This document shows, piece after piece, positions 1 through 64,000 of a stretch of 64,000 bases of DNA. The notes under the pieces were generated by a model. It searched no databases and had not been told where the DNA came from. It was given only the letters and a program-made list of their open reading frames with translations. Source of the stretch: Scenedesmus sp. PABB004 (Eukaryota). The translations under genes were made by a program, and so were the position numbers. The stretch is taken from positions 1 to 64,000 of the forward strand of contig JABVCE010000051.1 in NCBI GenBank assembly GCA_014905635.1, in the 5' to 3' direction. Position 1 is the stretch's first letter. Each line of letters opens with the position of its first letter.

Positions 1-217
1 AAACCCCTAAACCCTAAACCCTAAACCCTAAACCCTAAACCCTAAACCCTAAACCCTAAACCCTAAACCCTAAACCCTAAACCCTAAACCCTAAACCCTA
101 AACCCTAAAACCTAAAACCCTAAAACCTAAACCCTAAACCCTAAACCCTAAACCCTGAACCCCTGAAAAACCTAAACCCAAAAACCTAAAACCTAAAAAC
201 CTGAAACCTAAAACCTA
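1..217. repeat. Telomere, (CCCTAAA)n = TTTAGGG on the minus strand; perfect to ~107, degenerate to ~217
   Basis: Tandem aaaccct repeats from base 1, then variants (aaaccta, aaccctga, aaaccca) toward the chromosome interior. Confidence 0.97.
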
Positions 218-929
218 GCGTGCCGCGTTGCGCGCTTCAACGTCGCTCGGGGCGTTGTTGGGAGTTGGGGAGGAGCGCCCAACCCGACCGCGCACGGGCC
301 TGGTCGGCGACCTGCGCAGCCCGTGAGGCGGGTTAGAGAGCTGAGCTTACGAGCCGAGCTTGCGTTTTGCGAGTTCGCCGCCATCAGACGGTGCGCCCCA
401 ACGGCGGAGCTGGCGACGGCGGCATAGCGTCAACGATTCGGCGTTGTTACCGCCACACTGTGTAAATGCTGCCCCCTGCATGCGTGCACACCAGTGCCCC
501 TCACCGCATTGCGCGACACCACCACCGCCATCAAACACGGACCACTGTCGGGCCCTTCCCAGGCGTGGACCGGTCCCCCTGGGCGGATCAAGGAGCGGCC
601 GCTGAGATGGGGGACCCCCATGCCAACACGCTCACCCCCATCATAGGATGCCCTTCATCATAGGATGCCCCGCTTGGAGGCGCGGTTTGCTGTTCTAAAA
701 CTCCGCGCCCGCCCGCCCGCCCACCCGCCCGCCCGGCGCCCCGCGGGCGCACACGAGCATGGCCAGTGCTGCACCACAGCCGTGCCCGCCCCCACACATG
801 TCAATGACCAAACCAAAAAGTGTGCGATCCGCCGCGTGTTGGAACGCTTGCCGCCGACACGCGGCACGTGGCGCCGCCAAACCTGCCAAAGGCGCGGCGC
901 GCCCTCCGCAGCGGGCCCGGCATCGGCGA

Positions 930-3900
930 TCACCGGCTCACGGCTGCACGGCGCGACGCCGACGCCGCCGCCGCGCTGCGCGCGGCAGGGCTGCCCAGGT
1001 AGGCCACCACGTCGGCGGCGCCCACGCGCTTGGCCTCGGCCAGCGGCGTCGCGCCCCAACGGTCGGTGGCGGACAGCTCCGCGCCGCCCTCCTCCACCAG
1101 CAGCTTGACCTGCGCGGCGCGTGGGGTGGAGGGGGCGCACAAGCGTGAGTGCGGCCACGGGGCACGACCGAGCCCGCGGCCTGCACCGGCCGTGGATCGG
1201 CGGCGCGCCGCGCGCCAAGGGCGCACAAACCGCGGCCGCGGCCCTGAGCGCGCTGCTGGCCGCCGCCGGCCCGCCCGTCCCGCCGGCACGCACGGTGCTG
1301 AGCTTGCCCTCCGCCGCGGCGATGTGCAGCGGCGTGCGCTTGTCGTAGTCGCCCGCCGCCACGTCGGCGCCGGCGGCGATGTAGCGCCGCAGCAGCGCCT
1401 CCTCGCCCTCCAGCACCATGCCGCACAGCGCGCTCGCGAGCTCCGCGGGCGAGAGCTGCAGGCTCGCGCCCGCGTCGACGAGCTGCGCCAGCACGGCGTC
1501 GTGGCCCGCCTTGACCGCCTCCAGCAGCGCGCTGCCGCCGAGGTTGTCGCGCGCGTTGGGGTTGGCCCCCGCGCGCAGCAGCGCTGCCACGACCTCGCCG
1601 TGCCCTTGCGCCGCCGCGAGCATGAGCCCCGTGCGCTTGTCGTAGTCGCACGCGTCGGGCGGGCAGCCGCGCTCCAGCAGCCGCGCCACGCCCGCCGTGT
1701 CGCCGCCGCTCGCTGCGTTGAGCATGGCCTGCGCCTGCCAGAGCTGGAACTTGGTGGCGGCCGCGGCCGCGGCTTGCTCTGCGGAGTGTGGGGCCGTGGC
1801 GGGCAGCCGACGGTGAGCCAGCGCGGTGGAGGCAACGCGGCCGGCGCGGGCGGGCCCCGCATCACGGCCGGCCCCGGCCACAGGGCAGGCTGCGGCGGCT
1901 TGGGCCGGCCGCCGCCGCGGCAGCGCCGCCGCGCCCGGCGTGGCGCGCGCACCTGCCACGCGGGCGCCGAGGTACTCCACCACCGGCACGGCGCCGGCGC
2001 GGCGCGCCTCGTCGAGCGGCGTCTGGTCCCAGCGGTCCACGAGCGTCGCGTCGGCGTCGCCCACCTCGATCAGCAGCTTCACCTGCGCGACCGGCGGCGA
2101 GGAGCAGCCCGGGTGAGCGGAGCGCGAGGGCGCACACGTTGGGAGGGCGGCGCGCCACAGCGCAGCCAGCACCGCCCTGTGCCACACAGGGCCACGCGGT
2201 CGCGCCTCACCACCGGCAGGTTGCCGTCCGCGGCAGCGATGTGCAGCGCGGTGCGGCGGTCGTAGTCGATCGCGTTGACGTTGGCCCCCGCCAGCACGAG
2301 GCGGCGCAGCAGCTGCATGTCGCCGTCAAAGACCGCGGTGCACAGGTGCGCAGCGGTCTGCACGCCGGCCATAGCGAGGCGCGCCCCGGAGCGCTTGAGC
2401 AGCCTGGCGGGGCGGCAGGCAGGGCAGCCGTTGCCACCGCTGCAACTCCGCGCCGGCGCGCCGCGTCAAGGTGCTTGCAGCGCAACGCAGCGCGCGCGAG
2501 CTCACTCAATGGCTTCGTCGTGCCCCCCCTTGCACGCCTCCAGCAGCGCGCTGCCACCCATGTGGTCGGTGACGTTCACCGTCGCGCCGGCCGCGAGCAG
2601 CTGCCGCAGCGCGGGCGTGAAGCCCTTGGCGGCTGCCAGCATGAGCCCCGTGCGGCCGTCGTAGTCGCAGCAGTTGACATTGGTGCCCTCTTGCAGCATC
2701 TGGGCGCATGCGCGCACACAGCGGCAGCGGGCGGCGCCGGCGAGCGGCTCAGGAGCGTGTGCGCGGCCGAGGCGGCGGCGCAGTGCGGCTGGCCCAGAGC
2801 GGGCAGGCGCAGCACGGCTGCCGCGTGAGCGCCCGGCCGCGGCAGTGCCGCTCACGACGCGGATGCGGTCCAGGTTGCCGGCCGAGCAGGCGTTGAGGAA
2901 GGCGTTGGTGCGCTGCTGCTCCAGCCGCGCCTGCGTCTGCTTTGCGAGCGCGCGCACGCGCAGCAGGTTGGCCAGCACCTGCTGCTGGCCCGCGCGCAGC
3001 GGCATGCCACTGGAGTCAACCATGAGCGCCGACGGCGCGCGCGGGATGGGCAGGCCGTCCGCGACGCGCGCGCTGCCGGCCTCGGCCGACGCGTGCTTGT
3101 GCTCCAGGCCGCGCATGCTGCCAATGTCGCCCATGGCCTGAGCGCTCGCGCCGGGAAACTCGTCCTCCACCATCTGCGCGGCGACCCGTGGCGGCGGCGG
3201 CGCATCGGCCGACGCGGGCGCATGGGGCTGCTGGCACAGCCGGCCCTGCCAGCAACTTGCGCTTGCAGCGCTGGCTGGCTGGCCGCCGCAAGCGCACCTC
3301 CTCCGCGCGCGCCACCAGGTTTTCCATGACCTGGGCGCTGCTGATGGGGAACTCAGCCACGAGGCTGTTGTACAGCACGCGCGGCACCACCAGCACGCGG
3401 CACATGCCCATCGTGCGCACGGTCTGCGCCGCGGCGGCAGCGCGGTGGCGGCGTCGGCGACCACAGGCGGTCGCGGCAGCGGCGGCGCTGGCAGCGGCGA
3501 GCGCGCGTGCAGGCGCGACGCCGGCGCCGGCGCCGCACCTCCATGGACGCGCTCTCCGTGAAGAAGGCCATCTCGCCTGCGGCGTCGCCCGGGCCCAGGA
3601 AGCGGGTCGCGCCGCCGTGCACGCTCGCGCCGTCGGACGCGAGCAGCAGCTCCTCGGGGTGCCCCGTCGTCGCGAGCCCGCTGCCCCGCTCCGCGAGTGC
3701 GCCGCCGGCGACGACGACAAAGAGGTCGTTCACGTGGTCGCCGTCGCTGATGAGGTCGACCTGGCGCCCACACCCGCACACCCCGCGGGTCAGCGCGCCG
3801 GGCGGCGGCGCGCCGGGCGGCGGCGCGGCGGTGCCGCCGCCGCGCGGTGCCGCCGGCCGCCGCGGCGCGCACCTTGGGCATGAGCAGCTCCACCTTTGCC

Positions 3901-6469
3901 GTCGCCAGCAGGGCGTCAAGGAACTTTTGCTTCGCGCCGACAAAGAGCCAGCAGCTCGTGAGCGCGCCGTTGTAGAGGTGGCGCAGCACGCGGCGCCTGA
4001 TGGCGGTCGGGTACACGCCGAGCACCGCCTCGTCGCTGCTGTCCGCGCTGCTGAAGTGCAGGCGCAGGTGGCCCTTCATCGCAGACTTGAGCGTCTGCGG
4101 GGCGCGGCGGCGCCCCGGCGCGCTGGCTGGGATCGCTGCCGCAGCCCGGCTGCATGCGCGCGCGCGGCGCCCGCGCGCGCCTCACCCGGGGGACCTCGTG
4201 CGTAGTCGTGTAGGCCTCCAGCACGTTGAGCCGCGCCCTGCGAGCCGCACACGCGGTGGGAGCGCGCCGCCACCACAGGCGACGGCTGCGCCCCGTGCGC
4301 CGCCCGGGGCCCCACGCGCCGCCGCGCACCGCACCTGTACGCGCCCGTTTTCTCGTCGCCCTTGACCACGAGCAGCGTGATGGTGCCGATGATGTACGCG
4401 GCGACGCCGATGTTGATGAAGACGTACACGATCGTGAACACCGCCTCCGGCGTGCTGCGGGGGCGCGGCCGCGGCGTGCGTGGTGGCGCAGCGGCGTGCG
4501 TCAGTGCCGCGCCGCGGCGGCGCCTGGCGGCCCGGCTGCGTGCACGCGCGCGTGCGTGCCGCCGTGCGTCACCTGTACGCGTGAAAGTCGCCGTATCCGA
4601 CAGTTGCAAAGGTGATGATGGACCTGGCGGGGCGGGGCGGCCGCGCAGCGCGTCGGGGCGGCGCGCAGCAGCGCGGCCGAGCCGCGCCGCGTCGCGCCGC
4701 CGCCCGCGCTCGGCGCGCGCCCGGGGGCGCTGCTCACCAGTAGTAGCTGTACACGTAGCTGCGGGGCAGCGGCGGCGCGCGCGGCGGCGCGGCGGGGGCG
4801 TCAGCCAGCAGGGGTCGGCGCTGGCAGGAGGGGCGTGCAGCTTGCACAGCCGCGCTGCGCATGGGGCGAGCGGACCGCCCTGCCAGCGCAGCAGACCCAC
4901 CACTCCACGGCTGTCGCGGTGCCGATCCAGTCGCGCGCAGCGCCGACCCAGCTCGTGTCGGCAAACCCGCTCTGCTTGGCGATGTACCAAAAGATGCAGG
5001 CCGCCCAGTGGACGACGAAGAAGCACAGCTGCGGCGCGCACGCGGCGGGCGGGCGAGCTCGCGGGCGCGTGCGCGCGCCGTGTGCGCTGACTCCCCCGCC
5101 AGCCGCCAGCACGGCGACTCGCTCGGCCGGCCACGCACCGCAAAGTTGCGCACGAGCGTGATGACGACGAGCGAGATGGTCTGGTTGTACGTCAGCGCGC
5201 GCACCCAGCCGTACAGGCGGTACGCGCGGCCCAGGCGCAGCAGGCGCAGCAGGCTCACGTACCTGCGCCACGGCGCAGTCAGCCGCGGTGCGCGCGTGGT
5301 GCGCCCGCTCAGCCTGCTGCCAGGCCAGCCAGCGGGCTGCCGGCGCGCGCCGGCGGCGCGGCGCGCGGCCCGCGCGCACCAGGCCGTGGTGTTGTTGCTC
5401 TGCTGGAGGCCCATGGCGCCAAGGACGATCCAATCGAAGGGTATTGTCGTCACCTGACCGGACGCGCGGCGGGCACGCAGGCAGCGTCGTCAGCGCGTGC
5501 GGCCCGCGGCGCCGCGGCGCAGCGTGCTGCCGCTGCCAGCTGGCCGCCGCGAGCGCGCGGCCCACCAGGTCGACCCAGAGCCTCCAGCGCGCGTAGTGGC
5601 GCGCGATGCTGGGCAGGTCTGTGACGAGCTCGCCGTCCTCGTAGTAGGCGACAAAAAAGTTGAGCAGCACGTCGACGGAGTACACAGAGGTGAAGATGAT
5701 GGCCAGGATGGTGTCGGGCGCGGTCAGCGGGCTGCGCGGTCGCGCGGAGGCGGCCGTGAGCCGGCGGGGCAGGCCGTGGGCGTGCAGCGGCGGGCGCAGC
5801 CGTGCGGCGCACGCACTGCAGGCCGGGGTAGTGCGAGAAGGCCAGGGAGTAGGGCTCCACAAACAGCGTGACCACGACGGTGCACAGAATGAACGTCCAC
5901 CAGCACTGCGCCCTGCGGAGCGGCGGCGCGGCGGCGCAGCGCGCGGGTCGGCAGCTGCCGCGGCGCGCGGGTCGGCGGCTGCCAGCAGTCGCTGCCACTG
6001 GTTCTCCGCGCCGTGCACGCGCCGCACATGATGTCGTGGGGGTGGATGATGTGCCGCGGCAGCGCCTGGTCCTCCTCGAGCTGCAGCTGCCGGCGCGACT
6101 TGAACGTCGTGGAGAGCTGCTGGAACTGCGGGCCGCGCCGCACGGTCGGCGGTTTGAGCATCCAGACGAGCCCCTGCCGCAGCCGCCGCAGCCGCCGCAG
6201 CCGCCGCGGCCGCCGCCGCAGCGCGCCACGCGGGCCGCGCGCCGCCGGACCTGCGCGGCGGCCCGCTGGTTCACCACGCCGCGGTTGGCGCTGCTGCTGC
6301 TCATGCGGTGGAGCTGCTTGGACGACGATAGCGATGAGGAGCGGTCCAGGGAGCCGCCTGGCGCCTCGCTTGCGGCCTTGTGGGGCGACGTGCGGGGCAG
6401 GAGCGTGGCCACCGCCGGCGCGCGCCGCTGCCTGTCTCCCCCATCTGTCATGCTGCGCTCGCGCGCCAT
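930..6469 (-). CDS. Plant-type Shaker voltage-gated K+ channel (6TM + cNMP-binding domain + ankyrin repeats), paralogue 1, multi-exon
   Basis: Spliced exons give IIHPHD, S4 LLRLLRLGRAYR, pore SIITFATVGYGDFHAY (TVGYGD at 4587-4604), C-linker MKGHLRLHF...IRRRVLRHLY, cNBD GEMAFF and several ankyrin repeats (DYDGRTGLMLAA, DYDKRTPLHIAA, DRWGATPL). Resembles the SKOR/GORK/AKT architecture. Confidence 0.9.
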
Positions 6470-6935
6470 GCGCAGTGGAAGTCCCAGCGCAGGGCAGGGG
6501 CACGCGCGCGAGCGGGAAGGCGGTTGCTAGGTTTGTGGCGCCGGCGCGCTTGGCTCGCTGCCGCCGCTGCCGGCCTGCTCTGGGCCGGGCGCGCTGCCTG
6601 CGCGTTGATACGCGGAGCGCGCGGAAGAGGCGGAGCGACTGCTGGAAGGAGCAGAGCAGGTCAAGGTTTCAAAGCCCTCGCCGCCGCCGCTCCGAAAACC
6701 CTCGCAGGCGCGCGCGCTTCTGGATGCGCAGAGCCCGGTCACGGGCGCGGGGGTTCGCGCACACGCGCAGCCATCCCGCGAAGAAACAGTTCGAGCCGCC
6801 GGCTGCGGCGCCCAGCGCGGCGGCGCGCGAAGCCCAGCGCGCGCGTGCGCTGCACAGTGTCTACCGGCTGCACAGTGTCTGCCCCCGGACGGTTTGCCCT
6901 CAGCCGCGCACACAGACAGAGCTGTGAAAAAACAG

Positions 6936-9900
6936 TCAGACGCCGCCGCCGGTCGGCGCCAGCGGCGACCGGCCGCGCGCGGCCGCCAGGCGCGCGGCTG
7001 CGGCGGCCTCTTCCGCGGCGGGGCTGCCCAGGTAGGCCACCACGTCGGCGGCGCCCACGCGCTTGGCCTCGGCCAGCGGCGTCGCTCCCCAGCGGTCGGC
7101 GGCGGACAGCTCCGCGCCGCCCTCCTCCACCAGCAGCTTGACCTGCGCGTGTGCGCGCACGGGTGAGAAGCTGCACAGCCGCGCGGCCGCAGCGCTGCGC
7201 TCGCGGTCTGCAACACACCATGTGCAGCTTGCCGGTGGCGGCAGCCATGTGCAGCGGCGTCTGCTGGTTGTAGTCGCCCGCCGAGACGTTCGCGCCGGCG
7301 GCAATGTAGGCGCGCAGCAGGTCGGCGCGCTCGGCGAGCACCATGCCGCACAGCGCGCTCGCGAGCTCCGCGGGCGAGAGCTGCAGGCTCGCGCCCGCGT
7401 CGACGAGCTGCGCCAGCACGGCGTCGTGGCCCGCCTTGACCGCCTCCAGCAGCGCGCTGCCGCCGAGGTTGTCGCGCGCGTTGGGGTTGGCCCCCGCGCG
7501 CAGCAGCGCTGCCACGACCTCGCCGTGCCCTTGCGCCGCCGCGAGCATGAGCCCCGTGCGCTTGTCGTAGTCGCACGCGTCGGGCGGGCAGCCGCGCTCC
7601 AGCAGCCGCGCCACGCCCGCCGTGTCGCCGCCGCTCGCTGCGTTGAGCATGGCCTGCGCCTGCCAGAGCTGGAACTTGGTGGCGGCCGCGGCCGCGGCTT
7701 GCTCTGCGGAGTGTGGGGCCGTGGCGGGCAGCCGACGGTGAGCCAGCGCGGTGGAGGCAACGCGGCCGGCGCGGGCGGGCCCCGCATCACGGCCGGCCCC
7801 GGCCACAGGGCAGGCTGCGGCGGCTTGGGCCGGCCGCCGCCGCGGCAGCGCCGCCGCGCCCGGCGTGGCGCGCGCACCTGCCACGCGGGCGCCGAGGTAC
7901 TCCACCACCGGCACGGCGCCGGCGCGGCGCGCCTCGTCGAGCGGCGTCTGGTCCCAGCGGTCCACGAGCGTCGCGTCGGCGTCGCCCACCTCGATCAGCA
8001 GCTTCACCTGCGCGACCGGCGGCGAGGAGCAGCCCGGGTGAGCGGCGGCGCACGCTGGGAGGGCTGCTGCCAGCGCAAGCAGTGGGGCCGGCAGCGCTGC
8101 CTCACTGCCGGCACGTTGCCGTCCGCGGCAGCGATGTGCAGTGCGGTGCGCTTGTCATAGTCCTCGGCGTTGACGGGAGCGCCGGCTGTCAGCAGGCGGC
8201 GCAGCAGCCCGCTGTTGCCCTCGTGGGCGGCCGAGCAAAGCAGCGCCGCCGCGTTTACGCCAGACACCAACAGCCGCGCGCCAGCGGCCTGCAGAGCCCT
8301 GCAGGCGAAGTGGTGAGGCGGCGGTTGCGTGAGGCTACAGGAAGCCTCGCACGGGGGCTTGGCAGCAGGATCTGCCTGCGCGTCGCGTCTGCGCGCCGCC
8401 GCGCAGGTGGTTGGAGAGAGCCGTGCGGCGGCAAGCTCACTCGATGGCGTCGTCGTGCCCCGCCTTGCACGCCTCCAGCAGCGCGCTGCCGCCCATGTGG
8501 TCGGTGACGTTCACGGCCGCGCCGGCCGCGAGCAGCTGCCGCAGCGCGGGCGTGAAGCCCTTGGCGGCTGCCAGCATGAGCCCCGTGCGGCCGTCGTAGT
8601 CGCAGCAGTTGACATTGGTGCCCTCTTGCAGCATCTGGGCGCATGCGCGCACACAGCGGCAGCGGGCGGCGCCGGCGAGCAGCTCAGGAGCGTGTGCGCG
8701 GCCGAGGCGGCGGCGCAGTGCGGCTGGCCCAGAGCGGGCAGGCGCAGCACGGCTGCCGCGTGAGCGCCCGGCCGCGGCAGCGCCGCTCACGACGCGGATG
8801 CGGTCCAGGTTGCCGGCCGAGCAGGCGTTGAGGAAGGCGTTGGTGCGCTGCTGCTCCAGCCGCGCCTGCGTCTGCTTTGCGAGCGCGCGCACGCGCAGCA
8901 GGTTGGCCAGCACCTGCTGCTGCCCCGCGCGCAGCGGCGCGCCAGTGCCCGGTTCGTGCGCCAGGGCAGCCAACAGGCCGCCGCCGGCCAGCTGCTGCGG
9001 CGGCGTGACCGGGCGTGTGCTCGGGGCGCTCGGCGGCGTGCGCCACCCCGGCGTGCCCCAGCCGCTGCTGACGCTGTCGCCTGCGCCACCGAGCTCTGGC
9101 GAGGCAAACTTGAGCTCCAGGCCCCTGCCCTCCAGCTCCGCCAGGATGGGCCCCGTGGCGGGGTCAGGCAGCTCGCACGCGATCATCTGCGGCGGCGGTC
9201 CAGCGGCAGGCGGGGAGCTGCTCGAGGGCCTGCGCTTACAGCGCCGCCGCCGCGGCGCGCGTGCCCAGCAGCGTGCCGCACCTCCTCCGCGCGCGCCACC
9301 AGGTTTTCCATGACCTGGGCGCTACTGATGGGGAACGCAGCTGCCAGCGTGTCGTAGAGCACCCGCGGCACCACCAGCACGCGGCACATGCCCACTGTGC
9401 GCACGTACTGGGGCAGCGGCGACGGCAGGCGCAGCGGCGGCGGACGGTGTGGCGGGGGGCCGCTGCTGTCGGCGCTGCAGTGCCGCCGCGCAGCAGCGGC
9501 GAGGCCTCGGTGCAGCGATCCACGCGCGGCCGCGCACCTCGGTGCAGGGCGCCTCTGTGAAGAAGGCCATCTCCCCCGCGGTGTCGCCCGGGCCCAGCAC
9601 GCGCGTGGAGCCGCCGTGCACGCTCGCGTCGCCGTCCAGCAGGGGCGCCGCCTCGCCGCCCGGCGCTGCGCGCTCGCAGGCTGCCACGCCGGCGAGGACG
9701 ATCTGCAGCTCGTTCACGCTGTCGCCCGCGCTCACGATGTCCACCTGCGCGCCCATGCCGCCGCGCGGTGGGCGCGCGCGCGCCGCGTGGCGCCCAGTGC
9801 TGACGGGCGGGCGGCGCGGCGCGGCGCGGCGCGGCGCGGCGGGGGCGGGGGCGGGGGCACGCCTTTGGCATGAAGAGCTCGACCTTGGCGCTGAGCAGCA

Positions 9901-12044
9901 GGGCGTCGATGAACTTCTGCTTGGCGCCGCGGAAGAGCCAGCAGCTCGTGAGCGCGCCGTTGTAGAGGTGGCGCAGCACGCGGCGCCGGATGGTGGTCGG
10001 ATACACGCCGAGCACCGCCTCGTCGCTGCTCTCCGCGCTGCTGAAGTGCAGGCGCAGGTGGCCCTTCATCGCCGCGAGCAGGGGCGGCGGGATGCCGTGC
10101 GTGGCCGCAAAGTCGTCGAGCACGATGAGGCTCTCCCTGTACGCGCCGGTGCGCTTCTCGTTCTCCACCACGAGCAGCACGCTGGTCGCCACAAAGTAGG
10201 CAGAGACGCCTAGGGAGAAAAACATGAACACCACGATGAACGCCGCCTCGGGCACGCTGCGCGCGGCGCGGCGCGGCGCGGCGCGGCCATGGGCGGACGG
10301 GGCTGCTGCGCCGCGGCGGCGCGCGGCGCGGGGCGCCCCCGCGGTCGGCTGCGCGGTCAGCCCCGCTGCACGCGCGCGCACGCGTGCGTGCACGGCCCCG
10401 GTCGTCACCTGTAGGCGTGGAGGTCGCCGTAGCCGACGGTTGAGAAGGATATGATGCTGAAGTACATGCTGTACACCCACTTGTCCAGCGCGCTGCCCTC
10501 GCCCACCCACTCCATGTTGGCACCGACCCAGCTCGTGTCGGCAAACCCACTCTGCTTGGCGATGTACCACAGCCCCGTGGCGCCCCAGTGCACGGTGAAA
10601 AAGCACAGCTGCGCGGCGCGAGCGGGCGCGCCGTGCTGCGCTGGGCGGCGGCGCGCACGGCGCCCGCAGCCGTCGCTAGCGCCGCGGGGGGCGGCGCACC
10701 GCACCGCAAAGTTGCGTGTGAGCGTGACCACCATCAGGCTGAGCGTCTGGTTGTACGTCAGCGCGCGCACCCAGCCGTACAGGCGGTACGCACGGCCCAG
10801 GCGCAGCAGGCGCAGCAGGCTCACATACCTGCGCCACGGCGCAGTCAGCCGCGGTGCGCGCATGGTGCGCGCGCTCAGCCTGCTGCCAGGCCAGCCAGCG
10901 GGCTGCCAGCGCGCGCCGGCGGCGCGGCGCGCGGCCCGCGCGCACCAGGCCGTGGTGTTGTTGCTCTGCTGGAGGCCCATGGCGCCCAGGACGATCCAAT
11001 CGAAGGGTATCGTCGTTACCTGACCGGACGCGCGGCGGGCACGCAGGCAGCGCCGTCAGCGCGTGCGGCGCAGCGTGCTGCCGCTGCCAGCTGGCCGCGC
11101 GCGCCCCCAGCCCGACCTCCCCGCACCACGTCGGCCGCGAGGCGGCCCGAGGCCGCGTAGTGGCGCGCGATGCTGGGCAGGTCTGTGACGAGCTCGCCGC
11201 CGGGCGCATAGTAGGCAACAAAAAAGTTGAGCAGCACGTCCCCCGCGTACACCAGGCCGTACCCCACCGCAAACAGCGTGTCCGGCGAGCTCAGGGGGCT
11301 GCGCGGCCGCGGCGGCGGCGTCAACGGTGGCGCGCGGGTGGGCGACGCGGCGGCGGCGGCGGCGGCTCACTAGAGGCCCGGGTAGGCCGAGAAGGCGAGG
11401 TTGAAGGGCTCCATGAACAGCGTGACCACGACGGTGCACAGAATGAACGTCCACCAGCACTGCGCGCTGCGGGGCGGGGCGGCAGCGCGGCGGCGCGGCG
11501 CGGGGGTCGGCGGCTGCCAGGAGTCGCTGCCACTGGTCTCCGCGCCGTGCGCGCGCCGCACATGATGTCGTGGGGGTGGATGATGTGCCGCGGCAGCGCC
11601 TGGTCCTCCTCCAGCTGCAGCTGCCGGCGCGACTTGTACGTCGCGGAGAGCTCTTGATACTGCGGGGCCCGCGGCGCGCGCAGCTAGGGCTTCGGACCCG
11701 CCGCCCTCAGCGGCCGCGCACGCGCGGGAGCGCGGCACGACCGTCAGGCGCACCTTTTCCACTGCCCGCGAGTGCATCAGGCCACGCCCAAAGCTCGGCG
11801 CGCGCAGGACGGCGGCGGGCGGGCGGCGCGCGCTCGCGCTCGACCCGCTCGCCCAGCGCTGCTCCTCCGGGTCCAGATCGCTGCCATCGCGGTCGGCCTT
11901 TGCGCCACGGCCGTTCAACAGGCCGCGAAGAAAGTTGACGGCGTCCCGTGTGCGCGCCGCGACGCCGCCGCCATTGGCAGCGGCGCTGCTCTCGCTGCCG
12001 CCGCCGCGCGCCGGCGCGGAGCCGCCAAGCAGCGGCTGCTGCAT
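6936..12044 (-). CDS. Plant-type Shaker K+ channel with cNBD and ankyrin repeats, paralogue 2, multi-exon
   Basis: Pore YFSIISFSTVGYGDLHAY (TVGYGD at 10423-10440), same S4 exon as paralogue 1, GEMAFF, ankyrin repeats. Tandem with paralogue 1. Confidence 0.9.
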
Positions 12045-12394
12045 GCCGCTCGGACGCTCCGCGGCTCAGGCAGCTCCCGCGCCCGCGCACGGCATTGGGG
12101 CGACAAGAGAGCTTGCGAGATGGCCGAGCCTCTCCTTGGCAAACCGGCCGAGCTGGGGGCGCGAGTTTGCTGCCTAGGCTCCTGGGAGCGTTCGCGCTGC
12201 TGCCTCAACCCAGGCCGTGTTTGGCGCGCGTTTGTCGCGCAAAGCCCCGGCGCGCCGCCGCCAAGCCGCGTCCAAGCGCTGCCGACGCCGCCGCGCCAGA
12301 GCTCGCCAGAGCTCGAAGGCTCGTCGTCACCTCCGCCAGGCTCACTGTGTGCGGTCTAGCACTGGCGGCGGTGATTTTGGCGGCGGCAGCGGCG

Positions 12395-15042
12395 ATGGCG
12401 CAGCAGCAGCCAGCTGCGGCGCACCCAGCCCGCGCAGCAGCAGCCAGCGACGACGCCCTGCTCCTGGAGTGGCGGGAGCTCTCGTACTGGGCTCCGCCGC
12501 CGCCGGTGGGCCTGGTGCAGCGCCTCGCGCGGCGCAGCCCGGCGCCGCGAGGCCGCCAGCTGCTCCTCTCAGTCAGCGGCTCAGCGCACAGCGGCCGGCT
12601 GCTGGCGGTCCTCGGCCCGTCGGGCGCGGGCAAGTCGACGCTGCTGGGGCTGCTCGCCGGCGACCGGGCGCTGCTCGCGGCGGGCGGGGGCCGCCGCGCG
12701 ACCGGCACGGTGTCGTTCGGCGGCGTGCCGCGCGAGACGCGCGCGGAGCTGGCGGCGTACCGGCGCGCCGCGCGGCACGTCGCTCAGGACGATGTGCTCA
12801 TGCCCACGCTCACGCCGCGCGAGGCGCTCGCCTTTGCCGCGGCGCTGCGCATGCCTGCGCCGGGCGCGACCCGGTCGCAGCGCGCGGCGGCGGTGGAGGA
12901 GCTGCTGAGCGGGATGCGGCTGACGGGCTGCGCGGGCACGCTGGTGGGCGGCGGCGAGCGCGGCGGCCGCGCGCGCGGCGGCCGCGCCCGGCCGGGCCAA
13001 CCCACCGCGCCTCGCCGCAGGTCGGCGACGCCGCCGGCGGCATCAAGGGCCTGTCGGGTGGCGAGCGGCGCCGCCTCGCGGTGGCAGTCGAGCTCGTGGG
13101 CGCGCCGCGCCTCGTGCTGCTGGACGAGCCCACGAGCGGCCAGGACAGCGCGACCGCGCTGCAGGTAACGCGGCGCGCGGCTGACGGCACGCGGCGCGCA
13201 CCGCGGGCGTGCGACGGGACGGCGGCGCACGCAGCCCGCGCTGTGTCTGCTTCGCGCGCAGGTGCTGGCCTTCATCAAGCGCCGCGTCACCGGCGCGCGC
13301 GGCATCCTGTTGATCAGCCTGCACCAGCCGGGCCGCGACCTGGTGGCGCTGCTCGACGACCTCCTGCTGCTGGCGGGCGGCGCCGCAGCGTACGGGCCCG
13401 CGCCGTGGGACGGCGTGCTGCACCACTACGCGGCCCTGGACCCGCCGGCCATGACGGGCCTCGGGCTGGCTGAGTGGCTGCTCGACGTGGTCGGCAGCGG
13501 CGCCGGCGCCGGCAGCGACGGCACCGGCGGCAGCGACGGCAGTGCCAGTGACAGCGAGAGCTGGCCGCTGGGTGCGAGCGCGGCCGGAGCCGCCGGCGCC
13601 CAGCTGCGCCTGCCGGCAGCCTGGCAGCCAGCAGCGCCGCTCGAGGTGGTGGTGGTGCGCGCGGACGCGCCGCAGCCCAAGGCATCCAGACCGGCTGCGG
13701 CGCCGCCCGCCGTCGTGTGCAGCACGTCGCCCAGCTCCTCCGCAGCGGGCGACGCCGCCAGCCCCGACGAGGCGCGCGCGGGCGACGGCGCGCCGCCGGG
13801 TCCGCTGGCAGCCAGCGGCGCAAGCTTTGCGGTGCAGGTGCGCGTACTCTCGCGGCGCACGCTGACGTGGTGGTGGCGCAGCCCCGCGATGGTCGGCGCG
13901 GAGGCGGCGCAGTACCTGTTCGTCAGCGCCTTCCTGGGCAGCTGCTTCTGGCAGATGCCGCCGCTGGCGCTGGCCGGCCTGGGCACGTCGGTGCAGGGCC
14001 GCCTGGCGGTGCTGTTCATGTGGGTCGTCACGCTGCTCGTCACCGCGCCCGCCCGCGCGCTGATCGCGTGGGACACGGAGCGCCGCCTGCTGCGGTGCGG
14101 CGGCGCGCGACGGCGCGCGGCAGCCCTTGGGCCGCCTGGGCGGCGCGCCGAGCTGCGCATGCGCCGCTGCCCCCCCCCCCCCACACACACACACTCCCCG
14201 CCGCCGTGCAGGCACGAGCTGGCGAGCGGCGCGCACGGCCTGACCCCCTTCCTGGTCAGCAAGCTGGCGGTGAGCCTGCCGCTCGAGGCGAGCCTCGTCT
14301 TCTGCGCCGGCGCGCCGCTCTACCTCGCCACGGGCCTGCAGCGCAGCGCTGCCAAGTTCCTCGCCTTCTCCGCCATCAGGTGGGCTGCCGTGGCCGCCCG
14401 CCGCCGCAGCCAGCCTGCAGCTGCAGGCACCTGCAGGTGCCACACTCTCCGGCTGGGCCGCACGCGCGCTCCGCACGCCGCTCGCGGCACACGCGCCCGC
14501 CCCGCACTGGGCGCCCCCCTGCAGCGCCCTGACCGCCGTCAGTGCCAGCAACGTCGGCCAGCTCGTGGGCCTGCTGACGCCCAACCTGGACGCCGCGCTC
14601 CCCGCGCTGTGCGGCGCCGCCACGCTGCTGAGCGCGTTTGCGGGCTTTGTCGTGCAGGCGAGTCCGCGCCCGCGCGCGCGCGCGCCGCGTGCTGGCGGGC
14701 TGACCGCGCGCGGCGCCGCGCCGAGGCAGCTGCGCGCCGACCGCGTGCGCGCGCGCGCAGGACACGCCGCCGTGGTGGCGCTGGGCGGGCGAGGCGTCCT
14801 TTGTGACCTACAGCTACGCGGGGCTGGTGCGCTGTGAGTTTGAGGGACTGCCCCTGCCGCCCGGCGTGCCGGCCGCGGCCGCGGCGGGCGGCGGCGCGCT
14901 CGCCTTGGTGCCGGCCGTCATCCGCGTGAACGCGGCTGGCAGCGTTTGGGAGCTGGTCGGCGTCGCCGCCGGCTTTGCGGGCGGCAGCTGCCTGCTGGTG
15001 GTGGCTGCCACGGCTGTGCTCGTGGCCGTGCGCATCCGCTGA
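12395..15042 (+). CDS. ABC transporter G family half-transporter (White-like), 6 exons
   Basis: Walker A GPSGAGKST, Q-loop VAQDD, signature LSGGERRRL, Walker B LLDEPTSG, H-loop SLHQP, then a hydrophobic C-terminal TM domain. Introns at about 12944, 13166, 14095, 14380 and 14658 (GC donor). Confidence 0.9.
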
Positions 15043-15501
15043 TCCGCCGCCGCATCCGCTGATCCCGTCGGGCGGCAACGGTCGAGCGCCGTCGAGCCGC
15101 TGGGCCCTGGCGCCGTGCCACGGTCCACCGCTGGCTCCTGTTGTGACTGCAGCACCCTGGCCGCGTGTCCGCACTCTCCCTCGCCGAATGCGCGCTCCCC
15201 TGCGCGCTGAGAGGCGGGAGCAGCAGCAAAGGCCGGAGCAGCAGCCCGCGAGGCCGCTGCAGGGAGACAGGGCCGGCGCCCGTGCCTGCATCCAGCGCAC
15301 GTGTCAGGGTGCCGCCCCCAGCCGGCTGCAGCGCCGGGCCGCGCTGCACAGCGCCATCGACGCTCGCACTCGCGCGAGCGCGCTGATCGGCGCGCGAGCG
15401 GCGTGGACCGTGCAGGCCGCTGCACAGGGGCGCGTGCACAGGGAGGGCGCAGCAGCGGCAGCAGCGGCAGCAGCAGCAGCTGGGCACCAGCGGTGCCCAC
15501 C

Positions 15502-17332
15502 ATGGCCGACGACGCAGCGAAGCAGGGCCCTGACCCGGCCACGGTCATCCAGGTCTCCTGTGGCAGCTCGCACACCGTCGCCCTGCTGAGTGCGTGCGCT
15601 GCCGCGCGACTGCTGCGCAGCGGCGGCGCGAGCAGCGGCGCGCCGGCGACGGGGCATCGCGCCGATGCCGCGCCACGCCCCCCGCCCCGCGCGCAGACTG
15701 CAACGTGGTGGCCTCCTGGGGCCGCGGCGAGGACGGGCAGCTGGGGCACGGCGACGCGGAGCAGCTCGACGCGCCCAAGGCGGTGCACGCGCTGCTGGAC
15801 AAGGACGTCAGCAGCGTCGTGTGCGGCGCCGAGTACACCGTCGCGGTCAGCGCCAAGCACCGCACCGTCTACAGCTGGGGCTGGTGAGCGCCCCCGCGCA
15901 CGCACGCGCCCCGGCGGCGCCGCGCAGCGGCGCGAAGGGGCGCCGCCGACGCCGCGCCGCGCGCGCCCGCGCGCCGCAGGGGCGACTTTGGCCGCCTGGG
16001 GCACGGGAGCAACACGGACGTGTTTGTGCCGCGGCCGATCGCGTTTTTCGACGGCCTTGCCGTGCGCGCGGTCGCGTGCGGCGACACGCACACGCTCGTG
16101 TGCACCGACGACGGCGCGCTCTACACGTTTGGGCGCAACCAGAACGGCCAGCTCGGCCTGGGCACCACGAGCGACGTCCTGTCGCCGCAGCGCGTCGACG
16201 CGCTCAAGGGCAAGGCCGTGGTCAGCGTCGCGGCGGGCGCGGAGCACAGCGTCGCGGCGACGAGCGGCGGCGAGGTCTTCGCGTGGGGCTGGGGCCGCTA
16301 CGGCAACCTCGGCGACGGCGAGCGCCACGACCGCCACGCGCCCGTGCTCGTCGCGGGCCTGGCTGGTGTGTCGGTGACACACGTCGCGTGCGGCTGGCGG
16401 CACAGCGCCGCCGTGAGCGCGCAGGGGTGCCTGTGGGCGTGGGGCTGGAGCAAGTACGGCCAGCTCGGCATGGGCGACACCGAGTGAGCGGCGGCGGGGG
16501 CCGCGGGGGGTGCGGGCGGCGCGCCGTGCGCCCGCGCGCGCCCGCACGCCTCGCCCGGCGCTTGCGCGGACCTGGGCAGCCGCTGATGCACCGCGCCGCG
16601 CCGCGCCGCGCAGGGACCGGCTGGTGCCGGCCGAGGTGTCGGGCCTGTCGGGGCGCGGCGTGCTGCAGATCGCGGGCGGCTGGCGCCACACGATGGCCTT
16701 GGACGACCAGGGCGCGGTGTGGGCGTGGGGCTGGAACAAGTTTGGCCAGCTCGGTGAGCACGCGTGGGCGCGGGCACTCACGCTGGCGCCCGCCCGGCCG
16801 CGCCGCGCGCGCACTCAGCGCCGCCCGACGCCGCCCGCCCGCGCGCGCACGCCGCCGTGCCCCCGCAGGCCTCGGCCACACCGCCGACCAGGCGGCGCCC
16901 GTGGCGGTCGAGGCGCTCGCGGGGCACCCCATCGCGCTGCTGGCGTGCGGCTGGCGGCACACCGTGGCGGTGGGCCGGCGCGGCGAGGTGTACTCGTGGG
17001 GCCGCGGCGTCAACGGGCAGCTCGGCCACAGCGCCGAGGCGGACGAGAGCCTGCCGCGCCTGCTCGCGCCGCTCTGTCGCGGCGCGGCGTCGCGCGCGGG
17101 GCTGGTGGCCACTGCCACCGCGCAGGGCGGCTACGTCGCGCCCGCTGACCGCTACGCCGTCGTGCCCAACGGCGCGCCGGGCGGCGGCGGGGAGGCGGGG
17201 GCCGAGCTGCCGCCCGGCGGCGCGGCCGCGCGCGGCCTCGACACCGGCGACGGCGACGGCGGCCCGCCCGCCAAGCGCGCGCACGTCGCTGCCGGGTCGA
17301 GCGTGGACGACGCGGCGGTGCCGGGGAGCTGA
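15502..17332 (+). CDS. UVR8: UV-B photoreceptor UVR8 (RCC1 beta-propeller), 5 exons
   Basis: SWGRGEDGQLGHGD, WGWGDFGRLGHG, three GWRH[ST] motifs (CGWRHS, GGWRHT, CGWRHT) and the C-terminal RYAVVP COP1-binding VP motif. Exons about 15502-15589, 15697-15883, 15980-16483, 16614-16754, 16869-17332. Confidence 0.95.
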
Positions 17333-17870
17333 CGGGCGATCGGGGGCGGTGGGGCGTTGGCGGGCGGCCGGGCCGGGGCGCGCGTGCACCTCTCACGCCT
17401 CATCGCATCCATTCGGGGGCCGGGACTCGCACAAGCATCGTCAGCACTCGCCATCTGTTGCAACCTCCGATCGGCTCGCCGAGCGGCGCCGGGCGTCTCT
17501 AGGGCCCGGCGGCGGGGCCCGGCGCGGCGCGGCGGCGCAGGGGCTCGCCGCAAAGCCGGACACGGGGCGGCGAGCTCAGGACAGCCCAGTCGACGCCGCG
17601 CACGTCGCGCCAGCGTGCGCGTCCCGAGCAGCACCGAGCTCGCACGCGCAACCCGCGCACCCGCGCAACCAGCTGCCGCCGCGACAGCACGCCCCAGAAG
17701 CGTCCCAGAGCAGGACCAGCGCGGGCAGGTGCCGCGCGCCCGCCTCACACCACCGGGAGATGGCGCTCTGCGCGAGGTGCTGCTGAGGGCGAGCCCGCGC
17801 CTCGCGAGCGGTCCACCAGGGGGCCGGCCGCCCTCCCCGACGGCGATCCAGCCGTCCACGGGCCGCACAC

Positions 17871-19734
17871 ATGCCGCTGCAGCGCGATCGCGATCTGGAG
17901 GCCGGCCGCGCCGCGGCGGCAGCAGCAGCGGCGCCGGCGCGGCAGCAGGCGGCAGAGGCGCAGCAGCGCGCGCACCAGGGAACCGGCGCGCTGCTCCGCG
18001 GCCTGCTGCGCATCCAGGAGGCGCCGGCGGAGGGCCCGGCGGGCCGGCAGGGCTCCGGCACCGGCGCCGGCACGGCGGAGGCCAAGCGCGCGCACGAGCT
18101 CGAGTCGCAGGCGGCCGTGCTGGGCAAGGGCGCCGCCGCGCAGGTGCGCCCGCGGGCGCGCCGCCGCCGCCGCGCGCGCGGCGCCCGGCCGCGGGCCGCT
18201 GCTGACGCGGGGGCCCGCGCCGCGGCGGGCGCGCCGCGCTGCCGCGCTGCGCGCAGATGGCGGAGCTCATGTTTGACGACGTCGGCAAGCGCCAGGTCGC
18301 GGTGGAGGAGGCCTTCGTGCTGCAGCGCGGCGTCATACACCCGTTCAACACCTTGTGAGACGCCCCGCGTCGCCCGTGCCGCCCGCGGCGCCGCCGCCCG
18401 CGCCCGCGGCGCCGCCGCCGCCCGCGCGCGCGGCGCCCCGACCCGCGCGCCGCCCCGCCGCCGCCGCCGCGCAGCTTCCGCGTGTGGTGGTGGGTGACCA
18501 TCGCCGCCGCCGCGGTGACCGGGTGGCTCATCCCCTACATGATCGCCTTCCTCCCCGGCAGCGACGGGTGCGGGCCCACGCGGCGGGGGGTCGCGGGGCG
18601 CTCGCGGCGGGGTGCGCCACGCGGCGGCCGGCCCGCGCCAGGCAGAGGCTGACGCGCGGGCCGCCGCCGCGCCCGCGGCGCGCGCAGCAAGGGCACGGCG
18701 GCGTACGCGGTCGAGGCGTGCCTGCTGGCCATCTTCCTGGGCGACATGCTCAGCAGGCGCGCGCGCGGCAGCGGCGGCGCCCGCCCTCCGCCCGCGCCCC
18801 TGCGCGGCGCGCGCGCCGCGCCCCCCCCCCCCCCTCACCCGCACCCGCACCCGCGCGCCCCTTGATCTGCCTGCCGCCCGCCCGCCCGCCCGCCGCGCAG
18901 CTTCTTTGTCGCGCGGTACGAGGGCGGCGTGCTCGTCGGCGAGCGGGCGCGCCTGGCGGCGATATACTTTCGCTTCCGCTTCTGGTGGGACGTGCTGACC
19001 GTGTTCCCCTGGGACTGGATCGTGCTCAGCGCGCTGGGCCTGCTCGGCAGCGGCACCGTGCGCGCGCGCTTTGTGAGCCTGCTGGGCCTGCTCAAGCTGG
19101 GGCGCATGTACCGCATCGACCGCCTCTACCGCCACCTCGAGTTCAACCTCGCGCTGCCCCTCGTCGTCACCAAGCTCACGCGCGTCGCCACGTACGGCTT
19201 CTTCCTCGTCCACTGGGCCGGCTGCTGCTTCTGGTACATCGCCGAGCAGGAGGCCGGCCTCGGCGGCGGCAGCTGGCTCACCGCGCTCAAGACCGACCCC
19301 GCGCCCCACCTGCCCGTCAACGCCTGGAGCGTGTGGGAGCGCTACACCTTTGCGGGTGCGTGGGCGCGGCGTGGCGGGCGTGGTGGCTGGGCGGGCGGGT
19401 GTGGTGGGTGCGTGGCTGGGGGCCGCCCCGCGCCGCGCGCCGCGCGTGGCGCCTCGGCCCGCAGGCGGCGTGGGGCCCTCTCCCGCCACCCCTCACCCCC
19501 CCCCACCCCGCTCACCCCCTCCTCTCCCCCTCCTCTCCCCCTCCTCCTCTCCCCTCTTCGCCAGTGTGGTGGGCGGTGGCCACCTTTTACCAGCTCGATG
19601 CCGGCCCGGGGCTGGGCCCGGTCACCATGACAGAGGTGCGGCGGCAGCGGCGGGGCGGGGCCGCGCGCCCCCGCGGCCGCGCTGGCCGCCTCCACGCTGA
19701 GCGCCGCCGCCCCCCCCCCCCCCCTCTCTGTGTG

Positions 19735-19766
<32 letters not shown>

Positions 19767-19770
19767 CTTG

Positions 19771-19850
<80 letters not shown>

Positions 19851-22148
19851 CCGCCACGGGCGCCAGGTCATCTTCACCATGGTCTTCATCGCCTGCAACA
19901 TCCTGCTGTGGGCGTGGATGATCGGCAGCATCTCCCTGCTCGTCGCCCGCGCCGACGAGAGCAGCGCCAAGTACCGGCACCGCATGCACGCGCTCGACCG
20001 CTACGGCCGCGACAAGGGCCTGCCGCAGGACATGAAGGAGCTCATCGAGGAGCACCTGCGCCTCCACTTCACGAGCAACCAGGAGGCGGACGAGCAGATG
20101 CTCGCGACGCTGCCGACCACGCTGCGCCGCCGCGTGCTGCGCCACCTCTACGGCGCGCAGCTGCAGCGCTGCTGGCTGCTGGCGGGCGTCAAGCCCAAGT
20201 TCTTCGACGCCCTGCTCGGCTGCGCGCGGCTCGAGACCTTCATGCCCCAGGCGCGGCCCGCCGCGCAGCGCAGCGCCGCCCCGCGCGCTGCGCCGCCCGC
20301 GCGCCGCGCGGCGCCCGCCCGTCTCACCCCCCCCCCCCCCTCTCCCCTGTCCGCTCGCGTGCCTCCCCCGCCGCAGGTTGAGCTGCTGGCGGAGGGTGAC
20401 GAGGTGAACGAGCTCATGGTCGTCGTCGCGGGCTACCTGGAGGTCTTCTCCTCCAGCGCGGCGGCAGAGGAGAAGGACCGCGAGTCGCTGTGAGCCTCCC
20501 CCGCGCCGGGGCGGCCGGGGGTCCCAGCAGCGCCGCGCGCGGCGCGGCGCCGCGGCCTGAGCCGCCGCCGCCGACGCGCGCGCTCGCACCTGGGCGCAGG
20601 CTGGACGCGGCGCGGTACCAGCGGCGCCCGAGCGAGATCTTCCGTGACATGGCTGGCGGCAAGAAGATGGGCGCGGGCAGCGGCTACTGCATGCTGGGGC
20701 CGGGCGACCCCGTGGGCGAGACCGCCTTTTTCACCGAGGTCCCGCAGCTCGAGGTGACGACTCAACGCCCGCGCGCCGCGCCGCCGGCTGGTCTGGGGGA
20801 GCGCCCGCCGCCCGACCCACGCCCGGCCCACGCCCGCCGCCTGCCCGCCGCCCGGCGCCGCGCGCGCGGCGCGCAGGTGGTTCGCAGCCTGACGGTGTGC
20901 CGCGTGCTGGTCGTGCCGCGGCCCGCGTACAGCGCGCTCGCGGCAGACTTCCCCATCAGCACCACCACCCTGCTGGAGGCGCTGCAAAAGAACGCAGAGA
21001 CGGTGACGCGCGGCGCGGCACGCGGGCCCGCCTGTCCTGCGCCCGCCCGCCGGCGCGCCCGTTCCCCGCGCCGCGTGCCCAGCCCGCCCCCCTCCCCGCG
21101 GCGGCAGGTCGTGTCCGCCGAGTTCCGCGGCGGCGCCGCGAGCCGGCTGCTGCGCGGCAGCCTCGTGGCGACGCTGCCGGGGCTGAGCTACCAGCACACC
21201 AGCCCCGAGACCATGGGCGCCGACACGGTCGCGGGCGCCGGCGCGGACGTGCTCAACGCGTCGTCCTGGCGCGGCACAAACATGAGCGGCGCCGCGTCCA
21301 TGGGTACGGCGCCGCCAAGGCGGCCGCGCCCCGCCGCGCCGCCGCCGCCGCGCCCTCCGCCGCGCCTCTGCGCCTCTGCGCGGCGCCGACGCGCCCGCGC
21401 CGCCCCGACCTCGGCAGGCGGGCTGTCGGTGCGTCAGCAGCAGGTGGTGGGCAACCTGCAGCGCATCCGCGCGGTCGTGAAGCACCACGTCGCCCAGGCC
21501 GACGAGACGCGCACTGGGCAGTTCCTCTCCGCCGCGGCCAAGGGCGAGACGGAGCGCATCAAGCTCCTGCTGCAGCAGGGATATAACCCAAACACGGGTG
21601 AAGACGGCCGCATGCGCGCCCGCGCGCCCGCACGCACGCCCGCGCCGCGCCCCCTGCGCGCCGCCGCGCCCCCTCGCAGCGCGCCGCTGCGCCCTCTCAG
21701 CGCCCCACCGCGCCGCGCCCCCGCCGCGCCGCCCGCCGGCGCGCAGCCGACTACGACAAGCGCACCGCGCTCATGCTCGCGGCGGCGCAGGGCCACCGCG
21801 GCGTGGTGGACATGCTGCTCGCGGTGAACGCCAACGTCAACGCGCGCGACGTGCGCGGCGCTACGGCGCTGCTCGAGGCGGCGCGCGCGGGCTGGGACAG
21901 CATCCTCGATACGCTCATGCTGCGCGGCGCGAAGCACGGCCTGGACGACCAGGCGCAGGCGCAGGCGCTCTCGGGCGCGGTCAGCCGCGGCGACATCACG
22001 CAGCTGCGCCACCTGCTGGCGGCGGGCTGCGACGCCAACTGCGCCGACTACGATGCGCGCACGCCCCTGCACGTCGCGGCGGCGGAGAGCAACCTCAACG
22101 CGGTGCGCCGCGGCCTGGCCGCGCTCGGCGGCGCCGCCGCATGGCTGC

Positions 22149-22247
<99 letters not shown>

Positions 22248-23454
22248 GGGTGGGGGCAGGGGGGCGGCGCGGGCGCCGAGGGCTGCGGCGCGCGGGCGCA
22301 GCACGCGCCTGAGCCGCCGCGCCGCGGGCGCGCGCGCAGACGCGCGTGCTGGTGGAGGTCGGCCGCGCGTCGCTGGGCCTGACGAGCAGGCAGGGCTGGA
22401 CGCCGCTCGACGAGGCGCGCAGCGCCGGCGCGACGGCGGTGGTGGAGTACCTGGAGCGCCTGGTGAGGCCGCGCAGCGCCGGGGGCGGCGCGGCACGCGG
22501 CGCGGCGCGGCACGCAGCGCGGCGCCCACGCGCCCGCCGCGCGCCCGTCCGCGCGCAGGTGCCTCCGGAGGAGGCGGCCGCGGCCAAGGCGCGCGCCGAG
22601 GCGCGGCGCGCCGACGCCATGCTGCACGCCGCGTCGGACGGCGACCTGGCGGGCGTGGCGCGGCTGCTGGAGCGCGGCTGCCCGCCTGACGCGTGCGACT
22701 ACGACAAGCGCACGGGGCTCATGCTCGCGGCGGCGCACGGGCACGGCGAGGTCGTGGCGGCGCTGCTGCGCGCGGGGGCCAACCCCAACGCGCGCGACAA
22801 CCTCGGCGGCAGCGCGCTGCTGGAGGCGGTCAAGGCGGGCCACGACGCCGTGCTGGCGCAGCTCGTCGACGCGGGCGCGAGCCTGCAGCTCTCGCCCGCG
22901 GAGCTCGCGAGCGCGCTGTGCGGCATGGTGCTGGAGGGCGAGGAGGCGCTGCTGCGGCGCTACATCGCCGCCGGCGCCGACGTGGCGGCGGGCGACTACG
23001 ACAAGCGCACGCCGCTGCACATCGCCGCGGCGGAGGGCAAGCTCAGCACCGTGCGTGCCGGGCGGGGCGGGCGGGCCGGCGGCGGCCAGCAGCGCGCTCA
23101 GGGCCGCGGCCGCGGTTTGTGCGCCCTTGGCGCGCGGCGCGCCGCCGATCCACGGCCGGTGCAGGCCGCGGGCTCGGTCGTGCCCCGTGGCCGCACTCAC
23201 GCTTGTGCGCCCCCTCCACCCCACGCGCCGCGCAGGTCAAGCTGCTGGTGGAGGAGGGCGGCGCGGAGCTGTCCGCCACCGACCGTTGGGGCGCGACGCC
23301 GCTGGCCGAGGCCAAGCGCGTGGGCGCCGCCGACGTGGTGGCCTACCTGGGCAGCCCCGCCGCCGGCGAGGCGGCGGCGGCCGCCGCTGCCGCCGCGCTG
23401 CGCAAGCTGAGCAGCAGCCGCTTCCAGGCCGCGCCCGACAGCGGCAGCTCGTAG
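17871..23454 (+). CDS. Shaker-like channel paralogue 3 (6TM + cNBD + ankyrins) with a non-canonical pore loop
   Basis: VIHPFN, S4 LLGLLKLGRMYR, C-linker EHLRLHF...LRRRVLRHLY, GETAFF, ankyrin repeats. The pore exon 19565-19635 reads VWWAVATFYQLDAGPGLGPVTMTE, with no GYG. Confidence 0.85.
19733..19852. repeat. (CCTG)n tetranucleotide microsatellite in an intron
   Basis: About 30 tandem cctg units with one ttg variant. Confidence 0.95.
22164..22244. repeat. (GT)n microsatellite in an intron
   Basis: About 40 GT units. Confidence 0.95.
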
Positions 23455-23838
23455 CGGCGGCGCCTTTTGGCGCCACAAACAACTTCCTAGCGCATGGCTC
23501 GCGTGGAGCAGCAGGGCGGGGGAGGGGGGGGGGCAACAAACATCATTCCCCGCGTGACGTGCGGGAAGCGCGGCGAGCGTCGATAACGTGACGTGTCGTT
23601 GTGGCCTGTCTGCGTCGCGGTTGCGGTTGGTATGTTGTTGGAGGTGCGGATCACACTCTGTTGCCGTGGACGTGGGACTGTGTCTGTGCCGCTCGCACGC
23701 GCCGGCGCCCACGGGCGACAGCGGCGGCGGCTCGCGCTCGCAGCGGCGCAGCACAACACGCGCCAGCCGCGCGTGGTGTGCTGCTGCGCGGTACCTGTAA
23801 CCCAAAGCTCAGCGCGTCGCCGCAGCGGGGCCAGCGGC

Positions 23839-26800
23839 ATGGCGGACGGCGAGCCGCCGCTGCCGGAGCTGCTGCCGGGCCTGCTGGACGCGGTGTCGGC
23901 CGCGGCGCAGCTGGAGCTGCCGGAGAGGGCCGACCTTTACGTGCGGGGGCCGCGGGCCGCGCGCAGCGGGGCCTGGCAGCGGCAGCCGCAGCGGCGGCAG
24001 CGGCGGCAGCAGCGGCCGCCGCCGCCCGCGCCGAGCGCGCGCCTCCCCACACGCGCCCGCGCGCCCGCCGCAGTACTACCGCAACCTGCCGGAGTACCGC
24101 GACCCCAGCGCCGCGTGCAGCGCGCAGGTGGCGGCGCTGCTGCGCGGCGCGCGCAGCAGCCTGGCGCCGGCCGAGCCGGGCGCGCCGGGCGCCGGCGCCG
24201 GCGCCGGCGCCGGCGCCGGCGCCGGCGACGACGACGGCGAGGCCCCCTACGACGACGCTGTGGCGGCGCTGGACGAGTGCCTGGACCGCCTCGACGCCGC
24301 GCTGGACGCGACGGCGGCGGCGACGGACGAGTTCACGCGCGGCGGCTGGGCGGCGGCCGGGCGGCAGGCGCTGCGCGTCGCGGCGCGCGGCCTCGAGGCG
24401 CCTGGCGGCGCGGCGGCGCTCACCACGCGCCGCGTGCAGCGCCACGTCGCGGGGCTGGCGCGCCCGCAGGAGCGCTTCCCGACGCCGGTCGACAACAGCG
24501 CGACGCCGTGGGACCCCGCCGCGGCGCACCCGCACCTCGCGCAGCGCGCGGCGGCGGCCCGGGCGGCGGCCGGGCGCGGCGGCGGCAGCGGCGGCCGGGA
24601 GCGCCTGGCCGCGCACGCGGCGGCGCTGTCGGCCGCGGCGGGCGGCGGCGCGCGCGGCGCGGCGCCGCACCCGTTTGCGGCGGAGCTCGCCGCGCTGGCC
24701 TACGCGCCCTGGCAGCTGCAGGCGCCGCCGGCGCCCGGTGCCGAGCCGCCGGGCCTGGACGTGGTGCCGTTTGCGCTGGTGGACACGCCGGAGGGCCTCG
24801 CGGACATGGTCGCCGCGCTGGCTGGCGAGCGGCAGGTCGCGCTCGACCTGGAGCACCACAGCTACAGGCGCGCCCCTCGCACCGCGGGCAGAGGGCGGGC
24901 GGCGAGAGACCCAGGGCCGCTCCCTGCGCTCGGGCCTGGCGCGCGCCGCGCCGTGCCGCCACCCACCCCGCCGCCCCACCCGCCCACCCCACCCCTTGGG
25001 TGGCCCCGCCAGGTCGTATCAGGGCTTCACCTGCCTGCTGCAGGTCTCCACCCGATCCGCCGACTGGGTCGTCGACGCGCTCGCGCTGCGCGGCGCGCTC
25101 GGCCCCGCGCTGGCGGGCCTGCTGTCCGACCCGGGCGTGGAGAAGGTGCTGCACGGCGCAGACAGCGACGTGCTCTGGCTGCAGGTACGCCCCGCCCCGC
25201 GCCGCGCGGCGCGCCCGCCCTGCAGCGCGGCGCGCTCACGTGCGCCGCCGCCCTGGACCCTGCCCAGCGCGACTTTGGTCTGTACCTGGTCAACCTCTTT
25301 GACACCGGCCAGGCCGCGCGCCTGCTCGGCTACCCGAGCGCCAGCCTGGCGCACCTGCTGGAGCGCCACGTGGGCTTCAAGGCCGACAAGCGGTGCGGGG
25401 CGGCGCGGCGCGGGCGGGGCGGCGCCCGCGCGCGCGCGCCGCCGGCCCGCGCGCCGCCACCGGGGGCGGTCACACACACGCACGCCGCGCTGCCGTGCGG
25501 CCGCGCGTCGCGCGCGCCAGGTACCAGCTCGCGGACTGGCGCGTGCGGCCGCTGCCGGCCGACATGGTGCACTATGCCCGCGCCGACACGCGCTGGCTGC
25601 TGCACGTCGCCGACGCGCTGCGCCGCGAGCTGCTGGCCGCGGGGGACCGCGTGCCGGAGGGCCTGGCCGTGGAGGTGCCGCCCCACTGCGGCGCGGGCCA
25701 GGTGCGCGGCGCGGAGGCCAGGGCGCGCGGTGGCCGCGCCGCGCCGCGCGCACGCGCGCGGCGCCGGCGCGCCCACGCCACGGGCCGCACGCCGCGCGGC
25801 CGCAGACGGCGCTGGGCGTCGCGCTGGAGCGCTCGCGGCGCATCGCGGGCAGCATGTACGCCAAGGCGGTCGTGGGTGAGGGGACGTACCTGGAGGTGGC
25901 CGCGCGCTGGGGCGTGGCGCTGCCGCCGGCGCGGCTGGCGGTCTTTGGCGCGCTCTTTGCCTGGCGCGACGCGACCGCGCGGCGCCTGGACGAGAGCCCC
26001 AGCTACGTCCTGCCCAAGGCCGCGCTGCTGGAGCTCGCGCGCGACCCGCCGCCGTCAGCGGCGGAGCTGCGCCGCCGCTGCGCCGCAAACGGCGGCCTCG
26101 CCGGCGGCAGCGGGCTGCTGCTGGCGGCCGCGGACGAGGTGGCGCGCGTCATCGCGGCGGGCCTGGCGCAGGGCGGCGCGCCAGCGCCCGCAGCGGCAGC
26201 GCAGCAGCGACAGCAGCAGCAGGGCGCAGGCGCCGCCCCGCCAGCAGCGTCGTCGGCGGCGGCTGAGCTGGTCAAGCCGCGCGAGGCGCCGGCGGCTGGC
26301 CAGCAGCGGCAAGAGGTGCAGCAGCAGCAGCAGGAGCCCGTGCCGACGGGGCAGCAGCAGCCGGACCAGCCGGGGCAGCCCGCCGCCGTCGCCGGCGCTG
26401 GCGCGCCGGCGCCCAAGCGGCTGGCCCTGGCGCCGGGCGCCGGGCCGCGCAGCACCATGTCTGGCCTGCTGTCCGCCAAGCCGCGCACAGCAAAGGGCCA
26501 GCAGGCGCCGGCGGCTGGCGTGGCGCTGGCCAAAGCCAAGGTCGCGGCGTTCAGCCTGCCCTTCCTGCCGGGCTGCCAGCAGCGGCAGCAACAGCAGGAG
26601 CAGGAGCAGCAGCAGGAGCAGGAGCAGCAGCAGGAGCAGGAGCAGCAGCAGGAGCAGCAGCAGCAGCAGGAGGAGCAGCAGGAGAGCGGCGGCCCCGAGG
26701 CCGTGTCGGGCGCGGCGGTGCGCGCGGTGGCGGACCAGCTGCTGGCGCGGGCGGACGCAGAGGCTGGGGATGACGGCGACGCCGCCATGGCTGAGCTCTT

Positions 26801-27467
26801 TGGCGACGGCAGCCCCGAGGGCGACGACGGCGCGGCCGCGCAGCAGCCCGCGGGCGCGGACGGGCCCGCCGGCGCGGCGGGCGGCGCGAGCGCGCTGGCC
26901 GACCTCGAGTACGTGCCCCTCTCAGCGGCGGCGCCTGCGAGGCGGGCGCAGCGCGGCGCCGCCCGGCGGGCGCCGCCCGCGCCTGGGCCGCCCGCGCCCG
27001 CGCCTGCCCCGCCCGACGGGCAGAGGGCCGCCAAGCGCAAGCGCGGCATCTTTGACGCCGCCGCCGCGAGCAGCAGCAGCGGCAGCGACGGCAGCGACGA
27101 CGAGCTCGCAGACGGCGGCGAGCTGCCGGCGTTCGACCCCACGGGCGTGACGGCTGCGGCCGCCGCGCGGCGCGCGGCGCGCGGGGACGGCGGCGAGCGC
27201 GCCGGCGCGGCCGCCGAGCGCGGCGGGCGCGGCGGGCGCGGCGGGCGCGGCGGGCGCGGCGGGCGCGGCGAGCGGGGGCGGCGCGGCCGCGGGCGGCGCG
27301 GCTTCATGGCCGCCGCGTCCGCGAGCCTCGCGGCCGTGCGCGCGGCGCAGGGCGGCGGGGACGTCGGCGCCAACCCCTTTGCGGCGGCCGACGCCGGCCT
27401 GATCCGCGGCGGGCGGCGCACCGCGACGGCGCCGCGCAGCGGCAACCGCTCCGCGAGCTTCAAGTGA
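23839..27467 (+). CDS. RRP6: Exosome-associated 3'-5' exoribonuclease RRP6 (DEDDy + HRDC), multi-exon
   Basis: RPQERF..PVDNS, ExoI ALDLEHHSYR|SYQGFTCLLQVST, EKVLHGADSDVLWLQRDFG, LFDTGQAAR, YQLADWRVRPL, YARADT, HRDC WRDATARRLDESPSYVLP, Q/E- and RGG-rich tail ending GNRSASFK. Confidence 0.93.
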
Positions 27468-27889
27468 GCGGGGCGCGGCGTGTTTCAGGTCTCGGGCGTG
27501 TGACGTGCAATCCGGGACTCCCAGGCGTCCACCCAATCACGCACGACGCCGCCGCTCTCGCACACGCGCAGCAGCGGCAGCGCCGCAGCCGCCGCCGCCG
27601 GCAAAGCGCAGCGCGGCGGCGTCCGCCGACGCCGTCGCGTGGTCCTCCCCTCACTCTGACGCGCACGGGGCCGCGGCGCGCAGGGGGGGGGCGGCTGCAG
27701 CGGCCGGGGCGCGCCGGCCCTCATCGCGCGAGCCCGATCAGCGCAGCGGCGCGGCATGGGTGGCTCGGGCTCCCGGACGTGACGGTGGAGACGTAGGCGG
27801 CCGTCTTGGGCGCGCCTGACGCGCCGCCTGGGTGCGCGCCGCGCCGGCGCCGCAGCAGCAGCAGCGGCGGCAGCCGGCGAGGGGCCAGC

Positions 27890-30800
27890 ATGCGGCGCAC
27901 TCGCGCGGCCGGCGCGCGGCCGGCGCCCGCCGCAACGCCAATGTTTTCGCTCGCGGAGCTCCCGGCCGCGTGGCGCGCGCAGCTGGTCGCCCACCTGTCG
28001 GCGGCGTCCAAGCTCGCGCTGCGGGCGAGCTGCCGCGCGCTGCGCGCCGAGGTCGATGCCGCCGCCGGCGCGGCGCTGTCGCTGCGCCTCACGGGGCGGC
28101 AGCCGACGATCGCGGCGCTGGCGCGCGCGGGCCTGCTCGCCCGCGTGGGCCGGCTCGACCTGGCGGGCGCGGGGCGCGGCGCGGTCACGGTCGGCGGCCC
28201 GCCGGCGGAGCTGGCGGGCGCGCTGCCGGCGCTGCGCGCCGCGTCGCTGGCGAATCACCAAGGCGGCGTTGTGGAGCTGCTCGCGGGCGCGGCGCCGGGG
28301 CTGTCGGCGCTGAGCTTGGAGGTCGTGTCGCACACGTCCGCTGTGGTCGGCATGCTCACCGCACTACCGGCGCTGGACGAGTTGTCCCTCACGCTGCGCA
28401 ACGACGGGTGGGCGGCGCCGCCGGCGGGGGGCCCGCACGCCGCCGCCGCCGCTGCAGCTGGCACCAGCGCGCGCCGCGCCGGCTCACCCCCACCCCCCCC
28501 CCCCCTCCCCCTCCCTCGCCCCCGCCGCAGCTGGGCGCGCGCGTGCGGCTCGCTGGGCGCGCTGCGCCAGCTCCGCAGCCTCGCCATCCTCGGCCGGCCC
28601 CTGTGCGACATCACTGCCACCAGCTGGGTGTCGGCCCCGTGGCTCGAGGCCAACGTCGCGCCGCTGTCTTGCCTCACCGCACTGGCCGTCACGCCCTGGA
28701 TCAAGGCGGAGCCTGGCGGTGAGCGCGGGGCGCGGCCTCCTTCCTCGCCGCCGGCAGCGCGGCCGCGCGCGCACGCCCCGCGCTCACGCCGCGCGCCCGC
28801 CCACGCACGCAGCGCCGGGCATGACCGTGTCGCGGCTGCCCCTCGCGAGCCTGGCGAGCCTGGCGCTGCCCTACGCGACAGGCAAGGCGGGCCCCGGCGC
28901 GTCCGCGGCGCTGCTGCGCCAGCTCGCCGGCGTCACGGGCCTCACGTCGCTGAACCTGGGGCTGCACGAGCCCGACTGGGACGTGAGCGGGCTGGCCCGC
29001 CTCACGGGCCTCGTGTCCCTGGAGCTGCACAACCCGTTCCTCAAGGGCGGCTGGGGGCTGGAGCCGACGCGCGCCGCGCACCTCGCGCCGCTCGCGGCCG
29101 CGCGCCACCTCACGGCCCTCGTCATCAGCACGCTCGACACCCCCGGCCCGGCAGACCTGCTCGACGCGGCGGGCCTGCTGCCGCCCGGCGCGCCGGCCGT
29201 GGGCGCGGCGAAAACCTGGGCCGCCGCGGCGGGAGCGCTGGAGGGCCTGGGCGGGCCGATGCTGCACATCGTCAACGCGCTCGCGCTCGAGGCGGTCGCC
29301 GCCGGCGTGGCGCGCGAGGCCGGCGGCCAGCACTCGCAGGTGGCCGCCGCCGCCACGGCGCTGCAGGCCGAGGCGCTCGCCACCGCGCGCGCGTACGCGC
29401 AGCCGTGGGGCGTGGCGCTGCAGAGCGCCAGCGCGGCGTGGGGCCCCGCGACCGCCACCCCACCGCCGCGTCCGCGCTGGCAGCGCCGCTGGGCGCGCCC
29501 CCCGCGGCGCCGCCCGGCAACGCGGACGCGCACTCCGGCGCCACGGCGGGGCTGGCGGCGCGTCCGGGCGCGGGGGTTGACCCCCACCTGCTGGCGTCCG
29601 TGGTGCAGGCGGCGCACGCGCTCGCGGCGGCGGTGGCGCCCGTGGCCGCAGCCAGCGCCAGCGCCGCGCTGCCCGCCATTGGGGAGCTGCTCGCGCAGGC
29701 GGCCGCCGGCGCCGGCGCGCTGCCCGCGGCGGCGGTCGTGGCGGCGGGCGTGGCCGCCGGCCAGGCGGGCTACGTGCCGGTGCCGGCCGTGCCGCCGCCC
29801 CCGCTGCCGCCGGCGCAGCTGCTCGAGCTGGCGGTGGCGGGCGGCGCGGGCCCGGGCGGCAGCGCGCCGCCCGCGCTGCCGTGCGTGTCGCCAGAGGTGG
29901 TGATCAACGCGGCCGCGCGCGGCGCTGCCGACGCGGCGCGCCTGCTGGTCGCCGAGGTGCCCTGCCTGCCCGGCCTGCGCCGGCTGACCGTCGGCACCAC
30001 GCACGGCGGCATGCTGAGCGGGCTGAGCCTCGCTGCGCTCGCGCCCAACCTGACCTGCCTGGAGGACCTGAGCGAGATGGGCGAGCTGCCCGCGGCCTGC
30101 GCTGACGTGCTGGGCGGCCTCACCGCGCTGGAGCTGCTCTCGGTCAACGTCGACACGCTGCAGCTCCACGCGCGGCACGCGTCGCTCACCAGGCTGGGCG
30201 CGCTCGCGCTGGGCGGCGACGGCGCGCCTGGCGACAGCGCCGGCGCCGGCGCCGCGCCGCCGACGCAGGCGGCAGCGGGCGCGCCCGGCCGGCGCGTGAC
30301 GCGGCAGCAGCGGCGGCAGCAGGAGCAGGTGGAGCAGGGGCAGCAGCTCGCCGAGCAGGCGGTGCCGCCGCCGCCGCCGCCGCCGCCGCTGCCGCCGCCG
30401 GCGGCGCTCTGGGACGGCGCGGACTTTGGCGGCGAGTGGCGGCTGGGCATGCCGCGCGCGGCCACCGGCCTGGGCCCGGCGCTGGTCAACCCGCGCTGGG
30501 CGGCGCTGGGGCGGCTGCGCGCGCTGCGGCTGCTCATGCTGGGCCATATATCACAGGGCATGCTGCCCGAGGGCATCGCGCTGCCCCGCATCCCCGGCGT
30601 GACCCGGCTCGAGCTCTGCTCCGCCTTTGGCGGCCGGGCTGACTACCGGGCCACGTACAGCATCGTCGAGGACCCGCTGCTGTGGCAGAACCAGGTCGGC
30701 ACGCGGGCGCTGGTCGTTGACGGCGGCGTGCTGCTCGGAGGCTTCCTGGTCGATGACGGCATGGCCCAGCTCCTCCGCACGCGCCTCACGGCGCTCGAGT

Positions 30801-31030
30801 CGCTCGTGCTGGCGCGCTGCCCCGACCTGGAGGCCCGCCACGTGCGGGCGGCGGTCGTGGCGCGCCTCGCGCCGCGGATCGTCGTGCGCACCGACTGCCC
30901 GCTGGTCAGCGAGGCCGACGTGCGCGAGCTCGCGGCCCTCGGGCGCGGGCTCGGCGTGGCGGTGGAGACCGAGCCCGCGCAGCCGTGCTTGTACGACGGC
31001 CGCAGCTTGACGTACTGCATCGACGACTGA
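27890..31030 (+). CDS. F-box-like / leucine-rich-repeat protein (apparent 1-nt frameshift near 29460)
   Basis: N-terminal LAELP...LSAASKLALRASCRAL F-box-like motif and many LxxLxxLxL repeats. Introns about 28408-28530 and 28719-28812. The frame switches in a C4 run at 29458-29461. Confidence 0.7.
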   Translation: MRRTRAAGARPAPAATPMFSLAELPAAWRAQLVAHLSAASKLALRASCRALRAEVDAAAGAALSLRLTGRQPTIAALARAGLLARVGRLDLAGAGRGAVTVGGPPAELAGALPALRAASLANHQGGVVELLAGAAPGLSALSLEVVSHTSAVVGMLTALPALDELSLTLRNDGWAAPPAGGPHAAAAAAAGTSARRAGSPPPPPPLPLPRPRRSWARACGSLGALRQLRSLAILGRPLCDITATSWVSAPWLEANVAPLSCLTALAVTPWIKAEPGGERGARPPSSPPAARPRAHAPRSRRAPAHARSAGHDRVAAAPREPGEPGAALRDRQGGPRRVRGAAAPARRRHGPHVAEPGAARARLGRERAGPPHGPRVPGAAQPVPQGRLGAGADARRAPRAARGRAPPHGPRHQHARHPRPGRPARRGGPAAARRAGRGRGENLGRRGGSAGGPGRADAAHRQRARARGGRRRRGARGRRPALAGGRRRHGAAGRGARHRARVRAAVGRGAAERQRGVGPRDRHPTAASALAAPLGAPPAAPPGNADAHSGATAGLAARPGAGVDPHLLASVVQAAHALAAAVAPVAAASASAALPAIGELLAQAAAGAGALPAAAVVAAGVAAGQAGYVPVPAVPPPPLPPAQLLELAVAGGAGPGGSAPPALPCVSPEVVINAAARGAADAARLLVAEVPCLPGLRRLTVGTTHGGMLSGLSLAALAPNLTCLEDLSEMGELPAACADVLGGLTALELLSVNVDTLQLHARHASLTRLGALALGGDGAPGDSAGAGAAPPTQAAAGAPGRRVTRQQRRQQEQVEQGQQLAEQAVPPPPPPPPLPPPAALWDGADFGGEWRLGMPRAATGLGPALVNPRWAALGRLRALRLLMLGHISQGMLPEGIALPRIPGVTRLELCSAFGGRADYRATYSIVEDPLLWQNQVGTRALVVDGGVLLGGFLVDDGMAQLLRTRLTALESLVLARCPDLEARHVRAAVVARLAPRIVVRTDCPLVSEADVRELAALGRGLGVAVETEPAQPCLYDGRSLTYCIDD

Positions 31031-32084
31031 TGTGGTCCGAGTTGAGTGCGGCATGGCGAGCTGCGGGCGCGGCGGCGGGCGCGGCGGGCGCGGCGGCGGG
31101 CGCGGCGGCGGGCGCAGCGGGAGGCGCGGCGGCGGGCGCAGCGGGAGGCGCGGGGCTTTGCGGGGCTTTGCGGGCGTCGGGGCTTTGCGGGCGTCGCGGA
31201 GCGAGTTGAGCGTGCGCCACGGGGAGCCGTGGAAACGCGCCAGTTGTCGACCCGAACGCCGTTGACCCCCGCTCGAGCCGCTCGAGCCATCCAGTGCGCG
31301 CGGAGCCGCGGAGCAGCAGCGGCGCCGCTGGCGCCCGCTGCGCCGCTGCCGTGCCCGCCCGTCGCCTGCCCGCGCTCCTGCTGGACGTCATGACGATCAG
31401 GGCGGCGCGGCTTGAGCAGGCCGATGCCCCCGGGTGGCGCCCTCCGCGCGCTCGCGCCGGCCCGGCCCTGCGGCGCCTGGCACGCTGATGCCGGCAGGCG
31501 GCGCTGGCGAGGCGCGGGCACGCGGCCAGGCGGGCGGCCGCGCGGCGGGCGGCGGCGGGCGGCGCCGCTGCTGCTGTCGCGCGCCGCGCGCTGGTGCAGG
31601 CGGGCCTGCTGCGGTGTGTGCGGAGGCCGAGAGAGTGTGCTGCGAGCGTGCAGTGCACTGCACATCAGCGCGGGGCGGCCGCGAGCGTCAAGTGACGGGC
31701 TGACGCGTGTGTCAGCCGCGCCGCCGCCACCCCGAGCCGCGCGCGCTGGTGCGGCACGGGCGCGGCGAGCTGCCGCCGCCGCCGCCGTTGCTGCTGCCGT
31801 CGGCGGGCGACCGCCGCCGCCCCGCCGCTCGACGTGCACCCCTGCAGGTGAGACGGGGCCCCGCTCGGACCTGCGCCGCCGCGCACGCGGGTGCCGGGCG
31901 GCGGTGGGGGGTGGTGGTGGGCTTGACCAGAGCGCTGGACCCAAAACCCTGCACCCCAAAACCCTGCACTCCAAAACCCAGCACCCTGGAGCCTGGAGCC
32001 AGGCTGCCACCGGCGGCCGCTGTGGCACCGCCAAACAGTTCTGCATGACCTGCCCAGGTTTTAGGGTTCAGTTTTTGGCAAAAT

Positions 32085-32156
32085 TGCGCCCCCCGGGAAT
32101 CGAACCCGGGTCCTGATCGTGGGAGGGTCAGATGATAACCACTACACTAGGAGCGC
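32085..32156 (-). tRNA. tRNA-Gly-CCC: tRNA-Gly(CCC), copy A
   Basis: Minus strand GCGCTCCTAGTGTAGTGGTTATCATCTGACCCTCCCACGATCAGGACCCGGGTTCGATTCCCGGGGGGCGCA, 72 nt, with A/B boxes and a following T4 terminator. One C:A mismatch in the anticodon stem. Confidence 0.9.
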
Positions 32157-32198
32157 CTGCGGACCCGAGAGTCCGGTGCCAATCGCAAAGTGGGGGCA

Positions 32199-32863
32199 GG
32201 GTGCGCGGCGGCAGCCCCGCGCGGCCCCGCGCGCGCGGGCGGCGGCGACCGCGGCCCCCCGCGGCCCGGCCAAAACCTTGGCCTTTCACGCGCGCCGCAC
32301 GCGCCGCGCCGCGCCGCCGCAGCGCCCAACCTGGCGGCGTTTGGCGACACGCCGCTCAAGGTGGCCATGGGCATGGCGGGCGTGGTGCCCATCATCCTCA
32401 ACTGCTACGGTGCGGCGCCGCGCGCCGCCGTCCGCCGCGCCGCGCCGTGCCAGGGCCGGGCGCTCTCCCGGACGCGCCGCCACGCGCGCCAGCCGCGGAA
32501 GGGGGGGGGGGGCGGTGTCGGGGGGCGCGCGCGCGCGTGATGCCGGGCCGCCCGGCGCGCGTCGGCCCGGCACGCGTGGCCGTGGACGCATTGAACTGCG
32601 CTGTAACTGCCGTGCCGACCCTGCTGCCGTGCCTCGTCGCGCGTGCGCCTTGTCCTCGCAGCAGCCGCCGTCACCAACAACGCACACCGCCCCCGCCGGC
32701 GCGGCGACACGCTGTGTTGTTATTGTAGTTGTTGTTGAGTTGTTTTGTTGTGTTATTTTGGGTGGAAGGATGCAAACACGAGAAATATCAAACGTTTTGG
32801 TCGTCCCGATTCTGTGGCGAGCGGGGTGAAAAATGGCCGTTCAGAGGGAGTTCAAGATTTGCT
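32199..32863 (+). pseudogene. Duplicated fragments of the amino-acid transporter gene (one exon with flanking intron, plus the 3' UTR/downstream region)
   Basis: About 32199-32440 matches 40462-40711 (exon APNLAAFGDTPLKVAMGMAGVVPIILNCY). About 32486-32863 matches 41779-42155. Confidence 0.9.
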
Positions 32864-32923
32864 GCTGTGATTTCATATACAGCCAACCTGTTTGCGATTG
32901 GCACCGGACTCTCGGGTCCGCAG

Positions 32924-32975
32924 GCGCTCCTAGTGTAGTGGTTATCATCTGACCCTCCCACGGTCAGGACCCGGG
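32924..32975 (+). pseudogene. 5' half of tRNA-Gly(CCC), copy B, truncated before the T loop
   Basis: GCGCTCC...GGTCAGGACCCGGG, then unrelated sequence. No TTCGA B box and no 3' acceptor strand. Confidence 0.9.
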
Positions 32976-33319
32976 GACCGTTTGCGGGCGTCGCGGAGGA
33001 GTTGAGCGTGCGCCACGGCGAGCCGTGGAAACGCGCCAGTTGCCGACCCGAGCCGTTGACCCGCGCTCGAGCCGCTCGAGCCAGCCAGTGCGTTCGCCGT
33101 CGCGGGGCAGCAGCAGCAGCAGCAGCAGCGCCGCTGGCGCCCGCTGCGCCGCCGCCGTGGCCGCCCGTCGCCTGCCCGCGCTCCTGGACGTCGGGGCGCG
33201 TGGTCTCCCCAACGTCTGCGCAGGCGGGGCAGCCAACGGCCTGCGGCGGCAGCGGCGGCAGCGGCGGCAGCGGCGGGGCGGCAGCCTGCCTGGCCTTGGC
33301 CCTGCGTGGTGCCAGCGCC

Positions 33320-35458
33320 ATGGCTGGCCCCTACGGCGCGGGGTGCGTGCTGCACGCCGACTGCGACGCCTTCTTCGTGCAGGTCGAGACGCTGCGCACG
33401 CCGGCGCTGGCGGGGCTGCCCGTGGCGGTCCAGCAGCACGCCGACGTGATCGCGCTGAACGCGGCGGCGGCCGCCGCGGGCGTGCGCAAGCACATGCCGC
33501 CCGCGCAGGCGCGCGCGCTGCTGGCCGCCGCGGGCGGGCGGCTGGTGCACGTGTTCACCGAGCCAGACGGCCGCGTGAGCTATCGCCCCTACCGCGAGGC
33601 GAGTGCCGCGCTGCTGCGCCTGCTGCGCGGCCTGCCGCCGCCGGCGGGCGGCCTGGTGGCGGAGGTCGAGCGCGGCAGCATTGATGAAGCCTTTTTGGCG
33701 GTGCGCCTCGACCCGCCGGGCGGCGGCGGCGTCGTGCCGGCGCAGGACGCGCCCGCGTGGGTGGCCGCGCACCCCGGCGCGGTGTGGGACCTGTCGCGCG
33801 GCGAAGCCGTCGCGGTGGCGCTGCGCGGCGCGGCGCGGTCGCAGCTGGGGCTGGTCGTCAGCGTTGGCGTCGCGCCCAACAAGCTGCTCGCCAAGCTGGC
33901 CAGCCGCGCCGCCAAGCCCGACGGCGTGCGGGTGGTGGGCAGCGTCGCGCACGTGCAGGCGCTGCTGGCGGCGGCGCCCGTCGACCGCCTGCCAGGTGCT
34001 GGCGCGCGCCGCGGCCGCGCCAGCAGCCCGGCGGACCCGCGCCGCTCACGCCCGCCCGCCGCCGCACGCCGCACGCCAGGCTTTGGCGGCGCCGTCGCGA
34101 CTGCGCTCGCCGCGGCCGGCGTGCGAACGGTCGGCGCGCTGCAGGCGACCACGGCCCCGCAGCTGGCGGCGGTGCTGGGCGGCGGCCAGGCGGCGCGGGC
34201 CGCCGAGCGGCTGTGGCGTCTGGGGTGGGGCCTCGACGACTCGCCGGTGGCGGACAAGGGGCCTGCAAAGAGTTTTCAGGTGCAGATGGCGCTCACGCCG
34301 GTACCCCGCCCGCTGCCCCCGGCGTGGCGGCGGCCGCGGGGGCCCCGCCGGCAGACCCAGGCAGCGCCAGCGGCGCGCTCGTCCCGCTGCTCACCGGCGC
34401 GGCCGACGCCGTGCCGCGCCTCAAAGCTCTGCTGAGAGCCATGTCGGGCGACCTGCTGGCGCGCGTCCTGCTCGACCGGTGCGTGCGCACGCAGGCGCGC
34501 GCGTGTGCGCGCAACGGGGGCCGCCGCAGCCGGGCCGCCGCAGCCGTCCCCGCGCTCACCGGCGCCCCCCGCGCCCGTGCGTGCCCCGGCGCCAGGCACG
34601 TCGAGGACCGCTGGCCGCGGCAGCTGCGCCTGACGCTGCTCACTGCGGCAGCGCCGGCTGCACGCTCGGCATCGCGGTCCTGCCCCTTCCCGCCGCCCCC
34701 GCCCTCCGCGGCAGCGCCGCCACCGCCGGCAGGCGGCGGCTCGCCAGGGCAGCGCGCGGCCTTCAACGCACCCGGCGTCGACAGCGAGCGGAGCTTTGCC
34801 GTTCCGGCCAGCCTCACGGACGCGGTCGTGGCCGCCGGCACGGCACTTGCGCAGGTGCGCCGGCGCCCGGGGCTGCGCCGGCAGCGCAGCTCGCGGCTCA
34901 TCGTCGGCGCCGCTGGCGCCCCGCCCTGCGCAGGCGGTCGTGGCGGGCGTGCCGGCGGGGTTGCCCGTCCTGCAGCTCAGCATTGCCGCCGCCAGCTTTG
35001 GGTCCTTCGAGGGAGCGCAGCTCGGCGGCGACATCCGGGGCTTCTTTGCAGCGGCGGCGCCGCCCCCGCCCACGGGCGCGGCCGCGCCCGCGGCCAGCCC
35101 CACGCGCGCCCCAGCGCCAGCACCAGTGCCGCCGGCAACGTCGCCGCCCAGGCCGCCCGTGGCCCAGCCAGGCGATTCGCCCGCCCTGGCCGCGCCGGCA
35201 GCGCCGCCGGCTGCTCCGCGCCCGCCACCCCCCGCAGCCGTCGAGCGCGCGGCGCCGCCACCGCAGCCAAGGCGCAACAACGCAGCGCCCGCGCCGCCGG
35301 CTGCGCCGCCGAGGCTGGGCGTGCATCCTACGGGCGTGCCGCCGGTGCTGCTCAGCTCGCTGCTCGCGAGCCTGGCAGACGCCGGCACGACGGCAGACGC
35401 GGCTGAGGCGCAGCAGGCGGCGCTGCTGGCGGCGGCGGGGGGGCCTGCGCGCGGCTGA
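33320..35458 (+). CDS. Y-family translesion DNA polymerase (Pol eta/iota-like IMS domain), multi-exon, apparent 1-nt frameshift near 34318
   Basis: VLHADCDAFFVQVE, PVAVQQ, YRPYREAS, GSIDEAFL, SVGVAPNKLLAKLAS..KPDG, HhH LPG|FGG. The frame switches in a C5 run at 34316-34320. Confidence 0.85.
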
Positions 35459-35560
35459 TTCGCTGAGCGCGCTGCGTGCCGGCTGATGCAGCCTGGCGCG
35501 GAGCGGCTGCGTGCGGCGGCTCGGAGGTCACCGCATGCCAGACACGCCCTGCCGCGCGCG

Positions 35561-38500
35561 TCAGTCCGCGTACAGCTCCGCCGCCAGCAGCTCCGCCTCG
35601 CCCAGCAGCATGCGCACCTCGTCCGCGTCGTCCGCCGGCGCCACGCCGCCGGCCGGCGCGGCCGCGGGCGCGGCCGCGGGCGCTGCCGCCGCCGGCCCCG
35701 CCGCCGCCTCGCGCACACCGCCTCCCGTGCGAATGGCCTCTGCCAGCGCCTCCAGGCAGTCCATCTGCAGCAGCTTCAGGTCCACCAGCAGCCCCGCCAG
35801 GCGCTCCACGAGCGCGGGCTGCGGCCGGCGCGCAGCGCAAGGGGCGCGTGAGGGCGCTGCGCCGCCGCACGCGGCTGCCGTGCACGGTGCGGGCAGCGCG
35901 TGGAGGGGCGCTGCGCAGCGGCTCGCGGCGGCGGCGCCACGCTCACGTCCACGGCGGCGCCGCTGCCCAGGCGCGCCAGGTCGTCGCCGCCGGCGGCAAT
36001 GACCCATCGCAGCGTGCCGACCGCGCTGCGCAGCGCCGCCTGGCCCGCGCCGCGCTGGCCCGCCAGCTCCTGCGCCGCCGCCAACGCCAGGCAGGCGTTG
36101 CCCAGCTGCAGCGCCGCCAGCAGCCGCTCGCCCGCGCGGTCCGCCTCCTGGCTGGCGCCGGCGCGCGCCGGCGCCACCGCGCGCATCGCGCCCCGGAGCA
36201 TGCCCCACCACAGGCTGGAGCGCTGCGCGCCCTGCGCGCGCGCGGCGGCGGCAGCGCCGCCGAGCGTGAGGGCGGGAGGCACGCGCTGCTCCGCGCCCTG
36301 TCGCGCGGACTGGCACGAGGCACGCCGCGCGCCCGGCCGCGCCTGCAGCGCCGCCTCTGCGATGGCCGCCGCGTTGGCCGCAAGCTGTGGCGCGAGCACC
36401 GCCGCCTCTGGGCTGGCGGGCGGCGCCATGAGCAGGTTGGCCAGCCGCGTGAGCGACTTGGCCACAACCAGGTGCCTGGCGGTCCCGGCGGCGGCGAGCG
36501 CAGCACAGCGGTGAGTGGGCGCGCGCCGCCGGCGGCGAGCGGGCGCGCGCCGCCCGCGCCGCGCCGCGCTGCACTGCGCGCGGCCGCGGGCGCGCGCCTG
36601 CCGTAGAGGGCGGTGCGCGCGTCGACCGCCTCGCGCATCGTCGCGCGCGCGCCGGGCAGGTCCCCCGCCGCCAGCTGCGCGTCGACGAGGCGCTCGGCCA
36701 CGTCCGACGCCTGCGGCACGCGGCGCGCGGCAGCACGGTCCAGGACGGTGAGCCGGCGACCACGCTTCCGCGCGCGCCCGCCGCTCCGCCGACCCAGGCC
36801 CCTCCCCTCGCAGGCACCTGCGCCATCAGCCGGAGCCGCTGCACGGTCGCGTCGCCGCCGTCGCCGCCGTCGCCGTCGCCGCCGGCGTCGCCGCCCGGCG
36901 CGGCGGCGCGGGGCTCCGCGTCAGCGCCGCCGCGGGCCTGCGCCTCCTCCACGGGCGGCAGCGCCATGTAGGCCAGCGCCTTGCGCAGGCTGGCCACCGC
37001 GTCGGCGGGGCGCCCCGCGGCGCTCTGCGCGGCCGCCAGGTCGACCAGCCACGCGGCCGCGGGCGTGCCCTGCACCTGGCCTGCGCAGGCGGGCGGTCAG
37101 GGGCGGCGCCGCGCTCGTCACGGGAGGACTAGCCCCCTCCCCCCACTCCCCCATGCGGCGCGCGCCGCACCCGCGTCCTCCACGATGCGGATCGCGGCGC
37201 TGAACAGCTCCATCGCGCGCGCGAGGTCGGGCGGCGGCGGCGGCGGGCCGCGCCGCCGCGCGAGCCAGCCCCCGCCGCCGCCGCCGGCGGCCCCCGCGGC
37301 GCCGGGCCCCGCCGCCGCGACCGCCGCGGTGTGCTGCTTGAGCAGCACGCCCGCCAGGCTGGACGCCGTGTCAGCGTACAGGTAGCTGGTGGGGCTGAAC
37401 ACCACGCGCCGCAGCTCCAGCGCGCGCTCCAGCAGCGCGCGCGCCTGGCGGCGGCGGTGGCGCGCGAGCGGCCGGTGCTTGTCAGCGCTGCGCATCACAT
37501 GGCGCGCAGCGCGCCGTTCAAGCCTCGCCCCAGGCCTCGTGCCGCCGCCGCCGCCCCCGCCGCCGCACCTCGCCGAGGTCGCCCTTGGCCTCGTGCAGCG
37601 CCGCAAGGCTGCAGAGCGCGGCGGCGTACATCCAGTGCTTCTCGCCCAGGTGGTCCGACAGCAGCCCCAGCGCCTGCGCGCGCGCGCGCCCGCCGCCGCG
37701 TCGGCCGCGCAGCAGCCCTGCCGCCCTCCCCCTGCCGCCGCGGGCCTCGACCCCTCGCCCCCTCGCGCCCTCGCCCCCCCCCCCCCCCGCCCGGCGAGGG
37801 TTTAGGCGCGCGCGCAGCCGCCGCCGCGGCGCCGCCGCACCTCCTCGTACAGCGCCTGCGCCTCGTCCCAGCGCCGCGTGTTGCGCATGAGCTCGGCCAG
37901 GTAGTGCAGCGCGCTGGGGATGTGCGGGTCGGAGGGCGGGAACCCCAGCCGCGCCTCCGCCACGGCCTCGCGGAAGCGCCGCTCCGCCTCGGCGTACCTG
38001 CGCCGCGGCGCGGCGCAGAGCGGCGCGGACCGGACCGCCGGCCGCTCGTCAACGACGGCGCCCCGGCTGCACGCGCGCGGGCGCGCCGCCGCGCTGGCGC
38101 CGCGGCCGCGGTCGCCGCGGTCGCCGCCGCACCGTCCCGCGCTGTAGGCCTCGATCGCGGCCGCCTTTGCGAGCGTCATGGCCGCGGTGTGCTCGTTGGT
38201 GATGGGGTCGTAGTCGAGCGGGTGGTTGGTGCGCCCCGCCTCGTCCAGCGCCGCGATCGCGCCCGACAGCGGCTCGCGCCCGCCCCACTGCGCGCCCACG
38301 GCCGCGGGCCGGGCCCGCCGGCGCCGCCGCCCACGCCGCGCCGCCGCCGCCCGCGCCGGGCGGCGGCGGCTGCTCGGCCGCGTCGGCGAGCGCCGCGGCG
38401 CTGCCTGTGGCCGCGAGCGCGGCAGCCACGCCCGCGGCCGCGCCCGCCGCGTGCCAGGCCGACGAGCCTGCGTCGGGTCGGCGTGAGGGGTACGGGTGGT

Positions 38501-38750
38501 GCGGGCTTCTGGGAACGGTCGCGGCGGCGCCATGCGGCTCGTGCGGGCGCGCGTGCGGCGGCAGCAGCGGCGCCCGTTGCAACCGCTGGCGCGCACCCGC
38601 GTCGCGCGTCGACGGGCCCGGCTCCGCCACCCAGCCGACGAGGGCGCGCAGGGACGCCAGACCGCTCAGCTGCGCGCCCGGGCCCAGGGCCGCCAGGCAG
38701 GGCGCGAGCGCGCGCCGCGCGGCAGCGGCGGCGGCGCCGTGCGGCGGCAT
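35561..38750 (-). CDS. TPR-repeat protein (kinesin-light-chain-type TPRs), multi-exon
   Basis: YAEAERRFREAVAEARLGFPPSDPHIPSALHYLAELMR...AQALYEE and ARALLERALELRRVVF. The N-terminus resembles a transit peptide, and there is a possible frameshift near 38310. Confidence 0.65.
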
Positions 38751-39004
38751 GGTGTGTGATCGATCGGAGACGCGCGATCCGGTGCGGTGAGCGCCGGTGG
38801 GTCTGCCGGGAGGGGCGGGCGCTGCGCCGGCACGGCGTCTTGCGGAGCAGAGCCCTTGCGACGCAGCAATCTGACAGCTGGTCCACCGCGCAGAGCTCGC
38901 GCACGCATCTCCGGCAGCGCCCATTCGCTGGCGGATCGTCCTGATCGCGCTCAGCTCGCTGTACGGGATCCGCACACGCCGCCGCGGCCAGGGACGCCCC
39001 GAAC

Positions 39005-41778
39005 ATGCTTCACTCCCGCGTTCCCCTCGCGCGGGCGCCCGCCGCCGCCCGCCCGCGCGTCCCCATGCAGCGGCTGCCCCTGGCGCCCCGCCACGCCACC
39101 GGCACGCCGGCCACCGCGGCGCGCGGCGGTGCGGCGCAGCCGGCGCAGCAGCAGCAGCAGCAGCCGGTGCCGCCGCACGTCGCGGTGCAGTTCGCGGGCG
39201 CCTGGCCCGCGCGCGGCTACCGCCGCCGCGTGGTGGCCTCCTCCTCCGCCGGCGGCGCCGAGGCGGCGGGCGGCGCTGGCGGGGCCGCGGGGCGCTCCAA
39301 CTACTGGGACTGCACGTTTGCGCTGACAAAGGCCATCATCGGCGCGGGTGCGTGCGCCCACGCGGCGGCGGCGGCAGCGGCGGCGCGCCAGGGCGGCGGC
39401 GGCGGCGCGCCAGGGCGGCACGGCAGCAGCCAGCGGCGCGGGGCGGTGCAGGGCCGGCCCCCGGCGCGCCGCGCTGACCGCCTGCCTCCCGCCCCGCGCC
39501 CCGCGCTCCGCGTCCTCCCTGCCGCTGGGCAGGCATGATGCCGATCCCCCACGCCTTCAACCTGCTCGGCTGGGTCGCGGCGGTGGGCATGCTCGTGGGC
39601 GTCGCGGTGATGACCTACTGGACCAACGCCGTCATGGTGCAGGTGCGTGGTGGGCCTGCGCGGCGGCGGCGCGGCGCGGCGGGGCGCGGCGGGGCGCGCG
39701 GCACACGCACACCCCAGCGCCCCGGCCCGCGCGCCCGCGACGCGCGCCGCCGCCCGCGCCGCGCCGCGCCCGCGCGCACGCGCGCGCGCGCGCAGGGGTC
39801 TGCCGAGACGGGCGAGGGCAGCTACGCGAGCCTGGTGGGGCGGCTCGTCGGCCCCGCGGGCGCGGGGCTGCTGCAGGCGGCGCTGTTTGGGTTTTGCTTT
39901 GGCGTCATGGCCGTCTACCTGGTGGTCATCGGGGACATCCTCGCGGGTGGGCGGGCCAGGGGGCGGCTGGGTGGACAGGGTGTTGCAGGGCCGCAGGGTG
40001 CAGGGTTCAGGCCCAGGGTGCAGGGCCCGGGGGCGGGCGGGGCAGCTCGCAGCGGCGGCGCACGGCGCGCTGCGCGCGAGCCCCGTGCCGCTTGCGCCGC
40101 GCAGGCGCGCCCGGCGCGGCCAACGGCCTGATGACCGAGCTCTTTGGCGTCACGTCGGGCCCGCTGCTGCAGCGCAGCAACGTCATCCTCGGCGTCGCGG
40201 GCCTCGTCTGCGCGCCGCTCGTCGCGCTGCGGTCAGTGCACCGCGTGCCGGGGGCGCAGCGCGCAGCTGCCGCCGCCGCCGCCGCCGCCGCGCCGTCGCC
40301 CAGCCTGCGTCGCCGCCGCCGCGCCGCCGCGTTGGCAGGGACATTTCCAAGCTGTCTGTGTTCAACATCCTCGGCGTCGCCGCGGTCATGCTGCTCGCCG
40401 CGACCGCGGGCCTGCTCGGCCTCACCGCCGTGCTCACCGGCGTCGCGCACGTCCCGCCCGCGGGTGCGCGGCGGCGGCCCGCGCGCGGCCCCGCCCGCGG
40501 CCACACGCGCGGGGCGGCGGCGGCCCTGCGCGGCCCGGCCAAAACCTCGCTCCCTCACGCACGCCGCACGCGCCGCGCCGCGCCGCGCCGCCGCAGCGCC
40601 CAACCTGGCGGCGTTTGGCGACACGCCGCTCAAGGTGGCCATGGGCATGGCGGGCGTGGTGCCCATCATCCTCAACTGCTACGGTGCGGCGCCGCGCGCC
40701 GCCGTCCGCCGCGGCGCACGAGCGCACCGCTGCCGCCGCCCTGCCGCCGCGCCGCCGACGCCGCCCTGCCGCCGCCGCGCGTGTGCCGTGGCGGTGTGTG
40801 TGCGTCGCCGCTTGTTGGCAGTGGGGCACCAGAGCGTCCACGGCATCATGGCCATGCTCAAGCCCTACTCGCCCAAGGTGCCGGGGGGGGGGGGGGCTGC
40901 GGGGACTGCGGGGCCCTGGGGCGTGCGGCGCGCCGCGCCCCGCCGCCCGGCGCCAGCCGCCGCGGCCGCTCGCCGGCGCCCACACCGCGCGCCCACACCG
41001 CACGCGGCTGCGGCGCCTCACGTGTGGTCGCAGGAGATGAAGGCTGTGTGCGCGGGCGCGCTGGGCATGGGGTGCGCCATCTTCCTGGTCCTCGGCCTCG
41101 GCGCGGTCGCGGCGTTTGGGGGCGGCGTGGACGCCAACATCCTGAACAACCTCTCCGCCGGCGGCATGGCGCCGCTCATCGGGACACAGGCCGCGCAGGC
41201 GCGCGCGCGCGCGGCGAGGGGGCGCGGCGCGCGCCGCGCGCGCCCGGGCGGCGGGCGCGTCCGCACGCGCCGCGCGCGCCCACTCTCCGCACCCACCCGC
41301 CCGCGCCCGCGCGCAGGCGCTGAGCGGCCTCGTGCGCGGCGGGTTCCTCGTGTCGCTGCTGGGCAGCTTTGCGCTGCTCATGTTCCCGCTGCGCACGTGC
41401 CTCGTGGAGCTGGTGTGGGGCAAGGCGCTCGCGGCGGCGGGGTCGGGGCCGGCCAAGGCCGCCGCCGCGGCGGAGCGCGAGGCCCGCGCGTACGTGCCGC
41501 TCACGTACGGCATCCTCGCCGCCACGACCGCGACCGCGGTGCTCGTCCCCGACATCTGGGCCGCGCTCAGCGTCGTCGGCGACCTCGCGTCCACGGTGCA
41601 GGCGTTCGTCGTGCCCGCGCTCATCGGCCTCGCGCTCGCGGCGGGGCGGCACCTCGGCGCCGGCAAGCCCGCGCCCGGCGGCGCGGCCGACGCGCCGTCG
41701 CGCGCCACGGCGCTGCTCGTGCTCGTCCTGGGCGTCACGCTCTTCGGAAACGGCATCCTGCAGCGCGTGCTCGCGTGA
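39005..41778 (+). CDS. Amino-acid transporter, AAAP/SLC38 (AVT6-like) family, about 10 exons
   Basis: FALTKAIIGAG|MMPIPHAF, FGVMAVYLVVIGDIL, NCY|VGHQSVH, GGVDANILNN, FPL, PDIW...VVG...AFVVPAL. A TGTAA algal-type polyA signal lies at about 41896. Confidence 0.9.
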
Positions 41779-42206
41779 GGCGCCAGCCGTGCGGAGGGGG
41801 CGGGGAGGGTGTCGGGGGCGCGCGCGCGCGTGATGCCGGGCCGCCCGGCGCGCGTCGGCCCGGCACGCGTGGCCGTGGACGCATTGAACTGCGCTGTAAC
41901 TGCCGTGCCGACCCTGCCGCCGTGCCTCGTCGCGCGTGCGCCTTGTCCTCGCAGCAGCCGCCGTCACCAACAACGCACACCGCCCTCGCCGGCGCGGCGA
42001 CACGCTGTGTTGTTATTGTAGTTGTTGTTGAGTTGTTTTGTTGTGTTATTTTGGGTGGAAGGATGCAAACACGAGAAATATCAAACGTTTTGGTCGTCCC
42101 GATTCTGTGGCGAGCGGGGTGAAAAATGGCCGTTCAGAGGGAGTTCAAGATTTGCTTTTTAGACTTTATATATAGCTATATTGAGCGGGTTGGGCACCTA
42201 CGGCAA

Positions 42207-42278
42207 GCGCTCCTAGTGTAGTGGTTATCATCTGACTCTCCCAAGGTCAGGACCCGGGTTCGATTCCCGGGGGGCGCA
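42207..42278 (+). tRNA. tRNA-Gly-CCC: tRNA-Gly(CCC), copy C
   Basis: 72-nt cloverleaf GCGCTCC...TGACT-CTCCCAA-GGTCA...GGTTCGATTCC...GGGCGCA. A TATA-like tttatatata lies at about 42165, CAA is immediately upstream, and TTTT follows at 42280-42283. Confidence 0.93.
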
Positions 42279-42366
42279 GTTTTGCTAAAAATTGCTTCTC
42301 CCGCCTGTCACGCTCGCGGGCACGCGCGACCCGCGGTCACCGGCTGCCGCCGACACTGAAATACTG

Positions 42367-42457
42367 CTACTGCCCAGCAGCGAGCGATCGGTCAAGGTGT
42401 GTGCGCGGAGACAGCACTGAGTGTGTGCAGGTGACGCTTTTGGGCGTGAGCGTGGCC
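42367..42457 (+). repeat. ~90-bp direct repeat R1 (partner at 47050-47133)
   Basis: The string ctac.gcccagcag..cgagcgatcggt...gtgtgcgcggagaca.cactgag...gacgcttt.gggcgtgagcg.ggcc is shared with R2. Confidence 0.85.
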
Positions 42458-42943
42458 ACGGGCGGCAGCTGCGCGTGAGTGACTGTCTATACCAAAGTGA
42501 TGGGGTCCGTGTTTGCGCCGTAGGCGCTTGTTCACCCCTGGTAACGCCCTTCTCTTCTCTTGCCTGTCACGTCCTGGTAACGCCCTTTAACGTCGCGGCG
42601 CGATGGGCGGGGCGGGCCGAACGGGAGAGGCCCTGACGGGTCGGGCGCAACAACTCCGGGTGTTGCATGCGTGCGCACCGCAAGGGCGTGGATGAAAGAC
42701 GGGCGTGGATGGTGTGCAGCATGGAACCGGTCAACAGGCAAGCAAGGTGGCAGTAAGAACAGTGCGCGCGCGGCGCCGCGTAGCGCACGCCACCGCCGCC
42801 GCGGCGCCCTCACAGCTCGCGCGGCGCGAGCTGCTCCAGCCAGCCGGCGGCGAGCACGTCTGGGGCGCGCCGCCGCGCTCGGTCCTGGAGCTGCTGCTCC
42901 AAGCCCGGCCGGCCGGGGGAGCGCGGCGGCCGCAGCCGCGCGC

Positions 42944-46856
<3,913 letters not shown>

Positions 46857-47049
46857 CGCGAGATGGATCTCGCGGGGGCCCGCTGGCGGCCCGGCTCGCG
46901 CTGGCGCCCGTCGTCGGGGGTCGGGGTGTGGGGGATCGTCACGCGCGTATGGGGCGGCGCGCGGCGCGGCGCCGCCGCGGCTTGACAGCAGCAGCAGACA
47001 AAACCCTTGGCAGGGGAGCGCACACAAACCGAAACCAATCTTAAACTCC

Positions 47050-47133
47050 CTACGGCCCAGCAGCAGCGAGCGATCGGTGGGTGTGTGTGCGCGGAGACAA
47101 CACTGAGCGACGCTTTCGGGCGTGAGCGCGGCC
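47050..47133 (+). repeat. ~85-bp direct repeat R2 (partner at 42367-42457)
   Basis: See R1. Its right end overlaps the start of the large inverted duplication. Confidence 0.85.
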
Positions 47134-48233
47134 GCCCGCCTGGCCGCGTGCCCGCGCCTCGCCAGCGCCGCCTGCCGGCATCAGCGTGCCAGGCGCCGCA
47201 GGGCCGGGCCGGCGCGAGCGCGCGGAGGGCGCCACCCGGGGGGCATCGGCCTGCTCAAGCCGCGCCGCCCTGATCGTCATGACGTCCAGCAGGAGCGCGG
47301 GCAGGCGACGGGCGGGCACGGCAGCGGCGCAGCGGGCGCCAGCGGCGCCGCTGCTGCTCCGCGGCTCCGCGCGCACTGGATGGCTCGAGCGGCTCGAGCG
47401 GGGGTCAACGGCGTTCGGGTCGACAACTGGCGCGTTTCCACGGCTCCCCGTGGCGCACGCTCAACTCGCTCCGCGACGCCCGCAAAGCCCCGACGCCCGC
47501 AAAGCCCCGCAAAGCCCCGCGCCTCCCGCTGCGCCCGCCGCCGCGCCCGCCGCCGCGCCCGCCGCCGCGCCCGCAGCTCGCCATGCCGCACTCAACTCGG
47601 ACCACATCAGTCGTCGATGCAGTACGTCAAGCTGCGGCCGTCGTACAAGCACGGCTGCGCGGGCTCGGTCTCCACCGCCACGCCGAGCCCGCGCCCGAGG
47701 GCCGCGAGCTCGCGCACGTCGGCCTCGCTGACCAGCGGGCAGTCGGTGCGCACGACGATCCGCGGCGCGAGGCGCGCCACGACCGCCGCCCGCACGTGGC
47801 GGGCCTCCAGGTCGGGGCAGCGCGCCAGCACGAGCGACTCGAGCGCCGTGAGGCGCGTGCGGAGGAGCTGGGCCATGCCGTCATCGACCAGGAAGCCTCC
47901 GAGCAGCACGCCGCCGTCAACGACCAGCGCCCGTGTGCCGACCTGGTTCTGCCACAGCAGCGGGTCCTCGACGATGCTGTACGTGGCCCGGTAGTCAGCC
48001 CGGCCGCCAAAGGCGGAGCAGAGCTCGAGCCGGGTCACGCCGGGGATGCGGGGCAGCGCGATGCCCTCGGGCAGCATGCCCTGTGATATATGGCCCAGCA
48101 TGAGCAGCCGCAGCGCGCGCAGCCGCCCCAGCGCCGCCCAGCGCGGGTTGACCAGCGCCGGGCCCAGGCCGGTGGCCGCGCGCGGCATGCCCAGCCGCCA
48201 CTCGCCGCCAAAGTCCGCGCCGTCCCAGAGCGC

Positions 48234-48279
<46 letters not shown>

Positions 48280-48824
48280 ACCGCCTGCTCGGCGAGCTGC
48301 TGCCCCTGCTCCACCTGCTCCTGCTGCCGCCGCTGCTGCCGCGTCACGCGCCGGCCGGGCGCGCCCGCTGCCGCCTGCGTCGGCGGCGCGGCGCCGGCGC
48401 CGGCGCTGTCGCCAGGCGCGCCGTCGCCGCCCAGCGCGAGCGCGCCCAGCCCGGTGAGCGACGCGTGCCGCGCGTGGAGCTGCAGCGTGTCGACGTTGAC
48501 CGAGAGCAGCTCCAGCGCGGTGAGGCCGCCCAGCACGTCAGCGCAGGCCGCGGGCAGCTCGCCCATCTCGCTCAGGTCCTCCAGGCAGGTCAGGTTGGGC
48601 GCGAGCGCAGCGAGGCTCAGCCCGCTCAGCATGCCGCCGTGCGTGGTGCCGACGGTCAGCCGGCGCAGGCCGGGCAGGCAGGGCACCTCGGCGACCAGCA
48701 GGCGCGCCGCGTCGGCAGCGCCGCGCGCGGCCGCGTTGATCACCACCTCTGGCGACACGCACGGCAGCGCGGGCGGCGCGCTGCCGCCCGGGCCCGCGCC
48801 GCCCGCCACCGCCAGCTCGAGCAG
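47126..48824 (-). pseudogene. Near-identical inverted duplicate of 29819-31543: 5'-truncated copy of the F-box/LRR last exon (stop at 47607) plus downstream DNA
   Basis: ORF 47607-48809 repeats the C-terminal ~400 aa (…YDGRSLTYCIDD) with only a few substitutions and repeat-length differences. It has no 5' exons. Confidence 0.92.
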
Positions 48825-49212
48825 GTCCGAGCGGGGCCCCGTCTCACCTGCAGGGGTGGCGGCGGCGCGGCTGACACACGCGTCAGCCCGTCACTTGACG
48901 CTCGCGGCCGCCCCGCGCTGATGTGCAGTGAGCAGTGCACTCTCGCCGCACACTCTCCCGGCCTCCGCGCACACCGCAGCAGGCCCCGCCAGCACGCGGC
49001 GCCCCACTGCTCACGCAGCACCGCGGGACAGCAGCAGCGGCGCCGCCCGCCGCCACCCGCCGCGCGGCCGCCCGCCTGGCCGCGTGCGGCCTGCGTCTCG
49101 CCGGCGCCGCCTGCCTGCATCAGCGTTCCAGGCGCCGCGAGGGCCGGGCCGGCGCGAGCGAGCGGAGGGCGCCGCCCGGGGGGCATCGGCGTGCTCGGGC
49201 CGGCTGCCGGCC

Positions 49213-51671
49213 ATGGCGCTGGCCGCCAAGCATGGCGACAAGGAGCAGGAGAAGGGCCGGGTGGAGCGCACCACGGTGAAGCGCTACTGGCCCGGCCGGG
49301 CGCCGTCTTGGGCGGAGGGGCAGCAGCAGCAGCAGCAGCCGGCCGGGGAGGAGGCCCCCGCGCAGCAGGTGCAGCGAACGGCCATCACCGCGCCGGTGGT
49401 GGTCAAGAAGGTCGCGGACCCGCGCCTGGCGCGCCTGGCGCAGCGCCAGGTGGACCGGGAGGAGGCGATCGAGGAGCACCGGCAGATTCGGGCGGCGGAG
49501 GTCGTCGTGCGCCGCCGCGCCGCCGCCGCTGACGAGGCGGGCGGCTCCGAGGACAGCTCGGACGAGGCGGAGGAGGAGGAGGAGGAGCAGCAGGCGCGGG
49601 AGGAGGTGGACGAGGAGGAGCTGCAGCGGCGCAGGGACGCGCTGCGCGAGCGGTGAGCCGCAGCGCCGGCGCGGCGGCGCGGGCGGCGACAGCGGCGCCG
49701 GCGACAGCGGCGCGGGCGCGCGCGCCGCACCCGCCTGGCACTCACGTGCATGCGCGCGCGCGCGCCGCAGGTTGCGGCAGCAGCAGGAGCAGCAGCTGCT
49801 GGCGGCGCCGGCGGACGACGAGGACGAGGTGCGGGCAGGGGCAGGCGGGGGAGAGAGGGGCGACGGCGCCAGCACCTGTCGGCTGCCCCCCCCCCCCCAA
49901 CACACACATACAACACACACGCGCTCCCCCCTCCCCGCCGCTCCCCCCGGTGCGGCAGGGCTCGTCCGAGTACACGACCGACGACGGCAGCGACGACGAC
50001 GACGACCGCGCCGCCAAGCTGGTCAAGCCCGTCTTTGTGCGCAAGGCGGAGCGCGACGTGAGCCCGCGGGGGGAGGGGGCGGGCGGGCCGGGGCGAGGCG
50101 CAGGGGCCCACACGCGCGGCTGCGCTGCGCCTGCCGTCGCGTGCAGCGCCCACGCGCGCGCGGCGCGCCGCGCGCCGCCGCCGCAGACCATCGCGGAGCG
50201 CGAGGCCGCGGAGGCGGCCGAGGAGGCGGCGGAGGAGCTGCGGCGGCAGCGCCTCGAGGAGCGGGCGCAGGAGAGCCGCGCGCTGCTGGTGCAGGCCATC
50301 GCCGCGGACGAGGCGGAGCGCCGCGCCGCGGCGGCGCCCGTCGCGCTCAAGGTGGCGGAGGAGCTCGACACGGGCGACGAGGCGGAGCCGGACGCGATCG
50401 AGGCCTGGCAGCGCCGCGAGGCCGCGCGCATCCGGTGCGGCCGCCGCGCCGCGCTGCTGCTGCCCCGCCCCACCCTCTCAGCCCTCTGCCCCCTCGCGCG
50501 CGCGCTCGGCCGTGCGGGGCCGGCGCCCACGCGCGCGCCGCGCCGTGCCCCGTGCCGCCCCGCTGGCAGGCGCGACGCGACGGAGCGCGAGGCGGCCGAG
50601 GCGGCGGCGGCGGAGCGTGAGAAGCTGCGGGCGATGACCGAGGAGGAGCGCCTGGCCTACCTCGCGGCGCAGCCCAAGGTGGGCGTGTGTTTGTGTGTGT
50701 GTGGGGGGGGGGTGCGGGGGGGGGGGGGGACCTGGCGGCTGGGCGGGCCGCGCCCCGCGCCGCGCGCCGCGCGCCGCGCGCCGCGCGCCGTCCGCCGCTG
50801 ACGGCGCCGCCGCCCGCGCGCCCCGATGCGACCCGCCCCGCCCGCCCCGCCCGCCCCTCTCCCCCCCCCCCCCCCACCATCATCAGGAGGGCGGCGGCAA
50901 GCCGGAGAAGGCCAAGTGGCGGTTCATGCAAAAGTACTGGCACCGCGGCGCCTTCTTCCAGGCCGAGGCCGACGACGCGCGCGGCACGGCGGGGCCGGAC
51001 GCCATCTACGCCCGCGACTTCAGCGCGCCCACGGGCGAGGACAAGTTTGACAAGGAGGCGCTGCCCGCGGTCATGCAGGCGCGCGCGGCGCGCGGCGGCG
51101 GCGCGGCGCGCGGCAGGGGGGGGGGCACGCGGCGGGGCGGGGCGCTGGCGCGGGGCGGGGCAGCCGCCCGGCGGCGGCGGCGGGGCCGTGCCCCCTGTGG
51201 GGGGCGCGCCGCTCAGTGCGCGCGGCGCGGCGCGTGTCGCGCGCGCAGGTGCGCAACTTTGGGCGCGCGGGGCGCACCAAGTGGAAGCACCTGCTGGCCG
51301 AGGACACGAGCACCGCGCGGCGCGAGGACGACTGGTACCGGTGCGGCGGCGCGGCGCGCGACGCGCGGCTGCGCGGCGCGGCGTGCTGCGCCGGCTGGCG
51401 GCGGCGGGCGGGGCGCCGGCAGTCCGCCGCGGCGCGCGCGCGAGCGCCGCGCGCCCCCCACGCCCGCGCCCACGCTGGCCCCGCCCGCGCCCCGCGCCGC
51501 ACCCCGCACAGGCGCGACGAGCGCCTCGCGGGCGCTGTGAGCGGCGGCTACGCGCGCGACACGACCGCGCTGCTGCCCGCCTCGGCCAGCTTTGGCGCCC
51601 CCGGCGGCGCCAAGCGCGGCGGCGCGTCGCTGAGCGAAGGCTTCACCAAGCCCAAAAGGTTCAAGACGTGA
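49213..51671 (+). CDS. MFAP1: Microfibrillar-associated protein 1 (spliceosomal B-complex factor), multi-exon
   Basis: [97 protein letters not shown]. Confidence 0.93.
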
Positions 51672-51947
51672 CGCCGCGTGCGTGCGCGGGCGGCGGCGGC
51701 GCCAGTTGCGCGCGGGCGGCCGGCCGGCGGCGCGCAGCAGCGGCTGCGCGCGGCTGGCCAGGGCCGGCCGGGCGGGCGGGGTCGCGCGGCGGGGCGTCGC
51801 GCGGCGCTGCGGTAACCGTCCCGGCGACGCCCGCGCGCGCGCGCGCGCGCGCCGCTCGCCCAGCGGCGGGCCGCGCCGCGCCGCCGCTCCCGCGCCGCTG
51901 CCGCTGCCGCTGCCGCGCCGGCGCCGGGGCCCTCGGCCCGAGCTCGC

Positions 51948-56388
<4,441 letters not shown>

Positions 56389-56465
56389 TCAGGAATCCCC
56401 GCCCGCCGCGCCTGCCACGCCACCCGCGCCCCAGCGTCTCGCGCCGCCGCGGAGCATACGCGCCC

Positions 56466-56555
56466 GCACCTGATGCAGCGCAGGAGCCGCGCAGTCAGGC
56501 TCCTGCGCTGCATCAGGTGCCGTGCAGTCAGGCACCTGCGCTGCATCAGGTGCGG
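56466..56555. repeat. Perfect 23-bp inverted repeat (hairpin) with a tandemly duplicated right arm
   Basis: gcacctgatgcagcgcaggagcc (56466-56488), 9-nt loop, ggctcctgcgctgcatcaggtgc (56498-56520), and a second arm copy at 56531-56553. Confidence 0.9.
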
Positions 56556-56620
56556 CTGCGCCGGCCCGTCGGCTGGCGGCGGGCACGCACAGCACGCACC
56601 GTGGCCTGCCCGGGGCGGCG

Positions 56621-59600
56621 TCAGGGGCGTATGTCGAGGGATGGGAACCAGCTCCACGGCGCGTCGGGCTCGGCCCACCACGTGCGCTGGTGGAGCGAGA
56701 AGGCCTTGAACCACTGGCACCCGTGGTGCGTGCCAAAGTTGGTCCCCACGTTTGCGATGAGCGTGTCGGGCAGGCCGAGGCTCAGGCCGGCGAGGCCGCC
56801 GCGGTCGGCGGCGTGCAGGTGCAGCAGCGGCGCGACAAGCAAGCGCAGGCGGCGCAGGCGGCGCAGCGCCTTGAACCCCGCGAGCTCCGTGTTGGACCGG
56901 CCGTCCAGCAGCAGGTAGCGCAGGGCGGACAGGTCGGCCAGGCTGCTCACGTCGGCGCCGGGCTCGAGGCTCAGCCCGAGCGCGCGCAGGCGGCGCAGCC
57001 CCGCGACCGCGGCGACGCCGCTGCTGCCGACGCCCGCGTGCGGCGCCTCCTTGGTGATGAGGGTGGCCAGCCCCGGCCACGCGCCCGCGACCGCCCACAG
57101 CACGCCCGCGCTCGCGCGGCAGTGCAGCAGGCGCAGGTGGAGCAGGTCGGGCGTCGCGGCGCCCATCGCCGCCACGGCGCCGCGGTCGAGCGACACGCCG
57201 GCCAGCGACAGGCTCGCCAGGCGCCGCGGCAGGCCCGACCACAGCGCGCCGCGCGGCGTGTCGGGCGGGCTGGGCTCCGACCCGCCGCCCTCGCTCGGCG
57301 CGTCGGGCTCGTCCGCGAGGCGCAGCGTGAGGTCGCGCAGGCTGGTCAGCGACCCCAGCGCCGCCACGAGCGGGCCGACGTCACCCACGCCCACGGCGCC
57401 GGCGGGGTCGGCCGGCGGCACGTCGAGGCTGAGGCTGGTGATGCCCGTCCAGCTGGCGGCGAGGTGGGCCAGCGCAAACGGCGTCATGCGCAGGCCTGGC
57501 GCCGGCGGCGGCGGCGGCGCGGGGCGGCGGCAGGTGGTGGTGGGCGGGCGCGACCGGCGGTGGTGGGCGGGCGGGCGCCCCGCGCGGCGCTGCGCTCACC
57601 GCACGGCATGTGCTGCTGCAGGTGGAGGTGGAAGCAGGACAGCTGCTCGAGCGGCGACAGCCGCGTCAGCAGGTCCAGGTCCGGCGGCAGCCCGCCGCCG
57701 TCGCCCGGGCCAAGCGGCCCGAGCGGGCCCAGACCGCCCAGCGCGGCCGCTGCGCCAGCAGCGCCAGCAGCGCCAGCGGCGCCAGCGGCGGGGGCGCCGG
57801 CGGCGGCCGGAGCCGGCAGGCCGGTGAAGCCCCAAAACTCCTGCGGCTGTGCCGACGCGCTGGACAGGCTGTGCGAGCGATGCGGACTGCCCTCGCTGCT
57901 GCTGCCAGCGCGGCTGGCCGCCTGCGACGACGACGCGGCCGCCCCCGCAGCCGCCGGCGGCTGGCCGCGCGGCGGCGCCGCGGGGCCGTGCACGCGGCGC
58001 TGCTGCCCCAGCAGGCAGGGCCCGCTCACAATCAGCGTGCGCAGGCTCGCCAGGTGGGCCACGCCGTCCACAAAGTCGTCCCCGAGCTGCAGGCTGTCGA
58101 CGTGCAGGCTCACCAGCGCCGGCCACGCGCCCGCCGCGCTCGCGAGGCGCCCCTCCGACGGCACGCGCCGCGGCGCCGCGCCGTCGCCGCCGTCCGCGCC
58201 GCCGCCGCCGCAGCCGGCGCCGCGGGCCAGGACGCTGAGCCAGCTCGGCGGCAGGCAGGCAAAGGGCCCCGCCGACAGGAACTTGGCGCCGCCGTGCAGC
58301 TCCAGGTGGCTCAGGCTCGCCATGCCCCGCAGCGCGGCGCAGCTGCCCAGCAGCACGAGGTCGCTCTGCAGCACCAGCCGGCGCAGCCGCGCCAGCGGCA
58401 GCAGCACCACGCTCCAGTCGTCGCCGGAGAAGCGCAGCGACGTGGCAGCGCGGCTGCTGCTCGCGCTGCCGCCGCTGCTGAAGCTGGCGCTGCTGCCGCT
58501 GCTGCCGGCGTCGCAGTGCTCCGCGTCGCGCCTCGCGCCCGCCGGCGCGCCCGCCGCGGGCTGGGCCGGGGCCGGCCGCCGGCTGGCGCGGCCGCTGCTG
58601 CTGCTCGCACGCGCGGGGCCGGGCGGCGCTCCGCCCGCCCCCGCCCCCGCCGCGCCGGCCGCGTCCTGCAGCTGCGCCGCGAGCGCGCGCTGCTGCCGCA
58701 GCTCGCGCCGCAGCTCGCGCCGCGCCGCCTGCCGGCTCTGCGCGCTGCCGCCGCCCGCGGCGCCGCCGCCGCCGGCGTGCGCGTGTGCCGCGGCGATGCG
58801 CTGGAGGTCGTGGTTGCTCGGCACGAGGCAGCCGAGCTCCAGCTCCTGCAGCCGGCTCGCCGACGCGCAGAGGCCGCCGAGCACGCCGAGGCTGACGTTG
58901 AGCTGGCCGTGCAGGTGCAGGTGCGTGAGCCCGCGCAGGCAGCCGAGCGCGGAGAGCCCCTCGTCGCCGAGGCGCACGGTGCCGAGGCGCAGCCGCACGA
59001 GGCCGCGCAGCGCGCCCGCCGCCGCGAGCGCCGCGTCGCCGAGGCAGATCTCCCCCAGGAAGAGGTGCGCCGCCTTGGCGAGCACGAGCTCGGTCAGGCC
59101 GGTCAGGCCAAAGAGCGGCGCGAGCGCCTCGCCCTCCTGCAGCACCTGCCCCGGCGCCCACAGCGCGGTGTCCCACGCGACCTCCAGCCCCCGCAGGCCG
59201 CCGAGCCACGCGAGCTGCCCCAGGCTCCACGGGTCGCGGCTGAACGTCGCGTCGCGCACCGCGAGGCGCGTGAGCTGCGGCAGCCCGCCCGCGAGGCCCT
59301 CCAGGCACACGCCGCGCCGCTGCAGGCGCACGAGCGGCTCCACGTCCATGCGCGCCTGCACGGGGTCGCACCACCCCGCTGCGTGCGTGAGCGCCACGCG
59401 CCGCACGCTCGGCAGCGCCGCGCCCGCGCGCCGCAGCGCGCCCTTGGCGCCCTTGGCGCCCAGGAAGCTGCGCGTGCGGGTCGGTCGGGGGGTGGTCGGG
59501 GGTGGGTGTCAGGGGGGTGATCGGGGGGCCGCCGCCGCGGCTGCTCGCGCGCCGCCGCGCTCGCGCGCCGCAGCGCACCGCGTGGGGATGGTCAGCTCGT

Positions 59601-60013
59601 CGACGTACGCGCCCAGCGTGAGGCGCCAGTGGCGGCAGGCCAGGCGCGCGGTCGCGGTGGCGGCCGGGTCCAGGTACACGCGCACGGCGAGCAGCACGTC
59701 GTCCGGCACGCTCTGCCAGCGACCCGCCGCGTCGTCGCCGCCGCCCGGCGGCGCCCGGCCCGCCTCCGCCTGCGCGGGCGTGCAGGGCGGCGGCCGGGAG
59801 TGGTGCCGGGCGCGCCAGCGCGGGCGCCGCGGCCACGCCGGCGGTGCTGAGGTGGCCCAGGGGCCAGCAGCGGCGGGGGCCGCCAGGCCCCCAGCGCGCT
59901 GCAGGGCCCGTCGGCGCGTGCGGCGCGGCCCGAGCTGCGAGACGCACCTCGTTCTCATCGGGGAAGCCCAGCGCCGCGCCAGCGGCGCAGCAGGGCAAGC
60001 ACAGGAAGCGCAT
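56621..60013 (-). CDS. F-box / leucine-rich-repeat protein, 4 exons
   Basis: F-box-like WQSVPDDVLLAVRVYL...ARLACRHWR and many LxxLxxLxL repeats. Exons about 60013-59948, 59769-59579, 59468-57600, 57494-56621. Confidence 0.75.
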
Positions 60014-60236
60014 GTCGGCGGCCGGGCGCCCTCGTCACGCCGCCACCGCGCGCGGCCCCTCGGGCCGCGTGTCCGGCATCTGGCGCACCCGTGGCGCCCG
60101 GCGGCACGCAGGCCTGCGTGCACGAGCGTCCTTTCGAGCGCGTCTCTGCGTCGGCTCGCCCTCTGCTCGTCCGTGGCCGCGCGATCCGCTCCCCAAGCGA
60201 CGACGTTAATGGTGGCGCGCGCACGGGCATTGTTAC

Positions 60237-63200
60237 TCAGATGATGGCCTCGCAGCCCGCGCCGGCGCCCCAGGTTGCGGGGTCGTCCAGCGTCTGCACC
60301 AGCGCGCCCAGCAGGCGCGCCGCGGCGTCGCGGGGCGTCGTGGGCGGCAGCACGAGGTACACGACCGCGCCGAGCGGCCGCGCCGCGACGCCGCGCGCGC
60401 GCAGCGCGGCCACGACGTCCGCGGCGGCCGCGCTGCCGCCGGCGTAGCTGCCCGCGCCGCGCAGCTCGACGGCGAGCACCGACCCCAGCGCCACGACGCC
60501 CGACAGCCGCGGGTGCGTGCTCAGCGCGGCCGCGTCGGCCTCGGCCCACAGCGCCGCCACGCGCCCGCACGGCCCGCCGCACGCGGGCCGCCCCGCCGCC
60601 TCGGCCGCGCAGCGCCCGGGCGCGCCCGGCGCGCAGAGGTTGGGGTTGGTCCCCGCGCCGGCCAGGATTGCGAGGCTGCACGCCGCCGCGGCGCAGCCGA
60701 CCGGGTATGCCGTGTACGAGTGCCCGTGCAGCAGCGCGTCGGCCTTGCTGTCCCCCGCAAACGCCGCAAACACGCCGGCGCTTGCGAGCGTGACCGCGAG
60801 CGGCGCCGCGCCGCCCGTGAGCAGCTTTCCGTACACCGCGACGTCCGGCGCGGCGCCGAGCAGCGCGCCGCCGGTCGGCGCGCCGAGGCGCCAGCAGCCG
60901 GTGAAGACCTCGTCATACACCACCGCAAGGCCCCGCGCGCGCGCGACCTGCGGCGGCGCGGCGGCGGCGCGCGGGCGGCGGCGGCGGCGGGCGCGCGCGT
61001 GGCGGCCCGCCCCGGCGCCGCTCGGCGCCGCGCAGGCACAGGCGGAGCGCAGCGCGCGCGCGCGCGCGCGCCGCGCCTTGACGGCGGCCGCCTGGAAGAG
61101 GGGGTCCACCAGCCGCATGCCGCCCGCGCCCTGCAGCACCGGCTCCAGCAGCAGCACGCCCAGCGCCGCGCCGGTCGACGCCTCGTGCGCGGCGGCCGCG
61201 GCGGCGATGTGGCCCTCATACACGCACGCCAGCCGCGACCTGCGCGCGCGCGCCGCACAGGCGCGTCGGCAGCGGCGCGCGTCGGCGCGCGTCCGGCCAG
61301 CCGCCGCGCGCGCGGCCGCCCGCGCGGCCGTCGCACCCGCGGCGCGCCGGGAGGTCGAACACCTCGTCCCTGCTGGCCCAGCTGAGCGCCGCCGCGTCGC
61401 GCCCCGCCGCGCGCTCGGCGTCGGCCAGCCACCCCGGCGTCGCCGCGAGGCGCCACGCGCCGCCCGTGAGCGCGAGGCAGGGCGGGTCCAGGAAGAGCCC
61501 GCGGCCGGTGTACCAGGGGCTCTGCCGGCGCCCGTTGAAGGGGCTGGGGCCGCTGCAGTCCATCGCGCCCAGCGTGTCGCCGTGGTAGCTGCCCCCCAGG
61601 CCCAGCACCTGGCCGCGGCGCGGACCGGCGTGGGCGGCGCGCGGGCGGCGGCCGCGCCCCCACGCCGCGCTGCGCGGCGCAGCGCGGCGGCGCGCGGCGC
61701 GCGCGCCTGCAGCTCGGGGCCGCGCTCGTGCTGCAGCGTGCCGGCGTCGGCGCTGAACTTGCGGAAGGCCATCTTGAGCGCGACCTCGACCGCGGTGCTG
61801 CCGTCGTCGCTGAAAAACGCGCGCGCCGCCCAGCCGGCGCCGAGCGGGCCGGCCAGCAGCGCGCGCGTCAGCTCCAGCCCCGGCGCGTGCGCGGCCTGGG
61901 GCCACATGACGTGCATGTAGCGCCCCGCAGCGCACGACACGGCCCGCACGACCTCGGTCGACAGCGCGGCGCTGCCCGACGTCTGCGTCCACCAGCTGCT
62001 CGCGCCGTCCACCAGCGGCGTCAGCGCCGCGCCCGCCGCGCCCGCCGCCGCCGCCGCCGCCGCCGCCGCCTGCCCCGCCTGCTCCTGCTGCCCCGCCTGC
62101 TGCCGCCCAGCTGCCCGCTGCTCAGTGTACACCAGCCAGCTGTCCCCAGCACGCCCGTCCACCACCGTGACATCGCTGCGCGGGCCGCGGCCGCGGCCGC
62201 GGCGGCGCGGGGGCGTGAGCAGGCGCCCGCGCCGCGCGCGCGCGCAGCCGCCGCGCGGCGCGGCACGCGCACCCGTGCGGCAGCGCCGCGTGCTGCGTGA
62301 AGGGCCACCACACGCTCTCCGCCGCGCCGCGCGCCGCGCCCGCCAGCCACGCGAGGCGGCGCTCGTGGTGGTCGAGCAGCAGGGCAAGCAGCTCATCAAA
62401 CTGCGGCGCCGAGGCCTCCAGCCACGCCGCCAGGTGCGCGTCGACGGCGCCGCCCGCCGCGCCCGCGCCGCCGCCGCCGCCGGGCGGCGGCTTGCACAGC
62501 GGCAGCGCCAGCACCGGCAGCCCCTCGCCCAGCCTGCGGCGGCAGGGCGCGCGCCGGCGCGTGGGCGGGCGCGCCGGCGCAGCGGCTGCCGCCACCGCGC
62601 GCGCCGCCACCGCGCGCACCGGTGCGCGGCGGCGTGGCGCAGGTGGTGCGCCACGGCGGCGATGTTGCTGAGGCGGCCGTCGTCCATGCACACGACCGCT
62701 GCGGGCGGCTGCCCGCGCAGCAGCAGCGACTCGTAAGCGCTGAGCGTGGTGGAGATGCCGCCCAGCGCTGGGTCGCCCACGAGCAGCCCCGGCAGCGCGA
62801 GCGGGCGCAGCAGGTCGCCCTGCGCGGCGGCAGCACCCGGCGGCGGCCGCTGAGCGGCGGCAGGGGCCAGCGCGCTGCAGCGTGCGCGCCTGCCGGCCTC
62901 GGCGCGCGCGCGCCTGCAGCGTGCCCGACGGCCCCGGGCTGGTCACGCCGCCCGCGGTCTCCACGAGCGAGAGGCCGCGGCCGCCGGCGGCGCCGGCGCG
63001 CGGCGCAAGCTCCGCTGCAAACGCGGCCAGCGCGCCCGCCACGGCCGCCACCACCTCGCCGTCGTCCACGCGTCGCCCCTCTGCCGCCGCGGCGAGGTGG
63101 GGCGAGACGGGGTCGGTGAACGCGTGCAGGGTCTCGCTGCGCCGCAGGAACGCGGCCGCCGCGGCGCGGCCCGCGGCCGCCTCCGTCGCCGCGGTCTGGC

Positions 63201-63655
63201 GGCGCCGCGGGCGGCGGCGGGCGGTGGCGGAGGCGCGTGGGCAGCTGTGCAGCTGCCGCCCCGCGCTCTGCGCGCCGCACAGGTGCGCGCGGCCCCCTCC
63301 GCCGCTCACCACGAGGCGCGCGTCTGAGTCGGCCGGGTATCCCGTCTGAACGGGCTTCAGATACTGCACGGGCACCTGCGGGGACGGAGGCGCGCGCGGG
63401 CGGTGAGCAGGGGGGCGGGCGGCGCGGCAAGCGGGGCGGCGCCGCGCCCGCTGCCCGCACCTGGCCCCGCACGGCCGCCGCGACGAGCGCGGCGCTGATC
63501 AGCGTCTTGCCCACGCCCGTGTTGGCGCCCCAGACGCACACGGCAGCCTGGGAGAGGTCCACGCCGGGCGCGTGCGCCTGGCTCGCGGCGGCGCGGCGGC
63601 CCAGCAGCGCGCCCAGGCGCGCTGGCCGGGCGCGGCGCGCCCAGGTGCGTAGCAT
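60237..63655 (-). CDS. BIO3-BIO1: Bifunctional dethiobiotin synthetase / DAPA aminotransferase, multi-exon, with an Arg-rich putative mitochondrial presequence
   Basis: VWGANTGVGKT, YLKPVQTG, VSPHLAA, VETAGGVTSPGPSG, GGISTTLSAYE, WWPFTQH, DGASSWWT, FFSDDGSTAVEVALKMA, YHGDTLG, DEVFTG, GKLLTGG, LLHGHSYTA, RPLG. Confidence 0.95.
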
Positions 63656-64000
63656 TTGGCTCAGCGCATCGATCGCGCGGTCTCCGGCAGCGTTCTCGCA
63701 GTGTTTCAGGCCGGCCCGCGCTCCGGCAGCAGCGCCGTTGGCAGCGGCGGCGGCGACGCGGCCCGCGCTGGCGAAAGTAGCGTCTCGCCTGGGTGGAGGA
63801 AAGGCCCGTGCGGACGGGCGGCGTGGCGCGGGCGGCCTCTCTGGTGTTGCGCGCCGCGGTCTGGCGCCGGGGTCTGGCGCCCCGCGGCGGCGCTTCACCG
63901 GCCCGGCGCCGCTCGCCCCGCCAAGGGTGCAACCGCAGACTGATCCACGCTGCATCACCGCACACACACCTAGCACACAGCCGCCGCCGAGCGCGCCGAG

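Follow-up and report, generated by a model that had tools for sequence, protein, structure and literature searches.

Three channel genes lie in the 64,000-nucleotide stretch of Scenedesmus sp. PABB004 DNA analyzed here (contig JABVCE010000051.1, positions 1 to 64,000; hereafter the window). Channels 1 and 2, on the minus strand at 963..6141 and 6977..11680 (approximate ends), are canonical paralogues that read ...TFATVGYGDFHAY at ~4598 and ...SFSTVGYGDLHAY at ~10434, respectively, and both lie 6-17 kb from channel 3. Channel 3 occupies 17871..23454 on the plus strand and comprises 16 exons and 1133 codons in a spliced model built against the orthologues P0003 and P0002. Apart from its pore, the gene is intact, as a preliminary description of this DNA had proposed: an N-terminus, S1-S6 including S4, a C-linker, a cNMP-binding-type domain, and two ankyrin domains follow one another in a spliced frame with 0 stops and 0 frameshifts, and its product shares 69-76% identity with four orthologues. 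The GC content at third codon positions (GC3) is 0.965 versus 0.862 GC in the introns. Thirteen of the 15 introns are GT-AG, mostly of the form GTG[CA].../...G[CG]CAG, with which the splice sites of the pore exon agree.

Plus-strand exons 5-7 cover the membrane core from the end of S2/S3 onward. Exon 5 (18901..19355) encodes the end of S2/S3, S4, the S4-S5 linker, S5, the turret, and the start of the pore helix; its S4 (19067-19144) reads RFVSLLGLLKLGRMYRIDRLYRHLEF and has the pattern K-x-x-R-x-x-R-x-x-R-x-x-R. Intron 4 (19356..19564, GT-AG, 209 nt) follows just 5′ of V-W/Y-W-A-V, a position common to other species in that the genomic ORF fragments P0054, P0070, and P0170 start there. Exon 6 is the pore exon, and exon 7 (19867..20250, 128 aa) provides S6 and the C-linker with 86.7% identity to P0002 and 82.8% to P0003. 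Intron 5 (19636..19866, GT-AG, 231 nt), which separates these last two exons, carries a (CTGC)n microsatellite at ~19727-19851 and has no counterpart in the orthologues, in which the pore runs directly into S6. Introns 5 and 6 both lack stops and have lengths divisible by three, and intron 5 would remain in frame if retained; its removal from the model is based on its splice signals and on the orthologues, which have no insertion at that point. Downstream on the same strand, exons 8-10 (20377..21002, interrupted by introns at 20490-20599 and 20754-20876) encode the cNMP-binding-type domain, and exons 12-16 (21418..23454) encode the two ankyrin-repeat domains and the C-terminus, both regions having been aligned to the orthologues, P0003 and P0002 in the case of exons 8-10.

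Exon 6 (19565..19635, plus strand) is 71 nt long and runs from the last part of the pore helix through the filter-equivalent loop to the post-filter stretch. Its product, (V)WWAVATFYQLDAGPGLGPVTMTE, stands where relatives have the TVGYGD filter, and its boundaries are an acceptor, ...cgccag/TG, at 19564/19565 and a donor, GAG/gtgcgg, at 19635/19636. The coordinates, the AG/GT boundaries, and the reading of QLDAGP in place of TVGYGD had all been given in the preliminary description and are confirmed here, as are the canonical pores of channels 1 and 2 (...ITFATVGYGDFHAY at ~4598 and ...ISFSTVGYGDLHAY at ~10434, minus strand). Column mapping against canonical relatives assigns the codons of QLDAGPG (19591..19611, plus strand) to T-V-G-Y-G-(insertion)-D, one residue more in the filter stretch than in the TVGYGD of the plant channel SKOR. 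The exon matches the pore of P0003 by tblastn with 15/25 identities (E=3e-5), and its skipping would shift the frame because of its length. The claim that no GYG-coding exon lies between S5 and S6 also held: a six-frame scan of 19300-19900 found no G[YFL]G on the plus strand other than GLG within exon 6's own GPGLGP, and a tblastn search with the canonical relative P0005 as the query found no second pore-like piece between S5 and S6. In place of the K+ signature of the P-loop, T-x-G-[YF]-G, channel 3 has Q-L-D-A-G; judged by this sequence, it should not be classed as a K+ channel.

The domain calls rest on the orthologues because a Pfam scan of exons 18901-19355 and 19867-20250 alone returned 0 families. 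Ion_trans (PF00520, cut-off 25) is detected in P0036 (38.4 bits) and P0002 (27.4 bits), to which the channel 3 exons are 77-87% identical, while PF00027 (cut-off 27.5) is detected in P0003 (35.8 bits) and P0002 (33.2 bits), along which exons 7-10 align. Ank families occur in two blocks of P0003 and P0002 (E=1e-33 to 1e-50), and exons 12-16 align with them. Among solved structures, the closest by sequence to P0036 is SKOR (E=5e-28), followed by GORK, KAT1, and AKT1 (~1e-23), with HCN1 (5e-16) and CNGA1 (1.6e-14) more distant. A gapless HMMER alignment places AMSAGD of P0036 on TVGYGD of SKOR. The AlphaFold2 monomer model of P0036 (mean pLDDT 87, pTM 0.79) contains a pore helix (279-296) followed by an extended loop (297-306) and S6, and its best fold matches are AKT1, GORK, SKOR, and KAT1, with TM-scores of 0.61-0.64 normalized to the query. 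The pLDDT of 87-94 over the loop block may simply stem from the alignment, half of which consists of canonical channels, and a monomer model is uninformative about ion conduction. Channel 3 is, by these comparisons, a member of the CNBD-channel superfamily and of its plant Shaker-type (AKT/SKOR-like) branch. It does not group with the animal CNG channels or plant CNGCs, since its filter differs from theirs and both the tree and the PDB ranking place its clade with Shaker-type channels.

A search for orthologues with the same pore, suggested in the preliminary description, recovered ten further sequences that together with channel 3 share the signature Y-[QAM]-[LM]-[SGND]-[AST]-[GDE]-(H/P)-x-[LF]-x-P-x-T-x-x-E. 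Members include sequences from Tetradesmus obliquus (full-length orthologue WIA41473.1), T. deserticola, Enallax costatus, and Hariotina reticulata, the family assignment of Hariotina and Enallax having been checked; those from T. deserticola (P0002) and E. costatus (P0172) are transcripts with the non-GYG pore. The members that can be named are annotated merely as hypothetical or domain-containing proteins. Word-index protein searches, in which the 8000 candidates sharing most words were scored, gave 7 and 8 matches. Three of the 7 (P0006-P0008) were set aside because low-complexity sequence of the read-through intron had produced them.

T-x-G-[YF]-G is absent from all 11 sequences of the clade. 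The residue before the filter is Tyr in all 11 and Ala in canonical relatives, the Thr position is occupied by Gln (4), Ala (6), or Met (1), and the Val position by Leu (4) or Met (7). At the three G-Y-G positions, the clade has Ser (6), Gly (3), Asn (1), or Asp (1), then Ala (9), Ser (1), or Thr (1), and finally Gly (9), Asp (1), or Glu (1). Pro, Thr, and Glu of the post-filter stretch are each invariant (11/11), and one-residue insertions at the filter occur in 4/11 sequences. The filter-equivalent residues thus vary in both sequence and length among close relatives, an observation that weighs against a working filter. Bulky, aromatic, or basic residues are absent from the G-Y-G positions (0/11), and that only small, polar, or acidic residues occupy them speaks for constraint and against free drift. 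The pore of channel 3 is the most derived of the clade, being the only one with Asp at the first Gly position and the only one with Pro as the inserted residue. An Asp ring, which might favor Ca2+, is therefore not a conserved feature, given that the Asp of QLDAG occurs in 1/11 sequences. The non-GYG pore itself is evidently a clade-wide trait of Scenedesmaceae-type algae rather than a one-off replacement.

The derived state of the channel 3 pore, with its sole Asp and sole inserted Pro, and the stop-free, multiple-of-three lengths of introns 5 and 6 are the features that would fit a decaying or mis-modelled gene, in which the odd pore is a recent lesion or the real mRNA uses an exon or splice form that restores GYG. 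This explanation is very improbable and largely refuted by the open frame of 1133 codons with its 69-76% identity to four orthologues, by a signature common to 11 sequences that include transcripts of two species, and by the lack of G[YFL]G in any plus-strand frame between S5 and S6. Moreover, pore and S6 share one exon in other species, so that an exon swap is impossible there. The preliminary description had named a GYG-restoring exon and neutral evolution as findings that would overturn its reading; as far as could be tested, the orthologue transcripts from the two species join the non-GYG pore directly to S5 and S6, and the gene is conserved and not drifting. The odd pore is thus hard-wired in an intact gene and is not the mark of a broken one.

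Representative homologues were collected with exon 7 as the query, and of the 62 homologues that were aligned, 30 have no G[YFL]G. In the 62-row tree, from which the long-branch rows P0134, P0133, P0012, P0145, and P0105 and the pore-less P0046 were removed and to which P0167 and P0172 were added, the channel-3 clade is supported at 99% SH-aLRT without the pore columns (supports are from the IQ-TREE quick search, SH-aLRT only). Its sister is a Monoraphidium protein with LGGGD, and its stem branch measures 0.49 versus 0.04-0.17 for the end branches. Channel 3 and channels 1/2 fall in different, old subclades. With rows classified by alignment column, this tree requires at least three filter changes; it replaces an earlier 66-row tree with at least five, in which long-branch rows were included.

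Conservation within the clade is unevenly distributed. Mean pairwise identity is 0.91 for S4 (four clade members), 0.87 for S5, 0.81 for the pore helix, 0.79-0.82 for S6, and 0.60-0.62 for the post-filter stretch, and it falls to 0.22-0.33 for the seven filter-equivalent residues. These are the least conserved residues of the membrane core apart from the turret, and in a sliding-window profile the filter segment is approximately as variable as the surface loops. A C-linker identity of 0.58 was lowered by the truncated P0036 and was not used. The comparison shows a clade apparently under purifying selection except at the few filter-equivalent residues. Such a profile, with S4 as the most conserved segment (0.91), a variable filter, and cytoplasmic domains conserved over ~700 residues, could also be produced by a non-conducting voltage or ligand sensor in which ion flow is irrelevant and membrane potential or cNMP drives a switch through the C-linker, cNMP-binding-type, and ankyrin domains. 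Such a role is distinctly improbable; a pure sensor has no evident need for the pore helix and S6, whose conservation (0.79-0.82) matches that of S5.

The explanation favored here, tentatively and with somewhat less than even confidence, is that channel 3 serves as a voltage-sensing subunit whose widened pore conducts cations but does not select for K+. The subunit would still tetramerize and would still be driven by its S4, S6, and C-linker machinery, but the four-site K+ filter presumably cannot form, because the Thr of site 4, usually the first Gly, and the Tyr are lost. The loop would keep a filter-like course, lined with small, polar, or acidic side chains, through the second Gly, L-x-P-x-T-x-x-E, and the hydrophobic residue that occupies the Val position. 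The resulting wide pore would be analogous to those of CNG and NaK channels, and the subunit could work alone or mixed with GYG paralogues. According to an extract of PMC12658365, K+ selectivity requires all four sites, the exchange of the site-4 Thr for Ala abolishes selectivity, and NaK and CNG channels, which have fewer sites, lack selectivity. The characterized losses of the motif at clade level, in animal CNG channels and plant CNGCs, likewise led to non-selective cation channels, as described in excerpts of PMC7576140 and PMC3362136. Against a working filter, the excerpt of PMC7576140 describes the TIGE of CNG channels as conserved across its own clade.

Nearly as likely as the non-selective pore, and thus possible though somewhat unlikely, is a silent, regulatory, or poison subunit that does not conduct alone and co-assembles with GYG paralogues such as channels 1 and 2, lowering or reshaping their K+ current. 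Such a subunit would parallel, in nature, the dominant-negative pore mutants made by engineering, and would go further than AtKC1 or KvS in the same direction. The Kir2.1 mutants G144D, G144A, and G144S reach the cell surface normally yet act as dominant negatives (PMC12658365, in the same extract), and exchanging GYG for AAA or GLG in GIRK2 yields a dominant-negative subunit that does not function (PMC2232885) but is likewise surface-expressed. The clade resembles these mutants in its change of the first Gly to Asp, Ser, or Asn and of the Tyr to the small residues Ala, Ser, or Thr; they are single lesions in otherwise canonical channels, whereas the clade has a remodelled loop with its own invariant residues (Tyr before the filter and L-x-P-x-T-x-x-E). 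The loss-of-function mutants and the variability of the filter within the clade both favor a silent subunit, the low filter identity (0.22-0.33) being consistent with a loop that no longer coordinates ions. The high conservation of S4, S5, S6, and the C-linker is as in modulatory subunits that tune gating. A mere poison loop, however, would not need its G-Y-G positions limited to small, polar, or acidic residues in 11/11 sequences. AtKC1 and KvS are, like channel 3, paralogues of conducting subunits and are thought not to work alone, and AtKC1 (listed as KAT3) is among the PDB matches of P0036 (E ~3e-18). These silent subunits nevertheless retain GYG, so that their heteromers still conduct, and to our knowledge there is no natural filter-less regulatory subunit; both points count against a silent channel 3.

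The position of channel 3 beside its paralogues bears on the same question. Two canonical channels 6-17 kb away have tails that are 97% (channel 1) and 88% (channel 2) identical to that of channel 3 in protein, which could point to partners for co-assembly. The shared ankyrin tail, already seen in the preliminary description, extends over 22616..23381 of channel 3 (plus strand), intron 15 included, with its counterpart at 1728-964 of channel 1 (minus strand); DNA identity is 97.4-97.7% over 767-768 nt to channel 1 and ~91% to channel 2 (7653-7226). The best explanation of this tail would be that subtelomeric gene conversion copied it from the channel-3 type into channels 1 and 2, which makes it, taken alone, weak evidence for co-assembly, and the placement of channel 3 and channels 1/2 in different, old subclades likewise speaks against a silent partner.

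The known channels closest in architecture to the channel-3 clade are the plant Shaker-type SKOR, GORK, KAT1, and AKT1, which share S1-S6 with S4, a C-linker, a cNMP-binding-type domain, and ankyrin repeats. They differ in having TVGYGD, whereas the channel-3 clade has a replaced filter and a second ankyrin domain. Animal CNG channels and plant CNGCs resemble the clade in belonging to the CNBD-channel superfamily and in having lost the K+ motif across whole clades, the motif being TIGE in animal CNG channels (excerpt of PMC7576140) and GYG being replaced by “AND” in Arabidopsis CNGC2 (excerpt of PMC3362136). These non-selective cation channels differ from the clade in their far more distant sequence (CNGA1 E=1.6e-14 versus SKOR 5e-28), in a filter conserved within each clade, and in the lack of an ankyrin tail. 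Other GYG-less chlorophyte CNBD channels, which belong to the same wider family among the best 150 representative matches, include a GDG/GDA type (Pleodorina, Edaphochlamys, Chlamydomonas sp.), an SNE type (Dunaliella), and a QYG type (Botryococcus). These are separate clades with other pore sequences in proteins of 1300-1700 aa that are annotated only as hypothetical or CNBD-containing; unlike them, the channel-3 clade is nested beside canonical ankyrin-bearing channels. A literature search found no paper on the channel-3 clade or on any Shaker-type channel of green algae that has ankyrin repeats but no GYG. Surveys that identified algal K+ channels by motif demanded G-[YFL]-G, as stated in an extract of PMC3410407, and would therefore have missed both this clade and the other motif-less chlorophyte clades.

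Filter loss in the CNBD superfamily is already well known from CNG channels and CNGCs. In the view given in the excerpted text of PMC7576140, major filter deviations in Kv-like/CNBD channels are rare and occur in individual channels, with clade-level deviation only in animal CNG channels; a filter-less subunit family, if true, would be a clade-level exception to this view. An unlikely outcome is that the clade represents a naturally selected family of Shaker-type subunits without a filter. Such a family would either partner K+ uptake channels, in a dominant-negative or gain-control role, or form a new, short Y-x-[LM]-x-A-G pore whose selectivity is unusual. Expression and knock-out work would be feasible in the cultivated T. 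obliquus, which has the full-length orthologue. Channel 3 represents a plant-type K+ channel lineage after the loss of its filter, with every other functional module under strong constraint, and so provides a natural experiment on the purpose that the remaining parts of a Shaker-type channel serve without K+ selectivity.

Channel 3 represents a subunit type that is conserved, intact, and transcribed in relatives, and that lacks every residue class a four-site K+ filter needs. The gene, on the + strand, begins with an ATG at 17871, and its stop codon ends at 23454, in a 16-exon model guided by the homologous proteins P0003 and P0002, and encodes 1133 residues. GT-AG boundaries are present in 13 of its 15 introns, with GC donors at 18757 and 20251, and GC3 is 0.965 versus a GC content of 0.862 in introns. 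The protein consists of a cytoplasmic N-terminus, S1-S6 (with five K/R at regular spacing in S4), a C-linker, a cNMP-binding-type domain, and two ankyrin domains. In the orthologues, the Pfam families identified are Ion_trans, cNMP_binding (33-36 bits; cut-off 27.5), and Ank; two single window exons matched no Pfam family. The preliminary description considered the gene intact outside the pore (S4, C-linker, cNBD, and ankyrins), and all 1133 codons are indeed open, with neither a stop nor a frameshift. That the gene is decaying or mis-modelled is very improbable. A 33-residue stretch of P0003 from Hariotina reticulata (residues ~606-638), placed at window intron 10, has no counterpart in the window gene or the other orthologues and is probably an unspliced intron in the public gene model.

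The pore exon (19565-19635, +) is preceded by ...cgccag and followed by gtgcgg, and it translates to VWWAVATFYQLDAGPGLGPVTMTE, with the Val codon completed by the G at 19355. The flanking introns, 19356-19564 and 19636-19866, were located by a splice-site scan scored against the orthologue P0003. Coordinates, flanks, and translation agree with the earlier reading of an AG/GT-bounded, in-frame exon in which QLDAGP replaces the filter, and the canonical pores of channels 1 and 2 are likewise found on the minus strand as TFATVGYGDFHAY and SFSTVGYGDLHAY. Because the exon is 71 nt long, skipping it would cause a frameshift. The reported lack of a GYG-coding exon between S5 and S6 also stands: G[YFL]G is absent from all + frames of 19300-19900, except for a GLG within the exon's own GPGLGP, and tblastn with the canonical relative P0005 found no second pore-like segment between S5 and S6. 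In the genomic ORF fragments of relatives, pore and S6 occupy one exon that starts at the intron position of window exon 6, so exon choice cannot restore GYG in those species. Transcript-derived sequences of Tetradesmus deserticola and Enallax join the odd pore to S5 and S6, which is indirect evidence for the window splice form. Introns 5 and 6 of channel 3 are stop-free and have lengths divisible by three. A (CTGC)n microsatellite lies immediately 3′ of the pore exon (19727-19851, intron 5), and a long (GT)n tract occupies 22160-22245 in intron 13.

Orthologues with the same unusual pore were sought and found, amounting to ten sequences besides the window. A word-index search with a read-through of exons 6-8 retrieved P0002, P0003, and P0004, and a second added P0009-P0011. 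With the S6/C-linker exon as query, HMMER matched 683 of 1.84 billion representatives at E<=1e-3; the best 150 of these were inspected. Clade sequences include a T. deserticola transcript (P0002, whose cluster has five transcript-derived members), the H. reticulata gene model (P0003), two Tetradesmus obliquus proteins annotated "hypothetical protein" (P0036 and P0167; WIA21180.1 and WIA41473.1), and Enallax costatus transcripts (P0004 and P0172). The genomic ORF fragments P0038, P0053, P0054, P0070, and P0170 fall in the same group as channel 3. Membership in the Scenedesmaceae was confirmed for Hariotina and Enallax.

All 11 clade sequences, window included, are without the K+ signature and have an alternative signature in common. 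The residue preceding the filter Thr position is Tyr in 11/11 and Ala in canonical relatives. The positions of TVGYG are then occupied by Q (4), A (6), or M (1) for Thr; L (4) or M (7) for Val; S (6), G (3), N (1), or D (1) for the first Gly; A (9), S (1), or T (1) for Tyr; and G (9), D (1), or E (1) for the second Gly. An inserted residue is His in three, Pro in one, and missing in seven. Downstream follows [LF]-x-P-x-T-x-x-E, whose P, T, and E are the same in all 11 sequences. The most derived version is that of the window, QLDAGPG, the only one with Asp in place of the first Gly and the only one with Pro as the insertion.

Alignments of 907-1117 residues give channel 3 an identity of 69-76% to the four long orthologues. 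For four clade members, mean pairwise identity is 0.91 in S4, 0.87 in the S4-S5 linker and S5, 0.81 in the pore helix, 0.79 in S6 (0.82 with seven sequences), 0.60 after the filter, and 0.38 in the turret, and it falls to 0.22 (0.33 with seven sequences) in the seven filter-equivalent residues. The filter is the best-conserved part of ordinary K+ channels, whereas its equivalent in this clade is about as variable as surface loops. All the same, small, polar, or acidic residues persist there, and the Val position keeps a hydrophobic one.

Among solved channels, a phmmer search of the PDB with P0036 matches SKOR best (5e-28), followed by GORK, KAT1, and AKT1 (~1e-23), AtKC1/KAT3 (~3e-18), hERG and HCN1 (~1e-16), and CNGA1 (1.6e-14); its AMSAGD sits on the SKOR TVGYGD in a gapless alignment. 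An AlphaFold2 model of P0036 from a 63-sequence alignment (mean pLDDT 87, pTM 0.79) places the pore helix at residues 279-296, followed by an extended loop (297-306) and by S6 starting at 307, although confidence in this loop may owe much to the canonical sequences in the alignment. Its top Foldseek matches are AKT1, GORK, SKOR, and KAT1, with TM-scores of 0.61-0.64 normalised to the query.

According to PMC12658365, all four sites are required for K+ selectivity, replacement of the site-4 Thr with Ala abolishes it, and the NaK and CNG channels, with fewer sites, are non-selective. The same paper describes Kir2.1 subunits with Asp, Ala, or Ser at the first Gly as dominant-negative while still reaching the surface; GIRK2 subunits with AAA or GLG for GYG are non-functional and dominant-negative (PMC2232885). 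Both a non-selective pore and a silent subunit thus have precedent. A silent or poison subunit is a possible but rather doubtful reading, favored by these mutants and by a loop that is variable and changes in length. A widened, non-K+-selective cation pore is tentatively given a slight preference, since the in/out pattern of the loop still resembles a filter, since the loop retains invariant residues of its own and never gains bulky or basic ones, and since conservation of S4, S6, and the C-linker is as high as in a gated channel that works. It is improbable that the protein serves as a non-conducting sensor.

The window is 71-83% GC (2-kb windows), its introns are short and GT-AG, and (CCCTAAA)n telomere-type repeats at 1-230 decay towards 230; together these features mark a green-alga chromosome end and make channels 1 and 2 subtelomeric. 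RCC1-like repeats (…YTFGRNQNGQLGLGTT…, …YSWGW…) in open frames at ~15500-16500 (+) place an unrelated gene between channels 2 and 3. Elsewhere in the window, 29819-31543 and 47126-48824 form an inverted duplication (~1.7 kb, 97.5% identity), and further repeat pairs join 41780-42258 with 32486-32975 (92%) and 40462-40717 with 32199-32443 (89%).

The ankyrin tail that channel 3 was said to have in common with its two neighbours is confirmed at the DNA level. It covers 22616-23381 (+), the final ~770 bp of channel 3, taking in intron 15 together with the greater part of exons 15 and 16. Its identity to channel 1 (1728-964, opposite strand), intron included, is 97.4-97.7%, and its identity to channel 2 (7653-7226) is ~91%. 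The tail protein shares 72-77% identity with the clade orthologues' second ankyrin domain versus 42-53% with the tails of canonical relatives, which indicates that the tail is native to the channel 3 lineage and that gene conversion probably carried it into channels 1 and 2. The conversion into channel 1 would be recent, and both neighbours appear chimeric as a result. The shared tail may expose the three channels to shared regulators and is no proof of co-assembly.

A 66-row tree built on the region from S5 to the C-linker places channel 3 with P0002 and P0003 (99% SH-aLRT), sister to P0011 of Monoraphidium minutum (97%; pore S-L-G-G-G-D), and channels 1 and 2 with the canonical P0005 and P0023. 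Channel 3 is therefore an old paralogue of its two neighbours rather than a recent duplicate, and because Monoraphidium belongs to the Selenastraceae, loss of the Tyr is older than the Scenedesmaceae clade. A repeat tree that includes P0167 and P0172, and from which the pore-loop columns and six rows (five long branches, one lacking the pore) were taken out, recovers a five-member clade (99%) with P0011 as sister (97%; quick-search supports) and a stem of 0.49 changes per site versus 0.04-0.17 on end branches. Channel 2 has an end branch of 0.37-0.38 versus 0.09-0.10 for channel 1, and its S6 (~10258-9860, minus strand; ...FFSLGVSAYFVATSVLL versus ...FINIGVAAYIIGTITLL in channel 1) no longer has two residues that channel 1 and its relatives keep, the conserved Asn and the Gly in I-I-G-T.

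Across 62 aligned homologues from the top matches, G[YF]G is present in 32 and missing in 30, and the tree requires three or more changes. GYG-less green-algal homologues (P0022-P0031, P0043, P0049-P0051, P0018, P0020, and P0032) span several clades, with pore types such as G-D-G/A/N, S-N-E, E/Q-Y-G, and E-W-N; those of Pleodorina, Edaphochlamys, Chlamydomonas sp. UWO 241, Dunaliella, and Botryococcus are annotated just as hypothetical or CNBD-containing, and all are uncharacterised. Literature searches found nothing on the filter-less channel 3 clade. According to a survey of Kv-like and CNBD channels, strong filter deviations are rare and affect single channels, the sole exception at clade level being animal CNG channels (PMC7576140). 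A survey of plant and algal K+ channels used a screening motif that demanded G-[YFL]-G (PMC3410407), and algal CNGC-like genes are described as unsettled in status (PMC3362136). The finding is a conserved filter-less clade within a well-known kind of channel.
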